From Patescibacteria group bacterium (GTDB lineage Bacteria > Patescibacteriota > Gracilibacteria > BD1-5 > UBA6164), in the NCBI GenBank assembly GCA_034675265.1, contig JAUCDK010000001.1, positions 30,358 through 94,357 on the forward strand: a stretch of DNA of 64,000 nt, in the 5' to 3' direction. Shown piece after piece: positions 1 to 64,000 of this stretch. The notes below the pieces were generated by a model, which was not told the origin of the DNA, did not search any database, and saw nothing but the letters and a program-made list of their open reading frames with translations. How positions within the stretch are numbered: the first letter of the stretch is position 1; the number at the start of each line of letters is the position of its first letter. A program made the translations under genes and the position numbers.

Positions 1-1049
1 ATAAAAGAAGAACTCAAATTAATAATGCAAAAATTGGAGAATTCAATCCAAAAGATACTATTGCAAATGAAGAAGTGGTTATTACTATTTCAAAAAATAG
101 CTATATTAAGAGAATACTTTCAAGTTCATTTAGAACTCAAAGAAGAGGATGAGTTGGTGTGACTACTGCAACCAAAGAAGAAGATGAAATCAAATTGATT
201 CTTTCAACAAAAAATCATAATGATTTATTATTCTTTACTTCAAGATGAAGAGTATTTACACTTCCAGCATATGAAATACCAGAAGCTACAAGAACTGCAA
301 AATGACAACCAATTATCAATCTTTTATCACTTGATAAAAATGAAGAAATTTCATCAGTGCTTGATATTACAGAAGAAAAAAATAAATATCTATTCTTTGT
401 AACTTCAAAAGGAACTTCTAAAAAACTTCTTATGGAAGAAGTGAAAAAAATTAGATCAAGTGGACTTATTGTATTGAAAATAAAGGATGAAGATAGTTTA
501 GCTTGGGTAAAAACAACTTCATGAGATGATAATATTTTCATTGCTACTAAAGAATGAAAAGCGATTCAATTTAGTGAGGATGATGTAAGACCAATGGGAA
601 GAGCTGCATCTTGAGTAAGATGAATTAAATTAAAAGATACTGATGAAGTAGTAGAGGTAACTATAGTTTCAAAAGATGAAAAATATGTGTTAATCGTTAC
701 TCAAAATGGTATGTGAAAAATTTCTGAAATTTCAGAATACAGAGATCAAAATAGAGGATGAAGTTGAGTAAAAGCTATGGCAATTACACCAAAAACTGGA
801 AAAGTTATTGGTGCTATGATGTTAAAAGATGAAGATAGAGATGATACTGATTTACTTCTTATGAGTAAATGAGGTCAAACTATTAGACTTCCATTAAAAG
901 GAATTAGAGTGACTTCAAGAGTAACTCAATGAGTGATTTTAACAAAAATTAGATGAGAAGATGATGAAATTGTAAGAGCAAGTTTGATGAAATCTAGTGA
1001 ATGAGAAGATACTCCTATCACTGAAATTTCTTCTATTGAAGAAGAATAA
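1..1049 (+). CDS. gyrA: DNA gyrase subunit A, C-terminal beta-pinwheel domain (5' end outside window; codon phase starts at nt 3)
   Basis: Open to TAA 1047-1049 only if TGA=Gly. GyrA box QRRGGVG (one Gly is TGA 150-152). Blade motifs FFTSRGRVFTLPAYEIPEATRTAKGQPIINLL and RPMGRAASGVRGIKL. Confidence 0.9.
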
Positions 1050-1080
1050 TAAAAAGACTAAATCCAAAGGATTTAGTCTT

Positions 1081-1815
1081 TTACTTTTTTAAAAATTTAA
1101 ATAAAAGTAGAAATATTTTTTTCTCAAAATTTGCAAATATAGGACTTTCTATAATAAAACTTTCTAAAGAATTATAATCAATAATAGCAACTTTATTTCC
1201 ATAGATAATTTTGGTAATATTATCTTCAAAAATATCATATTTTGGAGGAATGATAACGACATCTTTTTCAAGTTTTTTCGGTTTTCTATCATTTAAAAAT
1301 TCGTTGGTAATAACATATCTTTCTAATTTTTTTGTATCACGAATCTTTTTGTATTCTTGATACATTTTTTTAGGAAATAAACTCAATGCACTTTCATTTC
1401 GAGAAGAATATCTATAAAAAATTTCACCTGCCTTTAATGTATGAGCTATATCAAGAAAAATATTTCATACTCCAGAAACTCATTTGAGATGCTTAAAAAT
1501 AGGTTTTGAAAATTGATTTTGATATAATTTTTCTATTTCAGGAATGTATAAATCATATTCATTTTTAATATTTTCTAAATATTGAGAAAGTATTTTTGGA
1601 TTTTCAGCTGAATAATGAATCCTTTTTCCATTCATAATATTTGCTATAAGTCCGGTTTCTACCATATTTGGAAGTATTTTATAGAGTTTTGGTCTATTTA
1701 TTTTGGTTCACTTTGAAATTTCTGTAATGGTTTGATTTTGATTCTGTATGAGAAATAAATAAATATTTGATTCTGTATGAGAAAGTCAGAGTTTTTGAAG
1801 TATAAATTCATTCAT
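1081..1815 (-). CDS. TrmB-like winged-helix transcriptional regulator
   Basis: 244 aa with TGA=Gly. Joins track ORFs 1081-1386 and 1480-1665 in one frame. N-terminal HTH LGLSHTESNIYLFLIQNQNQTITEISKGTKINRPKLYKILPNMVETGLI. Confidence 0.5.
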
Positions 1816-1984
1816 AGATAAAAGTGTAAAAAAATATTACACTTTTATTTTACTTAATTTTTCTTTTTGTAAAGAGAAGATAAAAAAATATATGTATTTA
1901 TTTTTAAAATAATATTTAAAAATTTATGCAAAAAAATAAAAATCGTTATGATACAACTAGATTTTATTTCTTATCTATGAAATT

Positions 1985-2914
1985 ATGAAACTCGATATGC
2001 ATTTTCACTCAATTGCTTCGGATTGATTTTTAACACAAGAACAATTATTACAGAGAGCTCAAAATCAACAACTGGATTTTATTGCTTTAACAGATCATGA
2101 TATTATTTCATATGATTTTAGAGAAGAAGCAAAAAAATTCTGAATTGAAAGTTGTCAATCAGTAGAAATTTCTGCATATAATAAAGAACATGATAAAAGT
2201 TTACATCTTACTTTTTACGCTAAAAAAATTGCAAAAGATATTTCAAAAATTTTAGAAAATGTTGTACAATCAAAAGAAAAATTGGTTCATTTACAAGTTT
2301 GGAGATTTAAAAGCTGGGGATTTGAAATTGACTCACATCAGTTTTACGCTTATTTTGAAACTTTAGGTAGAAAAAGAAATACATTGAATAAATTTGATAT
2401 TACACATTTTGTATTTTTATCTGAAAAAAATAGACAAAGAGCTAGAGAATTAAATGCTGGAAATGAGATTTCACACGAAGCATTTTATCTTAAGTTTTTA
2501 AAAAGATGATGAGACGAATTTGAAAATTTTGCTGTTCAAGTTCCTCAATATGAAACAAGTATTGAATTATGTAAGGATTTTGTGGATAAAAGTGATGGAA
2601 TTTTATCTATTCCACATGCAAATGTGACATTTCGTAGAGAGGGAATAGAGTGATTTAAACAAGCATTGCCATATTATATTGAACATGGATGAGTGAATGC
2701 TTTGGAAATAAATGCTTGTATGACGAAAGATTGGGTACATGCAATTTTGGAAGCAAAAGATACATATGATTTATATCTGACTTTTGGGAGTGATTTTCAT
2801 AAACCTGGAATAAAAGATGGAAAACATGGGGATTTTTGAGAACAAAATATATATATTTCACCACAACAAGCTCAAGAAGCATTTGATAAATACAAAGAGA
2901 AAATATTGCTGTAA
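1985..2914 (+). CDS. PHP-domain metal-dependent phosphoesterase (TrpH/YciV-like)
   Basis: 309 aa. N-terminal PHP signature MKLDMHFHSIASDGFLTQEQLLQRAQNQQLDFIALTDHD, later SIPHANV and GSDFH. Frame verified free of TAA/TAG. Confidence 0.7.
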
Positions 2915-3104
2915 AAGGCATTATTTTTTTCTTTTTGCATTTTTTAAAAAATAATATACAATGTATTTGTAAGCTTCAGGTTTTTAAAACTCTACTCTAT
3001 AAATTTTCATTTAAAGTTTTTTCTTTCAATTGGGTAATTTTATTTTTAGAACTTTTTAAAAAACACTTTGGTTTACAAGTGTTTTATTTTTTTTATTTTA
3101 TGCT

Positions 3105-3374
3105 ATGGCAAAAAAATTATTTGTTGGTAATATCAACTGGTCAGCTTCAAAAGAAGATTTAGAAAATATTTTCGGAGAATACGGAGAATTAGAAGAAGTA
3201 GTTCTTATTAAAGATGAAAACGGAAGATCAAAAGGTTTCGGATTCGTTTCTTATGTAAATGAAGAAGATGCTGGTAAAGCTCAAGGTGAATTAAATGGAT
3301 TCCAAATTGATGGAAGACCATTATTCGTTAATGAAGCAAGACCACAAGAAAAAAGAGAAAGAAATTTCAGATAA
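3105..3374 (+). CDS. RRM-type RNA-binding protein
   Basis: 89 aa. RNP2 LFVGNI and RNP1 KGFGFVSY motifs. Intact in the standard code (all 10 Gly are GGN). Followed by a hairpin terminator. Confidence 0.9.
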   Translation: MAKKLFVGNINWSASKEDLENIFGEYGELEEVVLIKDENGRSKGFGFVSYVNEEDAGKAQGELNGFQIDGRPLFVNEARPQEKRERNFR

Positions 3375-3385
3375 TTTTTTCTTTT

Positions 3386-3422
3386 AAAAAATAAACTTCC
3401 TTTTGGGAAGTTTATTTTTTTT
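3386..3422. terminator. Bidirectional intrinsic terminator between convergent RRM and pilin genes
   Basis: aaacttcc-tttt-gggaagttt hairpin flanked by an A-run and a T-run. Overlaps the pilin stop codon 3412-3414. Confidence 0.6.
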
Positions 3423-4518
3423 GACAAATATCCAGAGTTGTATTCAGTGTTGCAGGTCTTCCTGCAGCTGAAATATTAACTTTTCAATTATTACTCCATC
3501 AAATTGGGCAACCTGTCATGATTATTTTTGTTCATGCTGGGATTGTTTCTATTTGTTTTTCACAAATATTCAGAGTTGTGTTCAGTGTTGCAGGTCTTCC
3601 TGCAGCTGAAATATTAACTCCTCAATTATTATTCCATCAAGTTGGACAAATGGGCATAATTATTTTTGTTCATGGAGGAGGGACTTCTGTTTGATGTTTG
3701 CAAATATGTAGAGTTGGGGTGATAGTTCCCGGTCTTCCTCATGCTAGAATACTCACTTCTCAATTATTTGTCCATCAAATTGGACAATTTTCTGTAAATA
3801 TGTATTCAAAAATTCATTGGTACATATTTTCAAGTTTTCATAAATCTGCTCAAGTTGAGGTGATATTTTCATCAATATTATTGTTAAATATTACTTTGAG
3901 TTCTCAAAAATCATTTATGATGCTTTCAGAATTTTTTATATCTATTCCTGTAAAACTTTCGCTTTTTAACTCTTGCAAAGGTCTATTTATATTTGCTCAA
4001 GAATTTCATAACAGTACTCATAATTCATTTCCAAATGTTTTAGGAATTCTATTTTCATATTGAGAGTTTTCTGCATATGTTTTTAGTACAAATGAGAATT
4101 CCTCAGAAACTTCTAAATAAGTAATTCCTTGATACAGAGTTCTTGCTTTATTGACACTGTAGGTAAATCTGAATTCGTCCAGAGGATCAATGGGTAATTT
4201 ATTTATGTTGATTCAGTTTGCTGCCTCATTTCCAAAAAATCATTGGTATCATATAACACTTCCGCTTGATATTATTTCTATGTAATCTTCTGGAAGAGGA
4301 TAATTTCAAGTTTTTGTTTTATAGATTTGTAATTCAGTATCTATATTTTTTACGGTTGAAAGTCTGTTTCCATCTCTGGCATTTTTAGAATAGTTTTTAA
4401 ATGAAATGAAAGCAATGCTTGCTAAGATAGCAAGAATAGTGATTACTATGATCAGTTCTACCAATGTAAATCAATTTTTTTTCAAGAAAAAATAATTATT
4501 TTTATGTACTGTTTGCAT
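3412..4518 (-). CDS. Type IV pilin / pseudopilin-like protein with C-terminal Cys-rich tandem repeats
   Basis: 368 aa. KKNGFTLVELIIVITILAILASIAF is a prepilin-peptidase (class III) signal, and the cleavage-site Gly is TGA 4471-4473. The C-terminus holds three 46-aa repeats CPxGWxNNGxVNISAAGRPATLNTTLxIC. Frame checked triplet by triplet. Confidence 0.8.
3425..3838 (-). repeat. 3 x 138-bp in-frame tandem repeat inside the pilin gene
   Basis: Units start at 3425, 3563 and 3701. The first two are near-identical (caaatatyc agagttgt rttcagtgttgcaggtcttcctgcagctgaaatattaac) and the third is diverged. Confidence 0.85.
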
Positions 4519-4557
4519 ATTTTTGAAATAAAAAAATAAAGTAATTATCCTGAAGTA

Positions 4558-4669
4558 GCCAAACTGATTATATACTTTATTCTTAATTTAAGAAATGGAG
4601 TAAATAATGGATAATTACTCCATCTTACTCTTAAATTAAGAGAGTCTTAAAAAATATAATCAATTTGGC
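4558..4669. repeat. 112-bp imperfect palindrome / long three-segment hairpin (function unknown)
   Basis: Outer arms gccaaactgattatat (4558-4573) / atataatcaatttggc (4654-4669), 1 mismatch. Perfect 13-bp arms tcttaatttaaga (4581-4593) / tcttaaattaaga (4629-4641). Inner 9-bp atggagtaa (4595-4603) / ttactccat (4615-4623). 11-nt loop. Confidence 0.75.
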
Positions 4670-4702
4670 AGTGCAATTATAGAGTACTTTTTCTTTTTTT
4701 GC

Positions 4703-4728
4703 AAAAAAAAAGAGTTTTTACTCTTTTC
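4703..4728 (-). terminator. Intrinsic terminator after nrdR
   Basis: On the minus strand: aaagag-taaaaa-ctcttt followed by a T-run. Confidence 0.5.
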
Positions 4729-4754
4729 CTATTTTATAGAAGAAATTTTTCTGA

Positions 4755-5201
4755 TTATTTTCCAAATTCCTTTTGAATAAACTCAATATAATCACTAGCA
4801 TCTCAAAAATTATGATATACAGAAGCATACCTTATATAAGCTACTTCATCTACTTTTTTTAATTCTTCAAGTACAAAAGCTCAAATATCACGAGAAGTAA
4901 TTTTTCTTTTATTGAGAAGTTTTTGTTCTATTTGAAACATCACATTATCAATAATTTTAATACTTACTCATCTTTTATTGAACGCTTTTAATACACTTCC
5001 ATAAAGTTTTTCTTCGTTGTATTCTTCCATTTTTCCAAGAGTTTTTTCCACCATTAAAGAGACTTTTTCATATTTTTCAAAAGTATTAAATCTGTTTCCA
5101 CAGTTTAAACATTCTCTTCTTCTTTTGATAGATTTTCCATCTTCAGTGACTCTAGAATCAAGAACTTTTGTGTCAGTATTTCAGCAGTGAGTACAGTACA
5201 T
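4755..5201 (-). CDS. nrdR: Transcriptional repressor NrdR
   Basis: 148 aa. Zn-ribbon [38 protein letters not shown] followed by an ATP-cone. Every codon of the frame checked. Confidence 0.9.
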
Positions 5202-5221
5202 AATGAGATGTTAATTAGTAG

Positions 5222-5737
5222 TTAAAATGTAATTTTTTCATATTCTAAAGCTAATTTGTGCAAAGTATTATCTTCAAAATGAGCATGTTCTAAAGTTTCA
5301 TCATAAAGATTTTTCAGCATAGTATAGGTGGTTGTATAGGCATTACAAGCATTTTCTGGAATAAAAAAATTATTTGATAATTCTTTTATTTGCACCAAAT
5401 AGAAATCAAAATTTTTATGTTCTTTTTCCATTTGAGTAATCGGATTTTTGATACTTCCACAATGAAATGTTCAAATATTTTTCTTTTCATTGACTGCCTT
5501 TTGAAGTGCTTGCATCATTGGAAAAAGTATTTTTTCTTCTTTGTCTAAATGTTTCAGCATTTCATTTTGAAAAAGTATAAAGATATCTTTCATTTTTGCA
5601 AATTCTGGATGAATATCTCAATGTACATCTACTATTTTATTGAAAAGGAGATGAATTTTTGGAAGATTTTCTCTGAGAGGATTATGGTATTTTTGTATAA
5701 TAAACTCTGTTAATTCTATTAAATCTTTATTATTCAT
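5222..5737 (-). CDS. Hemerythrin-type di-iron protein, RIC (YtfE/ScdA) family, C-terminal domain only
   Basis: 171 aa. Pattern matches the YtfE hemerythrin domain: IIQKYHNPLRENLP, HLDKEEKILFPM, MEKEHKNF, PENACNAY, EHAHFEDNTL. Confidence 0.7.
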
Positions 5738-5746
5738 ATTTGATGA

Positions 5747-6442
5747 TTATATTCTAATTTTTGTGTCTTTTATGTATTTTACTGCGATATTTTTAAAGTC
5801 AAGGAGTTCATTTGAAGTGAAACTTTCTCAGTAAAATTCTTTTTCTAGGGTATTTCCAGGTCTATAATTTTGTAGGAAATATTTTTTTGCTCCTACGATT
5901 TGTAAAACTACTTTTTCAAAATTTTCTTGTTTGTGATAATTTTTTATAAGGGTAGTTCGAAATTCGTAATCAATAGAGGAATTTTTTATGATTTCAATGC
6001 TTTCTAGGTACTTTTGTTTGTCATATTTTCAAATTAAATCTTCCAAATTTTCATAATCTCATTTGATATCCATTGCGATATAATCAAGAAGTTTTTCACT
6101 GAGTAATTCTTGGAGAATTTTTGGATTTTGTCCATTCGTATCAAGTTTTACAAGAAATCACATATTTTTTATTTTTTTGCAAAATTCTTTTAGATTTTTT
6201 TGGAGAGTTGGTTCTCCTCAGCAAATCACAACTCCATCTAAGAGTCAGATTTTTGTTTTTAAGAAATTAAAAAATATTTCTTCTGGAATAAAATCTTGTA
6301 TAAATTTTATTTTTTCTGGTAAAACAAATTCTGAATTGTGGCAATATTTACATCTTAAATTGCATCAGGCTGTAAATAGTAAAGTAGCAACCTTACCTGG
6401 GTAATCAAGTAAGGTTGTTTTTTGGATTCAAGATATGAGCAT
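5747..6442 (-). CDS. nrdG: Anaerobic ribonucleoside-triphosphate reductase activating protein (radical SAM)
   Basis: 231 aa. CNLRCKYCHN cluster motif, VICGGEPTLQ, LDTNGQNP. Lies directly after the nrdD pieces. Confidence 0.9.
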
Positions 6443-6451
6443 AAGGAAGAA

Positions 6452-6622
6452 TTATTTATAATCTTGGATAAATTGAGAATTGGCAGATATGTTTTCTTTG
6501 AAATATTCTCTTGAGTAAAATTCTGATTTTTTTCAGATATTAAAGTGGCTGACTGGTCTGAAATATCACATTACTCTGGTATAGATTTCACATTTTGTTC
6601 TTTGGAGATTTGTTGTTTTCAT
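6452..6622 (-). CDS. Free-standing NrdD C-terminal glycyl-radical domain (56 aa)
   Basis: MKTTNLQRTKCEIYTRVMGYFRPVSHFNIGKKSEFYSREYF... carries the canonical RVxGY radical motif. The radical Gly is TGA 6567-6569. Separate ORF 112 nt downstream of the nrdD stop. Confidence 0.7.
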
Positions 6623-6662
6623 ATATAAATTATTAAAAATTAAAATTATTTAGATATTTGTT

Positions 6663-6737
6663 TAATAATTATTTTTACTCACTGCGGAACTTGACTTCGT
6701 CTTTGAACAGTCCTCGTTTCATAAAAAATAATTATTA
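6663..6737. repeat. Perfect 14-bp inverted repeat enclosing a GC-rich 47-nt loop, in the nrdD / mini-ORF spacer
   Basis: taataattattttt at 6663-6676 and its reverse complement at 6724-6737. The latter begins at the nrdD stop codon. Loop (mRNA sense): tatgaaacgaggactgttcaaagacgaagtcaagttccgcagtgagt. Confidence 0.8.
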
Positions 6738-8912
6738 AATTTTCATTCACTTCGCCGTATAAATTTTCCTCACTTCTGTATCAAACTTTTCTCAAACATA
6801 TCAAATTTCCTCATCACATTTCGGACAATAATCATGCTCTCCAGTAATATAACCATGTTTGGGGCAAATAGAAAAAGTTGGAGTGATTGTGATATAAGGG
6901 AGCTGATAATTTTCTAAAACTTTTTTTACCAAGGATTTACAAGCTTCACCATCACTCACTCTTTCACCAAGATAGAGATGTAAAACCGTTCCTCCAGTAT
7001 ATTTGCATTGAAGTTCATTTTGGTATTCTAAAGCTTCAAAAGCATCATCAGTAAATCATACTGGTAATTGTGATGAATTGGTATAATACGGAGCTTCCCA
7101 CGTTCCAGCTTGAATAATATTTGGAAGTTGTTTTTGGTCTTCTTTGGCAAATCTATAGGTCGTTCATTCAGCAGGAGTTGCCTCTAAATTATAAAGATTT
7201 CCTGTTTCTTCTTGAAATTTTTTGAGTTCATCTCTGATATATTCAAGAATTTCTATAGAAAAATTTTTTCAAAATTCACTCGTAATATCTTCTTTTCATC
7301 CAGTAAAATTGAGAATTGCTTCATTCATTCCATTGACTCAAATAGTAGAAAAATGATTTCTAAAACTATGTAAATATCTTTTTGTATACGGATAGAGTCA
7401 AGCATCAAGCCATTTACTGAGCTCTTTTCTTTTGAGTTCCAAAGAAGTTTTTGCTTGGTGCATCAAATGAAGAGTTCTTTTTTTGAATCATTCTTTGTCT
7501 CCCGCAAAATTATATCAAATACGAGCCATATTTAAGGTAACTACTCCAATACTTCCAGTCATTTCAGCACTTCCAAAGAGTCCATTTCCTCTCTTGAGTA
7601 ATTCTTTTAAATCCAGTTGTAATCTGCAACACATGCTTCTTACTGCTCACGGAGTATAGGCTTCCGTATTTGGAACTTTGGAAATACTTCCATCAGGATT
7701 TTTTATTTTTTTATATTGACTTCCAACAAAATTTTGAAAATAGGGAAGTCCATATTTTGCGGTCATTTCAAAAATTCCATCAACAATTGGATTATTCCAA
7801 TCAAAATCTTCGGTAATATTATAGGTTGGAATTGGAAAGGTAAATACATTTCCTTTGGCATCTCCAGCAACATATACTTCTACTAAAGCTTTATTGATGA
7901 GGTCCATTTCAGCTTGAAGTTCTCAGAATTTTTTTTCATAATATCCAGCATCAACTCCCCCTAAAAATAATGCTTTATCTTTTAAATCTTCTGGACAATT
8001 GAGATCTAAAGTGATGTTGGTAAATGGAGTTTGAGTTCACCATCTTGAGGGAACATTGAGTCAAAATATAAAATTTTGCATTTGTTGCACGACATATTTA
8101 TATGTTTTTTTATACACATAATTTTCTTTTTCTTCTGAAGATGAAAAATGTGTTTTTATTTCTCACAATTCTTTTTCTATCTCTTTTTTGTATTTGTGAA
8201 CAAAAGGAGCTAAATAAGTGTCAAAGCTTGAAAATGCTTGTGCTCCGGCCCATTCATTTTGAAGAGTTCCAAGAAAATTTATCATTTGATTTACGACTGA
8301 TTGAAGATTTTTTGGAGGAGAAGATTCAAGACGATTTGGAAGCCCATTAAATCCAAGTTCTAATAATTGTCTCAAACTCCATCCGGCACAGTATCAAGAG
8401 AACATATCTAAATCGTGTATATGATAATCGGCATTTCTATGCAAATCTCAAACTTCTTTTGGATATATATGTGAAAGCCAATAATTTGCCGTTACTTTTC
8501 CAGAAGTATTGAGAATGAGTCCTCATAAACTATACCCGGAATTTGCATTTGCATTGACTCTCCAGTCGGCTTTGCTTAAATATTCTTCCATAGTATTTCC
8601 TACTTCTACGGTTACATTTTTATTTTCTCTGGAAAGTCTTCTTTGCTCTCTATAGAGAATATATGTTTTTGCAACGGTATTATGTTGGTGTTTAATTAAA
8701 ACTTCTTCCACAATATCTTGTATAATTTCAACATCGGGAATACTTTCTCATTTGAGAATAATTTCTCTGGTGATTTCTTCTACAAGTCAATCAATTTTAG
8801 AAAAATCATCTCATCCAGCTGTGATTATGGCATTTTTTATTGCTTTTTTGATTTTTTCTCCATCAAAAGTGGCAATATTTCCATTTCTCTTTTTTACCTT
8901 AAAAATAGCCAT
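6735..8912 (-). CDS. nrdD: Anaerobic ribonucleoside-triphosphate reductase, large ORF lacking the glycyl-radical motif
   Basis: 725 aa. ATP-cone (FKVKKRNGNIATFDGEKIKKAI). Core motifs ADWRVNANANSGYSLGGL, HIHDLDMFSGYCAGWS, QNEWAGAQAFSSFDTYLAPF, SMCCRLQLD. Zn-ribbon CPKHGYITGEHDYCPKC. Ends KIYTAKGMKI*. Confidence 0.9.
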
Positions 8913-8928
8913 AATAAATAAAAAATAA

Positions 8929-8974
8929 ATAAAATATATAGTATTAGCTAAAACCTAAAATACTATATATAGTG
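8929..8974 (-). promoter_or_regulatory. Two NrdR boxes upstream of nrdD
   Basis: AT-rich 16-bp palindromes atactatatatagtgt (8959-8974) and taaaatatatagtatt (8929-8944). Centres are about 30 bp apart, 17-60 bp upstream of the nrdD ATG, as in known NrdR operators (acaCwAtATaTwGtgt). Confidence 0.6.
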
Positions 8975-9052
8975 TTTTAGGTTTGTAAAATGAGAATATA
9001 TTGACTTTTTGAGAATTGATTTTGAGTTTTGAAAAAAGGGGCTTTATGAAAA

Positions 9053-9087
9053 GAAAAAAAGTTTGTAAAAATTACAAACTTTTTTTG
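9053..9087. terminator. Bidirectional intrinsic terminator
   Basis: A-run, agtttgtaa-aaa-ttacaaact, T-run. Lies downstream of minus-strand gene 9104-9547. Confidence 0.6.
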
Positions 9088-9103
9088 AATAAATAAAAAT
9101 AAA

Positions 9104-9547
9104 TTATTTCTTTTTATAGAATTTTATAAATAAAGCTCACATAATAATTATGAATATAAAAAATCATAGAAAGTAATAGTTCGTAGAGAATATATTTTCA
9201 GGAATTTCTATTTTATTTTCAGTACAATAGGGAATATTTTCGGTGTTTATTGCATATGTATTATTAAATGAATGATAATTTTTTTTATCAAGTATATATT
9301 CGACTTGATCTCATATTTTTAAAGTATTTTCATAAAAAACCTTATAATAAGAATCAAGAATACATTCTTTATTTGATAGAGTTGCATTCATAAAATGAGT
9401 TTCATTATTTTCTCATTTTATGAAAAGAGTCAAATCTGTAGAACATTGATCTTCACTATTTTTTTGAATTTTTTGAATTTTTCAAGAAATTTTACATTTT
9501 TGAGCTTGCTCAAAATATTCTTGTAACACATCTGGGGAGAATGCCAT
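9104..9547 (-). CDS. Tail-anchored membrane protein, unknown function
   Basis: 147 aa. MAFSPDVLQEYFEQAQKCKISGKIQKIQ..., C-terminal TM YYFLGFFIFIIIMGALFIKFY. Shares the KC(K/Q)ISG(K/E)I module with the upstream gene. Confidence 0.6.
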
Positions 9548-9569
9548 AGTAATTAATTTATGTTAAAAA

Positions 9570-10664
9570 TTATTTTCAAGTAGATTTTTTCTTATAAATT
9601 TTAAAAATTAATATTCAAATAGTAATCAGAAGAACTAGAGCTCATCAAATAAAGAAAAAAACTGAATCTTCTTTTTTTCTTGATGTTTGGGGGAAATTTC
9701 AAGTTTCTATAGTAGATATTGTATTTGTATTTTCAATACTTTCGTCTATTTCACTTTGAGTTAAAATTCATGAGTTATTTTCTATACTGTTTTCTTGAAT
9801 ACTTCAAGAGTTTTCTAGATTTTCTATTCCAGTATTTGATAGTTCTTGTGCTTCTTTCTCATCAATTATAACAGGAGGAGTTATTTTTGATGGAGGTGGA
9901 GTTTCTTTTATTTCTGGAGAGTTCTCTTTTTTAGGTTTTTGTATAGGAGTTTCTTTGGGTTCCTCTATTACATTACTTAAAAAATTCCCAGTACAAAGAG
10001 GAATATCATTACTTAAAAACTCCTCTCCATATTTCAGTATAGAGTAGTTTGAGTTTATATCTAAAATAGCTGAAAAATTGTCTCAAATTTTTGGATAATA
10101 GCTTTCTCAACGATTTTTATATATGGGAAAATTAGTTGATATTCCTAAACATCCAAGTAATGGGTCTTGAACAGTCTCTTTCCCAAAAACTGTATAGAGC
10201 TTCCCTTGAGATTTAATAATCATATTTAAATCATAGTAAGGGCAAGCTTCAAATAAATCTTTTGTAATATCATAAATTTCTCAAGAAATTTGACATTTAT
10301 TTGCATTATCATAAATATCTCTAGTTTCTTCTTCAGGATTATAACCACTTAAGCAGTTAGGAAGTTCAATATTTTCATTGTAAGCTTCTTCTCAAATTTT
10401 TAATATGTCAACTCAACTAAAGGTTCAAATAGCATAAAACTCATCTCAGACTTTTGGAATATTTTCTCCAGATAAATTGTATAATAAAGGAGTATTACAA
10501 ACTGAATTATCTCAAGCTCAATACAAGACATAACCAAAATCTCATCATTTTAATTTAATTCTTAGGTTTAAACAAGTAGTGTCTCTTCATAGAGGAACTT
10601 TTATTGATTCGATAGTTCCTTTTGCTTTACATTTAAAGGAAGTTTCAAATAATTTTTCTGTCAT
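9570..10664 (-). CDS. Tail-anchored membrane protein with Cys-containing repeats and a Pro/Glu/Lys-rich linker
   Basis: 364 aa. MTEKLFETSFKCKAKGTIES..., repeat NKCQISGEIYDIT, linker EEPKETPIQKPKKENSPEIKETPPPSKITPP, C-terminal TM FFFIGGALVLLITIGILIF. Frame fully checked. Confidence 0.6.
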
Positions 10665-10678
10665 TTTTATTTATTAAA

Positions 10679-10834
10679 TCAATTCTTAAATCTTTCAAAA
10701 TCTTCTTTTTCTTGAGAAGTTAAATTTTTATAGGCATTTGTTTCAGAAGAAAGTTTATAATCATCTTGATAATATTCTTCATTTTTATATGCTTCTCGAA
10801 AATCTTTTACGGTTTGACTTTCCTTAATAGACAT
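10679..10834 (-). CDS. Small acidic hypothetical protein (51 aa)
   Basis: MSIKESQTVKDFREAYKNEEYYQDDYKLSSETNAYKNLTSQEKEDFERFKN. ATG chosen over the TTG used by the track. First gene of the 3-gene minus-strand group. Confidence 0.35.
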   Translation of the reverse strand: MSIKESQTVKDFREAYKNEEYYQDDYKLSSETNAYKNLTSQEKEDFERFKN

Positions 10835-10965
10835 AATTATTTCCTCTTCATTTAAATTTGTATTAGAAAACAAAAAATGATTTTGCAAAATCTGAGTAAA
10901 AGTATATATACTTAAAATTAAAATGCAAATATAAAATATATTTTATATTTATATTTTTATGACAA

Positions 10966-10997
10966 AATAAAAAGGTTTGTGAATTTCACAAACTTTT
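10966..10997 (-). terminator. Intrinsic terminator after pyk
   Basis: gtttgtg-aattt-cacaaac hairpin with a T-run on the minus strand. The stem sequence resembles the 9053-9087 terminator. Confidence 0.55.
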
Positions 10998-12416
10998 TTA
11001 TTCAACTTCAATGATTTCAATAATTGGAAATTCTTTTCCATATTTTTGTATATCACTTACAGCTATAACTTTATCTCAAGCCATAAAGTTATTTTCTTTT
11101 TTCAACTTTTCTATCGCTCATTCTACATTATTCATATAATCATCATTCCAAGATTCAAGCATTTTTGGTTTGATTCAGTAAAGAATATTCATAAAATTTA
11201 AACTTTTCGTTGTTTTTGTAAAAGCATATACATCTATATTTGGTCTAAATGCAGCTGCTAAACGAGCGAGAAGTCCAGTTTTTGTAAGAATAATAATTGC
11301 TTTTGCATCAAGTTCTTCAGCAATACTAATAGCATGTTTGATAAGTGATTTTTTCTCAATATCGCGAGTATTAAGCCCATTATTTGAAAACTCACTATGA
11401 ATATTTTGTACTCATTTTTCAGTTTCAATAATGACTTTTGTCATCATCTGAATAGATTCAATTGGATATTTTCCTGTTGTTGTTTCTCCAGAAAGCATTG
11501 TACAGTCAGCACTTGCCATAACACTATTGTATATATCACTTACTTCTGCTCTTGTGGGAAAAGGATTTTCTATCATCGTTTCTAAAAGATGAGTGGCAAT
11601 GATGAAAAATTTTCCATATTGTAAACACAATTTTGAAATTTCTTTTTGATAAAATGGTAATTTTTCAATTGGAACTTCAATTCATAAATCTCATCTTGCT
11701 ACCATTACTCAGTCGGAATTTTTTACAATTTCTTCTAAATTTTCTATTGCTTCTTGATTTTCAATTTTTGAGATAATTTTTATATGACTTGCATTGTGCT
11801 CTGAAAGTAAATCTCTGAGTTCTTGAATATTTTCTTTATTTCTTACAAAACTCATTGCAATAAAATCATAATTATTTTCTATAGCAAAAAGTACATCTTC
11901 CTTATCTTTTGCAGTAATTCCAGGAAGTTTTAATTTTACACCAGGAAGATTTATGTGTCTTTTACTTCCAATAATACAAGTATTCAAAACTTCTCAAATT
12001 AAAAAATCATTATGAATTTCTTTTACTCTTACATTACAAAGCCCAGAATCAATAATAATAGTTTCTCATACTTTTATATCTTCAAGTAAATATTCATAAT
12101 CACAAAAAATATCATCTTCTCATCTTTTTGCATCATCAACTACGATTTTTACGTTATTTCAAGCAATTAGTTCAATCTTTTTTTCTACAATTCCAGTTCT
12201 TATTTCTGGTCATTTTGTATCAAGTAAAAGACTTAACTGAGTTTTTCATTCTTTATTAAGTTCTTTTATAGTATCAGCAATTGGTTTTGCTACATCAAAA
12301 GTTGCATGAGAAAAATTAAATCTCACAATATTTACTCATGAATGATACATTTTTTCAAGTTGTTCTTTACTTTGTGTTACTGGTCAAACAGTAGCAATAA
12401 TTTTTGTTTTTTTCAT
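10998..12416 (-). CDS. pyk: Pyruvate kinase
   Basis: 472 aa. MKKTKIIATVGPVT, NFSHATF, LLDTKGPEIRTG, MVARGDLGIEVP, ATHLLETMIENPFPTRAEVSD. Joins track ORFs 11412-11630 and 11709-11987. Confidence 0.9.
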
Positions 12417-12440
12417 AAAAAATATTTAAAAAATAAACAG

Positions 12441-12472
12441 GTAAAAAGCAATTCAAATTTTGAATTGCTTTT
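12441..12472 (-). terminator. Intrinsic terminator after the DEAD-box helicase gene
   Basis: agcaattca-aattt-tgaattgct followed by a T-run on the minus strand. Confidence 0.6.
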
Positions 12473-12475
12473 ATT

Positions 12476-14275
12476 TTAATATCTTGGTTTTTTAAAGTCT
12501 CTTCCTCCAGAACTTCTTCTATCATCACTTCTTCCACCTCTATATCCACTTCTATCACTATTTCTATATCCTCCAGAACTTCTTCTGTCATCTCTTCTTC
12601 TATCTCCTCAACCAGAATAGCTTCTTCTTTCTCCACCATCAGTTTTTTCTTTTGCTCTTACAACAAGAGGTTTTACAGGATTTTTATCTTTAAATGCTTG
12701 TAATACAACATGTCAAACATCTTCAGGTAAATCAACATAAGAAAAGTTTGTTAAAATATCTACTTTTCCAGCTCCTAAATCTCCAAGATTACTTTCTTTT
12801 GCAATAAATGAAAGTAATGCTCCAGGATTTTGAATATTATCCATTTTTCCTTTTGCAACAAAAAGTCTAATCATTCCATCATCTCTTGATGCAAAACTTC
12901 TTTCACTTCTTTCTCATCTCTCAAATCTTTCACCTCTATCAGAACTTCTTTCTCTTACTGAAAAATCTTTATAACTATCAGCTTTAAATTCATCTTTATA
13001 GAATTTTTTTAAGAGAGTTGAAATTACAAGTGCTGGTTCTTTTCCTTCTAATAATTCTCAAGAAATAGCTAAATAATCTCTTGCTTCATCAGTAATAATA
13101 AGAGTTTCAACATCATGTAATAATCATTTCTTTTTGTGTTCTACTACTTCTTCACCATTTGGTAATTTTTCTTTTGTAATTTTTGCTTTAATAGTTCTTT
13201 CAATGAAGAATAATTTTCTTGAATCACTACTTGAAACAATACTGATAGCAGTACCATTTTTTCCAGCTCTTCCAGTTCTTCAGATTCTATGAGTATAGCT
13301 TTCCGGATTATCAGGAAGTTCAAAGTTTACTACATGTGAAAGATCATTTACATCGATTCATCTTGCAGCAACATCAGTCGCAACTAAGATTGAAACGGCT
13401 CTTTTTTTAAATCTTCCAAGTACTTTTTCTCTCATTGCTTGTTCAATATCTCCGTGAATTGCTTCAGCTAAGTATCCTTTTTGTGATAATTTTGAAGCTA
13501 CTTCATCAGTTTCAGCTTTTGTTCTACAAAATATTATTCCATAAAAATCAGGAGTAATATCTAAAATTCTACATAAAACATCAAATTTATGTCCTCTTGG
13601 AGCATCGTAATGAACTTGTTTAATATTTGAATTTGTTAATTCTTCTTTTTTAATAGAAATAGTTTCATAATCTCTCATGTAATTTTTAACAATTCCAGCA
13701 ATAAATGGAGGCATTGTAGCAGAGAATAGGAATACTTTTTTATTTACTGGAGAAAATTTTAAAATTTCTTCAATTTCTTCTCTAAATCATACATTTAACA
13801 TTTCATCAGCTTCATCAAGAACGAAATATTTAATAGTATCAAGATTTACTCTTCCTTTTTGTAAGTGATCTGTTACTCTTCCTGGAGTACCAACAATAAT
13901 TTGTGGTCCAGTTCTCAGAGTTGACATTTCTGATCTGATTGGTTGTCCTCAGTAAAGTAAAACAATATTTACATTTGAGTTGGTTGAAAATGATTTTAAT
14001 TCTTCAGCAACTTGGATAGCAAGTTCTCTTGTTGGAGTAAGGATAAGTGCTTGAAGGTCACGAGAATTTTTATCAATTCTATCAAGAATTGGAAGTCAAA
14101 ATGCTGCTGTTTTTCCTGATCCTGTTTGAGCTTGTCCAACAATATCTTTATCAGTATTTAATGCAAGAGGAATTACTCAAGCTTGGATAGGAGAAGGATT
14201 TTTATATCCTTTTTCTTCAATTGATTTTAAAATTTCTTTAGAGAGTCCTAAAGATTCAAAAGTTATATCTGTCAT
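12476..14275 (-). CDS. DEAD-box ATP-dependent RNA helicase (DeaD/CsdA-like, DbpA-type C-terminal domain, RG-rich tail)
   Basis: 599 aa. [31 protein letters not shown] (two Gly are TGA). Tail [47 protein letters not shown]. Confidence 0.9.
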
Positions 14276-14618
14276 AAAAAAAATTAATATATAAAAAGAA
14301 ATAAAATTATAATATTATTTCTCGATAAAGGCAAAATAAGCAAAAAAATAAAAGCATTATATATGGAATGTTTCAGCGCATTATTTAACCTTCTTTTTGT
14401 TAAAATTTAGGTAAGTTTCACTTTATTCGCCATATTTAATACTTTTTAAAGTATGATTTTTTGAAAAACTGTTCTAAAATTATTAACAATCACTTCTGAT
14501 TATAATAATTTTTTTTGAAAAAGCTAATTTAAATTTAAAAATAAATGTATATAATAATTTTGTATTTTTATGCATAATCTATATAATCATCTTAAATATT
14601 ATTACAATAAATCCAAAT

Positions 14619-16124
14619 ATGCCAATAGAAAACTCTAACTTTGAACAACAACTTTTTAAAACTGCTGACAAACTTCGTAAAAACATTGATGCAGCTGAAT
14701 ACAAAAATGTAGTATTATGACTTATTTTCTTAAAGTATATTTCTGATTCTTTTATGGAATTACATGATAAATTATCTCAAGATAGTTATTCAGACCCAGA
14801 AGATCGCGACGAATATATTGCAGAAAATATTTTTTTTGTGCCTGAAATTGCCAGATGGCAAAACCTTCAAGCAAAAGCAAAACTTCCAACAATTGGTCAA
14901 GAACTTGATGATGCAATGGAGATAATAGAAAAAGAAAATTCAGAATTAAAAAATGTACTTCCAAAAGTATTTGGAAAGCCAAACCTGGATAAAACTTCAC
15001 TTTGAGAACTTATTGATGTAATTTCAAATATTGATTTAAAGCATACACATAAAAACTCAAAAGATTTACTTTGAAGAGTTTATGAATATTTCTTGTGAGA
15101 ATTTGCAAATGCTGAATGAAAAAAATGATGACAATTTTATACCCCAAAAGCAATTGTTAAACTAATGGTTGAAATGATTGAACCTTATAAGTGAAGAGTT
15201 TATGATCCTGCTTGTTGAAGCGGATGAATGTTTGTAATGAGTGAAAAATTTGTTGAAGAACATCAAGGAAATATAAAAGACATTACCATTTATGGTCAAG
15301 AATCAAATCAAACAACTTGGAAACTTTCAAAAATGAATTTGGCTATTAGAAATATTAACTCAAAGTTTGTAGCTTGGAATACAGAAGGGTCTTTTTTAAG
15401 AGATGCTCATCCTGATTTAAAAGCTGATTTTATTTTAGCAAATCCTCCTTTTAATCAATCAGATTGGTGACAAGAGGTTTTACAAGAAGATGCAAGATGG
15501 AAATATGGGATTCCACCATCTGGAAATGCAAATTTTGGTTGGATACAACATATGCTCTATCACACAGCAACAAATGGAATTGTTTCAACAGTTCTTGCAA
15601 ATGGTTCACTTTCTTCAAATACTTCTTGAGAATGAGAAATTAGAAAAAATTTAATAGAAAATGATTTAGTTGAGTGTATCGTGGCACTTCCAAAACAACT
15701 TTTTTATAATACTTGAATTCCTGCATGTATTTGGTTTTTAAGAAGATGAAGAACTCTCAGAAATAAAGAAACTCTTTTTATTGATGCTTCAAATATGTGA
15801 TATATGAAGGACAGAGTTCATAGAGATTTAAGTGAAGATGATATCAAAAAAATCTCTGAAACTTATCATAATTGGAGAAAATGATGAGATTATCAAGACA
15901 TAAAATGATTTTGTAAATCAGCAAATATTGCAGAAATAGAAAAACATTCATTCGTACTTACTCCTGGAAGATATGTTTGAATAGAGGATGTAGTAGATGA
16001 TGGAATACCTTTTGAAGAAAAAATGAAAGTACTCACTGAAACATTAAAAGAGCAATTTGAAAAAGAAAATATTTTAAATGAAGAAATTAAAAGGCAGTTA
16101 GAGAAAATAGGGTTTAAAATATAA
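14619..16124 (+). CDS. hsdM: Type I restriction-modification system, DNA methyltransferase subunit M
   Basis: 501 aa. Hsd[24 protein letters not shown] motif DPACGSGGM, catalytic [11 protein letters not shown]. Confidence 0.9.
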
Positions 16125-16128
16125 AAAT

Positions 16129-16153
16129 CCCCTTAAAACGAAAAGTCAAGGGG
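16129..16153 (+). terminator. GC-rich hairpin directly after hsdM
   Basis: cccctt-13 nt-aagggg with no clear T-run. Unusual GC content for this genome. Confidence 0.35.
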
Positions 16154-16236
16154 CTCTACTCACAAAAGAGCTACATCAAAGTAGTTATATGATAATTAAA
16201 TCAATTAATAAATCAATAATAAATAACTTAAAAAAT

Positions 16237-17034
16237 ATGTTTCAATTTACAAATTCTCAAAATATCTGAATATATATTGATTTTTCAAATATTTTTCATG
16301 CAAAATACACTTTGTGATGGGAATATGATATAGAGAATTTTTTATCTTATCTGAAAGATCAAGACTCTATTAAAGAAGTTTGTTTTTATTGAGCATATGA
16401 TAAAAGAAATATCAAACAATTTACTTGGGTAAAAAAGCTACAATCTACTTTTAATAGTGATAAATTTTATTTTTATTTTAAAAAACTAGAGAAAAAGTGA
16501 GAAAACCATAAATGAAATGTTGACACAGAGATGTGATTTGATATTTCTGAAAATAAGAATAATTGGGAAACTTTGGTTTTATTTTCAGGTGATTGAGATT
16601 TTCTTTATATTATTAAAAAATTAATAGAAGATTTTAAAAAACAAATTGTTGTAGTAAGTACTAAGTGACATATTGCAAAAGAACTTATTGATTTTATAAA
16701 AACTCAGAATATTGATATTTGTAGATTTATTGATATTAAAAAGGATAATGAAATTGCAACTTGAATTAAAACTATAATAAAAAATACCAAAAGATGACTT
16801 TGTATCCCACCAGAGCTTTTAGAAAAAATAGAAAATGCTGAGATTGAAGAATTGGTTGAATTTAAAAATTGGCTTGATTTGGTTTTGGATAATAAAATTA
16901 AAACTATAGATTTACCATCAATTTTAAAATGATTACAAAATAGAAATCATTATGATACATATAAAACTATTTTAGCTTGGAGGCTTGTTGAAAAGCAATT
17001 ATTACATGATTATATTGAGTCTTTAGTATCTTAG
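16237..17034 (+). CDS. NYN-domain (LabA-like, PIN-superfamily) putative ribonuclease
   Basis: 265 aa. GIYIDFSNIF, KGNVDTEMGFDI, LVLFSGDGDFLYIIKKL, IVVVSTKG follow the NYN acidic-residue pattern. TAG stop. Every codon checked. Confidence 0.6.
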
Positions 17035-17048
17035 TTTAGACGCAAAAA

Positions 17049-17068
17049 TACCTCGATCGCTCGAGGTA
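17049..17068 (+). terminator. Perfect 8-bp GC-rich hairpin after the NYN gene
   Basis: tacctcga-tcgc-tcgaggta. Confidence 0.4.
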
Positions 17069-17178
17069 CCTTGCCAAATTAAGTGATTATATTATATAGA
17101 AAGTCATATAAAATGCAAATAAAAAGTATACCAAAAGTTAACAAAAAGTATTAAAAATTACTATTTAATGAATTTAAA

Positions 17179-17745
17179 ATGTGGAAAATTTTCTCAAAAC
17201 TAAACTACTCAAATCCAGCAAATAAAAAAATGTTTGAAAATCAAATCACTTGATTAAAAGAACAAACAAAATTTGTAAATGATTTATTAGTGCAAAATAT
17301 AATTACAAGTAGAAATAATTTACTCGTTTTGTCTTGATGATTAATGGCTTTTATTTGAGTTGTTCATCCAAGTTTAAAACAAGATACAAATATATTTTTA
17401 AAATTGACTATTGTTTGTTTTTTAACTACGATTTTTTTTGCAATTATTGTTGCAACTATATGAGCAGTTTATGATATAAAACTTATAAAATATAAATCTG
17501 ATGTTATTAAAAATTATTTAACTTCTGTTTGAGATTTCTTACAAAAAGTGAAAAAAATAGAATTTGATAAAGAAGAAGTGAAAAAATATGATACAATGAG
17601 AGAAAAATATAAAAATGATATGGAACTTTCAACTTGATATAAAATTTGAGGATTTTTTCTTAATATAAGTACATGAATTTATAGCATTTCTTTAATTATT
17701 TGAATGATAAGTTTAATAATTTTTTATGTAAATTTAATTTTTTAA
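17179..17745 (+). CDS. Multi-pass small membrane protein, unknown function
   Basis: 188 aa. Hydrophobic helices LLVLSGGLMAFIGVV, LTIVCFLTTIFFAIIVATIGAV, GIYSISLIIGMISLIIFYV. Stop 17743-17745 abuts the hsdS ATG at 17747. Confidence 0.6.
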
Positions 17746-17746
17746 T

Positions 17747-18907
17747 ATGACAACAACAAATACTACATTACCTGATTGATGGATTGAAACGACTTTGGGA
17801 GAGGTTTGTGAGTTTATTAGTAGATGAGTAACTCCAAAATATTCCAATGAATGAATATTGGTATATAATCAAAAATGTATAAGAGATTGAAAAATTTTAA
17901 AAAAAGATTCAAGATTTTTAGATTCATCTCAAAAAATTATGGAAGAAAAATTTTTGAAAGATTTAGATATTTTAATATGTTCTACATGAGTTTGAACATT
18001 ATGAAGAGTTTGACAAATAAAAGAAGTTATAATTCCTTCTACAGTTGATTCTCATGTAAGCATTGTTCGTGTAAATAATAAGAATTCTAAGTTTTACATT
18101 TGATATTTGTTGAAATCAAGAGAAAAATATATTGAAAGCTTAGCAGAATGATCAACATGACAAACTGAGTTGCCTAGAGAAAAAATAAAAAATATTTCAC
18201 TTTTCCTTCCACCACTTCCAGAACAACAAGCAATTGCAAAAATTTTATCATCTTTTGATGATAAAATTGAACTTCTTAGAGAACAAAACGAGACTTTAGA
18301 AAAAATGGCTCAAACTATTTTTGAGGAATGGTTTGGAAAATATAGTGTTGATGATGAATTGCCTGAAGGGTGGAGAGTGGGGAAGTTGGGGGAAGTAATT
18401 GAAAACTATGATTCAAAAAGAATACCTATAGCAAGTGATAAAAGAAAAAAATGAATTTATCCATATTATGGAGCTACATGAATTAATGATTTTGTTAATG
18501 GTTATATTTTTGACTGAATTTATACTTTATTATGAGAAGATGGTTCTGTAATAAAAGAAAATTGAAAACCTTTTACACAATATGTTTGGTGAAAAATTTG
18601 GGTAAATAACCATGCTCATGTTTTACAATGAAAAAACTGATTTTCAACAGAATTAATAAAAATCATATTAGATAATACTGATATTTTTCCTTTTGTTAAT
18701 TGAGCAGTTCAATTAAAAATTAATCAAACAAATATGAATTCTATTCCTTTGATTATCCCAACAAAAGAAATTTTGAAGGAATTTGATGACTTAATTCAAC
18801 CTGTTTTTTGAAAAATTAGAGATAATTCAGAAGAAATACAAACTCTTTCTAAAACTCGTGATGAATTGTTGCCGAAGTTGATGAAAGGGGAAGTGAGAGT
18901 AGTTTAG
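17747..18907 (+). CDS. hsdS: Type I restriction-modification system, specificity subunit S
   Basis: 386 aa. Two TRD halves, each followed by a conserved helix: LPPLPEQQAIAKILSSFDDKIELLREQNETLEKMAQTIF and EIQTLSKTRDELLPKLMKGEVRV. Confidence 0.9.
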
Positions 18908-18929
18908 ATTTTAATAAATAGTTTATTCT

Positions 18930-19940
18930 ATGTGAAGATTAGAAAAAGTAATTTTTGATACTAATAGATTATATAATAGTAAATTAACAACTTTTTTTGC
19001 TAAAAATGTTTGTTGATTAGAAAGTTTCCATAAATCATCTGAAATCATTATTCCAACTATAGTGTTAGAAGAGCTTAGGAATAAATATAAAAGAGATTTT
19101 CAAGAAGGAAAAGAGAAGTTTTTTCAAAATATGTTAAGTAATATTTTGTCACATAATGCTGAAACAATTGATATTGATGATAAAATTCAGAAATTATTAG
19201 ATACAGAAACAATAACTTTTTCGCAGATAGAATTAACAAATATGAATGTTTTAAGTGAAATGATAGAATTAGCTTTAAAAAAAGAACCTCCTTTTGAAGC
19301 TTGAAAAGGTACTGATAAATGATTTAAAGATGCATGCTTATATTTTACTATTTTAGAATATTTAAATACTTTATCCGATAAATATATATTTGTTTGTACA
19401 TGTGATTGAAGATTAAAAGAAGCTTTAGAAAAACATAAAAATATAATTGTTGTTGAAGATTTTAAGGAATTTGAATCAAAAAGTACCTGATATTTTAAGG
19501 AAAAATATTTTATAGATAAATTAAATGAAATATTACCTCATACTGTGGATTCTATTTGAGATATACAATACAATATAAATGATAATTGGCTTATTACTAT
19601 AATTACTAATGATATAGATACTTATCGTGTTGAAGTAGATTTCTCTACAAAAGAAATAATAGATTTCGTGAGAAAATGAGATTTTAATGATTTAATAAAT
19701 TGATTAATTTCCTCAGATAATTTTTCTGATACTCATTCAATTATTAAACAATTGATGTGATTTATAAATTATATTACTGATGATGAAATTATATCTTTAT
19801 ATAATGCTCTTTTCACAAATTCTCAAATAAGATGAGCTTTTTGATACTCAGTAAAAGAATTTTATTTGAAATTATATGAGAATAAAACAGATTTATTTGA
19901 TGATGAAATGAAAAATAAAATAGATAAATTATTTGAGTAA
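18930..19940 (+). CDS. PIN-like (DUF4935-like) putative nuclease
   Basis: 336 aa. VIFDTNRLY, IIIPTIVLEELRNKY, GKGTDKGFKDACLYFTILEY, IFVCTCDGRLKEAL give a PIN-type acidic pattern. The C-terminal half is unassigned. Confidence 0.5.
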
Positions 19941-19950
19941 TATTTATACA

Positions 19951-20439
19951 ATGAAAGATTTAATTATTAACAATTGGGATAAAATAATCTTTATTTTACC
20001 ATTTATTTTTTGAATTTATGAGTTTTTCAAAAATAAAAAAGCTGAAATTGAAATAGAAAAATTAAAATCAAAGCTTGAACTTGAAAAAGATAAAAATATG
20101 CTTAATGATAAAAAGTTTAGACAAGCTTATGAAGATTTTATTTGTTTGCTTTTTGATATGTTACATCAAAAGAAGACAAACAAAAAGATTGATGTAGAGT
20201 CATGAATTGTTGAATTTATGAAGAAAACATTATTATTTGCTTGACCAGAAACTTTAAAAACTTTTTGATTGTATAGAAAAGAAGCCGGAAGTTGAAATGA
20301 AAAAGATATAATGATTTATACAGAAAATCTAATTTTTGCTATGAGAAAAGATTTATGAGTAAGTAATGAAAAATTAGAACAATATGATATTTTACAAACA
20401 TTTATAATTTGAGATATTAAAAAAGCTATTGAGAAATAA
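19951..20439 (+). CDS. Single-pass membrane protein with coiled coil, unknown function
   Basis: 162 aa. N-terminal TM IIFILPFIFGIYEFF, then KAEIEIEKLKSKLELEKDK. Starts 10 nt after the PIN-like gene. Confidence 0.55.
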
Positions 20440-20467
20440 TAATATTTTAATCATTAATTTTTAATTT

Positions 20468-21415
20468 ATGTCTTACTTAATAATAGAATCACATTTTTGA
20501 GTTCCAGAAAATGCTATTTATCCTTTAACTCGTAATCATTCTTCTGATGAACTGGTTTCATTACTTTATAGAATTAATGAGATTTTATATCCGAATGAAA
20601 AGATTGAAATACTTATTCTTCCATCAGAACCATGATCTTATAAAGATATATTAAAAATTATTGGTGCAATTTGATGATGACTATTAACAATTACTTGAGT
20701 TGCAATTGCATATTTAACTTACATTGATGCTCATGAATCTCACCAAATTGATATGATTGAAAAATGTGTAAATATGATTACTAAAGAAGCCGATTGAAAA
20801 ATTGAAATTGATTATACTAAATTAAATAAATTGTGTGAGGATTATTGAGTAAAAAAGATTAAAAATAATAGATATAAAATTTTGCAAAATGATAAAACCA
20901 TTTCATATGAAGAAACTATACTTAAAACTGATGAACAAAAAACAATATATAGGAAAAAAATTGATAGAGAAAAATTTTGAGACATGATTTTTCCGATACC
21001 TGAGGAGCAAGAAGTATTTTTAGAAAATATGGAATGAACTATTGAATTAATTGCATTAGTTGTAAAACAAAAAAAAGAATGAAAATGAATTCCTTGGAAA
21101 TGAACTTATTATTGAGATGAAATTGAAGAATTAGGATATAAAGTTTTATATTCATGAGAGGAAGTTAGTTTTTATATGCAAGATAAAGAATTTAAAAATA
21201 AAATACAAAATCATGAAGTTACTTTTATGAGTTGAGATAATATTTCAGTTTTATTTAATTTAAAATGAACTGTAAAAAATGGCTTCTTTTTAAATAAAAA
21301 TATTTATATAAAAGAAGTAAGACAATTTAATGAAAAAGTGATTGAACATACCCAAAAAATAACATCTAAGAAAGTTAGAAGACAATCTGAGTGACAAATT
21401 AGTTTAGAATTTTAA
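20468..21415 (+). CDS. Hypothetical protein with a central TM helix
   Basis: 315 aa. ILKIIGAIGGGLLTITGVAIAYLTYI (GGG is three TGA). No recognisable domain. Confidence 0.55.
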
Positions 21416-21528
21416 TACTGTTCATTTTGCATTAAACTCTAAATTAAACTTGATATTTACCTAAAATCAATACAATAAATTTGACTTTATACCATTTTTG
21501 ATATATTATCTCTTTAATCTTGGAATAA

Positions 21529-21951
21529 ATGAAAAGAAAAATAAAAATAAATGATGATCCTTTACTTGAAAATTCCTTTATCAAAATATTTAAAAATTTT
21601 TATGAATTCGAACAAATGAGAACAATGGATTGCATCTATCATGTAGTTGATAATTTCAACTGACACCCAGAACCACCAAATGCAAAACCTTTATTTGAAA
21701 CTTGAGACGAAGAACTTAATGAGTTTAGAATCTCACTAAATGAAATTTTATTTAGAGTACATTACTTTTTAACTGATGAATATGTAGTTATACTCAATGC
21801 TTACACAAAACCAAATGGTAAAAAAAGTAAAAATGAATATAACAAAGCTTCAAAGAAAAAATTAGATAAAGAAATTAAAATTTTCATACAAGAAGCTTTA
21901 GAGTTAAAAAAAGAGTATTTTAACAATAATGAAAATTATCATGAGCTATAA
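21529..21951 (+). CDS. Gp49/HigB-like (RelE superfamily) toxin
   Basis: 140 aa. LNEFRISLNEILFRVHYFLTDEYVVILNAYTKPNGKKS...KEIKIFIQEALELKKEY. 11-nt overlap with the next gene. Confidence 0.6.
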
Positions 21952-22639
21952 TATAAAAGATTTACAAAAACTTGTACAATCTAAAGAATTTAGTGACTAT
22001 AGAAAAGAAAACAAAAAAAATCACATACTTTGAGAAAAAGTTTATGCTCGTAGAAAAGAACTTTGACTTACTCAAGCAGAACTTTGAGAAAAATCAAAAA
22101 TAGTACAAAACAAAATTTCTCAAATAGAAAGTTGAACATATGGAGAAAATATTTGAGACGATATTTTAGAAAGACTTTCAAATGCCTTAAATATCTCAAT
22201 TGATTATTTAAAAACAACAGATATTGAGAGAAAAACTTTTGAAATGTATAATTATGTTCTTTTAAAACTTTCGAAATCACCAGATCCATGGCAATTTATT
22301 AAAATAGCATATTTTATAGATTTAGAATCTGTAAAAAATTTTTGAAAACTCTTAACAAACTATATTTATGTGAGATATAGTTATGGTCCGTTTGATAAAA
22401 AAATGTATGATTATCAAAAAATATTTTCCATGGAAAATGAAAAATGATTTCAAGATGTAAAAAGTCTCTATTTATCTCGTGATGAAATGAAAATAATAGA
22501 TAGTGTCTTTGAAAAATATCCAGTAGAAAATTGAAGAGAGTTAATGAATTTATCCTATCAAACACCACCATTACAAAAACTTTGAGTCACTTGTGGAGAT
22601 GGAAAACATATGTATGAAGAACTGGATATGTTCGCATAG
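21941..22639 (+). CDS. XRE-HTH fused to a SocA/Panacea-like (DUF4065) antitoxin domain
   Basis: 232 aa. HTH LGEKVYARRKELGLTQAELGEKSKIVQNKISQIESG. C-terminal WQFIKIAYFIDLESVKNFGKLLTNYIYVRYSYGPFDKKMY. Confidence 0.6.
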
Positions 22640-22652
22640 TAATATTTTGTAA

Positions 22653-22684
22653 AAACAATTCTTTTTAAAAGGATTGTTTTTTCT
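22653..22684 (+). terminator. Intrinsic terminator after the toxin-antitoxin pair
   Basis: aaacaattc-tttttaaaa-ggattgttt (1 mismatch) plus a T-run. Confidence 0.5.
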
Positions 22685-22771
22685 TTGAGTTAGAGAATAA
22701 AACCTTGCATTCTTATCAAGAAAAACTATAATTAGATATATATAAATAGTACTAAAATGTAACAAATAATC

Positions 22772-25700
22772 ATGCTCAACGAAAACTCCATCGAACAATC
22801 TCTCATCCAAATCCTAACTTCTCAGTGATATACTTATTATTACTGACCAGAAATTTCTCCATATTCTCAAAATCCCATGAGAGCTGGATTTGATAATGTT
22901 TTACTTGAAACTGAACTGAAAAATTCTCTAAAAAAGATAAACCCATCACTTCCAGACTCAGTTTTAAGTGATGCTTTTTCTCAAATTCAAAACCTTGGAA
23001 CCACTGACATCATGAGCAATAATGAGACATTTCACACTATGCTATCGGATGGAGTAAATGTAGAATATTTCAAAGACTGAGTTTCAAAATGAATAAATGT
23101 TCAAATCCTTGATTTGCAAAACATAGAAAATAATTCTTTTATAGTAGTAAATCAATTTATTATTAAAGAGAATAATGCGGAAAAAAAGCTCGATGTAGTT
23201 ATTTTTGTAAATGGATTACCACTTGTAATTATTGAACTAAAAAATCCAATTGATGAAAATGCAACTCTAGATAATGCTTTTACTCAAATACAAAACTATA
23301 AAAATGCTGTTCCAAGTATATTTTATTATAATGCTATTTGTGTAATATCTGATTGAATAGAAGCGAAAACTGCTTCACTTTCAGCTCCATTTTCCAGATA
23401 TTTAGCCTGGAAATCACCAAATAAGTCAGAGAATGGAAAACTTCCAGAAATCCAACTTTTAGCTGAATATATGCTAGAAAAAGAAACTCTTTTAAAACTT
23501 ATTAGATACAATACCGTATTTGAAACAGAAGAAATAAAAGATGAAAAAACAGGTTTAGTAAATATCGTAAAAATCAAAAAAATTGCAGCATATCATCAAT
23601 ATTATGCTGTTCAAAAAGCTATTGAGGAAACTATCAGAGCCACAAGAGATGCTTGAGACAAAAAAGCTTGAGTTGTTTGGCATACTCAATGAAGCTGAAA
23701 ATCACTTTCTATGGTATTTTATACCTGACAACTTGTAGTTAGCCCAGAAATGGAAAATCCAACAATTGTTATTTTAACTGATAGAAATGATTTAGATGAA
23801 CAACTTTTTGCTACTTTTTGAAATTGTATTTCTCTTTTAAGACAAAAACCAGTTCAAGCAGAGTCAAGAGAACATTTAAAAGAATTATTAAAAGTAACTT
23901 GATGAGGAATAGTTTTTACCACTATTCAAAAATTTTACCCAGAAGATGGAAAAAATGAATTTGAAATGCTCTCAAATAGAAAAAATATTGTAGTAATTGC
24001 TGACGAAGCTCACAGAAGCCAATATGGATTTACTGGAAAAATAGTTGAGGATGATTTTTGAAATGTAGATATAAAATATTGAAATGCAAAATATTTAAGA
24101 GATGCTCTTCCAAATGCCTCTTTTATAGGTTTTACTTGAACACCTATAGAAAAAGAAGACAGAGATACAAAAAAAGTTTTTTGAGAATATATTGATATTT
24201 ATGACATAGCACAAGCCGTAAAAGATGGAGCAACCGTTCCTATAAGTTATGAATCAAGACTTGCAAAAATCAGATTTAATGAAAATGTTACTCATCAAAT
24301 AGATTCAAAAATAGAAAAAATTTCTTGAGCAACTGACGACCAAATAGAAAAAGCAAAAAAGATAAATGCTCAAATAAATGCTGTTGTATGACATCCTGAT
24401 AGACTCAAAGATATTGCAAAAGATATAGTTGAACATTTTGAAGAGAGACAAAAAACATTTGAATGAAAATCTATGATTGTTTGTATGACGAGACAAATAG
24501 CAGTTGATTTGTATGAACAAATTATTTCTCTTCGTCCAAATTGGCACGATAAAAAGCTTGAAAACTGAGTCATAAAAATAGTTATGACGAGTTCAAGTGA
24601 TGATCCAGAAAGTTTTCAACCTCATCATACTACAAAAGATCAAAGAAAAAAACTCGCTCTGAGACTGAAAGACACAAATGATAATTTAAAAATAGTTATT
24701 GTTCAATCAATGTGGTTGACTTGATTTGATGCTCCATGTTTAAACACTATGTACATTGATAAAAAAATGGAGTGAGCCAATCTGATGCAAGCAATTGCAA
24801 GAGTAAACAGAGTGTATAAAGACAAACCAGGATGACTTATAGTTGATTATATTGGTATCGGGCAAGATTTAAGAAATGCTATGGCTGTTTATACAGAAAG
24901 CGGGTGAGAATGAGAATCTGTTTCAGACATAAAAGAAATAATTGCTTGAATGAAAACAAAGTTTGAAATTGTAGAACAAATGTTTTTCTCGTATGATTAC
25001 AAATCTTATTTTTCTTCAAATGATGGAATGCAAAAACTTCAAATACTTTTGTGAGCTCAAAATTTTATTTTATCTGACGAAGAATTAAAAAATAGATTTC
25101 TTGCAGAAGTTTGAGCACTTTCAAAACTTTTTGCTATGAGTGTGCCAAGTGATGAAGCTGAAAAGTTAAGAGATGAAATAGCATTTTTTCAAGCGATAAA
25201 ATCAAGAATTAATAAATTTACTCCTTCGCAATGATTATCAAATACTCAAGTAAATAATGCAGTGAAACAAATTGTTGAAGAAGCTTTGGCAAGTGATGGA
25301 GTCATTGATATATTTGAAGCTGCTGGAATTAAAACACCAAGTTTAAGTATTTTATCAGAAGAATTTTTACTCGAAGTGAAAAATATGAAGCATAAAAATA
25401 TTGCTTTTGAACTGCTTAAAAAACTTTTAAATGAAGAGGTAAAATTAAGAAAATCAAAAAGTTTATCACAATGAAAAAAGTTTTCTGAAATGCTTTCAAA
25501 TACTATTAAAAGGTATCATAATAATCAAATTGATACAGCACAAGTTTTAGAAGAATTATCTGAAATTGCTCGTGAAATGCATTTAGAAGATAAAAAAGCA
25601 GAAGATATTTGATTGACAGTAGAAGAATATGCTTTTTATACAGTTTTGTCTCAAAATGATTCTACCAAATTTTTAGAAGATGAAAAGATGAAAGAATTAA

Positions 25701-25900
25701 TTCATGTAATAGTTGATATTGTCAGAAAAAATGCAACTGTGGATTGGGAAAAAAGAGATGATGTAAGAGCTAAATTAAGATTACTTGTAAAAAAAGTTTT
25801 GATGAGATATTGATATCCTCCTGATATTGCAAAAATTGAAGCAGATAGAGTTTTAGAGCAAAGTGAGCTTTTGGCGGAAGAGTTAACAAAAAAGAAGTAA
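22772..25900 (+). CDS. hsdR: Type I restriction-modification system, endonuclease/helicase subunit R
   Basis: 1042 aa. [21 protein letters not shown] nuclease core, [15 protein letters not shown] (motif I), [12 protein letters not shown] (DEAH). Five track ORFs join in one frame. Confidence 0.9.
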
Positions 25901-25921
25901 AAAGTTTTTAATTCTTTTATA

Positions 25922-25949
25922 TTGACTTATATGATTTTTTATATATAAA
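25922..25949 (+). promoter_or_regulatory. Sigma70-like promoter (TTGACT-16-TATAAA) for minigene A
   Basis: tatATTGACTt at 25918-25928; TATAAA at 25944-25949. Confidence 0.45.
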
Positions 25950-26020
25950 AGAATAACTCATTTTCTACAGTGTTTTAATTTTGAAGCACTGAGAGTGAAA
26001 TATATGGAAGGAGACAGGAT

Positions 26021-26245
26021 ATGGAAATCAATCTTATCACAATTATTCCGAGTATTTTCGTAATATATCTCTTGCTAGGTATCGTTCTCACGATAGGTCT
26101 TATCAGAGTTGAACGAAAAAGTTCAGTATATAGGACAAATAAGAAAATAGGTTGTAAAAAACGTATTTTAGTTCTTTGTCTTATTCTGCCATTTTTTGCG
26201 ATTTTAGTCTTTTTAGGCGTAAAATCGTTGAAAGTGTTCTCTTAA
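26021..26245 (+). CDS. Minigene A: 74-aa two-helix membrane protein, TGA-free, with Shine-Dalgarno
   Basis: ggaaggaga SD 8 nt upstream. MEINLITIIPSIFVIYLLLGIVLTIGLIRVERKSSVYRTNKKIGCKKRILVLCLILPFFAILVFLGV. Uses GC-rich codons rare elsewhere (ccg, ctc, acg, gcg). Strong terminator follows. Confidence 0.6.
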   Translation: MEINLITIIPSIFVIYLLLGIVLTIGLIRVERKSSVYRTNKKIGCKKRILVLCLILPFFAILVFLGVKSLKVFS

Positions 26246-26275
26246 AAAGGCTTGCATACGCAAGCCTTTTTTTTA
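26245..26275 (+). terminator. Strong intrinsic terminator of minigene A (overlaps the sufD stop codon)
   Basis: aggcttgc-atac-gcaagcct followed by T7. Confidence 0.75.
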
Positions 26276-26947
26276 ATTGAGAGATAAAAATTCTTCATAT
26301 AAATTATCATATAAATCTTTATCAAGCATTTCTAAACAAGTAAATGTTTTTTTGAAATAACTCTCTGTCATTAGTTTTATACTTGATTGAATATCAAGTC
26401 ATCTTGATTCAAGATAGAAAAGTTTATCTTCTTCAATTCTATGAGTTTTACTTGAGTGGCTTACTTGTACATCATTCGCATCAATAAATAAATTTGGAAG
26501 AGAACTGAGAGTTCATTTTTTCCCAATAAAAATATTTTCTAAATCTAAACTCGCTTCAATTTTCTCTGAATCTTTTGAAATATGAATACTGGAATCAATT
26601 CCAATATGACTTTCTTTTACTACAGAAATAATGTGAATATGAGAAACGGAATTATTTCCTGAAATATGTGAAGAAATATTTGATACAAGATTATGATTAT
26701 CTCAAATAAAAAGTCCTTTTACAGAGAGTTTTGAAGCATTATCTTTTTGATAAATAGAAATATTTTTTGGAGCATTACTACTAAAAAAAGTATAAAGATC
26801 TACTTTTGAATTTTCTCAAATAGAAAGAGTAATATCATTTTCTAAATCTTTGATAAAAAGGGAAGTATAAATATCTTTTTCAATTTCTATATGATTTCCA
26901 AAATGAGTATCAATTTGATAAAATCAGGTTTTTGTAATATTTGACAT
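26273..26947 (-). CDS. sufD: Fe-S cluster assembly protein SufD (short form)
   Basis: 224 aa. SufBD-family C-terminal signature VQVSHSSKTHRIEEDKLFYLESRGL. Last gene of sufCBD. Confidence 0.7.
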
Positions 26948-26968
26948 TTTTAAATTTTTAAATATAAA
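26941..26968 (+). promoter_or_regulatory. Sigma70-like promoter (TTGACA-16-TATAAA) facing minigene B; overlaps the sufD start codon
   Basis: TTGACA 26941-26946, TATAAA 26963-26968. Would give a leader of about 135 nt. Confidence 0.4.
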
Positions 26969-27110
26969 GTACAGACTCTAATAATTGTATGGGACAAAAA
27001 TGAACATTTGATGTCTTTTTTGCTTTTCTATACAAAATTTACAGTATCAACATAGTATTTCCTAAAATATTTTTCATTATTTTGTAATAATTGGAAGCAG
27101 GAAGCCTATA

Positions 27111-27323
27111 ATGCAAATCAAACAAGGTCTTGAAATTACAACCTCATTTCTCCATGATTCGAAAGGAATTAAAGCAAATCAGTCTTATATTGCTGCTAGA
27201 AGAGCAAATGTAAAGGGAAGAGTTTTAAGGTGTGTTCCTGGTAACGGTGGAGATGTTTGGTTTGTTGAACATCATGACACACGAGATATTGCAGTATATT
27301 CATCTCTTGAACTAACTCAATAA
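27111..27323 (+). CDS. Minigene B: 70-aa soluble protein, TGA-free
   Basis: MQIKQGLEITTSFLHDSKGIKANQSYIAARRANVKGRVLRCVPGNGGDVWFVEHHDTRDIAVYSSLELTQ. aggaag 8 nt upstream. Sits between sufD and sufB on the opposite strand. Confidence 0.55.
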   Translation: MQIKQGLEITTSFLHDSKGIKANQSYIAARRANVKGRVLRCVPGNGGDVWFVEHHDTRDIAVYSSLELTQ

Positions 27324-27377
27324 TCTTATTGACTCTTGCCCGAGTATAAAGGGCTTTTTTATTTTCCAAATAAATTT

Positions 27378-28781
27378 TTAAAACCCTCATTCAAATTCCA
27401 TACTTATAAGTACATTCATTTCACTTGCATATTCAAGAGGTAATTCTTTTAAAATTGGACTGATAAATCCATTTACCAAAATTGAAGTTGCTTCATTTTC
27501 GCTCATTCATCTACTCATAAGATAAAATAAATCTTGTTCATTTACTTTTCCAGCTGTTGCTTCATGTGCAACTGTTGAGAAACTATTTCCTATTTTAATA
27601 TTTGGAATAGCATTATTTACAGAAATTTCATCTAAAATAAGTCCATCACAATCAATTTTTGAAACACTTCCTGTTGCACTTGGTTTTATATCAACCAGTC
27701 ATCTATACGTTGAAATTCCACCTCATTTTGAAAGAGATTTTGAAGCAATATTTGAAGTAGTATTTTTTCAAATATGAATTACTTTTGCTCCAGTATCTTG
27801 ATTTTGTCCAGAATTTGCAAATGCAATTCCTAAATGTTCTGCTTTTGAATAATCTCAAACAAGTACACTACAAGGATAAAGCATAGTGGTATTACTTCCA
27901 AGATTTCCTCAAACCCATTCTATAAAACCTTTTTCTTGTACAATAGCTCTTTTTGTATTGAGATTATATGTATCTAAACTCCAGTTTTCTACTGATGAAT
28001 ATCTCATATGTGAATTTTTTCAAACAAAAATTTCTACTCATCCAGCATGAAGAGAATTTTCATCATATTTTGGAGCACTACATCATTCAATATAATGAGC
28101 TTCACTATCATCTTCTAAAATGATAAGAGTATGTTCAAATTGTCATCCAGATTTTACATTCATACGGAAATACGATTGTAATGGTTCAGAAATTTTTACT
28201 CCAGCTGGAATGTATAAAAATGTTCATCCACTCCAAACTGCATAGTGAAGTGCAGAGAATTTATGATCAGCAAGAGGAATTGATTTTGAAAAATATTTTT
28301 TAATAATAGCTTCATATTCAGGAACTTTCAGAGCATGAGTTAAATCATCAAAAATAACTCACTCTTTTTTTATTTCTTCTTTGAGAGAATGATATACAGT
28401 TTCACTATCATATTGAGCTCCAACTCAAGCAAGTGCTTTTTTTTCTGCTTCAGGAATTCCAAGTCTATCAAAAGTTTTTTTGATATTTTCAGGAACATTT
28501 TCCCAAGATTTATTATTTCCAGCACCTTGTGGTTTTGCAAAATAATAAATACTATCTAAATCTAGTTTTTGTAAATCTGGTCACCAATTTGGCATTGGTT
28601 TAGAATTATAAATTTCCAGTGCTTTGAGTCTTATAGCTAACATCCATTCAGGTTCTTGATTTGACATAGAAATTTGTCTTACTACTTGCTCATTTATTCA
28701 GGCAACAAGCTCTGAAGTATAATTTACTTCATCATGAAAATTCCAAGTTCAAGAGATGTTTATATTGTTTGGGTTTGACAT
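27378..28781 (-). CDS. sufB: Fe-S cluster assembly protein SufB
   Basis: 467 aa. [65 protein letters not shown]. Frame fully checked. Confidence 0.9.
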
Positions 28782-28860
28782 TTTTGTTATTTTAAATATA
28801 AGGGTATTACTTTCTTTGGTCCAGTTAAACTTTTAACTTTGTGATAGAGGAGGAAAAGTC

Positions 28861-29040
28861 ATGATTATGATTTATTATGTAGGAGGAAAAAAACAAGAAT
28901 TGTTTGTTGTTTCCTCCTCAGATGAAAGGATGTTTAAGAAATATCCAGGAGGGTATTTTAACCAAAGGCAATTAGCAGGATTTGTGTCATCATGTATTGG
29001 CATTCCTTCAAAAAATATCCATCAGGTTTCCCTTTCATAA
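28861..29040 (+). CDS. Minigene C: 59-aa protein, TGA-free, strong Shine-Dalgarno
   Basis: agaggagga SD. MIMIYYVGGKKQELFVVSSSDERMFKKYPGGYFNQRQLAGFVSSCIGIPSKNIHQVSLS. Below the 60-aa cutoff of the track. An internal aggaggaaa...tttcctcct hairpin lies at 28881-28918. Confidence 0.5.
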   Translation: MIMIYYVGGKKQELFVVSSSDERMFKKYPGGYFNQRQLAGFVSSCIGIPSKNIHQVSLS

Positions 29041-29056
29041 GTGATTACGGCAGAAT

Positions 29057-29087
29057 GCTAGGTATCAAATACCTAGCTCTTTTTTTA
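29057..29087 (+). terminator. Strong intrinsic terminator of minigene C (abuts the sufC stop)
   Basis: gctaggtat-caa-atacctagc followed by tcttttttt. Confidence 0.75.
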
Positions 29088-29819
29088 TTCAAAACCATTT
29101 TCAATGATACTTTTTACTACTTCTTTTCCTCAAGTTTTTTGCACTTCTCAATTTTTTAATACATATACAGTATCAAAATCAATATAATCAACGATTTTAA
29201 AATGGTGAGTAATGATAATAATAGAATTATTTTCATTATTCATTTTTTTGATGTGCTCAGCAACAATTTTAAAAGCGTTAATATCAAGTCAAGAATCGAT
29301 TTCATCAAGTATAATGTATTTTGGATTCAAAAGTTTTGCTTGGAGTAATTCGATTTTTCTTTTTTCTCCACCACTAAATCATACATTTAAATCTCTTGAT
29401 AGAAAATTTTCATCGATTTCTAATTCTTGTAAAAATTTTGCAACAAATCTTTTAAATATAAAAGGGGAAAGTGCTTTTGTTTCTGGAGATGAAATTTTTA
29501 AATAATTATTATAAATAATTCTTAAATATTCTCACAAATGAATTCCAGGAATTTCTGGTACATTTTGAAATGATAAAAAAAGTCCTGCTTGAGCTCTTTC
29601 TGACGTATCCATTTCTAATAAATTTTTTCCATCAATATATGCTTCTCAAGAAATAAATTCATAACTAGGGCTTCACATAAGGAAACTTGATAAACTTGAT
29701 TTTCCACTTCCATTTTTTCAAAGTACAAGATAATTTTTCCCTGATTCAAAGTTGATATTTACTCATTTTAAAATCTCTTTATCTCACACATTTATTTTTA
29801 AATTTTTTACTTCAATCAT
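29085..29819 (-). CDS. sufC: Fe-S cluster assembly ATPase SufC
   Basis: 244 aa. Walker A LGKNGSGKSS (first Gly is TGA 29718-29720), signature FSGGEKRK, Walker B IILDEIDSG. Confidence 0.9.
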
Positions 29820-30078
29820 AAAATTTTAATATTACTAAATTAGTCATATTTTAATGAAAAAATAGAATTTTCAAGTTTTGTTTCAAAAATTTGTACAAGG
29901 GGTCATAAAGCCAAAAAATTATGATGAATATCGCAAAAAATACAATTGTTAATACTTTGTGAAAAACTCATTTTTTTTCTCTTAAAATAAATAAATAAAT
30001 TGTCTAGCAATTTTTTTCACCTTTTTAAAAATTAGTGTTGACTTTATTTTAAAAAAGAGTAAATATAAATCATCAGAA

Positions 30079-31086
30079 ATGAGGAAAACAAAAACAAAAA
30101 AATCACTTATTAACATCTTTTTAACAAAAATGAAGAAAAAAGAAGAAAAAAGTTTCGAAGATTTACATATATCAGTATTATTACACGAGTTAGTAGAAAA
30201 TATTGTCATTTTTAAAAATAAACAAAATATTATCGTTGATTGTACTTTGTGAATGGGATGACATGCAAGAGAAGTTTTAAAAAAGTTAAAAAAATGAGAT
30301 ATCTTTATTTGATTTGATGCAGATAAGAGGAATTTAGACATAGTAAGACCAGAATTAGAAAAAGAATTTGCCGAATCATGAATCGAACTTAAATTTATAA
30401 ATGATAATTTTCTAAATTTAAGAAAAAGATTAGAGGAACAAGAAATATCTACTATTACATGAATTTATTATGATTTGGGGATTTCCTCACTTCATGTAGA
30501 TGAAGCTGAAAGATGATTTAGTTTTAAATTAGATGGGCCACTTGATATGAGATTTGATACAAGTAAGTGAGCTACAGCAGCACATATTGTAAATTCATAC
30601 ACACAAAGTGATTTATTAAAAATTTTTAGGGAATATGGTGAAGAACCAAGCGCAAGAAAAATAGCTGATGAAATCGTACTTCAAAGAAAAAAGTGAATGA
30701 GATTTAAAACAACAAAAGAATTATCAGATTTAATTGCAGGAATTTCAAAATTTCCTAAAAGTAAAAATAGAATCTTCCAAGCTCTAAGAATTGAAACAAA
30801 TAAAGAATTGGAAGTAATTGAGCAATCAGTGCTAGATGCAATTGATATGCTTCAAGAATGAGGGAGTATTTTTATAATAAGCTTTCATTCGTTAGAAGAT
30901 AGAATAGTGAAACATATTTTTAAACAAGAGAGTAGAGATTGTATATGTAGTGAAATTTTATGTGTGTGTCACCATAAAAAACAATTAAAAATTTCGACAA
31001 AAAAACCGATACTTCCAAGTGATGATGAAGTAAAATCGAATCCAAGAAGTAGGAGTGCAAAAGCCAGATTTGCAATAAAAATCTAA
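30079..31086 (+). CDS. rsmH: 16S rRNA (cytosine1402-N4)-methyltransferase
   Basis: 335 aa (alternative ATG at 30130). [51 protein letters not shown]. Confidence 0.9.
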
Positions 31087-31118
31087 ATAAAAATTAAAAT
31101 CTAACACTACGCTGCAAA

Positions 31119-31487
31119 ATGAATCCAAATTTAATAGTAATAAAAAAATGACACTTTAGATTTTTCTCAGAAAGAAAGACAACAAGAGAAAATTTCAAAT
31201 TAGGAGTCAACACAACATACATATTAGCGTTACTGTTTATTGGGTTTTTAGGAATCTATTATGTTTGGACTTTGAATGTAAATGCTACCAAATGATATAA
31301 TATCAGAAATTTAGAATTATTAAAAAACAATTTAACAGTAGAAAAAGAGCTATTAGAAGTAAAGATTTCAGAATTAGAAAGTTTATCAAGTTTAACAAAA
31401 TGGGAATGAATTAACAATATGGAAAAACTTGGAAACGCACAATTTCTTGTAGTAAAAGATATGAAATGATATGCTTTTAATTATTAA
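31119..31487 (+). CDS. FtsL-like single-pass cell-division protein
   Basis: 122 aa. TM TTYILALLFIGFLGIYYVW followed by a coiled coil. Sits right after rsmH, as in dcw clusters. Confidence 0.4.
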
Positions 31488-31496
31488 AACAATAAA

Positions 31497-31531
31497 ATAA
31501 GTCAAAAATAAAAATTGACTTATTTTTTTTA
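31497..31531 (+). terminator. Intrinsic terminator
   Basis: ataagtcaa-9 nt-ttgacttat plus T8. Confidence 0.65.
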
Positions 31532-31571
31532 TTGTTATTATTTATTTGTTTTGTACACGTAAGAGATATGT

Positions 31572-32180
31572 ATGCCAGAAAGTTTAAAAAAATTAATTAA
31601 TATTATCAATTTTTTACCATGAATTTGAGAAAAATCAGCAACAAAACTTGCCTTTTTTTTGCTTCATTCAAATAAAAATTATCTTGAAAATTTTTCTCAA
31701 GCATTAAATCATCTCCATGGAAGTATTGCAAAATGTGAAATGTGTGGAAGCTTGATTGATGCGGGGAAACATATTTGTGAAATTTGTGCTTCTTGAGATA
31801 GACAAACAAATATTATTTGTGTAGTTGAAGAATATTTGGATATGGTAACTATTGAAAATTCAAAAATTTTTAATGGAAGATACCATATTTTATGATGAGC
31901 TATTTCACCAATTAATGGAGTTTTTATTTGAGATTTAAATTTTGAAAACTTATTTAAAAGAATTTCAGATTTTGATGGAGATTTAGAACTTATTATGGCG
32001 ACAAATCCAAATATTGAATGAGAAGCAACAGTTCAGTATATTTTAGGGGAGTTAGAAAAAAGATGACTCAAAAAATTTGTGAAAGTAACGAGATTATCAA
32101 GATGACTTTCAAGTTGATATTTAGAATATGCGGATAATATTACTTTGATAAATTCAATTAAAGAAAGAAAAGAAATATAA
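31572..32180 (+). CDS. recR: Recombination protein RecR
   Basis: 202 aa. HhH LPGIGEKSATKLAFF, Zn finger CEMCGSLIDAGKHICEIC, Toprim ICVVEEYLDMVTIE and ATNPNIEGEATV. Confidence 0.9.
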
Positions 32181-32203
32181 AATTTACTTTTTAATAGAGA
32201 ATT

Positions 32204-32389
32204 ATGACAGAATTTGCACCAACTGGAAGTAATCCAAAAATGACTCGTTCTCAAGTAAGAAGATATATGCGTGAGATGGAGGAAAAAAGAACAAAAGCAC
32301 AATTAGAGCTTGAAAAAGCTCGTTTGGCTTGAGAATTACATAATGAGGAAGATTTGGAAGATTTAGATAAAAAAATAGATGATTTATAA
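32204..32389 (+). CDS. Small charged hypothetical protein (61 aa)
   Basis: MTEFAPTGSNPKMTRSQVRRYMREMEEKRTKAQLELEKARLAGELHNEEDLEDLDKKIDDL. Contains one TGA=Gly. Confidence 0.4.
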
Positions 32390-32403
32390 TCATCTATTTT
32401 TAT
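32372..32403. terminator. Bidirectional terminator between convergent genes
   Basis: atagatgatt-tata-aatcatctat with flanking A- and T-runs. Overlaps both stop codons. Confidence 0.6.
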
Positions 32404-33409
32404 TTTATCCAACCGGTTGTTAAATCTTTTATAGTGAGAGCTAATTTCTTTGGATCATGTCTAACAACATCACTTTCATCTACAAAATCTCTTTCTATAA
32501 TAGTATATTTTTTCCCATTAAATTCGGTTATATCTTTTAATTTTACTGGTTTTTTTCCTTCTTCTATTTTATATTTTTCAACTAATTCTTCACTAATATT
32601 TCCATTATTTACAAATACATAATCAAGAACTTCTCAAGCGTATTTTTCTATGTTATCAATAAAATCTTTGAGTTCATAGGTAGTAGTTTCTCATTTTTTT
32701 GTCATGATATTACATACATAAATAATCTTTGCAGATGTTTGAGAAAGTGCTTCTTTCATTCATTTTGAAAGGAGATTTGGGACAATAGATGTATAAAAAT
32801 CTCATGGCCCAAGTATTACATAATCAGAGTTCATAATAGCTTCATATGCTCTTGGATTGAGTTTTCATTCTCATCCAACAAGAAATGCTTCTGCTACGTT
32901 TTGATCAATATTATGTGTTCTGACAAAATCATTTTTATCACTTACATCAATATTTTTTTCTCCAATAAGTTCTGTTCCATCTTCAAATTTTACTCAAAGG
33001 TGAATATCTTCAAGAGTTACTGGAATAATTTTTCCTTCAACATCAAACATTTTACAAGCAACATCAAGTCCAGCTTCAAAACTTCCTGCTATTTCTCAGA
33101 GTGCTGTAAGAAGAATATTTCCGATTTTATTTCCTCAGATTACTCAAGTTTCATCTTCAAATTTGTATTCAAATAATTTTCTTACTGTTCCAGTATCACG
33201 AGCCAATGCACATATGGCTCTTCTAATATCTCCAGGAGGAAGAACTCAATATTTATCTCTAATTTCTCCAGTTGTTCCTCAAGAATCAGTCATAGCAATA
33301 ATGGTTGCAAGATTTCTTTCTTCACGTGAAAAAACTTTTTTTAGTCAATAAATTACATTAAAGGTTCCAGATCATCATCAAATAGTAGTGATATTTACTT
33401 TTTTTGTCA
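32400..33409 (-). CDS. yvcK: YvcK/CofD-family (gluconeogenesis factor-like) protein, frameshifted near 33360
   Basis: ATG 33407-33409 gives MTKKVNITTIGGGSGTLM* (stop 33353-33355). The rest, NLNVIYGLKKVF...AMTDSGGTTGEIRDKYGVLPPGDIRR...VILGPGDFYTSIVPNLL, is open in the -1 frame from 33377 to 32400. Confidence 0.7.
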
Positions 33410-33427
33410 TAGGTTTTTATTATTAAT

Positions 33428-33628
33428 TTAACATCCAAATACTTCTATTTTATCATTGGTTGCTTTTATGGATAAAATATTATAAACATCAGTATTTACC
33501 TTATCTCTAAATCAATTTATTATACAAGGAGCCCAAACTTCAATTTCTTGAGTTCTTTTCAAAACTTTATCTATAAAAGATTTTTCTTTTTTTTCACAAG
33601 TTATTATAAATTTGGTATAAATATTCAT
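33428..33628 (-). CDS. Small hypothetical protein (66 aa)
   Basis: MNIYTKFIITCEKKEKSFIDKVLKRTQEIEVWAPCIINGFRDKVNTDVYNILSIKATNDKIEVFGC. Immediately downstream of alaS. Confidence 0.4.
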
Positions 33629-33638
33629 GTTTATAAAT

Positions 33639-35453
33639 TTATTTTTCTAAAACAGCTTTGATTCTTCTTACTCATCTTGAAGAAGCTTCTTCTTTTTTGA
33701 TTTTAAATGTTCCCATATTTCCAGTTGCTTCTATATGTGGTCCTCCACAAAGTTCACGAGAAAATATTTCTCCAGCATCTGTTTTGAAAGTATAAACTTT
33801 TACAATATCAGGATATTTTTCCCAAAAACTTCCTTCTACTCAAGCTTCTTTTGCAACATTTTTATCCATTTCTTCAAGAATCATTTTTGCATTTTTTGCA
33901 ATAGCATCATTTACAAAATCTTCTACTTCTTTTAGTTGTTCAGGAGTTAGTTTTTCATCATGAGTAAAGTCAAATCTCAATCTTTCAGAGGTAATATTTG
34001 AACCAGCTTGATGAACATGATTTCCAAGTACTTTTCTAAGCCCTGCAAGCATTAAGTGAGTTGCAGAGTGAAGAGCAGTTGTATCATCTGAATGATCAGC
34101 AAGTCCTCAGGCAAATTTTTGAGCAGCCCCAGCTCTTGAAAGTTCTTGATGTTTTTTAAAAGCATCATTAAATCACTCTACATCAACTTTTAATCATTTT
34201 TCAGTTGCAAGTTCAACTGTCATTTCAATTGGAAAACCAAAAGTGTCGTACAGTTTGAAAGCTTTTTCTCCTGAAATAGTATCAACTTTTTGACCAGTTC
34301 TTTCAAAGGCAATTTGGAAACCACCTACGAGTTTATCAAATTCTTTGAGTCATTTTTCTAAAGTAGTTAAAAATTGTTTTTCTTCTCTATCAATTTCTTC
34401 TAAAATATTTTCTTTTCTCAAAGCAACATTTTCATAAATTCCAGAAAATTTTTCAATTACTTTTGAGATAACTGGAGTTAAAAATTGTCCTGAAAAACCA
34501 AGTTTATATCATTGTCTAATTGCTCTTCTGAGTAATCTTCTTAAAATATATCATTGATCCATATTTGAAGGAGTAATTCCATCTGAAATCATAATAGTTG
34601 CAGTTCTTGAGTGGTCAGCAATAATTCTTACTGCATTTTTTGTATTTTCATTATAAGATACACCAAGAGTAGCACAAATTACATCGATAATATCTGAAAA
34701 AATATCAGTCTCATAGACTGATGGAGCTCATACTAAAGTTCTTGTGATTCTTTCAAGTCCCATCCCTGTATCTACATTTTGCATTTGAGCTTTATTGAAA
34801 TTTCCTTGTTCATCTTTTACATATTCCATAAATACATTATTCCAGATTTCCATCCAGTTTTTTTCATCATTTCAAACCGTACTTCATGCAGGAGGAAACT
34901 CACTTTCTCATACCCAGTAAAAAATTTCTGTGTCTGGTCCGCAAGGTCCTGTCGCACCAGCAGGTCACCACCAATTATCTTTTTTTCCTAAATATGAAAT
35001 ATTTTCTACTCAATGGCTTTTCCAAATATTAGCACTTTCTTCATCTCTTGGCGCATTTTCATCACCTTCAAAAACAGTTACTGCAATTTTTCTTTTATCA
35101 ATTCCAAGCCAATCTTTACTGGTTAGGAATTCATAACTCCAAGCGATAGATTCTTTTTTAAAATAATCTCCAAGTGACCAGTTTCCAAGCATTTCAAAAA
35201 ATGTAAGATGAGTATTATCTCCAACATCTTCTATGTCATTGGTTCTGATACATTTTTGATAGTCAGCAAGTCTGTTTCCAAGAGGATGTTTTTCTCCAAG
35301 TAAATAAGGAACAAGAGGTTGCATTCCAGCAGTATTAAATAAAACCGTTGGGTCATTTTCAGGAACAACTGGAGCAGAAGGAATAATAGAGTGATTTTTA
35401 GACTCAAAAAACTCAATATATTTTTGTCTAATTTCATTGCTAGTAATTTGCAT
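33639..35453 (-). CDS. alaS: Alanine--tRNA ligase, short form ending after the editing domain
   Basis: 604 aa. [48 protein letters not shown]. Editing motifs [17 protein letters not shown] and LCGGPHI. Ends [11 protein letters not shown]. Confidence 0.9.
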
Positions 35454-35628
35454 ACAACTTAAAATTAATGTTTAAAATTGAGCTTATTGTAGTGAAAAAG
35501 AGATTTTTTTCAAATAGAAAAGAGAAAAATATTAAAATTAAATATTTTTATAAGTCAATAGTGATTTTTGCTTTAAAATTAGATATATGATACAATAAAA
35601 GGGAATTTAATAATTATTGTATATTTAT

Positions 35629-38600
35629 ATGAGTATTATTCAGGGAGTAAGAGATGCATACCAAGGTCAAGTTTCCAAGCTGGAATACTGAACATTGTCA
35701 AATGACATAGGGAAATGTAACGATATTCAGGCCCAATTAAAAGAGGGGCGGGAGATTATGAAAGCGGTAAAACAAAAATTATGAAAAGAACATCCACTTT
35801 ATCAACAATTTGATAGAGAATATAAGGAATTATATGAAACTATTAAAGCATCTTACCAATCAGAAAAATCATTTTCTCAAGCTGAAAGAACAAAAATTTT
35901 ATTGGAGTTATGAGATATGATTAGTCTTGCTGAGAAAGAATGAATTATTGAAAAAAAATGAGTGTTTAGTTGGTTTTGAGATGTACTGAAAAAAACAGAT
36001 ACCCAAGAAGCAAAAAATCAAGCTCAATCATTAAGAAATAAAAAAATACAAGAATACTCTCAAGAGGAATCTATTGCAGCAATGGAATATTTATCAAATA
36101 ATTATACAAAGTATAAACCAGTATGAAATGATAAAATTACCAAATGAATTACTTTTATGTATTCAAGTATCAATGAACTGGATGATCAATATGAAGCTAG
36201 ACTTTTTCAAGAAGATTTAATGAAAAAAATATTTTGAGAAGGAAAACAATTCAATGATAAATATTTAGTATGATTTAACACAGAAAGAGGGAATTTTATT
36301 ACAAGTATTTCTGATTTTGAAGGATTTTTAAAAAGCCCAAACACAAAAATGACTTGAGATGAAAATGACCCAAGTGTAGTAAATTCAAGAGTATTGGCGA
36401 ATTATTTTTTACATCTTGAATCTATTGGAAAGCTAAATATGACATATTTGAGCACTGTTTTGTGATCAGTTAAAATGAATGAATTACAAAAAATATGGAA
36501 AATAAATCCTGATTCACAAGCTCAAAAAATTCTTGCAACACAATTATGAGGGAAAAATACACTTTTGAAAAATTTTATTTCTTACAATGAAGAATATAAT
36601 GAAAAAATTAGTGAAAAAAACTATAAAGAAATGCTTCAAAATTCGCCTCAAAAAGTATTTTTGGTGAATGATAAAGATGTATTATTAAAAATTATTTCAG
36701 AAATTCCAAATATTAAATATACCGATATTGATTTTGAATTGCAACATGATATTGATGTTATTGAAGCTATTGCTAAGAAAGATCCAAATTTTAAAACTAC
36801 AATGATTCCACAATCGTTTTATGATATAAAAATTAACAATCAAATACATGGTGTAGAAAAAATAAAGAGAGTTATAAAAATCACTACTAATCCAGATGAT
36901 TTTTTAAGTATTATGTGAGATATTAGTGTTTATTTAGATGAAGGAGATATAAAAGCATTGTTGAAACAATTGGATTGAACTCATCCAAGATTACAAGATG
37001 TACAAAAATATTTATGAAAATTATCAGAAATAACTAAAGATAATTTTGAAACAGCATTTCAAAATTTGATGAATACTGAAGGAAAACAAGAAGAACTTAT
37101 ACGTGCTCAAATAGTAGATATAAATTTATATGTTTATAAATATTGAATTACAGGTTTTGAAGATCAAATATTACAAATATTAGATAAATATTCTTTGGAT
37201 AGTTTTCCTGGAATACAAAAACATCTTCATACTCATAATGAATTTACTCAAAAACTTATATCAAAAAAACCAGAATATTTTGAATTACTTGGTCAAAAAT
37301 TAAAATCAGACTCAGCTATTGTCTCAGCATATATAGATGGTATTACGAAACAAGGATTTGATTATATGAAATTAGTAAATGCGGTAAATAATATTAATTT
37401 TTGAGATACTATTTCTGTTGTACTATTGATTTATTCTAAATTGTCATCTGTATATTCAAAACAAATGGTAAAAAATATTTTTTGACACCCATATGTAAGT
37501 CAAAAATTTTCAGTATTTTTTAAAATGTTACAAAATAAAGAATATTGAGAATGACAACTTCAAAGTTTAGAAAAATTAGATGGAGTATTTTGAGATTTAA
37601 GAGAAGATTTTAAATTAGCTGGAAAAGTAATTGTTCAAGTAAATCAAGAATATTCTAAATTTGAATCTCAAGAAAAAGATGATATTTTTCTACAAAAAAT
37701 TTCTCAAATTACCCAATTTGAAGGAAAAAATTGAGAAATTAATCAAAAGATTTTAGATATAGTAAAATCAGGACATAGTATATATAATGATAAAGAATTA
37801 TACGGATTATTACAAAAATGAACTTGATGAAATCCTGAAGCTGTTGCAACTATTTTTAAGAAATTACAAGAAATTAAAATAGAACATTTACAAAAGGAAA
37901 TTCAAGCGGAATCAGAAAAATTAAAAGATATTTGAGTAACACCAGAAGATGTTCAACGTCTTATGAGTGAAAATAAAATAAATAAAGAAGAAACATTAGA
38001 GCAATATCAAACAAGAATTATTGAGTTAGTAAAAAAAGAAAAAAATATAAAATTAACTCAAGAATTAGAACAATCGATTAAATCAACGATTAAAAATTTT
38101 ACACAAATTTCTGAAATTAAATACGTTCAACAAAACCAAGAATTATATATTCAATATTTAGAAAATCCTCGTTCTTCAAATAATTTTTCTGATTTTAAAA
38201 AATATGCAGAAGAACAAAAAGAATTACAATTACAATGAGTGGATATTCCAGGAACTTTGGTTGGAGTTGATTTTGAAAAATCGACAAATGGAAATTATTT
38301 AGTTGAAACTTCTATCTGAAAAATAGAATTAACTTATCCAGAATGGCAAATGGTTTCTGAAAGTGAAGAGGCTATGAAAAATTTGATTCATTTTAAATCT
38401 ACTCTTGACGAGTTAAATTTAGATGGATTATGGAAATATAGAGAAGCTATTTTTACTGCAATTTCTTGAAAATATACTTGAGCATTTAATGTAAAACAAG
38501 AATTTATTAATGAAAATGAAATGAAAATTTTTGTATCTTCTGTGTTATCTTCAATCTGAATCTCAATTGATCCACAAACAAATATGGATGCATTTAAACA

Positions 38601-38778
38601 ACAAGTAAAGCAATCAAATAAAGTATGATTGATTGAATGAAGGGAAGAAGTAAATGTTTTATGAGATGGATACATAGAAAAATTATTTTTACAAAAATTT
38701 GATTCAAAAAGAACAGGAATGCTACATACTCATGTGTTACAAAATGAAATATGAGATATATTTTGAAAAACCGTATAA
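35629..38778 (+). CDS. Giant hypothetical protein (1049 aa), Lys/Glu/Gln-rich
   Basis: MSIIQGVRDAYQGQVSKLEYGTLSNDIGKCND... Four track ORFs join in frame 1. All 53 sequence lines checked free of TAA/TAG. No signal peptide or TM seen. Confidence 0.8.
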
Positions 38779-38816
38779 TATAAAAATATAAAAAAGTTAT
38801 AAATAAAAATAAAGGT

Positions 38817-39131
38817 ATGGAAAAAGAAAAATTAGAACAAAAAATATTGTGAATTTTACAACATATTGATTCTCCAGTATTGCAAATGCTTGTGAAGAAT
38901 CTTCATCTTTTTAGTTCTTTGGAATTACACCAAATTGTCAATTTTCTTCAAACAGGAAATTTACAATCTATTTATGATTTTTTAGAAGACAAAAAAAATG
39001 AATATTTAGATATTATTAATACGCTCAAAATAAAAAAAAGGTATGCAAATTTAAATAGTATTAAATTACAAGAAAGGCTAGAAACAGAGAAACAAAAAGA
39101 AGAAATAGAATTTATGGATTTTAATTTTTAA
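38817..39131 (+). CDS. Hypothetical protein (104 aa)
   Basis: MEKEKLEQKILGILQHIDSPVLQMLVKNLHLFSSLELHQIVNFLQTGNLQSIYDFLEDKK... Lies between the two giant genes. Confidence 0.6.
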
Positions 39132-39140
39132 AAGTAAAAT

Positions 39141-41207
39141 ATGTCTGAAGTTGAATTACAAGAACATCAAGGGAAAGCTATGGAACAAACAACAGTTCCC
39201 GATGAAGTTCGTCTTGATAATAAATTAAAAGAATTATGAGCCTTAGAAAAAGAAATATTTTCTGGGGATGGTATTGTTGATGGTCAAAGTAGTGATACTG
39301 CTATAGACGAATCTTATAAAGAAGGTTTACAACAAGCAAAAACAATTCAACAAAAAATAGATTTTATAGAATCTTTAGTTTTGGAATTTCAATACGAAAG
39401 GAAATTACAAGAATTATTTCAAAAACAAGAAAAATCTTCATATATTTCTCAAGAAGGAAGTAAAGATTTACAAGAGGGAAAGGATAAAGTACAAGAGTTA
39501 TTTCAAAAATATCCACATTTTAAGGAAAGTATTGTAAAATACATGGCAGAAAAATTTGATTATGCAGATTATTTTGTTCAATTTTATGAACAAACACCAC
39601 TTTCGCCTGAAGTAGATAGAAAAATGCTAGTAGAGCAAGTTTTAGGTAATATGTTGAATCATATAAATATTGAAGCATTATGAGATTTAGAAAAAACTAT
39701 TCAATATATTCAATCTCATCCATCAATAGATGATAAGAATGATTTTTTAAATGGATTACTTATGTGGTCTCCAGAGGCTATTCCTAACCTTTGAGAAAAA
39801 ATGGATGCTGTTACTCAATTAAGTTTTTATAAAAAAGAGGGGGGATATAAGTATGCGATAAGATTCTCAAATAGTAGAGATGATTTAGGATTATTTCATT
39901 TATTACAGTGTGATACCAAAAAATTACAAACATTAGATAAATTTTTTATAAATGGAAAACCAAAAGATGCAATTACATTTCTTGAGCAAAATTTTCCACT
40001 CAATGAAATTGACTATTTAATGCAATATAGCAAATTTAAAGATATTTATCTGAAAATAAAAAAAGAAGAAATGAGTATCAATACAGATAAACTTCCAGAA
40101 GAATCAATTATTGCAATATCGCATATAAAAGATAAACAAGTATCTGAAAAAATACAAAAACATATTTGAGAAGTTCTTAAAATTGAAAATCCAGAGGATA
40201 AAATTAAATTTATTTTAAATTTTATAAAAAAAGATTTACCAGCTATTGTAAATACAAGTCAAAATAAATTAGATAATTGTTATCTATTTTCAGCGCTCAG
40301 AGAATTTACTTATTTTAGTTTAGAGCAACAAGCTCCAAATAAAACAGAAGTAATAGCATTAGAGTTACATACTTTAGAACAAAAAAATACTCAATTTCTC
40401 CAAGAATATATAAATATCAAATTAAATGAGATAAAACAATATTGAGATAATGATACTTTATATAAACTAAACAAAATAAACTTTTCTAATAGCACTAGTA
40501 TAGATATAGCGGAAAAAGTTATATTATTAGATAATATTATTTCTGAATCAACATCGCAAAAATCTGAAAAACCTCCAAAACCAATACAATCTTCAGAAAA
40601 AGCACCAAATAAAATCCCTGAAATGCAAAACTCACTTTCTCGTTTATGACTTAATGTAAAAATATGAGAAAATGGATCTTTAATTTGAATAAATGGAGAA
40701 ACAAATTTTACTCAAAAAATTTGAAATAGAACTTTCGAGGTAAAGGAAAATGGAAATATTTTTATTCAATGAGCATTTGGGTATGAGTTTCAATATGAAA
40801 ATAATATCGATGGAATAGAACAATATCTTGAAATAGCTGACCAAATTGAATATGTAGACCATATGGGGCTTTGACATTTTGGAACGAATTTAAAAGATAT
40901 GATTGAAATCTTAAATTTGTACACATCATACACAGGATTAAAATATATTAATGTTGATGATAGTTCACTGAATTCGACTAATTTTATAAATCAAGTTGAA
41001 CTGACAAATATTTCAAAAGCATTTTATAAAATATGATTTTTATCTACGGAAAATTTTAGTTATTGATTTAAAAATTGAGAAATGCAAAAAGTGGAATTTA
41101 CTCACATAATGCAAACAAATTTTGAATGAAGAAATTTTTTAAAATGAGGAAGTTTTGATAGAGAAATGTTTAAAAATGTAATAACAGAAACAAATTGGAA
41201 TAAATAA
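39141..41207 (+). CDS. Giant hypothetical protein (688 aa) sharing a C-terminal module with the 1049-aa protein
   Basis: MSEVELQEHQGKAMEQTTVPDEV... C-terminus FINQVELTNISKAFYKIGFLS aligns by eye with FINENEMKIFVSSVLSSIGIS of the first protein. Frame fully checked. Confidence 0.8.
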
Positions 41208-41237
41208 AGTCTAGAAAAATCTAGACTTTATTTTTTT
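41207..41237 (+). terminator. Intrinsic terminator of the giant-protein operon (overlapped by the convergent femAB-like 3' end)
   Basis: aaagtctag-aaaaat-ctagacttt plus a T-run. Confidence 0.65.
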
Positions 41238-42113
41238 AAGAAATTGAAAGAGAAAATAAGAAAAATGTTTATTGATAAAAATATAACTTTCACTTACATT
41301 TTTTATATCTGGAGTAAATTTGAGTTTGAAATCAGTTACTCAAGCAAGAGGTGAATTTATTTCTCAAGGATTTGCGACTCATAAAAAATCATAATATTTA
41401 CTTCATATTTCTTTTGCTTTCCCAATAGCAAACCATTGCATTAAATATGGTGCCATTAAGTTTCTATACTGTTTATCACTCGTTGAAGCTCAATAATAAT
41501 AGATAGAAACTTCACTGTTAAAAATAAAAATTCAAGCAGAGAGAACTTTTCCATCATACTTTGTAAAAATAAGTTCACTTTCAGTAAATTTTTCTAAAAA
41601 ATTTTGATAATATTCCAGTGTATTTCCTGAAAATTTATCTCTTGAAGTTGTTTCAAGCATTAAATCATAAAATATTTTTATATTTTCTTGATTTTTTTCA
41701 GCACGAAAAACTTCTACTCATTTTTTCTTTGCAAGATTGATATTATATCTTCATTTTGGTTTCATATTTGCTAAAATTTCTTCTTCACTTTGAGAGAGAT
41801 TAATGAGAGCAGTATGAGGAGTTATAAATTTTTTATAATATCATTTTTGAAAATTTTTAAGAGAAAGAGAAATATTATTTTCAACTCAAAAAGTTTCGAT
41901 TTGAACAAAAAGACAGTTTTCTTTTCTACAAAGTTCTATCATTTTTGCTTCATTTATTTTTTGATTTTCCTCTATTCATAAAGAAAAAAGTCAAAATTTT
42001 CCAAGTCAAATACTTCTTTTTTCTACGAAAATTCAGTCAATTTCAAAAACATTTTGAGCTTGATTTGAAGCTAAAATGAGATTTTTCCAAGAATGTGTTT
42101 GCCAAATGGACAT
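41211..42113 (-). CDS. FemAB/FemX-family peptidoglycan interpeptide-bridge aminoacyltransferase
   Basis: 300 aa. MKPKGRYNINLAKKKGVEV, SIYYYGASTSDKQYRNLMAPYLMQW, LAGVTDFKLKF. TAG stop. Confidence 0.65.
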
Positions 42114-42184
42114 ATTTTTTAGGTTTTGAATATTTCCTCCATTCTAAAGAAAAGTAATGAAAAAACAAGGCTTTTAAATATATT

Positions 42185-43030
42185 TTAATATTTTTCATAT
42201 TCAAAAGATGAAATTTTTTCTCAATCTTTGATTATGGGAATATAATACTTACCATAATAAATCTCTTCAATTACATCATAAGAAATATAAAGGTCGTCTT
42301 TTATAAGACTTTCAGGTGTTGATTTAGATTTTGAAAAAGGGATTTGTATTTCAAAATATGGTATGAGAAGCTTAAATTCTTCATCTCAAAATTGATATTT
42401 TCTAAAAAAATATTTTTTTTCTATTTTTAAATTTTCTTCAGAATATTTGATATATTTGGAAGTTCTCTTTTCATCGGTACTATAATAAAAACTAGCTTGT
42501 ATATTATGAGGTAATAAAAAATCATCAATAATTAAAACTTGAGGATATCCTTTTTCTCATACATATGAATTACGAATAAGGCTGTTAAAATAGAAATCAT
42601 CTAAAAATTTATAATTTTTTATTGGGAAAAAATTGAAAATGATATTTTCGGAATTTTGATTGGCTAATTCTATACGATGATGAAAACTTAATAAATTTAC
42701 ATTCTCATTGTTGGTATTTTCTGAAAATTTTGATAAAACATCTTTTTTCCATCAATTATCAGCTAAATATAAAATATTATTTTTAAAAAGATTTTGAGTT
42801 TTTTTTATTCATATCTTTTTTTCTAAATAATTAACTATCTCATTTTTTTTCTCTCATAGAATATTCTTTTTGTCCTCTTTTTTATACACTTCTAAATTAT
42901 GATTTAATATTTTTGTTTCTTTTGGAATAGAGAAATCTTTGTCAAAATAATACAAATTCTCTATTTTTAGAGCATTTGTATTATTTATAAGAATGAAAAA
43001 GAGTAGAAAAATTCAAAGTATTTTTTTCAT
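42185..43030 (-). CDS. Secreted hypothetical protein
   Basis: 281 aa. Signal peptide MKKILGIFLLFFILINNTNA. No recognisable domain. Confidence 0.6.
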
Positions 43031-43069
43031 AGTATAGTATTAATTATATATTAAAGTAATATAAATATA

Positions 43070-43097
43070 TTGACTTTTAAATAAAAATCAATAGATT
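43070..43097 (+). promoter_or_regulatory. Sigma70-like promoter (TTGACT-16-TAGATT)
   Basis: aatatATTGACTttt at 43064-43078, identical to the 15-mer at 8994-9008. Confidence 0.4.
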
Positions 43098-43140
43098 TTC
43101 AACGCTTTCAATTTTGAAAGTAACCAAAAAGGAGAAGGTT

Positions 43141-43722
43141 ATGTTTAGAAAGTTTTTTTCAACTTTATTCTTTGGTATTGTATTGACTATGTTCAATACA
43201 AGTTCTTTTGCTCAAAATTTGCTAGTAAATTCTAGCTTTTTAACACTTATCAACGATGCAAGTTATAGTGCCACAAATACGATGCTTTATAGTACCGCAA
43301 CAAAGAATAATTTTATTAATTATTTTCCTTCTGCAGGTCCTCAAATAGAGATTCTTGGAGGAGTTGATATATCGGTTACTTCTAATGACGATTGGGGACA
43401 GGGGAATAAGGGGCAGTGTGTAGGGTTAATTAAAATAGCTACTAATTTTTCGAGTGGATTTGCATCATCTTGGATTAAAGGTAGTGGATTTAATCATAAT
43501 TATCCTCCTCCAGTTAGGACTGTTTTGGCTTATTTCAATGGCCAACCAACTTATCCCTCTTCAGGAGGACATGCTCTTATATATTTGGGAAGCTATATGG
43601 GAAATCATGTTGTAATTGATCAGAATTGGGGAAATGATAAAAGAATACAAATGCGCATGATGTCAGCAACTAGTGGAAGTGGGAGAGATAACTTGAGTAA
43701 TTATAATATTGTGACAAAATAA
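43141..43722 (+). CDS. Secreted BPSL0067-like papain-fold (Cys/His) protein, TGA-free
   Basis: 193 aa from the ATG after SD aaggaga. Signal peptide MFRKFFSTLFFGIVLTMFNTSSFA. GQCVGLIK...SSWIKGSG...VLAYFNG...GGHALIYLG...VIDQNW. About 24 Gly, all GGN. Visibly higher GC. Confidence 0.55.
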   Translation: MFRKFFSTLFFGIVLTMFNTSSFAQNLLVNSSFLTLINDASYSATNTMLYSTATKNNFINYFPSAGPQIEILGGVDISVTSNDDWGQGNKGQCVGLIKIATNFSSGFASSWIKGSGFNHNYPPPVRTVLAYFNGQPTYPSSGGHALIYLGSYMGNHVVIDQNWGNDKRIQMRMMSATSGSGRDNLSNYNIVTK

Positions 43723-43755
43723 TAAATATCAAAGAAGAAAAGTTAAGTACTTTCT

Positions 43756-43788
43756 AAAAATACTGAGTTTTAAACTCAGTATTTTTTG
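43756..43788. terminator. Bidirectional intrinsic terminator
   Basis: atactgagttt-t-aaactcagtat with flanking A5 and T6. Confidence 0.7.
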
Positions 43789-43793
43789 TATAG

Positions 43794-44804
43794 TTATTTT
43801 CAATTCAAATGCAAAATTGCACTATCAGTTATTTTTCTTCCACGAGAAGATTTTTCTAAAAATCAAATTTGAAGTAAATACGGTTCTACAACATCTTCTA
43901 AAGTGGCTTCTTCTTCTCAAATACTTGACGCAAGAGTTCCAAGTCAAACAGGACCACAAGCAAATTTTTCATGAATAGTTTGTAAGTATTTTTTATCTAA
44001 ATAATCAAGTCCCAAATCATCAATTCCTAAATCAGAAAAAATTTCTTTAAATACTTTTGTATTATTAATATCTTTTCCAATAATTTTATAATCTCTCATA
44101 ATTTTTAAGATTCTATTTGAGATTCTTGGAGTTCATCTACTTCTGTTTGCAATCGCAGAAACTAAATCTTTTTCTATTTCTAAATCAAGTAAAAAAGCAT
44201 TTTTTACAATGATTTTTTCCAAATCGTTTCCAGAATAAAAATCAAGTTTTAAAACATTTCCAAATCTATCTCTCAATGGATTAGAAAGTGCAGAAAGTTT
44301 TGTTGTCGCTCAAACAAGCGTAAAGTTTGCAACTGGCATTCTTACACTTTGTGCTCATGTTCATTTTCCAACCATAATATCAATGACAAAATCTTCCATA
44401 GCAGTATAGAGAATTTCTTCAATTTGTGGTCTTAAACGATGAATTTCATCAATAAAAAGAATATCTCAGGCTTCAATATTTGATAAAATACTTACAAGAT
44501 CAGCTTGTTTTTCAATGGCTGGTCAAGAAGTTACTTTTAAATTTCATCACATTTCATAAGCAATAATATTTGAAAGAGTTGTTTTTCCAAGACCTGGGGG
44601 ACCATAAAAAAGAATATGTTCTAAACTGGCATTTCTGAGTCTTGCTGAAGCAATTGAAACTCAAAGATGCTTTTTGATTTGTTCTTGTCCAACATAATCT
44701 TGTAGTGTTTTTGGTCTGAGAGAATTTTCACTTACATCAATATCTTTATGAGTAGTTTCTACGATTCTTTCAGGAGATTTTGCTTTACTTGATTGAATTC
44801 ACAT
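43794..44804 (-). CDS. ruvB: Holliday junction branch-migration helicase RuvB
   Basis: 336 aa. [42 protein letters not shown]. Frame fully checked. Confidence 0.9.
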
Positions 44805-44844
44805 ATGTTTTGTATAAGGAAAATAATTAATAAGAAAGAGTTTT

Positions 44845-45393
44845 TTATTTTACTATCATTACAATTCCGTCATCTATATCGATAGGAATAATATTATATT
44901 TAATGTGATTATCTTCTAAATATTCCCAAAATCAAATCATTTTTTCTCTAAATTTAATCACATCATCAATTACGATAATTCATCACTCCTCAACTTTATC
45001 CCAAACCAGTTCCAAAAAATCTTTGGTTCTTCTTTTCATTCCATCAATAAATACAAAATCATAACTTTCTTCTAATGCAGGAATCACATCAAGAGCATTT
45101 CCGTTTATTGCATTTATAGTTTCTGATACTCATGCGAGTTTAAAATTTTCCAACGCAATATCATATGAAAGTTTTGAAAATTCAATAGTGGTAAGCTTTC
45201 CTCAAAGTTCTTTGAGTTCTAATGCAAAATTAATAGCACTAAATCAATTTGCTGTACCGATTTCGAGCATATTTTTTATTTTTCCAATTTTTATAAGGTC
45301 TCTCAAAAATCTTGCATTTACTTGAGATATATTGGGAATTTCATTCTCAATTCAATGTTTTTTTAAATCTTCTAAGAAAATATCAATGTTCAT
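44845..45393 (-). CDS. Class I SAM-dependent O-methyltransferase (YrrM/caffeoyl-CoA OMT-like)
   Basis: 182 aa. MLEIGTANGFSAI, FVFIDGMK, GGIIVIDDV. Confidence 0.7.
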
Positions 45394-45534
45394 TTTTTGG
45401 CTTTAATATTTAATATGATAGAATATAAAAATAAAAAAAAAGAAGTCAAGCTTTAAAATATGTGAAAAAATTTGCTTTTTTAAAGAATTTTCATTATAAT
45501 ATAGCTGTTTTATTTATCTAATTAATATTAAATT

Positions 45535-45903
45535 ATGGATGCAATTAAAAAAACTTCTTATGGAGTAGCTGGTGTAGTACTTAGCTCAATGGCTAGTCTC
45601 AGCGCATTTGCTCAATCAGATACTACATTTTGAGTGAACAAAGCGTCGACTACTGGTCAAAATTTAGAAAATAGACCACTTTCAGAAGCAGTTCAATATT
45701 ATGTTAACTTTTTAATGACTTTCTTATATTTAATTGCTGTATTATACGCATTATGGGGAGGATTTTTAATCTTAACTGCTGGTGGTGAAGATGATAAAGT
45801 AACAAAAGGGAAAACTATTTTGATTCAATGAGGTCTTTGATTACTCGTTATCTGGTTAGCAGGAACAATTGTAAAATGGATTCTATCAGTTTTGGTTGCA
45901 TAA
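45535..45903 (+). CDS. TrbC/VirB2-like small pilin
   Basis: 122 aa. Signal peptide ending SLSAFA, then two hydrophobic helices VNFLMTFLYLIAVLYALWGGFLILTAGG and GGLGLLVIWLAGTIVKWILSVLVA. Confidence 0.45.
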
Positions 45904-45915
45904 TAATAATCAAAC

Positions 45916-45953
45916 AAAAAAAATACTTTGGAAATCTCCAAAGTATTTTTTTG
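45916..45953. terminator. Bidirectional intrinsic terminator
   Basis: tactttgg-aaatct-ccaaagta with flanking A8 and T7. Confidence 0.7.
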
Positions 45954-45956
45954 TTT

Positions 45957-46184
45957 TTAAAAGTTTTCATCTTCGTATTCATCTTCTTTTCTTGCTTGAG
46001 TAATTCCACATATTCAAAATCCAGCAAGAAATCAAAGTCATAATGAATAAAGAATGATAAGAGAACTTGCTTTTGGACCAAATGGACTATAAAGAGTGTA
46101 AGAGAAAATCGTATTTTGAAAATAAAGTATAAGTCATCCTACCACTCAAAGAGAAATAAGGACAAAATAAATGTTTTTTGACAT
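45957..46184 (-). CDS. Small membrane protein (75 aa)
   Basis: MSKNIYFVLISLGVVGGLILYFQNTIFSYTLYSPFGPKASSLIILYSLGLGFLAGFGICGITQARKEDEYEDENF. Confidence 0.5.
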
Positions 46185-46312
46185 AATTTTAAATTTAAAG
46201 CTAAAATTTGTACTATTATAAAAACAATTTTCAATTTTCAAAATAAAAAATTAGAATTTTTAGCACTTTTGAGTATAATCCCCATAAATTTTAGTTTTTA
46301 AATGTTTTTTGT

Positions 46313-48976
<2,664 letters not shown>

Positions 48977-48978
48977 TA

Positions 48979-49006
48979 AAAAAACAGACGAAAGTCTGTT
49001 TTTTAT
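48979..49006. terminator. Bidirectional intrinsic terminator
   Basis: aacagac-gaaa-gtctgtt with flanking A- and T-runs. Confidence 0.65.
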
Positions 49007-49007
49007 T

Positions 49008-50375
49008 TTAAAATCAAGCAATTTTTGTTTGTTGAAAAATTTCTTCTTCACTTAATGCACGATTGTAAATTTTTACATCATCAATTGTTCATTTATAAGA
49101 CCAGTTTCCACTTTCTCTGGCTCAAAGATTGAGAGGATAATTTGAAATAACTCATGAAATTTTTTTTCTAAATAAATCATTTACATTTCCTTGTTTTTCT
49201 CCATTAATATAGAGAGATATTTCTTTATATCCATCTTTTGAATAACTTAATGTAATAGCAATCATTTTCCAAACTCACATATTTGAGGGGGTATTTGATC
49301 TCATAATTGAGTAATTTCCAGGAGTCATCAAGTATGAACCAGAAGTAAAACATCCTTTATTAAAATTTGTATTAGAATAATCAGAATCACCTATAGCAAA
49401 CGCTCAGCTATGAGTATTTATATCTGAACTACTTTCTAAAACAGTTTCTCAATAAAGATTTGTTTGTTCTATATTTTCTGGACATGTTTTTTCTGAATTT
49501 ATAACAATAAGTACACTAAATTCTTGTGAGTTTTTAAAATCAAGATTTTTATTTGTATGAATAAGTGAATATTGAGAAATGGTTTCGAGTCCAGTTCCTG
49601 AAAAATAATATCATTTTCCAATATGGCTTCATGTTGATGTTGGCAAAATATTTCCACTGAAAGTTCAATTATTTTCATTTCCACTTAAATCTTTGAGTAA
49701 ATTTCAAGTGAGTGTTTCCATATCCCAATATCCAACCAGAGAATTATCGTAATTTTTTAAAATCATTTCAGATTTTCTTTCTCTACATTCATTTAGATTA
49801 TTATTTCCATTATCCATAACAAAACAAACATCAGGAGAAAATATTCAAGAATTAGTAAGTGCTTGATTTTCAACAACAATTAAACTTGGAAGAGTTGGGT
49901 CAAATCTATAGTTTCATTTTACGATAGAGGATTGAGAACTTGCAGAAGCTTGAGGAATAAAGCTTAATTCACTATTTTCAGAATTGATTCAAACTTGATA
50001 ATATTTGTTTGCATTTCAAAAAGTAGAATAGACATAATTTGTTTTATCTTTTGGGTCAAGAGGAATATGAGAAAGATCAATGATTTTCACAACATTTTCT
50101 CAAATAATTCCTTGGTTGATTTGAGATGGTCAATCAGTTCATCAAGTGTAAGTTTTTGCTTCATCAGGAGTAGGGAATTGAGAAGTTTTGAGAGAGAAAA
50201 ATTCTAGTCCGGTTTCAATATTTTTTATGGTAGAAAGCCTGTTACTATCTCTAGCATTTCAAGAATAATTTTGAAAAGAAATAAAAGCAATAGCAGCAAG
50301 AATAGCTAAAATAGTGATAACAATAATCAGTTCTACAAGCGTAAAACCTTTGAAATAATGTTTTGCATTTTTCAT
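49008..50375 (-). CDS. Type IV pilin-like protein with C-terminal LamG/concanavalin-like domain
   Basis: 455 aa. FKGFTLVELIIVITILAILAAIAF prepilin signal. The C-terminus ends GTIDDVKIYNRALSEEEI, the typical LamG-domain tail. Frame fully checked. Confidence 0.7.
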
Positions 50376-50527
50376 GATAAAAAACATTTAGAAAATTAAA
50401 CTTTGAGACTAAAACATAGATTTTTTATAAATTTTAAATTTTAAGCACACGATATTTTATCAGATTCATATATTTTTGCAAATTTTATACAAATAAAAAG
50501 ATTATGAAAACTCATAATCTTTTTATT

Positions 50528-52528
50528 TTAAAACATACTTTTTAATGTAGATTTTATTTTATTTAAAAATCATTTTTCTATGATATCAATTCCAAGACCA
50601 TAATTACTGTCAGCAATTTTTTCATAATCTTTTTTGAGGGATTCTAAATCACTTTGTGGGATTTCAATATTTGAAATTGGATTATAGTCTATATAAGCAC
50701 TTCCACCATTTTGTTTAATATCTTTTTTTATAGAATAGGTAAAATATTTATTTTTTATTTCACATTCTTGTTTGGTATATTTTTCGTTTACATCAATATT
50801 TTCATCAGTGTAGAGATGAATATCATATTTTTCTTTTTCAAAATTATGCCAATATAAAAAATCTTTGTGATTATAATCTTGAATATTTTTTAATATTCCT
50901 CAATTGAAAAACATCAGAAATCTTTTTCCTTGTTTATCAGTAAAATATACATTTTCTACTTCAGAAGTATATTCTATAGAAAATTCATTTTTTTTCGTAT
51001 CATCAGAAATAATTTGTATTTGAGCATTTTTAAAAATATTTCTTAAATCGTCTCTTTCTGTATTGTTATGATAGTTGAGTGCATAAAATAAATAATTATT
51101 CCGTCCATCAATAATTTCTCTTTTATTTGTATTTTTAAAATATTTTCTTGTGTCATTGGCTCTGTTAAAACGATAGGTAGTAAAAACTTTTATTTTTCCT
51201 AGAGCATTTTCAACATCAATATTTACTTTTTGTTCAACTGAATAGTTTGGGAATTCAAAGCTTGGACGAACCTCTAAAGTTTGATTTCTTTTGAGTGCAA
51301 AATAATATAAGAATCCATCAAAATCACGATTTTCTAAATGTCCGTATCCATCTCTAATTGTTGGATCAATAAAATAATCTTTATTATCAAAAGTTATTTT
51401 TACAATCGCATGATTAAATGATAGAAGCGAAGGAAGATAATGAGTCATATAAATATCAGCTTGAAAATTTACCAATATTATATCACATGGTACTTCAAGA
51501 TAATCTAAAATAATTTTTAATAATGCTGATTTTGCTTTACAATCACCTTGTTTATTTTCAAAAGTAACTTTTGGTGATTGAGGAATATGATCATGCATTT
51601 CATTTGCATTGTAAATATATTGAATTTGATTTTGAATATATTCTATTGCAAATGCAATTTGATCCTTTTTGTTTTCAAATTTATTGAGTTCTTCAATAAA
51701 ATCTGGTGCAAAATCGGTAAGTTTATTTTCTTCCATTACATTTTCAATGTACGGAGCAATAAAATTTGAAAGTGAATTCCAATCAGCTTGAGTAGAAAAA
51801 TCAAAATATGGATATTCCTCTCTTTTGGTATCAACATTATTATAATATTGTGTCCATTCAATGTGATAATTTGAGTTTGGCATAATTACTCAAATTTCAG
51901 AAGGGAGGCGATTTCCGTTTTCATCTCTAAAGAAATTTTTTTTGTATGAAATAGGAGTATTTCTATTATTAATAATTTCTATATCGTACTGTGCATATGC
52001 CCAGTATACGTTTGGTGTAATAAGAATATTTCTATAAAAAGCTTTTCTTAAAATATCTTTTGATGTAAAGGTTTTTGTTCTTGTATCTTCAATAATAATA
52101 ATATCATACAGTCTTAAATCTTTTATGGTAATATTTATTTTTTTGAAGTTATTAATTACTCATCATCCACTTTGGTCTTCATTATCAATAATTTTAAAAG
52201 TAGTGTCAGGAATTTTATCTATTAATTCTCCATTTCTGAAAACTGAGATGCGATGTACGAAATACATTTCATTTTCTTCTAAAATTTGTTCCGATACCGA
52301 AGCTCCTTTTAATGTATCTGGTTGATTGAGGCTATATGCCATAAGTAAATAATCAGAGTTTTCAGTTTCAGAAGTGTAAAAAGATTTTTTTAAATAATAA
52401 CAAAAATCTTTTCATTGATCAATTTGCTTTTCTGAAAAAGCGCTATCAACTAATTTTTCACTTAATTCTAAATCATTTATAGTATTTACCCAAGAGGCAG
52501 GAGGTTGTATTTTGTATTTATCGTCCAT
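50528..52528 (-). CDS. Transglutaminase-like cysteine protease-fold protein (DUF3857 / TGase core / DUF3858-like layout)
   Basis: 666 aa. Putative Cys-His-Asp triad QGDCKAKS, FNHAIVKI, FIDPT. Only about 6 of 22 Gly are TGA. Contains the 327-aa TGA-free track ORF 50900-51883. Confidence 0.6.
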
Positions 52529-52664
52529 TTTTTATAAATTAAATATTTAAACAGCAAAAGTATATATGGAATTATTTATTATGCAAGAAAAAACATGAAA
52601 CACAAAAAACTACTTTCCAAAAATGATTTTTTCAATATACTAGAGGAAAATTTAATAATTATTT

Positions 52665-53719
<1,055 letters not shown>

Positions 53720-53720
<1 letters not shown>

Positions 53721-53753
53721 AAAAATAATCTCCTGTAAGGAGATTATTTTTTT
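53720..53753. terminator. Bidirectional intrinsic terminator
   Basis: aatctcct-gta-aggagatt with flanking A- and T-runs. Confidence 0.7.
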
Positions 53754-56469
53754 ATTTTAAAAATTTTTTTAAATTTCAAACTTCAGTTGAGATAATTTTT
53801 AGTGCAAGTTGTCTTTTTGATTCTCATTTTTTTGAGCTTTCATATTGGTATAATCCAACAAGAATCAGATTTATTGTTTTTTTGATTTCTTCTTCTTTTC
53901 CTTGATTTTTTTCAAGATTTACCAATTTTTGAGCAAGTGTATTAAAATTTTTATTTAATTGAATCATTCCACTTGTTTTAAAATTGAGAGTGTTGATAGT
54001 AACTTCTTTTTTTCAGTTGGTGGTAGTTTCTGTTTTTGTTTCTGAAGTTACTGTATCATTTTTAGGTGTTTCATTTTCTTTTACTGGAGGGAAAACTTCA
54101 GAAGTTTTGAGATATGTATTACAATTAGTTTTATTTGAGTCACTATCGATACAATTTATTTTTTGATTGAGTGTAATTTCTATGGTATTTGCTACAAAAT
54201 TATGAAAACTTTTTCCAGAAAAAACTTCTCCAGAAATTTTTGAAAGAATAGTTGCATCTTGAGAAAGTTCAAGGGTATATTTTCATTCTTGAGTAAATGC
54301 AGAAGATTTTAATAACTCTGCAGATATTTCATTGGCAGATTTTTCTATAAAAATATCTTTAAAAATAATTTTTCCATCTTTATTAATACTGTTTGGCCCA
54401 TATTTATCTTTTCAAATATTGAGTTGAAAAGTTCCTAAATTATCACTACTTTTATAGTTATTTACTTGGAAAACAAGTTGTTTGATAATCATATCATCAA
54501 TAACATTTATGAGAGAAAAATTATAAAGTGCTTGTTTTAATGTTTCATTATCATCTGTTGAAAAAGGCGTGTTAGTATTCGTTTGGTAATGAAAAGTTAC
54601 TTCTTTTTTATCACTTGGTTTTGAAAGAATGAAATCAATTTTATTTGATTTTTGTCCATCTTTATTCGTGATAATAAGAGATTGTACTCCATAGTTTTGC
54701 ATTTCTGGCATAATGAAGTAAGCATTTTGTTGAGGTTGAAATACTAATTCTGTTTTTACTCAACCGATTTCAACTATATTTCCATAATCAAATCATCTTC
54801 ATAATACTTCTACTTTTGTTTGTGGTTTTAGCACCTCATTTTGATTTGAAGGTTGTATTTTTTCTATAACAGGAGCTCATTTAAATTGAAGAGTTTTTCA
54901 TACTTGACTTGCTTGAAATTCAAAAGTAGTACTTTGTCCATATTTGGTAATAGTAATAGTACTTTTGGCTTCTGGATTAAAATCAAGAGGAAGGAGTCAT
55001 GAAATAGTATTTGAACCTTGACTGAAATCTAGTTTATCAGATTCTTTGGCAAAGAAATTTGTGGCAGTTACTGTTGCTCATTCAAAATTTCCACCAGTAA
55101 TAGTTACACGAGTTCAAGATTTTAAATCTCAAGCAAATTTTACATCACTGATATATGGTGTATTTTCAAATACTTTATCAAAATATATTTTTGTTGGATT
55201 TATTATATCTCATCTTCAAACAGTAAAATATCATTTTAAAGTTCCTGCTCAAAGTGAAACTTTACAAGTATTAAATACACATTCTTTAATACTTACTTTA
55301 CTTCATCACAAGTAAATGCTATCAGTAGTTTGATTAAATCCATCTAATGAAAGTGAAAAATCTCTATTTCAACTTGTATCAAGTGCACCAACACTTACAG
55401 CCCCAATACTAGGAAGTGAAATGTGAGATGCTTGATAAGAATACACTTTACTTACTTTATTACTTACAATAAATGAAAGAATATTTTCTCCTGGTTGAAG
55501 TGTATAATCATTTACAGTAAAAATATTTCATTCTTGGCTTGAAATAGAAACTATTTTCCCATTGAGTTCTATTTTATTTTCACTTTGAGTTTCAGAATAA
55601 TTTTTTACTCTTACATAGAGTTGTTTTTTTCCTGAGGTATTTCCTTCAATAGTTCTTTCTCATACTTCGGTGATTTCTGGTCTTTCTCAAGTTATATTTA
55701 TATCAAGAGTATTTGATTTTATTCCTTGAGATAGTACATATATTTTTTTACTTCCGATATCATTTGGCAGTACGAAGCTTAATGTCCCATCAGCATTTTT
55801 TGTTCCTGATGTTTCAGAAGTTCCTACATGAATAGAAGTATCTTGAGCCGTTGTTAAATTATCTCCAAAAATAGTTACATTTGTACCTTTTATAAAACCA
55901 CTTTCTGAGAAAATAAATTTTATTTTTGGGATTTTAATTCATAAATCAAAAACATTTGATTTTAAACCATTTCTTTCTATATAAATACCACTGCTTGTTA
56001 AATTTTCCGGAAGATCTCCACTAATGACATCATCATTTCTTACTTTTGCTTGAAAACTTCCTCATTCAACAATAATGTTTGGACTATCAGTAAATCATTT
56101 TCCCGAAATGGTAATACTTCTTTCTGATCATTTTGATGTTTGAAATGTAATATTTGAAATGTAGGGAAATGAATAATAAAAATTTATGTCTTTCCCATCA
56201 CAAGTGAGTCAAAGACTTCCAGAATACTCTTTTGAATCAGAAAAATTATAACTGAGAGATTGAGCACTTTTATTTTTTATTTCAATATTTTTTCCTGCTA
56301 CTTTTAAAGTAGTACAATTTTCAAGATCAGTTCATTTTATTTCAATAATACTTTCATTAGAAATATTTCCTGTATATCAAATAGAGCTTACCGTTGCTTC
56401 TTTTGCTCATAGTGTCACAAAAGGAACTAAAAGAGCTATTCATCCAAGTAAAAACGATTTTTTTCTCAT
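53752..56469 (-). CDS. Large secreted protein with repeated Ig-like (IPT/TIG-like) domains
   Basis: 905 aa. Signal peptide MRKKSFLLGGIALLVPFVTLGA. Repeated about 85-aa units of the form P.I..(V/I)....G..(V/I)TI.G.NF. All 46 lines checked free of TAA/TAG in frame. Confidence 0.45.
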
Positions 56470-56571
56470 AAAAAATATATTAAAAAATAATAAATTTATT
56501 TTATAAAAAAAAGAGTATATTTCAAAAAATAAACTCTTTACTATAAACAAATCATTATTCATAATAACATT

Positions 56572-57246
56572 TTATAAACTCCAATTGATTTCTTTTTTTC
56601 ATATATTTTTTAAGATTTGATTGGTTTTTGAAAAAGGTTTGCTCCCAAAAAATCAGTTATATGCTGAAAAAGGAGAGGGATGAGCTGATTCAACAATAAA
56701 ATGTTTATTTGTATCTATAAGATTTTTTTTACTTCTTGCAAAATTTCACCAAAGTATAAATACAACTCAAGAAGTATTTTGTGAAATAGATTTTATAATA
56801 TTATCACTAAAAATTTCCCAACCTATTTTTGAATGACTGGCAGGAAGTCAGGCTTTTACTGTTAAAATAGCATTGAGAAGCAATACTCATTCACCGCACC
56901 ATTTTTCTAAATTTCCACTTTTTGGAATTTTAAATCCAATATCATCGTGAAGTTCTTTGTAAATATTTTTTAAACTTGGTGGAGATTTGATCCCGTCTTG
57001 TACAGAAAAACTCAGTCAGTGAGCTTGATCTGGACCATGATATGGATCTTGTCATAAAATTACAACTTTAAGTTCCGAAAGAGGAGTTTTTTCAAAAGCA
57101 GCTAAAACTTTATCAAGAGGAGGATAAATAGTTTCTCCCGCATTTATATCATCTACAATTATTTTTTTGATATTTTGATAATATTCTTGAGAAAATTCAT
57201 TTTGTAAAATATCATTCCAACTTGGATGAATATTTGGTAGAATCAT
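56572..57246 (-). CDS. ung: Uracil-DNA glycosylase, family 1
   Basis: 224 aa. [18 protein letters not shown] and [10 protein letters not shown] motifs. Confidence 0.9.
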
Positions 57247-57304
57247 AGGGAAGGATTAGGAAATATTTTTTGTTATTATATAAAAAAAGAGAAAAAATAA
57301 AATT

Positions 57305-58366
57305 TTATTCATTTAAAATATTATGAATTTCTTTTATAATTTTTGTTTGTTCATTGAGAAGAATATAATGATCTCCATTTTCAAAAATAAGAGTTTGTAG
57401 CTTCGGAAAACTTTTTTGAACTTTCAGAAAATAATCATAAGCAACAGCCTTATCTTTCATTCCATGAATCACATAAAAAGATTTTTCTTGGGCATTTTCT
57501 TGAAAAAAATTATTTTCTATAATATCAGACTCCATAACTCAAGAAATAAATACAATTTTGGTAAAAATATTATTTTCATCATAAGCAACAGCTCTTGAAA
57601 GACCAGTTCATCCATTTGATACTTAAATCAAAGTAACTTTTGTATTTGGAAGAATATTTCATTTTTCTATTAAATCATAATATGTTTTATAAATAAGTTC
57701 AACTCCACCACTTTCATACCAATTTCCCCATCAAAAAATAGGAGTTACTATTTGAGTTTGGTGAGCATCTCAAAATTGTTTAAAAAATTTTTGGTAAAAT
57801 AAAAATCATCCAGCACTTCCGTTAAGTACCATTATAAGTTCATCTTTTTTTGAAGATTTGGGAGTGTAGAGAATATATTTTTGTTCTTTTTTATTTATGA
57901 GAGCATTTGGGATTTGACTCGGAAGATTGATTTCAATATTTTTTTCATATTCATAGAGTTTTTTTACAAAAGAATCTATTTCAGAGTTGCTTATTTCTAA
58001 AATCCAGGCAAATTTTATTCCAACTGAAAGGAGTTCTTTTTCTTGGATAATATTTAAAATATTGTAATTATATTTTTCAGAAGAAAGAGAAACGAGTTTA
58101 AAATTTCAAGAAATTGCATTATTTTGTTGAAATCAAAAAGGGAGAAGAGAGATAATAAATATTCCTAAAAAAATTAAATATTTTTTGTTTACTTTTCCTT
58201 TTATGATAAAAATAAATGGAGTTGTGAGTATTAAAAGCAAACAAACTGAAAATAAAAAGGTAAGAAGAGTTTGAGATGATAATAATAATCAAAAACTTCC
58301 AACTATAAATGCTATGGAAATAGCAAGATAATATATGCAAAAAATTATTTTTTGAGGAGAGATCAT
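57305..58366 (-). pseudogene. Membrane-anchored alpha/beta hydrolase interrupted by one in-frame TAA at the GxSxG glycine
   Basis: One frame throughout. ...TKVTLI-TAA(57623-57625)-VSNGGTGLS, then HGMKD and NGDHY (Ser/Asp/His triad). N-terminal TM helices. Confidence 0.65.
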
Positions 58367-58385
58367 AGTTTTACTTCTTAATTAT

Positions 58386-58420
58386 AAAAAATGGAAAAAC
58401 ATATATGTTTTTCCATTTTA
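58386..58420 (-). terminator. Intrinsic terminator after the ABC-F gene
   Basis: Perfect 26-nt palindrome atggaaaaacata/tatgtttttccat with a T-run on the minus strand. Confidence 0.7.
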
Positions 58421-58422
58421 TT

Positions 58423-59874
58423 TTAATCTAAATCTAAGTATTGGTCAATTCTAATTTGCCAAACAAATTCATCGATATGTGAAACCAAAATCATTCCTCA
58501 TTCAAAAGCATCAAGTGCTTGTGCAATTACAGGAATATGTCTAAAGTTGATATGATTGGTTGGTTCATCAAGAATTAAAATTCCAGGTTTTAAAAATACA
58601 AGTCTACAAAATGCAACGAGTCCTTTCATTCATTCTGATAATACTCCAATTTGAGATTTCATAATTTCTCCGTTGATTAAAAATCAAGCAGCAACACTTC
58701 TAAGTTCTTGTTCTTCCATATCTGGACCAGCAGCATTTCTTAAACAATCATATACTGTTTGAGAAAAATCTAGGTTTGAGAAATCTTGTCTATAATATCA
58801 AATTTTTACTCATGGAGTTACTTGAACTCAGTCTTCTTGACCATTTACAATTTTTTCAAGAAGAGTAGATTTTCAAATTCCATTTGGTCCACTTAAAAGA
58901 ATATGATCATCTTTTCTTAAATCAACTTCAATATCTTTTACAGTGAGTTCATCATTTTTTATGATATGAACACTTCTAATTTTTAAAAGTACTCAACCAA
59001 TATCATCTTGAAGAGGAATTTTAAATTCTCTAATCGTTTTATCTTCTTTTCTAGTATCAACAATATCATCTTCCATTTCGTCTGCTGCTTCTCTCATTTT
59101 TTTCGCAACAGCTCTTAGTTTTCATCATTTATGAGCAAACACTTCAGCTTGTTCTTTTTTTGCTTGTGCTTCTTTTGCAAGACGAGCATTTGCCATGTTA
59201 TCTTTTTCAATTTTTCTTTTAATTTGTTCTACTACATCATTATAATCTCAAACAAATTGTTCAGTTGTTTTTGTGTGAGAATCAAGATAAATAACTCAAT
59301 CGGTAAAGCTATTTAAAAATTCAGCGTCATGGGAAATAACAATAACAGTTTTTTTATAATTTTGTAAAAATGTTGTTAAATGCCAAATTCACTCTTTATC
59401 AAGATTGTTTGTTGGTTCATCAAGTAAAAGAATATCTGGGTTTTGAATTAAAGCTCCAGCAAGAAGAAGTCTTGCTTGTTGTCCTCCTGAAAAAGCAGAG
59501 ATTTTTTTCTCTAAAGGAGCTTTTAAATTTACAACATCAAGAATTTCTTTTATATCTCTATCAATATTGAATTGAGTTTTGTCAGGATGATATTTTCTGA
59601 AAAATTCTCAAACGCTTAATTCTTTATCTTCTGGAAGCATTACTTGATATCCAGTTGCAATAGTTGCATTTTGAGCAATATTTATAATTCATGAAAGTTT
59701 TTGATTGCTTCCATTTATAAGCTTGAAAATAGTTGATTTTCCAGCTCCGTTTTGTCCCATTAAAGTAATTTTAGATCCAGCTCTTACACTGAAAGTTACA
59801 TCTTCTAAAATAGGTTTTCTATGGTCATAATTAAATTCTACTCATTTAAAACTTATGACTGTTTCATTTGCCAT
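58423..59874 (-). CDS. ABC-F family ATPase (two ABC cassettes, no TM domain)
   Basis: 483 aa. [32 protein letters not shown]; charged linker; [33 protein letters not shown]. Confidence 0.85.
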
Positions 59875-59945
59875 TTTTTCATACTTAAAAATTAAATCAC
59901 ATTTATTATATGAAAAGTGAGCAAAATGCAAATTTTATGATTTTG

Positions 59946-59977
59946 TTGACAAATATCTATTTTATTTATAGTATAAT
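59946..59977 (+). promoter_or_regulatory. Near-consensus sigma70 promoter (TTGACA-17-TAGTAT, overlapping TATAAT)
   Basis: TTGACA 59946-59951; tagtataat 59969-59977. Confidence 0.5.
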
Positions 59978-60001
59978 TACTTTGTTATTTTGGAGGTCCT
60001 T

Positions 60002-60466
60002 ATGTCAGGAACTGTTGAAATAATTGAAGATGAAGATGGATACACTCCATTGGATGAAGAAACTCGTGAAAGGTTAGAACTACTTGGAATATCAATTAGT
60101 TTTGACTTTTTACATAATGAATTATCTTTTCACTTTGGAGAGGAGGAATGTGCACTCTTTGATTTTGAAGATTTTATAATTCAAGAAATAGAGAAGGAGA
60201 CATTTGAACAGAGCTATCTTGCTTCTTCTGAAGAAATTCCGGAGGGGCTCGAAGAAACTTTGGAAATCCTTCAAGAACATATTGATACCAATATCTATAT
60301 TTTTGGAGAAGGCTGGTATAGGTATTTGGCAATTCAATTATATAACTGCTATATTGTTATCGGGAAACTGGTAATTGATATAGAAGATATACCTCCAGAT
60401 GATGATCCTGATGGAGGTGAACCGATTCCAATCCCCGAGAGGGGATTTTTTTTGTCACCTTTTTGA
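60002..60466 (+). CDS. Highly acidic 154-aa protein, TGA-free, strong Shine-Dalgarno
   Basis: ggagg SD. MSGTVEIIEDEDGYTPLDEETRERLELLGISISFDF...DIEDIPPDDDPDGGEPIPIPERGFFLSPF. Higher GC than the flanks. A cccc-gaga-gggg plus T8 hairpin lies at 60433-60453, just before the stop. Confidence 0.6.
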   Translation: MSGTVEIIEDEDGYTPLDEETRERLELLGISISFDFLHNELSFHFGEEECALFDFEDFIIQEIEKETFEQSYLASSEEIPEGLEETLEILQEHIDTNIYIFGEGWYRYLAIQLYNCYIVIGKLVIDIEDIPPDDDPDGGEPIPIPERGFFLSPF

Positions 60467-60484
60467 TGTTTTCCAGTTTTTATA

Positions 60485-60512
60485 TTGATTTAGGGAAAAT
60501 AAAACCTATAAT
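60485..60512 (+). promoter_or_regulatory. Sigma70-like promoter (TTGATT-16-TATAAT) for the A2M-like gene
   Basis: tatATTGATTt at 60481-60491; TATAAT at 60507-60512. Confidence 0.5.
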
Positions 60513-60539
60513 ATATACATTATTTTTTAATAATTTTTT

Positions 60540-63500
60540 ATGAATAGAAAAAATAAAATTATTCTTACTATTTTATCATTTTTTATGTTTTCTTTGATGG
60601 TTTTACCAAACCTACAAGCAGATGTAGAAGAAGAAACTATAAATTATGCTAATACTTTGGCACAAAAAGGAATTATTGTTGATAATTCAAAAACTCCAAA
60701 AATGTATAATCTTTGAGATACTATTTCCAGAAGAGAAATGCTCAAAATTATGATGAATATTTCTGGAAGTGAAATTTGAGAAAATTGTGAACAAAAATTT
60801 TCAGATTTGCCAGTTTCAGATTGGGGATGTAAATATGCCCAAAAAGCTTTAGAACTTTGATTTATTGCTGCAAATACTACTTTTAGACCAGATGCTCCAG
60901 TTTCAAAAGTAGAAAGTTTAAAAATGATTTTTCAAGCAAAAGGTATTGAAGCCACAAAAGATGCAGACTGGAGAGTATGATATACAAAAAAAGCTTTAGA
61001 GCTTTGATATACTTCTGCATTTAACGATTATGATACTCAAGCAAAAAGAAGTTTTGTGTTTGAAGTTGCAGCAAAAACATTTTCTTCAAATTGAGATATA
61101 AAAGAAGAAATGACCTCATATAATAAACCAAAACTTTTACTTTCATTTGATGCTCCAATGAATAAAGCATCGGTAGCACAAAACATATCTATTTATCCAG
61201 AAGTAACTTTTACTTCTGTTTGGAAAGATGATGAAAATTTAGAAATTATTATTGATGATTTAATAGCAAAAGAAACAAATTTCTTAGTAAATGTTTTTGA
61301 TAGTGCACTCACATCATCTTGAGCAAAACTTGAAAAAACATATTCAAAAGCATTTAAAGTAGATGGAGAAGCTCTTGTTGATTTTGTAACACCAACAGGA
61401 TTTATTTCAGATACATATCAAAATATTACTGTGAGATTTTCAAAGCCGATGGTTTCTCTTACTAATCTTGATAATGGAGCAAAATGTCCTATTGAAATTA
61501 CTCCAAATATTCCATGAAAATGCATTTGGATTACTACTTCAACTTTCCAATTTAGACCAGAATCTGGATTTCCTACATGAGGAAAATATACAGTAAAAAT
61601 TCCTGCTTGATTGCAAACGATTTCATGAGATACAACAAAAAATTCAAAAACTTTTGAAATTACTACTCCAAATTTTGAATTAACTTCAATCAATGATATT
61701 TCTTCAAGAGATACTTTACAAAAAGATGAAACACTTGATTTTATTTTTAATGATGAAGTTTCTTTAGAAAATTTTCAAAAGAATTTTTCTTTTAAAGATC
61801 TTACTAACTCTTCATTTAATTTTTCTTATTACAAATGAGAAAATGATTTACAAGAAAGTAAAAATATTGTTTCGGTATTTCCAAAATCTTGAGATTGGGG
61901 ATATTCTAAGAAATATAATTTTACACTCTCAAAAAATCTTACTTCAAGCAGAGGACAAATCGGACTTAAAAATGATTATCAATGATCATTTATGACGAAT
62001 GATTTTTTGATTTGGTATTATCCATTTATATTTATAAATCAAAATGCTGAGGAAAAATTTGATGATATGAATATAAGATATTCTCAAAATAGAGAAATTA
62101 TAACAAAAGAAAAACCAAGTATTATTTTTTATTTTGATAAAGAAGTAAGTTTAGATAAAAATTTATTTTCGACTCAAATTCCTTTTGAACTTAATTATAG
62201 AAGCGATCATGATAATAAACAAGGAACTTTTCAATTGAATAAAAAATCAGTAATTTTAACTTTTCTTGATGATGTTACTTCAGAAGTAAAAGTAAAAATC
62301 AATATATCAAAAATTTCTTCATCAAAAGACATAGTTCTTACATTTAAAACAAAATCAAATAATTCAATTCTTTCATACAAACAAATAAATTATAAAACAG
62401 CATGTTTACAAACGACATCACCAATTCAATCAAATATAAATAAATATTTTTCATTTGATAAATATGGAAAAGTAAATTCATTTTATGAAATAAATGAATG
62501 GAGCAATCAAAAAGATTGTTCATACGAAGTTGGAAAAAATAAGTATATTGTAAATACAAGTCTCAATCCAAACACAAATTATAAATTAACGATTCAATCA
62601 AGTCTTCCAGATGTAGATAATTATCCTTTAGATAAAAGTTATTCGTATTCGTTCACTACTCCAAAAGCAGAGAATGAAGATAAACAAGTTTCTATTATTG
62701 ATGCAAGAAATAATATATTAGTTCCAAATGATATTTTTCCACTTTCTGTTGGATTAAAAACTATAAATGTAAATCAAGCTCAAGTAAAAGTTTGTAAATG
62801 AGATTTTGATATTTTATCAGAAAATCATATAAAAAATTCTGAATGTAATACAGAAATTATTGAATTGAATAATTTAGGAATGAAGCCAAATATTACGGTA
62901 GTTGATATTGCAAAAATTCTTCAAAAACCTTTAGATAAAGCATATATTACTTTAGAAGTTGAAAAAATAAAAGCGGATAAAACAGAATATGAAATAAAAA
63001 ATCAATACTATACTTCAAAAGCAAGTTTTATCGTGAGTCATGTAGCAGCTACGATGAAATCTTCAAAAAATAATATAATGTGGTTGTATAATTATTCTTC
63101 TGGAGAAAATATCACAGATGAAGTAGAAAAAATTGAAAGTTATGCTGTAAAATATAATTATGGTCTTGTTTGAAATAGAAGCCAAGAAACAGTATTAGAA
63201 AAAGAAATTGATTTTACTCCAAAAAAAGATGGAATGTATGAACTCAAAGATTCTAATTTTCAAATACTTGTTATTACTTTAAAAAATGGGGAAACAGTAT
63301 TTTTAGATAATCTATACTCTTCATATTATCAAAGTGAGGAAATATATAATTATATAGTGACTGATAAACCGATTTATAAAGCTTGAGAAACGGTTGAAGT
63401 TTCAGGAATTTCAAGAATTTTAGAAGCAAAATGATATAAAATAAATACAAAAGAAATTCCTGTATATGTAAATGATTCACAATATAAAGAAATTTTACAA

Positions 63501-64000
63501 ACAACAGTGAAAACAAATGAATTAGGAGCATTTTCTTTCCAAGTTCCTCTTTCAAAAGATGCAAAACTTGGAAATTATTCACTTTCAGTTTGATGAAATA
63601 TTCTTTCTTTTGCAGTGGAAGAATATGAAAAACCAGATTTTGAAGTAAAAGCAAAATCTCAAAAAGATGTTGTTTTATTTGATGAAAAAGCGAAAATAGA
63701 TATAGAAGGGAATTATTATATTGGACTTCCAGTTTCAAATGGAGAAGGAACATATTCTCTTTCAAGTCAAGATTTTTATTTTGATTGATGAAAAACAAGC
63801 GGATATCATTTTGGGGAAGAAAGAAATTTTTGGTGAGATATTATGAGAAAATGATTTTATGATTATGCTTGACCAAATACAGAAAAATCATGAAATTTTA
63901 TACTTTCAAATAATGGAAAAATAACTCTTTCACTTGATTTAGAAAATAATTCAACAGATAAAATTTATACTATTTCTACTACAATTACAGATCCAAATAC
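60540..64000 (+). CDS. Bacterial alpha-2-macroglobulin-family large surface protein (3' end outside window)
   Basis: More than 1153 aa. Signal/TM IILTILSFFMFSLMVL, SLH-like repeats, Ig-like domains. MG-domain signatures VTDKPIYKAGETVEVSG and LGNYSLSVGGNILSFAVEEYEKPDFEV. Three track ORFs share the frame. Confidence 0.7.

What the first reader, a model, noticed from the sequence alone, without database searches (positions are those of the whole stretch)
6452..6800. nrdD appears split: the large subunit lacks the glycyl-radical motif, which is encoded by a separate 56-aa ORF
The 725-aa nrdD ORF has the ATP-cone, the core CCRL region and the Zn-ribbon CPKHGYITGEHDYCPKC. It terminates as ...EVRKIYTAKGMKI* without RVxGY. 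A separate ORF 112 nt downstream starts MKTTNLQRTKCEIYTRVMGYFRPVSHFNIGKKSEFYSREYF, which is the canonical NrdD C-terminal radical domain with its radical Gly encoded by TGA. The tail of the large ORF (KIYTAKG) looks like a decayed copy of EIYTRVMG, which suggests a duplication or insertion event. The spacer contains a perfect 14-bp inverted repeat (6663-6676 / 6724-6737, starting at the nrdD stop codon). It encloses a 47-nt loop that is far more GC-rich than its surroundings, so structured RNA or a small mobile insertion is possible. A trans-acting radical domain would parallel GrcA/YfiD, the spare-part glycyl-radical protein for pyruvate formate-lyase. I am not aware of an equivalent for class III RNR.
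Basis: partly seen in the sequence, partly recalled or inferred. Interest (0 to 1): 0.7.

Follow-up and report, generated by a model that had tools for sequence, protein, structure and literature searches.

The report
Two-chain anaerobic ribonucleotide reductase (split NrdD)
The enzyme that makes DNA building blocks without oxygen is encoded here as two proteins, a large catalytic chain and a separate 56-residue chain carrying the radical glycine, and this is the normal, conserved design of a whole enzyme subfamily (also in Pseudomonas aeruginosa) that the papers I could search do not describe.

Summary
Under genetic code 25, nrdD (6735-8912, minus strand, 725 aa) ends 26 residues after its Zn-ribbon and has no glycyl-radical motif. 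A separate 56-aa ORF (6452-6622) carries RVMGY, with the Gly encoded by TGA. The activase gene nrdG follows 9 nt later.

This is not a lesion or a recent event:
- All 80 nearest genome loci plus the window are split the same way. They include complete Gracilibacteria genomes and standard-code bacteria such as Pseudomonas, Stutzerimonas, Oxalobacter and Campylobacterales.
- Frame offsets are spread evenly over 0, 1 and 2, and gaps run from -17 to +468 nt.
- Each small ORF has its own ATG, and 40 of 50 standard-code loci have a Shine-Dalgarno-like motif.
- The small ORF is under strong purifying selection (pN/pS 0.00-0.22).
- P. aeruginosa and Cupriavidus necator pHG1 have the same three-gene layout, and RefSeq annotates all three genes on pHG1.
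- Fused relatives exist in the same subfamily, so this is a gene fission in the linker after the Zn-ribbon.

The "decayed copy" reading is not supported. The 16-bp inverted repeat belongs to an insert of about 100 nt found only in the window and two close relatives, so it came long after the split.

I found no paper describing a split class III RNR. A June 2026 review says small spare-part proteins are known only for formate lyases.

The parts
8929..8989 (-). Control region upstream of nrdD. Two tandem NrdR-box matches lie 31 bp apart (8960-8975, 15/16; 8929-8944, 13/16). A sigma-70-like promoter match (TTTACA-16-TATAGT, 8989->8962) overlaps the first box.
   Evidence: palindromes I1 and I14. 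These are consensus matches only.
6735..8912 (-). nrdD large chain, 725 aa under code 25. It has an ATP-cone, the catalytic barrel (GYCAGW Cys at aa 173-178, finger-loop MCCRL at 427-431, TPAEG at 579-583), the Zn-ribbon C-x2-H...C-x2-C at aa 683-699, and a 26-aa tail. It has no glycyl-radical motif.
   Evidence: Pfam NRDD 1.4e-167 over profile 2-531/562. NCBIfam NF006126, 1020 bits.
6738..6815 (-). C-terminal tail of the large chain, DEEIGYVGEKFDTEVRKIYTAKGMKI. The first 21-22 residues are a conserved Gracilibacteria-specific extension under purifying selection. The last 4 codons (GMKI, 6738-6749) are a recent read-through extension.
   Evidence: (tail pN/pS 0.15-0.33)
6648..6749 (-). Lineage-specific insert of about 100 nt in the nrdD/small-ORF junction. 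It holds a perfect 16-bp inverted repeat (6661-6676 / 6724-6739) around a 47-nt core at 45% GC. It is present only in the window, L001 and L002. Function unknown.
6623..6734 (-). 112-nt intergenic spacer between the stop of the large chain and the ATG of the small chain. It has no terminator-like site and no Rfam match.
6452..6622 (-). Glycyl-radical chain, 56 aa, MKTTNLQRTKCEIYTRVMGYFRPVSHFNIGKKSEFYSREYFKENISANSQFIQDYK. The radical Gly19 is TGA at 6566-6568. The invariant Cys11 is at 6590-6592.
5747..6442 (-). nrdG, the radical-SAM activase (231 aa). It starts 9 nt after the small ORF.
   Evidence: TIGR02495 NrdG2, 199.5 bits against a cutoff of 131
5222..5737 (-). RIC/YtfE-like di-iron (hemerythrin-fold) protein, 171 aa, in the same gene string.
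4755..5201 (-). nrdR, the transcriptional repressor of nrd genes (148 aa). It closes the gene string.

Best explanation
The locus encodes a class III (anaerobic, glycyl-radical) ribonucleotide reductase built from two polypeptides.

The large chain has the ATP-cone, the catalytic barrel with the finger-loop cysteines, and the Zn-ribbon. The 56-aa chain is the glycyl-radical loop, which in canonical NrdD forms the last ~40 residues of the same protein. It is translated from its own start codon, and the NrdG activase gene follows immediately.

Shown:
- The two ORFs cover the NrdD profile and the T. maritima NrdD sequence without gap or overlap, with the break between residues 609 and 610.
- The arrangement is conserved in every close relative examined and across phyla.
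- The small ORF evolves under strong purifying selection.
- Fused versions exist in the same subfamily.

Inferred:
- The small chain docks non-covalently into the barrel of the large chain.
- NrdG abstracts the H atom of Gly19.
- The glycyl radical generates the thiyl radical on the finger-loop Cys of the large chain, and catalysis then proceeds as in single-chain NrdD.
- A plausible benefit is that oxygen damage, which cleaves the backbone at the radical glycine, destroys only a ~6-kDa chain that can be replaced, and not the ~80-kDa enzyme.

The split arose by gene fission in the surface linker after the Zn-ribbon, long before this lineage. The hairpin-bearing insert in the spacer is a later local addition.
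For: - Complementary mapping. Pfam NRDD covers 2-531 (large) and 531-562 (small) of 562. The large ORF aligns to T. maritima NrdD up to residue 609, and the small ORF to residues 610-647 of 651, with its Gly on the RIVGY glycine.
- Conservation. 81 of 81 loci are split. Frame offsets 0, 1 and 2 are all common and gaps run from -17 to +468 nt. nrdG follows within 300 nt in 73 of 81. SD-like motifs precede the ATG in 40 of 50 standard-code loci. In this window 0 of 38 long ORFs have an SD-like motif, so its absence here is normal.
- Family size. At least 383 and 829 stand-alone homologues were found in two searches. In the exhaustive search, 1,238 clusters at 50% identity reach E<=1e-3, and the best 150 are all 51-146 aa.
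- Selection. pN/pS of the 34-aa radical block is 0.00-0.22, for example 10 synonymous and 0 nonsynonymous changes against L002. The catalytic core gives 0.07-0.24.
- Invariant residues. R, C, E, M, G, R, P, N, G, E, R are invariant in 48 correctly translated small chains, from Gracilibacteria to Pseudomonas.
- Fused relatives carry the same signature.
- P. aeruginosa has 675-aa NRDD + 48-aa ORF + rSAM. On C. necator pHG1, RefSeq annotates all three genes. According to PMC2864759, citing Siedow et al. 1999, that locus is required for full denitrification.
- AF2 places the Gly at the tip of a beta-hairpin.
Against: - There is no biochemical or structural evidence that the two chains assemble.
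- The small chain alone is modelled with low confidence (pLDDT 62-67), and Foldseek finds nothing.
- The "replaceable fuse" advantage is pure inference.
- The literature check covers only open-access texts. Two key papers, Siedow 1999 and Wei 2014, were not available, so the architecture may have been noted before.
- The fused relatives seen are C-terminal fragments, not full-length proteins.
Confidence: 0.82

Rival explanations
1. Recoding or splicing joins the two ORFs into one polypeptide, through a programmed frameshift, translational bypass of the hairpin, an intron, or protein trans-splicing.
For: A hairpin starts at the stop codon of the large ORF. The two ORFs are in different frames, offset by +1 in the window.
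Against: - Across 81 loci the offset is 0, 1 or 2 with similar frequency. Gaps range from a 17-nt overlap to 468 nt, and in-frame cases have intervening stops.
- The small ORFs have their own ATG, and SD-like motifs in standard-code bacteria.
- The hairpin is absent from nearly all relatives.
- There is no intron or other Rfam match.
- The large-chain tails (4-43 aa) and the stretches before the conserved motif in the small chains (about 5-30 aa in most loci) seem too short for split-intein halves. That last point is my inference from general knowledge of intein sizes.
Confidence: 0.03
2. A recent lesion: a pseudogene, an assembly or sequencing artefact, or a lineage-specific duplication or insertion that broke nrdD.
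For: An insert of about 100 nt with a perfect inverted repeat lies exactly at the junction. The tail ...KIYTAKG superficially resembles EIYTRVMG.
Against: - The same split is present in complete genomes, cultured isolates and 162 plasmids.
- An independent assembly (L001) is 97-99% identical, insert included.
- Both parts are under purifying selection.
- The insert is missing in L003, L020, L025 and L028, which are nevertheless split.
- GMKI is a 4-codon read-through extension, not a relic.
Confidence: 0.02
3. A GrcA-like spare part in the strict sense: the small protein repairs an oxygen-cleaved full-length NrdD encoded elsewhere in the genome, and the large ORF here is not its normal partner.
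For: There is a precedent in YfiD/GrcA for pyruvate formate-lyase. The small protein is an autonomous radical-loop module.
Against: - The adjacent large chain lacks any radical domain and so needs a partner.
- The order large -> small -> nrdG is conserved in 73 of 81 loci.
- The window holds only one radical-domain motif.
- The small chain matches Pfam NRDD, not Gly_radical.
- Whole genomes could not be checked for a second, fused nrdD.
Confidence: 0.05
4. The hairpin-bearing insert is a functional RNA or regulatory element, for example one that sets the translation ratio of the two chains or acts as a processing site, or it is a miniature mobile element.
For: - The insert is 90.7% identical between the window and L002, while flanking coding sequence is 76-85% identical.
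- It has a perfect 16-bp inverted repeat.
- Its core is richer in GC than the surroundings.
Against: - It is present in only three closely related loci.
- No second copy exists in the 64-kb window, and there is no exact match in the metagenome collection.
- No Rfam family matches.
- Its folding energy is no better than shuffled sequence, z = 0.11.
- No terminator-like site was found.
- With three sequences, covariation cannot be tested.
Confidence: 0.25

Closest known systems
Canonical single-chain class III RNR (NrdD of phage T4, E. coli, Thermotoga maritima, Prevotella copri) with its NrdG activase
   Same: It has the same domains in the same order: ATP-cone, barrel with finger-loop Cys, Zn-ribbon, glycyl-radical loop RVxGY, and an adjacent radical-SAM activase.
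   Different: The polypeptide is broken between the Zn-ribbon and the radical loop, equivalent to residues 609/610 of T. maritima NrdD. The large chain carries an extra tail. The Zn-ribbon reads C-x2-H...C-x2-C.
GrcA/YfiD (and phage T4 Y06I), the autonomous glycyl-radical 'spare part' of pyruvate formate-lyase
   Same: A small stand-alone protein carries the radical glycine loop, presumably receives its radical from the cognate activase, and supplies it in trans to a large catalytic chain.
   Different: - GrcA duplicates the C-terminus of an otherwise complete PFL and acts after oxygen cleavage. Here the large chain has no radical domain at all, so the small chain is obligatory.
- It is a different family: Pfam NRDD, not Gly_radical.
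- It is 49 to about 75 aa long, whereas GrcA is about 14 kDa.
- It is encoded between the catalytic chain and the activase.
Split class II RNR NrdJa/NrdJb of Pseudomonas aeruginosa
   Same: An RNR catalytic subunit is encoded as two consecutive genes whose products must assemble, in the same organism group.
   Different: It is a different class and a different break point. [quoted passage not shown] That split is described in the literature, whereas I found no description of the class III split.
Fused NrdDs of the same subfamily (NCBIfam NF006126/PRK08270 type; fragments named from Halorhodospira, Dermabacteraceae, Microbacterium, Propionibacteriaceae and Hadarchaeales)
   Same: They are 52-69% identical across the junction-spanning query and share the same ITITPTFSICP.HGY..GEH..CP.C ... 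CE[VI][WY]TRVMGY.RPV signature.
   Different: They are a single ORF, with a linker of roughly 4-24 aa in place of the stop, spacer and start.

Membership tests
Class III ribonucleotide reductase (NrdD) | Sequence membership of the catalytic chain (Pfam PF13597 NRDD; NCBIfam NrdD models) | tested here: met
   PF13597 at 1.4e-167. NF006126 at 1020 bits (cutoff 548). TIGR02487 at 448 bits (cutoff 326).
Class III ribonucleotide reductase (NrdD) | C-terminal glycyl-radical motif RVxGY on the same polypeptide as the barrel | tested here: not met
   The large ORF stops 26 aa after the Zn-ribbon without the motif. The motif RVMGY lies on the separate 56-aa ORF. The feature is therefore supplied in trans.
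Class III ribonucleotide reductase (NrdD) | Finger-loop cysteine for the thiyl radical, and a Zn-binding ribbon before the radical loop | tested here: met
   MCCRL at aa 427-431. CPKH...CPKC at aa 683-699, with His in place of the second Cys. Aligned to solved NrdDs.
Class III ribonucleotide reductase (NrdD) | Cognate radical-SAM activase NrdG encoded alongside | tested here: met
   TIGR02495 NrdG2 at 199.5 bits (cutoff 131), 9 nt downstream of the small ORF. nrdG lies within 300 nt in 73 of 81 loci.
Class III ribonucleotide reductase (NrdD) | Glycyl radical formation and NTP reduction | not testable with these tools
   This needs EPR and activity assays with both chains plus NrdG.
Split (two-chain) NrdD subfamily, as annotated in RefSeq (large 'ribonucleoside triphosphate reductase' + short 'nrdD' + activase) | Gene order large chain -> short radical-loop ORF -> nrdG, with the short ORF matching only the last ~35 positions of NrdD models | tested here: met
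   The window matches the layout of C. necator pHG1, P. aeruginosa and all 80 genome loci. The small ORF matches NF006126 positions 649-683 of 684.
GrcA/YfiD autonomous glycyl radical cofactor family | Sequence membership in the PFL-type glycine-radical domain family (Pfam Gly_radical, PF01228, recalled from memory; InterPro IPR011140 as cited in PMC8683613) | tested here: not met
   A Pfam scan of the small ORF returns only PF13597 NRDD.
GrcA/YfiD autonomous glycyl radical cofactor family | Acts as a spare part for a partner enzyme that has its own radical domain | tested here: not met
   The partner large chain has no radical domain in any of the 81 loci.
Group I/II intron or other described structured RNA in the spacer | Match to an Rfam covariance model | tested here: not met
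   Nothing better than E = 1.1 in 6300-7000, and those hits are snoRNA-type noise outside the spacer core.
Miniature inverted-repeat mobile element | Terminal inverted repeats plus multiple copies in the genome | tested here: inconclusive
   The inverted repeats are present, but there is only one copy in 64 kb and no exact match in metagenome contigs. The whole genome was not available.

The most novel reading that the evidence does not exclude
A large, phylum-spanning subfamily of class III ribonucleotide reductases may be obligate two-chain glycyl-radical enzymes. It includes those of Gracilibacteria, Pseudomonas aeruginosa, Cupriavidus necator, Ralstonia and Bradyrhizobium.

In these enzymes the radical cofactor would sit on a dissociable ~5-8-kDa protein. 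That protein could serve as a replaceable 'fuse': after oxygen exposure only the small chain is cleaved and exchanged. It would be the first glycyl-radical enzyme with its radical domain on a separate, obligatory polypeptide. It might also explain why this class III type has been studied genetically but, to my knowledge, not reconstituted from Pseudomonas. In the papers I could search, nobody has described it.
Probability: 0.4. Interest if true: 0.78.

Novelty: new variant of a known kind. Interest (0 to 1): 0.6.

Why it matters
Glycyl-radical enzymes are taught as single chains whose C-terminal loop carries the radical. The only recognised exception is the GrcA spare part of pyruvate formate-lyase, and a June 2026 review says so explicitly.

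Here the radical loop of an essential anaerobic enzyme is a separate gene product in thousands of genomes, including a major pathogen in which class III RNR contributes to anaerobic growth and biofilm formation (PMC4860495).

If the two-chain reading is right:
- It gives a natural system for studying how an activase recognises a free radical-loop peptide and how that loop docks into the barrel.
- It makes the idea of cheap repair after oxygen damage directly testable.
- It warns that expressing "nrdD + nrdG" without the small ORF would give an inactive enzyme.
- It affects annotation. The P. aeruginosa and C. metallidurans papers I read describe the operon as nrdDG. Code-4 gene calling turns the radical Gly into Trp in public protein sets.

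For this particular window, the feature is an ordinary member of that family.

Tried and rejected
1. Table-11 ORF calling fragments every gene here. I switched to code 25.
2. Rfam at E<=10 over 6300-7000 gave no relevant family.
3. Folding of 6610-6760 was no more stable than shuffles, z = 0.11.
4. I searched for other copies of the insert core. There is one copy in the window and none in metagenome contigs, so mobility is unsupported.
6. AF2 of the small chain alone gave low confidence. The first run used a database sequence with Trp at the radical position, mistranslated under code 4, so I repeated it with a correct one. Foldseek against the PDB gave no meaningful hit.
7. Seven full-text literature searches and several targeted reads found no description of a split NrdD. 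Wei et al. 2014 and Siedow et al. 1999 are not held.
8. The "tail is a decayed radical motif" idea was rejected from the spacer alignment and the tail comparison.
9. The terminator scan of the spacer found nothing.
Full report
**Observation**

Read with table 11, the region is a litter of short ORFs. Read with code 25 (TGA = Gly), it resolves into a clean minus-strand gene string:

| Feature | Coordinates (minus strand) | Size |
|---|---|---|
| nrdD large chain | 6735-8912 | 725 aa |
| spacer | 6623-6734 | 112 nt |
| small ORF | 6452-6622 | 56 aa |
| nrdG | 5747-6442 | 231 aa |
| RIC-like di-iron protein | 5222-5737 | 171 aa |
| nrdR | 4755-5201 | 148 aa |

- The large ORF has the ATP-cone, the finger-loop MCCRL and the Zn-ribbon CPKHGYITGEHDYCPKC. 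It stops 26 residues later, without a radical motif.
- The small ORF reads MKTTNLQRTKCEIYTRVMGYFRPV..., and its Gly19 is a TGA codon at 6566-6568.
- Pfam's NRDD profile is covered at positions 2-531 by the large ORF and at 531-562 by the small one.
- The inverted repeat is real and is 16 bp long (6661-6676 / 6724-6739), around 47 nt at 45% GC in a 27% GC window.

**Is the split a local accident?**

No. I fetched the 80 genome loci most similar to the C-terminal part of the large chain and classified each, choosing the genetic code per locus. All 80 loci plus the window are split, and none is fused.
- The set includes complete Gracilibacteria genomes (CP042461, CP017714) and Absconditabacteria.
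- Unexpectedly, it also includes standard-code bacteria: Pseudomonas, Stutzerimonas, Oxalobacter, Campylobacterales, Verrucomicrobiota, Algoriphagus, Devosia and Kistimonas.
- The frame offset between the two ORFs is 0, 1 or 2 in similar numbers (31, 22 and 28 loci).
- The gap ranges from a 17-nt overlap to 468 nt, with a median near 38 nt.
- nrdG follows within 300 nt in 73 of 81 loci.
- In 40 of 50 standard-code loci an AAGGAG-like motif precedes the small ORF's ATG.
- In the code-25 loci none does. None of the 38 long ORFs in this window has one either, so that is the local norm.

This pattern fits independent translation of two proteins. It does not fit frameshifting, bypassing or splicing, which would each need a fixed geometry.

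**Size and depth of the small-protein family**

- Homology searches with the window's small ORF and with a Pseudomonas one returned at least 383 and 829 proteins. All 120 listed in each search are short, 48-89 aa.
- An exhaustive search of 1.84 billion cluster representatives found 1,238 clusters at E<=1e-3. The best 150 are all 51-146 aa.
- In 48 correctly translated sequences, from Gracilibacteria to Pseudomonas, the residues R, C, E, M, G, R, P, N, G, E, R of the motif R..CE...RVMGY.RPV..FN.GK.SE...R are invariant.
- Between the window and 13 Gracilibacteria relatives, the 34-codon radical block has pN/pS of 0.00-0.22. Against L002 it has 10 synonymous and 0 nonsynonymous changes. That is at least as constrained as the last 150 codons of the catalytic core (0.07-0.24).

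The small ORF is therefore a real, selected protein.

**Where the break lies, and whether fused forms exist**

- By sequence, the large ORF aligns to Thermotoga maritima NrdD (4COI) up to residue 609.
- The small ORF aligns to residues 610-647 of 651, with its glycine on the RIVGY glycine.
- The break is therefore in the short linker between the last Zn-ribbon cysteine and the radical hairpin.
- A junction-spanning chimeric query pulled out contiguous versions that match both halves at 52-69% identity. They are named from Halorhodospira, Dermabacteraceae, Microbacterium, Propionibacteriaceae, Actinomyces and Hadarchaeales.
- One of them (P0295) has the linker CPHCDDQLRAAGHSEPLPEEKRTRCEVW. It reads like a split form's tail plus small-chain N-terminus with no stop between them.

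The split is thus a gene fission, or in places a re-fusion, inside one subfamily. The best NCBIfam model for the large chain is NF006126, at 1020 bits.

**Well-studied organisms have it**

- In P. aeruginosa (GCA_002136435.1), a 675-aa ATP-cone + NRDD protein is followed after 43 nt by a 48-aa NRDD-C-terminal ORF. That ORF overlaps a 232-aa radical-SAM gene by 4 nt.
- On the C. necator H16 megaplasmid pHG1, RefSeq annotates "ribonucleoside triphosphate reductase" (2,031 nt), a 201-nt gene labelled nrdD, and the activase.
- 162 plasmid records, mostly Ralstonia, Bradyrhizobium, Cupriavidus and Paracoccus, carry a homologue of the small ORF. In the listed records that annotate the site it is labelled nrdD, next to the activase gene.
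- The C. metallidurans genome paper lists NrdDG as Rmet_5137 and Rmet_5139, skipping the tag between. Citing Siedow et al. 1999, it states that the pHG1 locus is needed for full denitrification. That is in vivo evidence that a split-type locus works.

An alignment of the junctions of the closest relatives shows three things.
- In L002, L003, L020, L025 and L028 the large ORF stops within two codons of ...YTA (…YTAR, …YTAKK or …YTAK). In L003, L020, L025 and L028 the spacer is only 24-26 nt.
- In the window and L001 the position corresponding to that stop is TGA (Gly). Translation runs four more codons (GMKI) to a TAA that is part of the inverted repeat.
- The window, L001 and L002 share an insert of about 100 nt (6648-6749) containing the inverted repeat and the GC-richer core.

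So the "AKGM resembles RVMG" similarity involves residues that did not exist a short evolutionary time ago. The conserved Gracilibacteria tail motif is DEEIGY.G.KFD.E.R..[YH]T[AS]D, and proteobacterial tails (DEALL.KQQ...) show nothing similar. The tail is itself under purifying selection (pN/pS 0.15-0.33), so it probably has a role. My guess is that it holds the small chain.

**The insert**

- It has no Rfam match.
- It does not fold better than shuffled sequence.
- It has no terminator-like site.
- It is single-copy in the window, with no exact match in the metagenome collection.
- It is, however, better conserved between the window and L002 (90.7%) than the flanking coding sequence (76-85%).
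- Its role is unexplained. It is irrelevant to the origin of the split.

**Mechanism**

Shown: domain complementarity, conservation, selection, independent translation signals and operon linkage with the activase.

Inferred from established knowledge of NrdD and other glycyl-radical enzymes:
- The small chain inserts its beta-hairpin into the barrel of the large chain. AF2 puts the Gly at the hairpin tip, although with pLDDT of only 62-67.
- NrdG makes the glycyl radical.
- The radical passes to the finger-loop cysteine.

Speculative: because oxygen cleaves the backbone at the radical glycine, a separate small chain would confine the damage to a cheap, replaceable part. That would suit denitrifiers and other organisms living at oxic-anoxic boundaries.

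**Comparison with what is known**

- The enzyme works like a canonical NrdD. By sequence it is a member of that family, except that one defining feature, the radical motif on the same chain, is supplied in trans.
- It works in part like GrcA/YfiD, but it is not a member of that family (Pfam NRDD only). It is also not a spare part, since its partner has no radical domain of its own.
- It parallels the split class II NrdJa/b of Pseudomonas, which is described in the literature.
- For the class III split I found no description in seven full-text searches and reads of the main RNR-evolution and GRE reviews.

Caveats: only open-access texts were searchable, two key older papers were unavailable, and RefSeq already annotates both genes. 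The architecture is therefore visible in databases even if it is not discussed.

**Verdict**

It is partly wrong: the split is not a local duplication, insertion or intron, and the small protein is not a spare part.
- For this window the feature is an ordinary member of a large family.
- The family itself looks like an under-recognised variant of class III RNR and deserves a direct biochemical test.
- Interest is 0.6.

Noticed in passing
window 8929-8989 (minus strand): Two tandem NrdR-box matches, ACACTATATATAGTAT (15/16) and ATACTATATATTTTAT (13/16), lie 31 bp apart just upstream of nrdD. The first overlaps the best sigma-70-like promoter match. nrdR itself closes the same gene string (4755-5201).
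   Followed up: partly
window 5222-5737 (minus strand): A 171-aa hemerythrin-fold protein lies between nrdG and nrdR. It matches only the di-iron C-terminal part of RIC/YtfE Fe-S-cluster repair proteins (TIGR03652, profile 65-213 of 216, below the cutoff). It could protect or repair the NrdG 4Fe-4S cluster.
   Followed up: partly
database proteins P0001, P0003, P0010, P0013, P0014 and others (homologues of window 6452-6622): 16 of 80 public small-chain sequences read RVMWY, and 29 of 80 read FN.WKK. TGA was translated as Trp (code 4) instead of Gly (code 25), so the essential radical glycine is mistranslated in public protein sets. The invariant glycine encoded by TGA is a neat internal confirmation of code 25.
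   Followed up: yes
window 6816-6866 and 6590-6592; all loci L001-L080: The Zn-ribbon of this subfamily is C-x2-H...C-x2-C, with His replacing the second Cys, in all 81 loci. The small chain has an invariant Cys 8 residues before the radical Gly, which is also present in the bacterial fused forms. It might be an inter-chain metal ligand or a redox residue.
   Followed up: no
L015, L017, L022, L027, L039, L060, L040, L051, L077 (small ORFs); P0267: Many small chains, though not the window's, end in Cys-rich tails: ..VACGC, ..VGCGCAA, ..SCPCGM, ..CYSCQEC, ..GGGCCGDCGDDCDE and ..GCCGR. These recall the C-terminal redox-shuttle cysteines of class I/II RNRs.
   Followed up: no
window 6677-6723 (minus strand): The core of the insert contains a 15-codon mini-ORF (ATG...TAA, MKRGLFKDEVKFRSE). 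The two substitutions seen among the window, L001 and L002 are both nonsynonymous, which gives no support for coding. The insert is better conserved than its flanks (90.7% against 76-85% versus L002).
   Followed up: partly
whole window: None of the 38 ORFs of at least 200 aa (code 25) has a Shine-Dalgarno-like motif within 18 nt upstream of its first ATG. In nrdD, 22 of the 59 Gly codons are TGA.
   Followed up: partly
P0301 (Microbacterium arborescens, 125 aa, on a 29-kb contig): This protein has a fused-type C-terminal piece (last barrel strands + Zn-ribbon + radical loop), starts with Met and sits inside a long contig. It could reflect a different break point further upstream, or a frameshifted gene.
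   Followed up: no

Follow-up and report, generated by a model that had tools for sequence, protein, structure and literature searches.

The hsdM-hsdS and hsdS-hsdR junctions of a type I restriction-modification (R-M) locus are probably exchange slots through which accessory defence genes come and go, and one of the residents, a PIN_12 nuclease, may serve as a guardian of the R-M system. The locus occupies positions 14619-25900 of the window, the 64,000-nucleotide stretch of DNA that was analyzed, and is the chromosomal type I R-M system of a recoded bacterium that reads TGA as glycine. Seven guest genes lie between its co-oriented hsdM, hsdS and hsdR, and both this cargo and the recognition domains of hsdS have been swapped, while hsdM and hsdR on either side are conserved. 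Most guests are swappable defence cargo; set apart from them are the families of PIN_12 (relatives of at least 30% identity) and of a three-transmembrane (3TM) protein, which occur in type I operons only.

Translation of 14619-25900 with table 11 gives fragments only. When TAA and TAG alone are read as stops, ten ORFs on the same (forward) strand fill the interval, bearing out the original prediction of co-oriented hsd genes with guests between them; it had counted eight extra genes rather than seven, and the gaps between guests hold no extra ORF of at least 25 aa. The DPACGSGG motif of HsdM contains an in-frame TGA, and the 53 TGA codons of HsdM and HsdR correspond to glycine in 187 of 212 aligned cells, and to tryptophan in none, across four standard-code homologues. 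The recoding is thus directly demonstrated, and it extends, as had been claimed, to all the guests, each with 2-18 in-frame TGA codons. hsdM (14619-16124) encodes a 501-aa methyltransferase with 20 TGA glycine codons, Pfam matches to N6_Mtase (7e-112) and HsdM_N (1e-23), and an NPPF motif as well as DPACGSGG. hsdS (17747-18907) encodes a 386-aa specificity subunit with two recognition domains (Methylase_S, 5e-33, in two stretches), and hsdR (22772-25900) a 1042-aa restriction/translocase subunit with 33 TGA glycine codons and HSDR_N, SWI2_SNF2, T1R_D3-like and T1RH-like_C domains (Pfam), whose nearest solved structure is the type IC EcoR124I HsdR (1e-34). Hairpins lie 3' of hsdM, of the NYN gene and of the toxin-antitoxin (TA) pair, and the last, an AT-rich structure in the gap before hsdR (22651-22690; RNAfold, -13.7 kcal/mol), is followed by a T-run. 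This possible terminator was missed by the consensus scan, for which three G-C pairs are required; promoter and terminator signals across the locus did not rise above chance. An R-M cluster with nuclease-type guests in both slots stands; the single operon of the original prediction is not established for the ten genes.

Comparison with other genomes resolves the guests into six separable modules: the NYN gene with its 3' element, the 3TM gene, PIN_12, an AbiN-like gene, a PDC-S42-like gene and a Gp49/HTH-Panacea TA pair. In the sister strain (L001/L003), DNA identity is 98% as far as nt 17806 and again from nt 22776 onward, and between these points one unrelated 659-aa gene replaces the five hsdS-hsdR guests. 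Its hsdS differs in the recognition domains and matches at 94-95% in the central and C-terminal conserved regions. Related recoded genomes carry the same modules in other combinations and in the same slots, with the gene orders hsdM-266aa-hsdS-440aa-S42-like-Panacea198-146aa-hsdR (L098), hsdM-NYN-hsdS-256aa-96aa-RhuM-hsdR (L101) and hsdM-3TM-three small genes-hsdS-391aa-hsdR (L104). L004 has counterparts of the Panacea and 146-aa genes of L098 (66% and 84% identity), again as a pair but away from any hsd operon. The idea of one combination forming one system does not survive this reshuffling, in which guests are not co-conserved.

The domain calls originally made for the guests (NYN, PIN-like, HigB/Gp49 and HTH-Panacea) were all recovered by Pfam. 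The NYN (LabA-like) nuclease candidate (PF01936, 3e-17) is a portable single-gene cassette whose ORF opens at 16189; homologues are 261-276 aa long, so translation probably starts at M17 (16237-17034, 265 aa). Downstream is a conserved non-coding element (17041-17125), defined by alignment of four independent contexts and consisting in order of a hairpin, T(T/C)GCCAAATTAAGT, a promoter-like TATA(T/A)A and AAAATGCAA. In all 11 NYN loci with at least 51% identity, a 13-mer of this element stands directly after the NYN gene, and it was found nowhere else in the window nor in the other 90 loci; the element has no match in Rfam. The 162-aa protein encoded at 19951-20439 is weakly assignable as AbiN-like (PADLOC AbiN, 6e-6, profile positions 10-140 of 165), and its N-terminal hydrophobic segment is borderline (hydropathy 2.23 over residues 12-26). 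The 315-aa protein that follows (20468-21415) has one TM helix by hydropathy and is a member or close relative of PDC-S42 (PADLOC, 5.5e-19, profile positions 27-316 of 320), with a 78% homologue in the hsdS-hsdR slot of L098, another recoded hsd operon. Of the two small TM proteins reported earlier, the latter is upheld and the former is not clearly one. Last before hsdR come a 140-aa Gp49/HigB-type toxin candidate (21529-21951; PF05973, 3e-7, 30.7 bits against a cut-off of 23.9) and, overlapping it by 23 nt, a 236-aa antitoxin candidate (21929-22639) with HTH_3 (5e-10) and SocA_Panacea (9e-11) domains.

PIN_12 (18930-19940; 336 aa) matches the PIN_12/DUF4935 family (PF16289, 1e-12, 48.9 bits against a cut-off of 32) and combines a VapC-type PIN domain at the N-terminus with an alpha/beta domain of some 140 residues at the C-terminus, the latter with no structural match. 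Conservation spans the full length across 246 homologues, and the catalytic acidic residues D10, E48, D134 and D159 are invariant. The expectation of RNase-type guests fits both nucleases, the NYN protein also keeping its invariant Asp residues, with fold matches obtained on AF2 models of homologues rather than of the window proteins: a 48% homologue of PIN_12 (pLDDT 90) resembles VapC, PAE0151 and Utp24 in Foldseek, and a 51% homologue of the NYN protein matches 2qip and the MARF1 NYN domain. GTDB species representatives yielded 46 loci with a PIN_12 relative of at least 30% identity, every one of which places it between hsdS and hsdR, as do four of four separately sampled contexts. The 46 loci span many bacterial phyla and DPANN archaea. 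The hsdS stop precedes the PIN_12 start by a median of 3 nt (25 nt or less in 39 of 45 loci, overlapping in 16). No antitoxin gene adjoins PIN_12 in the surveyed loci; in 23 of 41 the next gene is hsdR, starting no more than about 30 nt away, which leaves no room for one, while 1-3.8 kb of foreign cargo intervenes in the other 18. The divergence of PIN_12 tracks that of HsdM (r = 0.67) and of HsdR (r = 0.72; Mantel p ≤ 0.0005), although a long shared history in one operon would also produce such co-divergence and such tight spacing without any physical interaction. The family was absent from the plasmid and phage collections searched. More distant relatives in Collinsella lack neighbouring hsd genes.

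The 3TM protein (17179-17745; 188 aa) has three hydrophobic segments by hydropathy. Its stop ends 1 nt before the hsdS ATG, as previously noted. The family is small, with two matches among 5.8 billion proteins and nine among 1.84 billion cluster representatives, and is confined to recoded genomes; four of four contexts are inside type I operons, which belong to two families and differ in gene order. The gene occurs without NYN in other loci and keeps company with hsdM/hsdS, and PIN_12 is found elsewhere without the AbiN-like and PDC-S42-like genes; the proposed pairing of each nuclease with small membrane proteins was not sustained. Recurrence inside hsd operons, in a PrrC-like distribution, holds for PIN_12 and for the 3TM family. 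For PIN_12, which is coupled to hsdS and lacks an antitoxin, it gives the PrrC precedent originally invoked strong backing. It does not hold for NYN, with homologues in hsd operons in only two of five contexts.

A guardian mechanism for PIN_12 is plausible. Synthesized alongside HsdS, PIN_12 would be a VapC-type ribonuclease that stays latent, restrained either by the HsdM/HsdS complex or by its C-terminal domain. A phage that disables the restriction complex would free it to cut RNA and abort the infection in the manner of PrrC, which is kept latent by the enzyme encoded by prrA, prrB and prrD, the R-M genes of the prr locus. For the 3TM protein, a role as membrane effector or anchor with a similar dependence on the methylase core is possible, and the NYN, AbiN-like, PDC-S42-like and TA modules could be autonomous, serving abortive infection or addiction and profiting from co-transfer through their place in the hsd operon.

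It is unlikely that every guest, PIN_12 and 3TM included, merely hitch-hikes, with the junctions acting as recombination hot spots and embedding securing co-transfer and co-expression. Cargo does vary strongly between strains, PIN_12 is dispensable in the sister strain, most known systems are embedded only occasionally, and a selfish benefit of embedding has been proposed (Payne et al., 2024). Hitch-hiking nevertheless predicts other sites as well, against the constant position of PIN_12 in one slot, nearly always abutting hsdS; a VapC-type toxin on its own, lacking an antitoxin, would be difficult to retain; and the 3TM gene keeps to type I operons of two different families.

A single integrated prr-like system, with the R-M complex silencing the whole set, NYN and PIN_12 each teamed with small membrane proteins, until blocked restriction sets all of it off at once, is very improbable and appears largely refuted already by the comparative data. 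It would accommodate the co-orientation and short gaps of the ten genes, the close apposition of 3TM and hsdS, the catalytic residues kept in both nucleases, and the location of PIN_12 between hsdS and hsdR, the position of prrC in the prr gene order. Its supposed partners, however, are not co-conserved: none of 80 PIN_12-type loci carries any of the other six guests, three NYN homologues (76%, 51% and 43% identity) have neither an hsd operon around them nor a 3TM gene, 3TM occurs without NYN, a single unrelated gene stands in for the five hsdS-hsdR genes in the sister strain, and hairpins separate the units. Least probable of all is a role for PIN_12 in regulation or maturation of the R-M system, for example as an RNase trimming the polycistronic hsd transcript, tuning hsdR and delaying restriction in a new host; its place exactly at the hsdS-hsdR boundary, translational coupling to hsdS, and co-divergence with the operon would suit such a role, as would the fact that type IC-like systems are not known to have the ClpXP restriction-alleviation route of type IA, but the sister strain, with near-identical hsdM and hsdR, shows PIN_12 to be dispensable for R-M, and the cargo often intervening before hsdR suggests that a strict cis requirement is unlikely.

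The guardian reading of PIN_12 within exchangeable slots can be set against several known systems. The original prediction did not recognize the combination as a named defence system, but embedding of genes in type I R-M operons is a published and catalogued phenomenon (PrrC; Payne et al., 2024), and PADLOC includes AbiN, PDC-S42 and, as a relative of PIN_12, PDC-S34; no paper found in our literature search describes the linkage of PIN_12 to hsdS. The guests resemble the "guilt-by-embedding" candidates nested in type I R-M, BREX or DISARM operons, among them the embedded NYN protein HEC-09, which gave no defence against the phages tested (Payne et al., 2024). Both PDC systems are predicted candidates; PDC-S42 is matched by the 315-aa guest over its full length, and PDC-S34 by the PIN_12 C-terminus, though weakly and partially (39 of 60 family members, best 6e-11, the modelled homologue not among them). 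The 3TM protein and the NYN cassette correspond to no PADLOC system, and the Gp49/HTH-Panacea module, with toxin gene upstream and overlapping antitoxin gene, looks like an ordinary HigBA-type/Panacea pair. PIN_12 shares its catalytic fold and acidic residues with VapBC toxins, but has no VapB-type antitoxin gene, hsdS and hsdR often flanking it directly, and carries the additional C-terminal domain. Its layout, a PIN domain followed by a C-terminal alpha/beta region that has no known homologue, is that of the DUF4935 proteins; Matelska et al. (2017) describe those genes as usually mono-cistronic and mention only several instances in which a PIN nuclease is coupled to type I R-M, whereas the present subfamily is embedded throughout.

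The closest parallel is PrrC, a latent RNase encoded within the type I R-M operon of the prr locus in E. coli (EcoprrI, type IC). PrrC is reported to occur almost only within type I R-M systems (Payne et al., 2024), and PIN_12 displays the same near-exclusive embedding; the window HsdR, too, is nearest to a type IC structure. Pfam and PADLOC profile searches found no PrrC homologue among the guests, and the two nucleases are unrelated in sequence and fold, PrrC combining an ABC-type NTPase with a distinct C-terminal ribonuclease module; masking by R-M and activation by a phage factor are, for PIN_12, proposals by analogy. A 2025 review names PrrC and PARIS as the guardians of R-M, and PIN_12 would follow the same logic of sensing anti-restriction and aborting infection, as an R-M-embedded PIN protein rather than the stand-alone ABC ATPase and TOPRIM pair of PARIS.

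The most interesting result of this analysis is that DUF4935/PIN_12 resides near-obligately in type I restriction-modification (R-M) operons, as does a small three-TM protein (3TM) in recoded lineages. The window has a G+C content of ~26%, and between 12 and 30 kb translation with table 11 returns short ORF fragments and nothing longer. With TAA and TAG as the sole stops, ten co-oriented ORFs occupy positions 14619-25900. TGA falls within the SAM-binding motif DPACGSGG in the HsdM translation, and the 53 TGA codons of HsdM and HsdR, aligned with four standard-code homologues, face Gly in 187 of 212 cells and Trp in none. In-frame TGA thus occurs at conserved Gly positions, as expected of genetic code 25 (TGA=Gly). 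Each guest carries 2-18 in-frame TGA codons, bearing out the original prediction that all of them are recoded. A tRNA scan of the window returned zero tRNA genes, and tRNA-Gly(UCA) was thus not seen there.

The type I core consists of hsdM (14619-16124), hsdS (17747-18907) and hsdR (22772-25900). HsdM is a methylase (N6_Mtase 7e-112, HsdM_N 1e-23), with DPACGSGG and NPPF motifs in its translation; HsdS has two target-recognition domains (Methylase_S 5e-33 in two stretches); and HsdR combines nuclease, SF2 translocase and assembly parts (HSDR_N 4e-47, SWI2_SNF2 9e-81, T1R_D3-like, T1RH-like_C 2e-112; all Pfam). The closest match of HsdR is that of EcoR124I (1e-34), a type IC enzyme, as is EcoprrI. 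Between hsdM and hsdS lie a NYN gene (16189/16237-17034) and the 188-aa 3TM protein (17179-17745), recognized by its three hydrophobic segments. Between hsdS and hsdR lie PIN_12/DUF4935 (18930-19940), a 162-aa protein (19951-20439), a 315-aa single-TM protein (20468-21415), a Gp49/HigB-type gene (21529-21951) and an HTH_3+Panacea gene (21929-22639). Pfam agrees with every domain named previously, and the 3TM stop does lie 1 nt upstream of the hsdS ATG. Guests do separate the hsd genes, but they number seven rather than the eight first counted, the gaps holding no additional ORF of at least 25 aa. That the cluster forms one operon, as had been supposed, is not established: hairpins lie 3' of hsdM, of NYN and of the toxin-antitoxin pair, the last with a T-run behind it, and a consensus promoter/terminator scan for transcription units gave counts no higher than shuffled sequence. 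Just downstream of hsdR, a 74-aa ORF (26021-26245, + strand) encodes two strongly hydrophobic segments and is followed by the sole strong intrinsic terminator of the region (26244-26271). The sister strain shows 99% conservation of this DNA, though the ORF was not called as a gene there; it could represent the cluster's eighth small gene.

The PIN_12 protein matches Pfam PF16289 over residues 7-155 (48.9 bits against a cut-off of 32). Its structure, like that of NYN, was modelled on a homologue (48% and 51% identity, respectively) rather than on the window protein. The AF2 model of the PIN_12 homologue (pLDDT 90.2) contains a VapC/PAE0151/Utp24-type PIN domain by Foldseek (probability 1.0 for VapC/PAE0151), and its C-terminal domain of four strands plus helices has no PDB match. 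D10, E48, D134 and D159 are invariant in 38 sequences, so the nuclease fold and catalytic acidic residues anticipated by the original prediction are present. The family comprises 246 detectable members at ~40% identity, conserved over their full length.

GTDB species representatives were scanned with patterns derived from the PIN protein itself, and matches were annotated locally by tblastn. Among relatives of at least 30% identity, hsdS lies directly upstream in 46 of 46 loci, and hsdR lies downstream wherever the contig allows. These loci come from Bacteroidota, Gammaproteobacteria, Sulfurimonas/Sulfuricurvum, Desulfobacterales/Thermodesulfobacteriota, Thermotogaceae, Acidimicrobium, Nitrospinota, Rubritalea and Patescibacteria, and from Micrarchaeota and Nanoarchaeia. 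The median distance from the hsdS stop to the PIN_12 start is 3 nt (at most 25 nt in 39 of 45 loci, with overlap in 16), and hsdR follows PIN_12 within about 30 nt in 23 of 41; the remaining loci carry 1-3.8 kb of extra cargo. The shortness of both gaps indicates that the core is a four-gene operon without room for an antitoxin. PIN_12 is therefore strictly linked and translationally coupled to hsdS, without an antitoxin, and the PIN|hsdR junction is an insertion point, occupied in the window by four more genes. The four contexts sampled individually, in Algibacter, Olleya, a JGI metagenome and a Patescibacteria MAG, have the order hsdM-hsdS-PIN_12-hsdR, with McrBC, PDDEXK_4, a 341-aa protein plus Fic, or nothing before hsdR. 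The hosting hsd family (loci L015-L060) is conserved to an unusual degree, with mean pairwise identities of 73% for HsdM and 68% for HsdR, Micrarchaeota and Nanoarchaeia included; such conservation across phyla and domains suggests that a single type I family has recently spread widely by horizontal transfer. PIN_12 evolves faster (mean identity 45%), and its distances are correlated with HsdM distances at r=0.67 and with HsdR distances at r=0.72 (Mantel p<=0.0005), the HsdM-HsdR value being 0.94. Plasmid and phage collections gave zero tblastn matches to PIN_12.

More distant relatives occur in other settings. In Collinsella and relatives (L061-L076), full-length proteins of ~25% identity have no hsdM, hsdS or hsdR within 10 kb, and the hsd linkage therefore belongs to a subfamily and not to all of PF16289. 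A sister family of 341-360 aa (345-360 aa in Firmicutes) with the motif KR(A/P)PFEGK..SDKGFKDAL lies between hsdM and hsdS in five loci from Firmicutes and others (L080, L084, L085, L088 and L089; ~9980-11030), and in L078 and L087 a relative follows hsdR. The position that PIN_12-like proteins take in type I operons thus varies.

The 3TM protein is rare, with two relatives among 5.8 billion proteins and nine among 1.84 billion cluster representatives, and has no PADLOC match. All four of its independent contexts are type I operons, one belonging to another type I family and order (hsdR(EcoEI_R_C type)-342aa-3TM-411aa-hsdS-hsdM). In the recoded comparison loci L095 (hsdM-3TM-hsdS) and L104 (hsdM-3TM-94aa-166aa-179aa-hsdS-391aa-hsdR), it lies directly 3' of hsdM, with gaps of 11 and 1 nt; NYN therefore entered the window lineage later, as an insert of ~1.05 kb separating hsdM from 3TM. 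Where the window has TGA=Gly, the members read show Trp, which marks them as recoded genes called with TGA=Trp. The same holds for other database proteins (P0001, P0034, P0154 and P0155 among them), which are recoded genes translated with code 4; matches listed as 96% identical are the same genes with Trp at each TGA position. Mistranslation of this kind in public collections could mislead profile building for recoded lineages. A 161-aa three-TM protein between hsdM and hsdS of a Patescibacteria locus (L014) was considered as a 3TM homologue on a pairwise BLAST value of 2e-5 obtained without composition correction, and was rejected when the family HMM, run on 17,670 ORFs at E<=1, did not recover it; the likeness is topological, no more.

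NYN differs in its distribution. The protein matches PF01936 (63.9 bits against a cut-off of 24.2) and, in PADLOC, a generic NYN model. D26, D107, D113, D130 and D132 are invariant in the family, and the model of the 51% homologue (pLDDT 88.6) matches LabA-like 2qip (9e-7) and MARF1 NYN domains in Foldseek, its C-terminal helical domain finding no structural match; here too the predicted fold and catalytic residues were recovered. Outside hsd operons there are homologues with identities of 76%, 51% and 43%, neighbored by RelA_SpoT/Panacea, PemK/HTH-Panacea or unrelated genes, which leaves NYN embedded in two of five independent contexts. Since none of these outside homologues has a 3TM partner, the proposed pairing of NYN with a membrane protein falls away. 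A 200-aa gene following NYN in locus L007 was ruled out as such a partner, having zero similarity to 3TM.

A conserved non-coding element directly follows the NYN stop in four genomically unrelated contexts: the window (17041-17125), L004 (10802-10895), L007 (10838-10925) and L101 (8812-8900). It consists of a hairpin, T(T/C)GCCAAATTAAGT, a promoter-like TATA(T/A)A 16 nt on, and then AAAATGCAA. A 13-mer of the element is confined to this position: it occurs in 11 of 11 NYN loci at identities of at least 51%, and neither the other 90 loci nor any other part of the window contains it. Rfam gave zero matches, and RNAalifold covariation across the four sequences is weak. The element could serve as a terminator with an outward promoter, which would let the cassette sit in operons; alternatively, it could be a recombination site or supply an RNA partner for the nuclease.

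The guests were also compared with defense and toxin-antitoxin profiles. In PADLOC, the 315-aa protein is a full-length match to PDC-S42 (5.5e-19; its residues 20-313 align to positions 27-316 of the 320 in the profile), but PIN_12 matches PDC-S34 only in part and weakly (E 4e-7; C-terminal ~80 residues, 253-331, against positions 304-378 of 384), and 39 of 60 members of its family also match weakly. The 162-aa protein gave a weak AbiN match (E 6e-6, 24 bits, positions 10-140 of 165). No relatives of the PDC-S42-like and AbiN-like proteins were found in viral contigs; one metagenome relative of the former was found, and no paper mentioning PDC-S42 was found in the literature. The Gp49 (30.7 bits, cut-off 23.9) and HTH-Panacea (HTH_3 39.6 bits, SocA_Panacea 43.1 bits; Pfam) genes are adjacent with a 23-nt overlap, as in type II toxin-antitoxin pairs, with Gp49 as candidate toxin and HTH-Panacea as candidate antitoxin; Gp49 has no PADLOC match. 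NCBIfam and PHROGs searches of the guests added little.

Whether the guests form one system can be judged from related genomes. Locus L002 is 100% identical to the window. The sister strain (L001 and L003) has the same flanking genes, and its DNA is 98% identical as far as nt 17806 and from nt 22776 onward; a single 659-aa gene (L001 12698-14677) replaces the five hsdS-hsdR guests. For this further uncharacterized embedded gene, PADLOC gave no match, and the N-terminus of its product showed only a GHKL ATPase signal below threshold. The hsdS recognition domains (window 17806-18833, L001 11570-12607) are wholly different despite the flanking identity, the central (18201-18388) and C-terminal (18834-18915) conserved regions being the sole aligning parts (94-95%). 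By these alignments, recombination switched R-M specificity along with the cargo. PIN_12 is dispensable for the R-M genes. Related recoded genomes carry other combinations again, including hsdM-266aa-hsdS-440aa-S42-like(78%)-Panacea198-146aa-hsdR in L098 and hsdM-NYN-hsdS-256aa-96aa-RhuM-hsdR in L101. The L098 Panacea+146aa pair (9067-10115; Panacea protein about 200 aa) recurs outside any hsd operon in L004 (13169-14222; 66% and 84% identity), two genes downstream of a RelA_SpoT-domain gene. Varied combinations, together with a pair found outside hsd, indicate that both junctions are exchange slots and the modules portable. The other six guests are absent from all 80 PIN_12-type loci, and the proposal of a single combination or co-occurring set is contradicted. 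The observation behind the original prediction stands, but its interpretation is supported in part: recurrence inside hsd operons holds for PIN_12 and 3TM, not for NYN. The cargo is modular and exchangeable in two slots, with nuclease active sites intact, and a slot-and-cargo architecture is the probable organization of the locus. It shows recoded, small-genome bacteria shuffling defense cargo by cassette exchange between conserved hsd flanks, and exposes an uncatalogued R-M-restricted 3TM protein and an uncatalogued NYN cassette carrying its own conserved non-coding tail.

A tentative mechanism can be proposed by analogy. PIN_12 would be a latent VapC-type RNase that either the HsdM/HsdS core or its own C-terminal domain keeps masked and that, following the logic of PrrC, is unmasked when a phage disables restriction; 3TM may be tied to that core as a membrane effector. 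The other modules probably work independently, in abortive infection or as toxin-antitoxin elements, with co-transfer as what they gain from being embedded. The guardian mechanism itself we consider possible rather than likely. Minimal or near-minimal hsd-PIN_12 operons occur in the cultured, standard-code Algibacter, Olleya, Flavobacterium and Maribacter, which makes the idea directly testable.

Gene embedding in type I R-M, BREX and DISARM operons has been described by Payne et al. (17,432 non-redundant embedded genes, 145 PDC candidates), with co-transfer as one explanation, so the multi-guest layout is of a known kind and not, as first thought, unrecognized; by itself it is ordinary, one more case of defense genes nesting in R-M operons. 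DUF4935 genes were reported as usually mono-cistronic, with several PIN/type I couplings noted (Matelska et al., 2017); the homologue model, a PIN domain plus an unmatched C-terminal domain, agrees with the DUF4935 of that study. In the literature as incompletely covered here, no paper on the hsdS-PIN_12 linkage was found, and the sole described precedent found for a near-obligate fourth gene of type I R-M is PrrC, which the prrA/B/D enzyme keeps latent and T4 Stp activates. PrrC has an N-terminal ABC-type NTPase and a C-terminal anticodon-nuclease module, whereas the guests lack an ATPase domain (Pfam, PADLOC), have PIN and NYN folds and give zero matches to PrrC/RloC models (PADLOC); none is therefore a PrrC homologue. 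The suggested PrrC analogy fails for homology and for NYN, but holds in distribution: the almost exclusive type I embedding of PrrC (Payne et al.) is shared by PIN_12 and 3TM. In one type I R-M family, a widespread nuclease family thus fills the place of a near-obligate fourth gene. On a speculative reading by analogy, PIN_12 (~336 aa) might be a second, far more widespread counterpart of PrrC in an unrelated fold, an HsdM2S1-held RNase freed by phage anti-restriction and hosted by one horizontally mobile type I family in many bacterial phyla and DPANN archaea, with 3TM as a membrane-acting analogue on the same core. A 2025 review lists PrrC and PARIS alone as R-M guardians; if PIN_12 guards restriction, retaliation when restriction is blocked would be far more general than one E. 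coli example.

Follow-up and report, generated by a model that had tools for sequence, protein, structure and literature searches.

Opposite-strand, TGA-free small genes in the suf gene cluster of a Gracilibacteria-type genome that reads TGA as glycine

The window analysed here, a stretch of 64,000 nucleotides, comes from a Gracilibacteria-type genome in which TGA encodes glycine and the GC content is ~27%. Its native genes contain 568 TGA and 557 GGN glycine codons (~50% TGA), with a TGA share that differs widely from one gene to another, and their starts lack a Shine-Dalgarno (SD) sequence: pairing energies, computed throughout against a generic anti-SD, averaged -0.7 kcal/mol over 49 native starts, and none reached -6. 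Small native genes also use TGA and have no SD. The minus strand carries a sufD-like gene (26273-26947; 224 aa, 5 TGA; Pfam SUFBD_core, E = 9.7e-24), sufB (27378-28781; 467 aa, 17 TGA; SUFBD_core, E = 5.9e-75) and sufC (29085-29819; 244 aa, 10 TGA; Pfam ABC_tran), all in the native code, with boundaries that are valid once TGA is a sense codon and that agree with the Pfam matches. A conserved TATATT motif lies upstream of both sufB and sufD.

All three suf spacers are occupied by a plus-strand unit consisting of a promoter, a leader, a short ORF, and a hairpin followed by a T-run, where promoters, terminators and leader structures are predictions from sequence. The first-pass annotation had described three plus-strand ORFs of 74, 70 and 59 aa, and its coordinates proved exact, each ORF having an ATG start and a TAA stop; we refer to them as mini1, mini2 and mini3. 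It had counted two TTGAC(A/T)-16-TATAAA promoters, a pattern that is present, but a pattern scan found TTGAC(A/T)-16-TATAA(A/G) in all three units. Both of the terminators it proposed were found again, as hairpins at 26244-26271 and 29057-29077.

The mini1 unit opens with a promoter-like site predicted by the scan at 25922-25949 (plus strand; TTGACT-16-TATAAA), and an identical promoter layout precedes a mini1b homologue in L011/L013. The leader (25958-26020) has a 5' hairpin with arms CAGTG (25968-25972) and CACTG (25987-25991) followed by a purine-rich stretch and the SD GGAAGGAGA (26006-26014; pairing energy -8.8 kcal/mol), and its predicted fold (-15.8 kcal/mol) gave z = -3.2. The plus-strand ORF (26021-26245; 74 aa, TAA stop) uses no TGA and four GGN codons, and its product is a predicted two-helix membrane protein. 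A divergent homologue is found at the same place in L011/L013, and the general architecture matches that of the 2-TM cassette proteins of L173, L174, L019 and L030, a likeness of architecture that need not mean homology. The unit closes on a bidirectional terminator shared by mini1 (plus) and sufD (minus) at 26244-26274, with a 12-bp stem (-21.9 and -19.3 kcal/mol on the plus and minus strands) and U-runs on both: a T-run follows the stem on the plus strand, and the A-run upstream forms the minus-strand T-run.

At mini2 the promoter-like site (26941-26968, plus strand; TTGACA-16-TATAAA) has a -35 box that overlaps the sufD start codon (26945-26947), an overlap already pointed out in the first-pass annotation. 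The site is part of a 28-nt repeat, D6, that also takes in the mini3 promoter, the copy here being 86% identical to 28774-28801. The ~135-nt leader (26975-27110) contains a weak SD-like tract, GGAAGCAGGAAG (27093-27104), with a marginal pairing energy of -4.8 kcal/mol, and its fold did not differ significantly from shuffles (z = -1.25). The ORF (27111-27323, plus strand; 70 aa, no TGA, six GGN, TAA stop) belongs to an uncharacterised family of ~74-aa proteins with the motif VPGHGGDVWxVxH and no Pfam entry, represented by 131 sequences at E < 1e-3 and 457 clusters. Alignments are full-length, at 35-48% identity and with the same end position, and an AlphaFold2 model predicts a small SH3/Tudor-like beta-barrel (pLDDT 91.7), for which Foldseek returned matches at E >= 0.02 only. 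The family has members in bacteria that use the standard code, in Candidate Phyla Radiation (CPR) bacteria and in phages; it was seen in Parcubacteria, Wolfebacteria, phage contigs of high GC and a Gram-negative genome, there beside an RND pump, and has no conserved neighbourhood. Mini2 resembles these proteins in alignment, end position and confident fold, but it stands alone as a family member in a genome of 27% GC that uses code 25, and is unusually placed, inside a suf cluster and antisense to it. A 100%-identical recombination tract spans mini2. The unit ends with the module ACTCTTGCCCGAGTATAAAGGGCTTTTTTAT (27332-27362, plus strand), in which GCCC...GGGC at 27338-27360 precedes T6; this third, weaker terminator was missed by the first-pass annotation, and it is unidirectional, as the minus strand lacks a T-run.

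The mini3 promoter-like site (28775-28802, plus strand; TTGACA-16-TATAAG) is placed in the same way, its -35 box overlapping the sufB start codon (28779-28781). Its leader (28809-28860) comprises ACTTTCTTT, a GTTAA/TTAAC hairpin, TTTGTGA and the SD AGAGGAGGA (28846-28854), for which the pairing energy is -12.0 kcal/mol and with which the CU-rich 5' arm is predicted to be able to pair. Fold energy alone was not significant against shuffles (z = -0.39); the same layout recurs in L091, L013 and three L030 cassettes, and the hairpin arms covary. The ORF (28861-29040, plus strand; 59 aa, no TGA, six GGN, TAA stop) encodes a soluble, basic, lineage-restricted protein, an orphan that recovered only its own cluster in a search of 5.8 billion proteins and whose single-sequence model (pLDDT 76.5) had no fold match. 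In L013 this gap holds a distant homologue. The terminator (29057-29086, plus strand) has a 9-bp stem (hairpin 29057-29077) and a T-run extending to the sufC stop codon, and it too is unidirectional, the minus-strand hairpin being followed by AUUCUGCC with no U-run.

The minigenes encode real small proteins, and mini2 and mini3 are under purifying selection (dN/dS of 0.19 and 0.29, respectively, against L091). No minigene had a family match in Pfam, PHROGs, NCBIfam or PADLOC. For mini1 and mini3 no relatives could be detected beyond the clade, as would be expected of functionless chance ORFs in expanded AT-rich spacers. That reading is nevertheless very unlikely: in shuffled spacers an ORF of the observed length arose with P = 0.007-0.023 per spacer (jointly ~2e-6), the dN/dS values are below 1, mini2 has a protein family and a confident fold, and SD, promoter and terminator stand in the correct order in all three units.

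Together with two more genes of the window, the minigenes form a compositionally separate class of at least five genes. One of the additional members (43141-43722, plus strand) is an SD-led secreted-protein gene with none of 19 glycines encoded by TGA, its own TTGACT-16-TAGATT promoter and 5' hairpin, and a match to the NCBIfam BPSL0067 family (29.9 bits); the other (60002-60493, plus strand) is an acidic-protein gene led by a GGAGG SD, with no TGA in its first 154 codons, a first in-frame TGA at 60464-60466 and a TAG stop at 60491-60493. The five SD-led genes have no TGA among 46 glycine codons, an avoidance that is frame-specific (none in frame, 7 and 28 in the two alternative frames), and in four of them SD pairing ranges from -8.7 to -12 kcal/mol. 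The codons of the class are non-native, with z scores from -4 to -10. What had been observed at first pass about the three minigenes is confirmed, and the case for it is stronger than was made then. That they are TGA-free is borne out by 0 of 16 glycine codons, against the near-even native usage (P ~1e-5). The pairing energies make the SD clear for mini1 and mini3 and leave it marginal for mini2, so the SD claim stands for two of the three. Codon choice is strongly atypical, with z scores against the native distribution of -10 (mini1), -4 (mini2) and -6 (mini3), where small native genes stay within +/-2; rare codons are prominent (AGG 8/20 of Arg vs 3% natively, CAG 6/19 vs 3%, TTG 12/49 vs 8%), and the higher GC is real but modest (0.31-0.36 vs ~0.27).

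Because the suf-centred loci were all picked via sufB, suf spacers can be compared with the rest of the genome in the 64-kb window only. Uninterrupted suf genes in relatives, a point raised in the first-pass annotation, do occur: sufCB(D) is compact in many Gracilibacteria, and a compact sufC-sufB-(x)-sufD order was seen in L017, L020, L021, L025, L027 and L028. Most relatives lack the minigenes, and in close relatives others have taken their place; the nearest relatives, as well as the distant lineage L030, have different opposite-strand ORFs in the same suf spacers. In L005/L011, L012 and L013 the cassettes are replaced or hyper-divergent while the suf proteins are 88-97% identical; L030 has an opposite-strand cassette in each of the three gaps, and these cassettes have unrelated ORFs but a 74-nt leader and a 64-nt terminator in common. 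Opposite-strand arrangements at suf were found in L015, L016, L018 and L019 as well. Among species, ~30% of suf glycine codons have switched between TGA and GGN, and the cassette ORFs gained no in-frame TGA. Several homologues end in TGA (mini2 of L091; L011 and L012, which are of the same family and both end ...Y-TGA; L018), where the TGA falls exactly at the end of the ORF or of the homology, with no back-up stop before the terminator; these represent only ~3 independent cases.

Parts of these cassettes are shared more widely. The 31-nt mini2 terminator recurs as an identical string in L173, after an unrelated SD-led ORF for a 74-aa 2-TM protein, with near-identical copies in L019/L168 and L174. 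The L173 membrane ORF lies on the margin of an integrative mobilizable or conjugative element, not a phage, that encodes a MobA/VirD2 relaxase and a T4SS coupling protein together with a fragment of an integrase. Genes of this element contain 0-1 TGA, and the adjoining native gene has 29 TGA and 7 GGN. No mobility genes, repeat boundaries or target-site duplications were found flanking the three minigenes, no close donor was found for them (the best mini2 relatives are <= 48% identical), and a scan of viral contigs for the leader and terminator gave nothing relevant.

On balance we think it somewhat probable that the minigenes are autonomous, moron-like cargo cassettes, drawn from a mobile pool that is compatible with both codes and uses SD sequences, and swapped by recombination. 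The absence of in-frame TGA, the classical SD and the parts shared with a TGA-free conjugative element give them the look of mobile-element cargo, a cargo that stays readable under either genetic code. A standard-code, SD-using donor, one of the origins suggested at first pass, is the best supported of those suggestions (SD, TGA avoidance, codons, the mini2 family, uninterrupted relatives, and a module beside a TGA-free relaxase/T4CP element), with the amendment that the evidence points to a pool circulating within Gracilibacteria and not to a one-off import, since leader and terminator modules are common to cassettes with unrelated ORFs and to distant lineages. Each cassette would consist of a short ORF preceded by a predicted sigma-70-type promoter and by a leader containing a 5' stem-loop and a purine-rich tract, and followed by an intrinsic terminator. 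The gene class may derive from, and still exchange with, Gracilibacteria-associated conjugative or mobilizable elements and phages, a pool presumably kept compatible with the standard code and code 25 and dependent on SD for initiation. After entering intergenic sites where they are tolerated, cassettes would be exchanged across strains and species, with homologous recombination taking place in the suf flanks, which are conserved; such swapping would explain why a given spacer holds ORFs that are unrelated, or have diverged greatly, from one related genome to the next. The host ribosome would translate the minigenes via their SD. The two internal terminators would act on the minigene strand only and so need not stop suf transcription, and suf itself would probably be touched only incidentally, through convergent or antisense interference.

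Some observations sit uneasily with mobile cargo. The cassettes seem old in the clade, with homologous, very divergent copies at the same sites, and a simple recent import fails to explain old cassettes that are TGA-free; continual replacement or selection against TGA is needed. All three spacers are filled, and filled again in a distant lineage, which is unexpected for random insertion. The mini2 SD is marginal, and two of the leader folds are no better than shuffles.

Selection against TGA is the core of a different proposal, that the minigenes are long-term Gracilibacteria residents forming a native 'standard-code' class in which selection keeps TGA out and the SD in place, be it for correct decoding where UGA is not glycine (in a standard-code partner or prey after transfer, or during a phage-imposed decoding change) or because UGA serves as a minigene stop codon. 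The frame-specific avoidance, its persistence in the clade despite the switching of suf glycine codons, the TGA placed exactly at the end of the L091, L011, L012 and L018 homologues, and a promoter/leader/terminator module conserved across lineages while ORFs vary are all consistent with this. We judge it unlikely, as all three window minigenes end in TAA, the independent TGA-stop cases are so few, and continual replacement from a host-alternating mobile pool would give the same pattern with no special decoding. Moreover, no mechanism is known that expresses bacterial chromosomal genes in another cell, and code-25 lineages have been reported to lack RF2. If the genes were ordinary native small genes under very high expression, translational selection could account for both the SD and the TGA avoidance; native genes do vary widely in TGA share, mini2 and mini3 are under purifying selection, and the RRM gene (3105-3374) has no TGA in 10 glycine codons, which had led the first-pass annotation to caution that avoidance may reflect high expression. 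That caution is weakened, and the proposal made distinctly unlikely, by the typical codons (z = 0.1) and missing SD of the RRM gene, by minigene codons that are rare here, the opposite of adaptation to high expression, and by the loss or replacement of the minigenes among relatives.

Control of suf in cis could instead be the primary role, a variant of the convergent-transcription control suggested at first pass, with plus-strand transcription colliding or pairing with suf transcripts and the ORFs secondary. The -35 boxes of two minigenes run into the start codons of sufB and sufD, each unit is convergent with the upstream suf gene and has a terminator abutting its stop codon, the arrangement recurs in L030, L015, L016, L018 and L019, and, the internal terminators being unidirectional, an RNA reading through sufCBD would cover the whole of mini2 and mini3 in antisense. 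The ORFs themselves matter, however, judging from dN/dS of 0.19-0.29 and family membership; similar cassettes lie away from suf (43141, 60002, L173, L174), suf runs without such units in many Gracilibacteria, and the sufB-based sampling inflates the apparent link, all of which makes a primary antisense role improbable. Slightly less likely again is that peptides resembling type I toxins or holins are encoded by mini1 and the remaining two-helix minigenes, whose structured leader would keep them silent while the cassettes persist as selfish addiction modules between essential genes; small toxins had also been among the first-pass suggestions. Small hydrophobic two-helix products are encoded by mini1, mini1b, L012, L016, L019, L030, L173 and L174, the CU-rich 5' arm is able to base-pair with the purine-rich/SD region, and a site between essential Fe-S assembly genes would probably make clean deletion risky; against this, neither an antitoxin RNA gene nor a second promoter was identified, the proteins (65-111 aa) exceed typical type I toxin size, mini2 and mini3 are soluble, and the four family databases returned no match.

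Several known systems can be set beside the minigenes. Type I toxin-antitoxin loci and genes with SD-sequestering leaders share the short hydrophobic product of mini1, a leader 5' arm that can pair near the SD, and a position antisense to a neighbouring transcript, but the minigenes have no dedicated antisense RNA gene that we could find, longer proteins, two of three of them soluble, and no detected homology to known toxin families. Integron gene cassettes are likewise small, mostly orphan ORFs of atypical composition in interchangeable slots with conserved non-coding ends, whereas the minigenes lack an attC-like site or integrase, have their own promoters, and are interleaved with essential genes and not arrayed. 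As in phage morons, a predicted promoter and terminator accompany each gene, set between genes that are contiguous in relatives, and composition is unlike the flanks, cargo is variable and orientation is independent of the neighbours. Unlike morons, the minigenes lie in a chromosomal housekeeping operon and not a prophage, stand three in a row and always antisense to their neighbours, have a conserved leader module, and depart from the host not in GC content alone but in how the genetic code is effectively used. Phages predicted to infect Gracilibacteria and Absconditabacteria also have genes without in-frame TGA in code-25 hosts, those of Gracilibacteria being compatible with both codes (Liu et al., 2023, mBio, PMC10746230). 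The minigenes differ from such code-11-compatible phages in being single units fixed in the chromosome, with no phage genes here, with a linked L173 element that is integrative and mobilizable or conjugative, and with several homologues in relatives that end in TGA; those of the window end in TAA and are therefore readable in both codes, as the phage genes are.

The three minigenes lie on the strand opposite to a suf operon, in a window with a GC content of about 27% where long reading frames appear only if TGA is taken as a sense codon. Reading TGA as glycine (code 25) restored the Walker A motif GKNGSGKS and the signature FSGGEKRK of SufC, and the relatives found with SufB carry the labels Gracilibacteria, Altimarinota or Patescibacteria. 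Pfam confirmed sufC (29085-29819), sufB (27378-28781) and a short sufD-like gene (26273-26947), all on the minus strand. The plus-strand minigenes are mini1, after sufD (74 aa, 26021-26245), mini2, between sufB and sufD (70 aa, 27111-27323), and mini3, between sufC and sufB (59 aa, 28861-29040); all end in TAA, and their positions and lengths are exactly those of the first-pass annotation. Besides the suf genes, their neighbours are rsmH and a DEAD-box helicase gene, with no integrase nearby.

Each unit appears to be ordered as promoter, leader with Shine-Dalgarno (SD) sequence, ORF and terminator; promoters, terminators and leader structures are sequence predictions throughout. SD sequences had been reported for all three minigenes, and predicted anti-SD pairing bears this out for mini1 (-8.8 kcal/mol) and mini3 (-12.0 kcal/mol) and is marginal for mini2 (-4.8 kcal/mol). 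The regions upstream of the remaining genes of the window, here called native, are A/T-rich and lack SD sequences, with a mean predicted pairing of -0.7 kcal/mol over 49 native starts, none of which reaches -6 kcal/mol. Promoters had been assigned to two units, but a promoter-like TTGAC(A/T)-16-TATAA(A/G) site precedes all three, the -35 box of mini2 overlapping the start codon of sufD and that of mini3 the start codon of sufB. A hairpin and T-run lie 3' of each ORF: the two terminators recognized in the first pass both stand, and a third, the weak terminator of mini2 (27338-27360), had been missed. Recurring intrinsic terminators of the form AAAGTTTGT...ACAAACTTTTTTT are also present on native genes (9050-9080 and 10965-10995), so terminator use is not in itself a foreign trait. 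The three units have no common direct or inverted termini, their surroundings sharing just a 28-nt promoter repeat confined to mini2 and mini3, and a MITE, IS or integron reading was rejected because such shared termini are missing. A search of the whole window against Rfam gave nothing at gathering thresholds; a permissive search of 25800-29200 returned only chance-level matches (E = 0.4-0.9, far under gathering scores), two of them on a terminator hairpin.

Codon usage places the minigenes in a separate class of SD-led, TGA-free genes. Native genes encode glycine with 568 TGA and 557 GGN codons (50% TGA), and the claim that the minigenes contain no TGA holds at all 16 of their glycine codons. 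Scanning the whole window for SD plus ATG brought out two further genes of the same type (43141-43722 and 60002-60463). Across the five class members, 0 of 46 glycine codons are TGA (P about 1e-14), and TGA occurs 0 times in frame vs 7 and 28 times in the other two frames. In codon usage they score 4 to 10 standard deviations lower than native genes, in agreement with the non-native codon choice noted earlier, and they are enriched in AGG, CAG, AAG and TTG, each rare among native genes. GC3 is 0.28 in mini1, 0.27 in mini3 and 0.155 in mini2, vs 0.08-0.19 in native genes.

Both additional class members are on the plus strand. The gene at 43141-43722, SD-led and with 0 TGA among 19 glycine codons, encodes a secreted 193-aa protein with a signal peptide that matches the NCBIfam BPSL0067 family (29.9 bits); it has a predicted promoter of its own (TTGACT-16-TAGATT) as well as a 5' hairpin, and no more than 5 public contigs were found to contain it. 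The other (60002-60493) encodes a very acidic protein, is led by a GGAGG sequence and has 0 TGA among the 11 glycine codons of 60002-60463. Its first in-frame TGA (60464-60466) comes 9 codons ahead of a TAG stop, and a hairpin CCCCGAGAGGGG followed by T8 lies within the 3' end of the ORF, so the true end of the protein depends on the code used. Native small genes at 45957-46184 (5 TGA), 32204-32389 and 33428-33628 contain TGA, lack SD sequences and have codon usage within two standard deviations of the native distribution. The first-pass annotation had cautioned that a native RRM gene (3105-3374, plus strand) is TGA-free as well; this is correct (0 of 10 glycine codons), but its codon usage is native (z = 0.1) and it has no SD, which makes it a different case from the cassettes.

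Comparative data indicate that the minigenes are genuine genes. Orthologues of mini2 and mini3 occupy the same spacers in a related strain (L091, a Logan contig), with dN/dS values of 0.19 and 0.29 (0.05 for sufB and 0.11 for sufC), indicating purifying selection at the protein level. None of the three peptides scored above threshold in Pfam, PHROGs, NCBIfam or PADLOC. Among close relatives mini2 forms two clusters only; exhaustive HMMER searching recovered 131 representatives at E < 1e-3 and a profile search 457 clusters, the best full-length matches having E = 6.7e-10 to 1e-8. The family, for which there is no Pfam model, consists mostly of hypothetical proteins of about 74 aa with the motif VPGHGGDVWxVxH; in the alignment G36, H54, Y63 and E67 are invariant, and the C-terminal boundary of mini2 agrees with that of the family. 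Members with a named source come from Wolfebacteria and Parcubacteria, and the best match, from a genome with the standard code, adjoins an RND efflux pump. An AlphaFold2 model of mini2 (pLDDT 91.7) is a small SH3/Tudor/KOW-like barrel whose Foldseek matches are weak (E at least 0.02), so the fold yields no function. A profile search of the PDB with the mini2 family pointed to WD40 proteins, where weak repeats had been added up and no one stretch was significant by itself, and was treated as an artefact. For mini3 no relatives were found beyond the clade among 5.8 billion proteins, and none in IMG/VR; modelling from the single sequence gave a mediocre structure (pLDDT 76.5) that matched no known fold. 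Mini1 is predicted to be a membrane peptide with two helices. A tblastn search of GenBank phages with mini2 gave no match, and the mini2 family occurs in 9 IMG/VR contigs, all from high-GC standard-code phages and therefore implausible as direct donors.

Comparison with relatives drew on loci that were picked via sufB and thus give a picture biased towards suf. All same-species strains (>99% identical) have the three minigenes. The first-pass annotation had raised the question of uninterrupted suf operons in relatives, and these exist: a compact sufC-sufB-(x)-sufD-sufS order is found in L017, L020, L021, L025, L027 and L028. The sufC-sufB spacer measures 9-79 nt in L017, L020, L021, L022, L027 and L028 vs 303 nt in the window; it is absent from L025, where the called ORFs overlap, and the operon of L022 is not compact, since sufB is followed by a large gap. 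The closest other species retain the spacers but fill them differently. L005 and L011, from a near species, have an unrelated 35-codon ORF between sufC and sufB, mini2 between sufB and sufD in a 100%-identical recombination tract, and a divergent mini1 homologue (mini1b) after sufD. L012 has a homologue of that 35-codon ORF together with a 35-aa membrane peptide between sufC and sufB, where window mini3 sits, and its contig ends before the other two spacers. L013 carries a very divergent, GC-richer mini3 homologue, a different ORF between sufB and sufD, and mini1b after sufD. Even in a distant lineage (L030, SufB about 79% identical) the same three spacers hold opposite-strand TGA-free ORFs, unrelated to those of the window, encoding a 79-aa basic, a 111-aa membrane and a 65-aa two-helix protein, all SD-led by inspection.

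Two further features of this region were observed. Window positions ~26950-27500 form a 100% identical tract with L005 (GCA_034676185.1) between flanks of 80-97% identity, a mosaic that implies a recent homologous recombination event spanning mini2 and the sufB 3' end. A type I restriction-modification island (14619-25900; HsdM, an NYN-domain protein, HsdS, a 659-aa protein and HsdR) separates the DEAD-box helicase gene from mini1 in the window and in strain L001, and is absent from strains L002-L004; its genes are TGA-rich, which makes it a strain-variable island in the native code, unlike the neighbouring TGA-free cassettes.

The cassettes share leader and terminator modules even where their ORFs are unrelated. 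Compared with one another, the L030 cassettes have a 74-nt leader that is 78% identical and a 64-nt terminator region that is 70% identical. A common leader layout, running from the -10 box through ACTTTCTTT(CC), a hairpin, TTTTGTGAAA, a purine-rich tract and the SD to the ATG, is found in window mini3 and in the cassettes of L091, L013 and L030. The hairpin arms vary yet remain complementary: GTTAA/TTAAC in window mini3, GTTA/TAAC in L013, GTTAGT/ACTAAC and GGATTAG/CTAATC in L030, and CAGTG/CACTG in window mini1. The CU-rich 5' arm of the leader is predicted to be able to pair with the purine-rich/SD tract. Folding energy is significant for mini1 (z = -3.2) and not for mini2 or mini3, so the leader structure is deduced from the comparative layout. 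MAFFT found no alignment of these variable-loop hairpins, and a regular-expression search of the collected loci recovered only five cassettes, all previously identified. In IMG/VR the leader pattern matched 51 times, always within coding sequence and never with a promoter or SD plus ATG, and these matches were discarded as chance; the terminator module had 0 matches there.

The 31-nt end of mini2, ACTCTTGCCCGAGTATAAAGGGCTTTTTTAT, points to a possible link with a mobile element. It is identical in L173, a metagenome contig of 24% GC, and near-identical copies are present in L019/L168 and L174; outside the window it always follows an SD-led two-helix membrane ORF. In L173 the cassette marks the edge of a block with genes for a MobA/VirD2 relaxase (46 bits), a type IV coupling protein (175 bits), a MobC-like protein, an HTH protein, a DnaJ-domain membrane protein and a DUF4760 protein, and the locus ends in a tyrosine-integrase fragment recognized by eye from its reading frame. 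The block genes have 0-1 in-frame TGA each and stop at TAA or TAG; the adjoining native pilin-like gene has 29 TGA and 7 GGN codons. Judged by its gene content and codons, this block (L173 2040-10280, Ga0265294_10002189) is an integrative element, mobilizable or conjugative, that is TGA-free and resides in a code-25-type genome. No mobility genes adjoin the window minigenes, and the shared 31-nt terminator is what may tie them to the L173 element. Phages predicted to infect Gracilibacteria have been described as free of in-frame TGA and compatible with both codes (Liu et al., PMC10746230). The minigenes are likewise readable in both codes, but they are not in a phage, and the pattern of cassettes and L173 broadens that finding to include an element that is not a phage, as well as individual cassettes in the chromosome.

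Avoidance of TGA in the cassettes is persistent, which does not fit a simple recent import. Conserved suf glycine codons have switched between TGA and GGN in 30-33% of cases between the window and L012/L013, and in 7% vs L091/L011, whereas TGA is used at none of roughly 35 glycine codons in the cassette ORFs of these genomes, implying either continual replacement from a TGA-free pool or selection against TGA. The window minigenes all end in TAA, whereas homologues in L091, L011, L012 and L018 end in TGA. In L091 mini2 the TGA falls at the exact ORF end, where the window has TAA; the L011 and L012 ORFs, about 38% identical over 29 residues, both end in ...Y-TGA; and a 117-aa membrane ORF in L018 has TGA at its exact end. 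None of these has a back-up stop ahead of the terminator, so that with UGA read as glycine translation would run into it. L174 shows TGA-AAT-TAA at this point. Such ends may be relics of a standard-code history, tolerated defects, or cases in which UGA terminates these genes.

The best-supported explanation, which we consider somewhat better than an even bet, sees the minigenes as moron-like cargo cassettes belonging to a mobile gene pool that is compatible with both codes and uses SD sequences. Recombination in the suf flanks, which are conserved, would exchange the cassettes, and the host would translate them through their own SD. Like phage morons, they have their own predicted promoter and terminator, a distinct composition, and positions between genes that are adjacent in relatives; unlike morons, they are not in a prophage or phage, and no PHROGs match was obtained. 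They differ from integron cassettes in having their own promoters and no attC site or integrase, and no match to a known family of toxins, defence genes or RNAs was obtained. Both the persistent avoidance of TGA and the ORFs that end in TGA would also be accounted for by a standard-code class maintained by selection, with UGA as a stop, a reading that comes without a mechanism and seems rather unlikely. Also unlikely is a fuller version in which Gracilibacteria keep a standard-code gene population with a conserved chassis, UGA-free by selection and with a UGA terminator in several cases, for which suf spacers are preferred landing or retention sites and whose cassettes are built for correct decoding where UGA is not glycine. 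Such decoding might take place in a host or prey cell that uses the standard code and receives the cassettes by conjugation, or in the recoded cell itself once its decoding has been switched, for example by a release factor from a phage or because tRNA-Gly(UCA) has been lost.

Expression level, to which the RRM gene probably owes its avoidance of TGA, might seem to explain the minigenes as highly expressed native genes, but they use rare codons and are patchily distributed, and we regard this as quite unlikely. Their antisense placement would suit dedicated regulators of suf, a role that is quite improbable in view of the protein-level constraint and the occurrence of cassettes elsewhere. That small membrane peptides such as mini1 belong to addiction modules resembling type I toxins is very unlikely; at the minigenes, neither a promoter nor a terminator of a separate antisense RNA was seen. 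That these are chance ORFs is extremely improbable, the probability of such ORF lengths in the shuffled spacers being P = 0.007, 0.014 and 0.023 for the three minigenes.

Foreign cargo cassettes are a familiar kind of gene, and alternative genetic codes are often called a firewall against gene exchange. New to the cargo-cassette reading are the shared promoter-leader-terminator chassis, the strict exclusion, in frame only, of the codon that the recoded host has reassigned, the possible tie to a TGA-free conjugative element, and the repeated antisense occupation of every suf spacer. A UGA-recoded bacterium here holds, inside an essential operon, genes that both codes read identically and whose start signal is a ribosome-binding site unused by the host's own genes. 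Together with the TGA-free relaxase/coupling-protein element, the minigenes suggest that a pool of mobile genes moves across the boundary between codes. The class signature can be scored by SD strength, TGA share of glycine codons and codon usage, and could be used to map incoming genes in code-25 genomes, whose small proteins of this kind have so far been annotated merely as hypothetical. The TGA-ended homologues are a natural experiment in which the reading of UGA at such gene ends can be tested directly.

Insertion of cassettes need not silence suf. The internal terminators (mini2 and mini3) have a U-run on the plus strand only, and the terminal terminator of mini1 has runs on both strands and is predicted to be able to end the sufD transcript too. 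A conserved upstream TTATATTTAAAA...ATG is common to sufB and sufD, and in L030 a different motif, TATACT, is common to the genes that follow cassettes. From this strandedness and these motifs we infer that suf can still be transcribed, by read-through or from its own promoters. Minigene transcripts would be antisense to any read-through suf RNA, and an influence on suf, if any, would be a side effect of convergent transcription. In L030 a repeated segment TTTATACTCTTAA...ATG lies upstream of sufD and of a 425-aa gene (6304-6369 and 7456-7537), suggesting that each may have acquired its own promoter after the operon was split. The idea that a cassette supplies a new 'MSN' start to sufB or sufD was rejected, SufB MS(N/T) N-termini being present in cassette-free lineages as well.

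Upstream of the operon, a perfect inverted repeat ACTAA-T-TTAGT (29834-29844, minus strand) is located 14-24 nt ahead of the sufC start, and similar sequences (TGACTAATTTAGTAATATT, AAAATAGTAATGTTT) precede sufC in most of the Gracilibacteria loci examined; the repeat is a candidate operator for a suf regulator. A 43-aa ORF on the same strand as sufC (29840-29971, minus) stops about 20 nt short of the sufC start, and L012 and L013 have an identical copy of its C-terminal half, VQIFETKLENSIFSLKYD. The ORF overlaps the inverted repeat, so its conservation may be at the DNA level.
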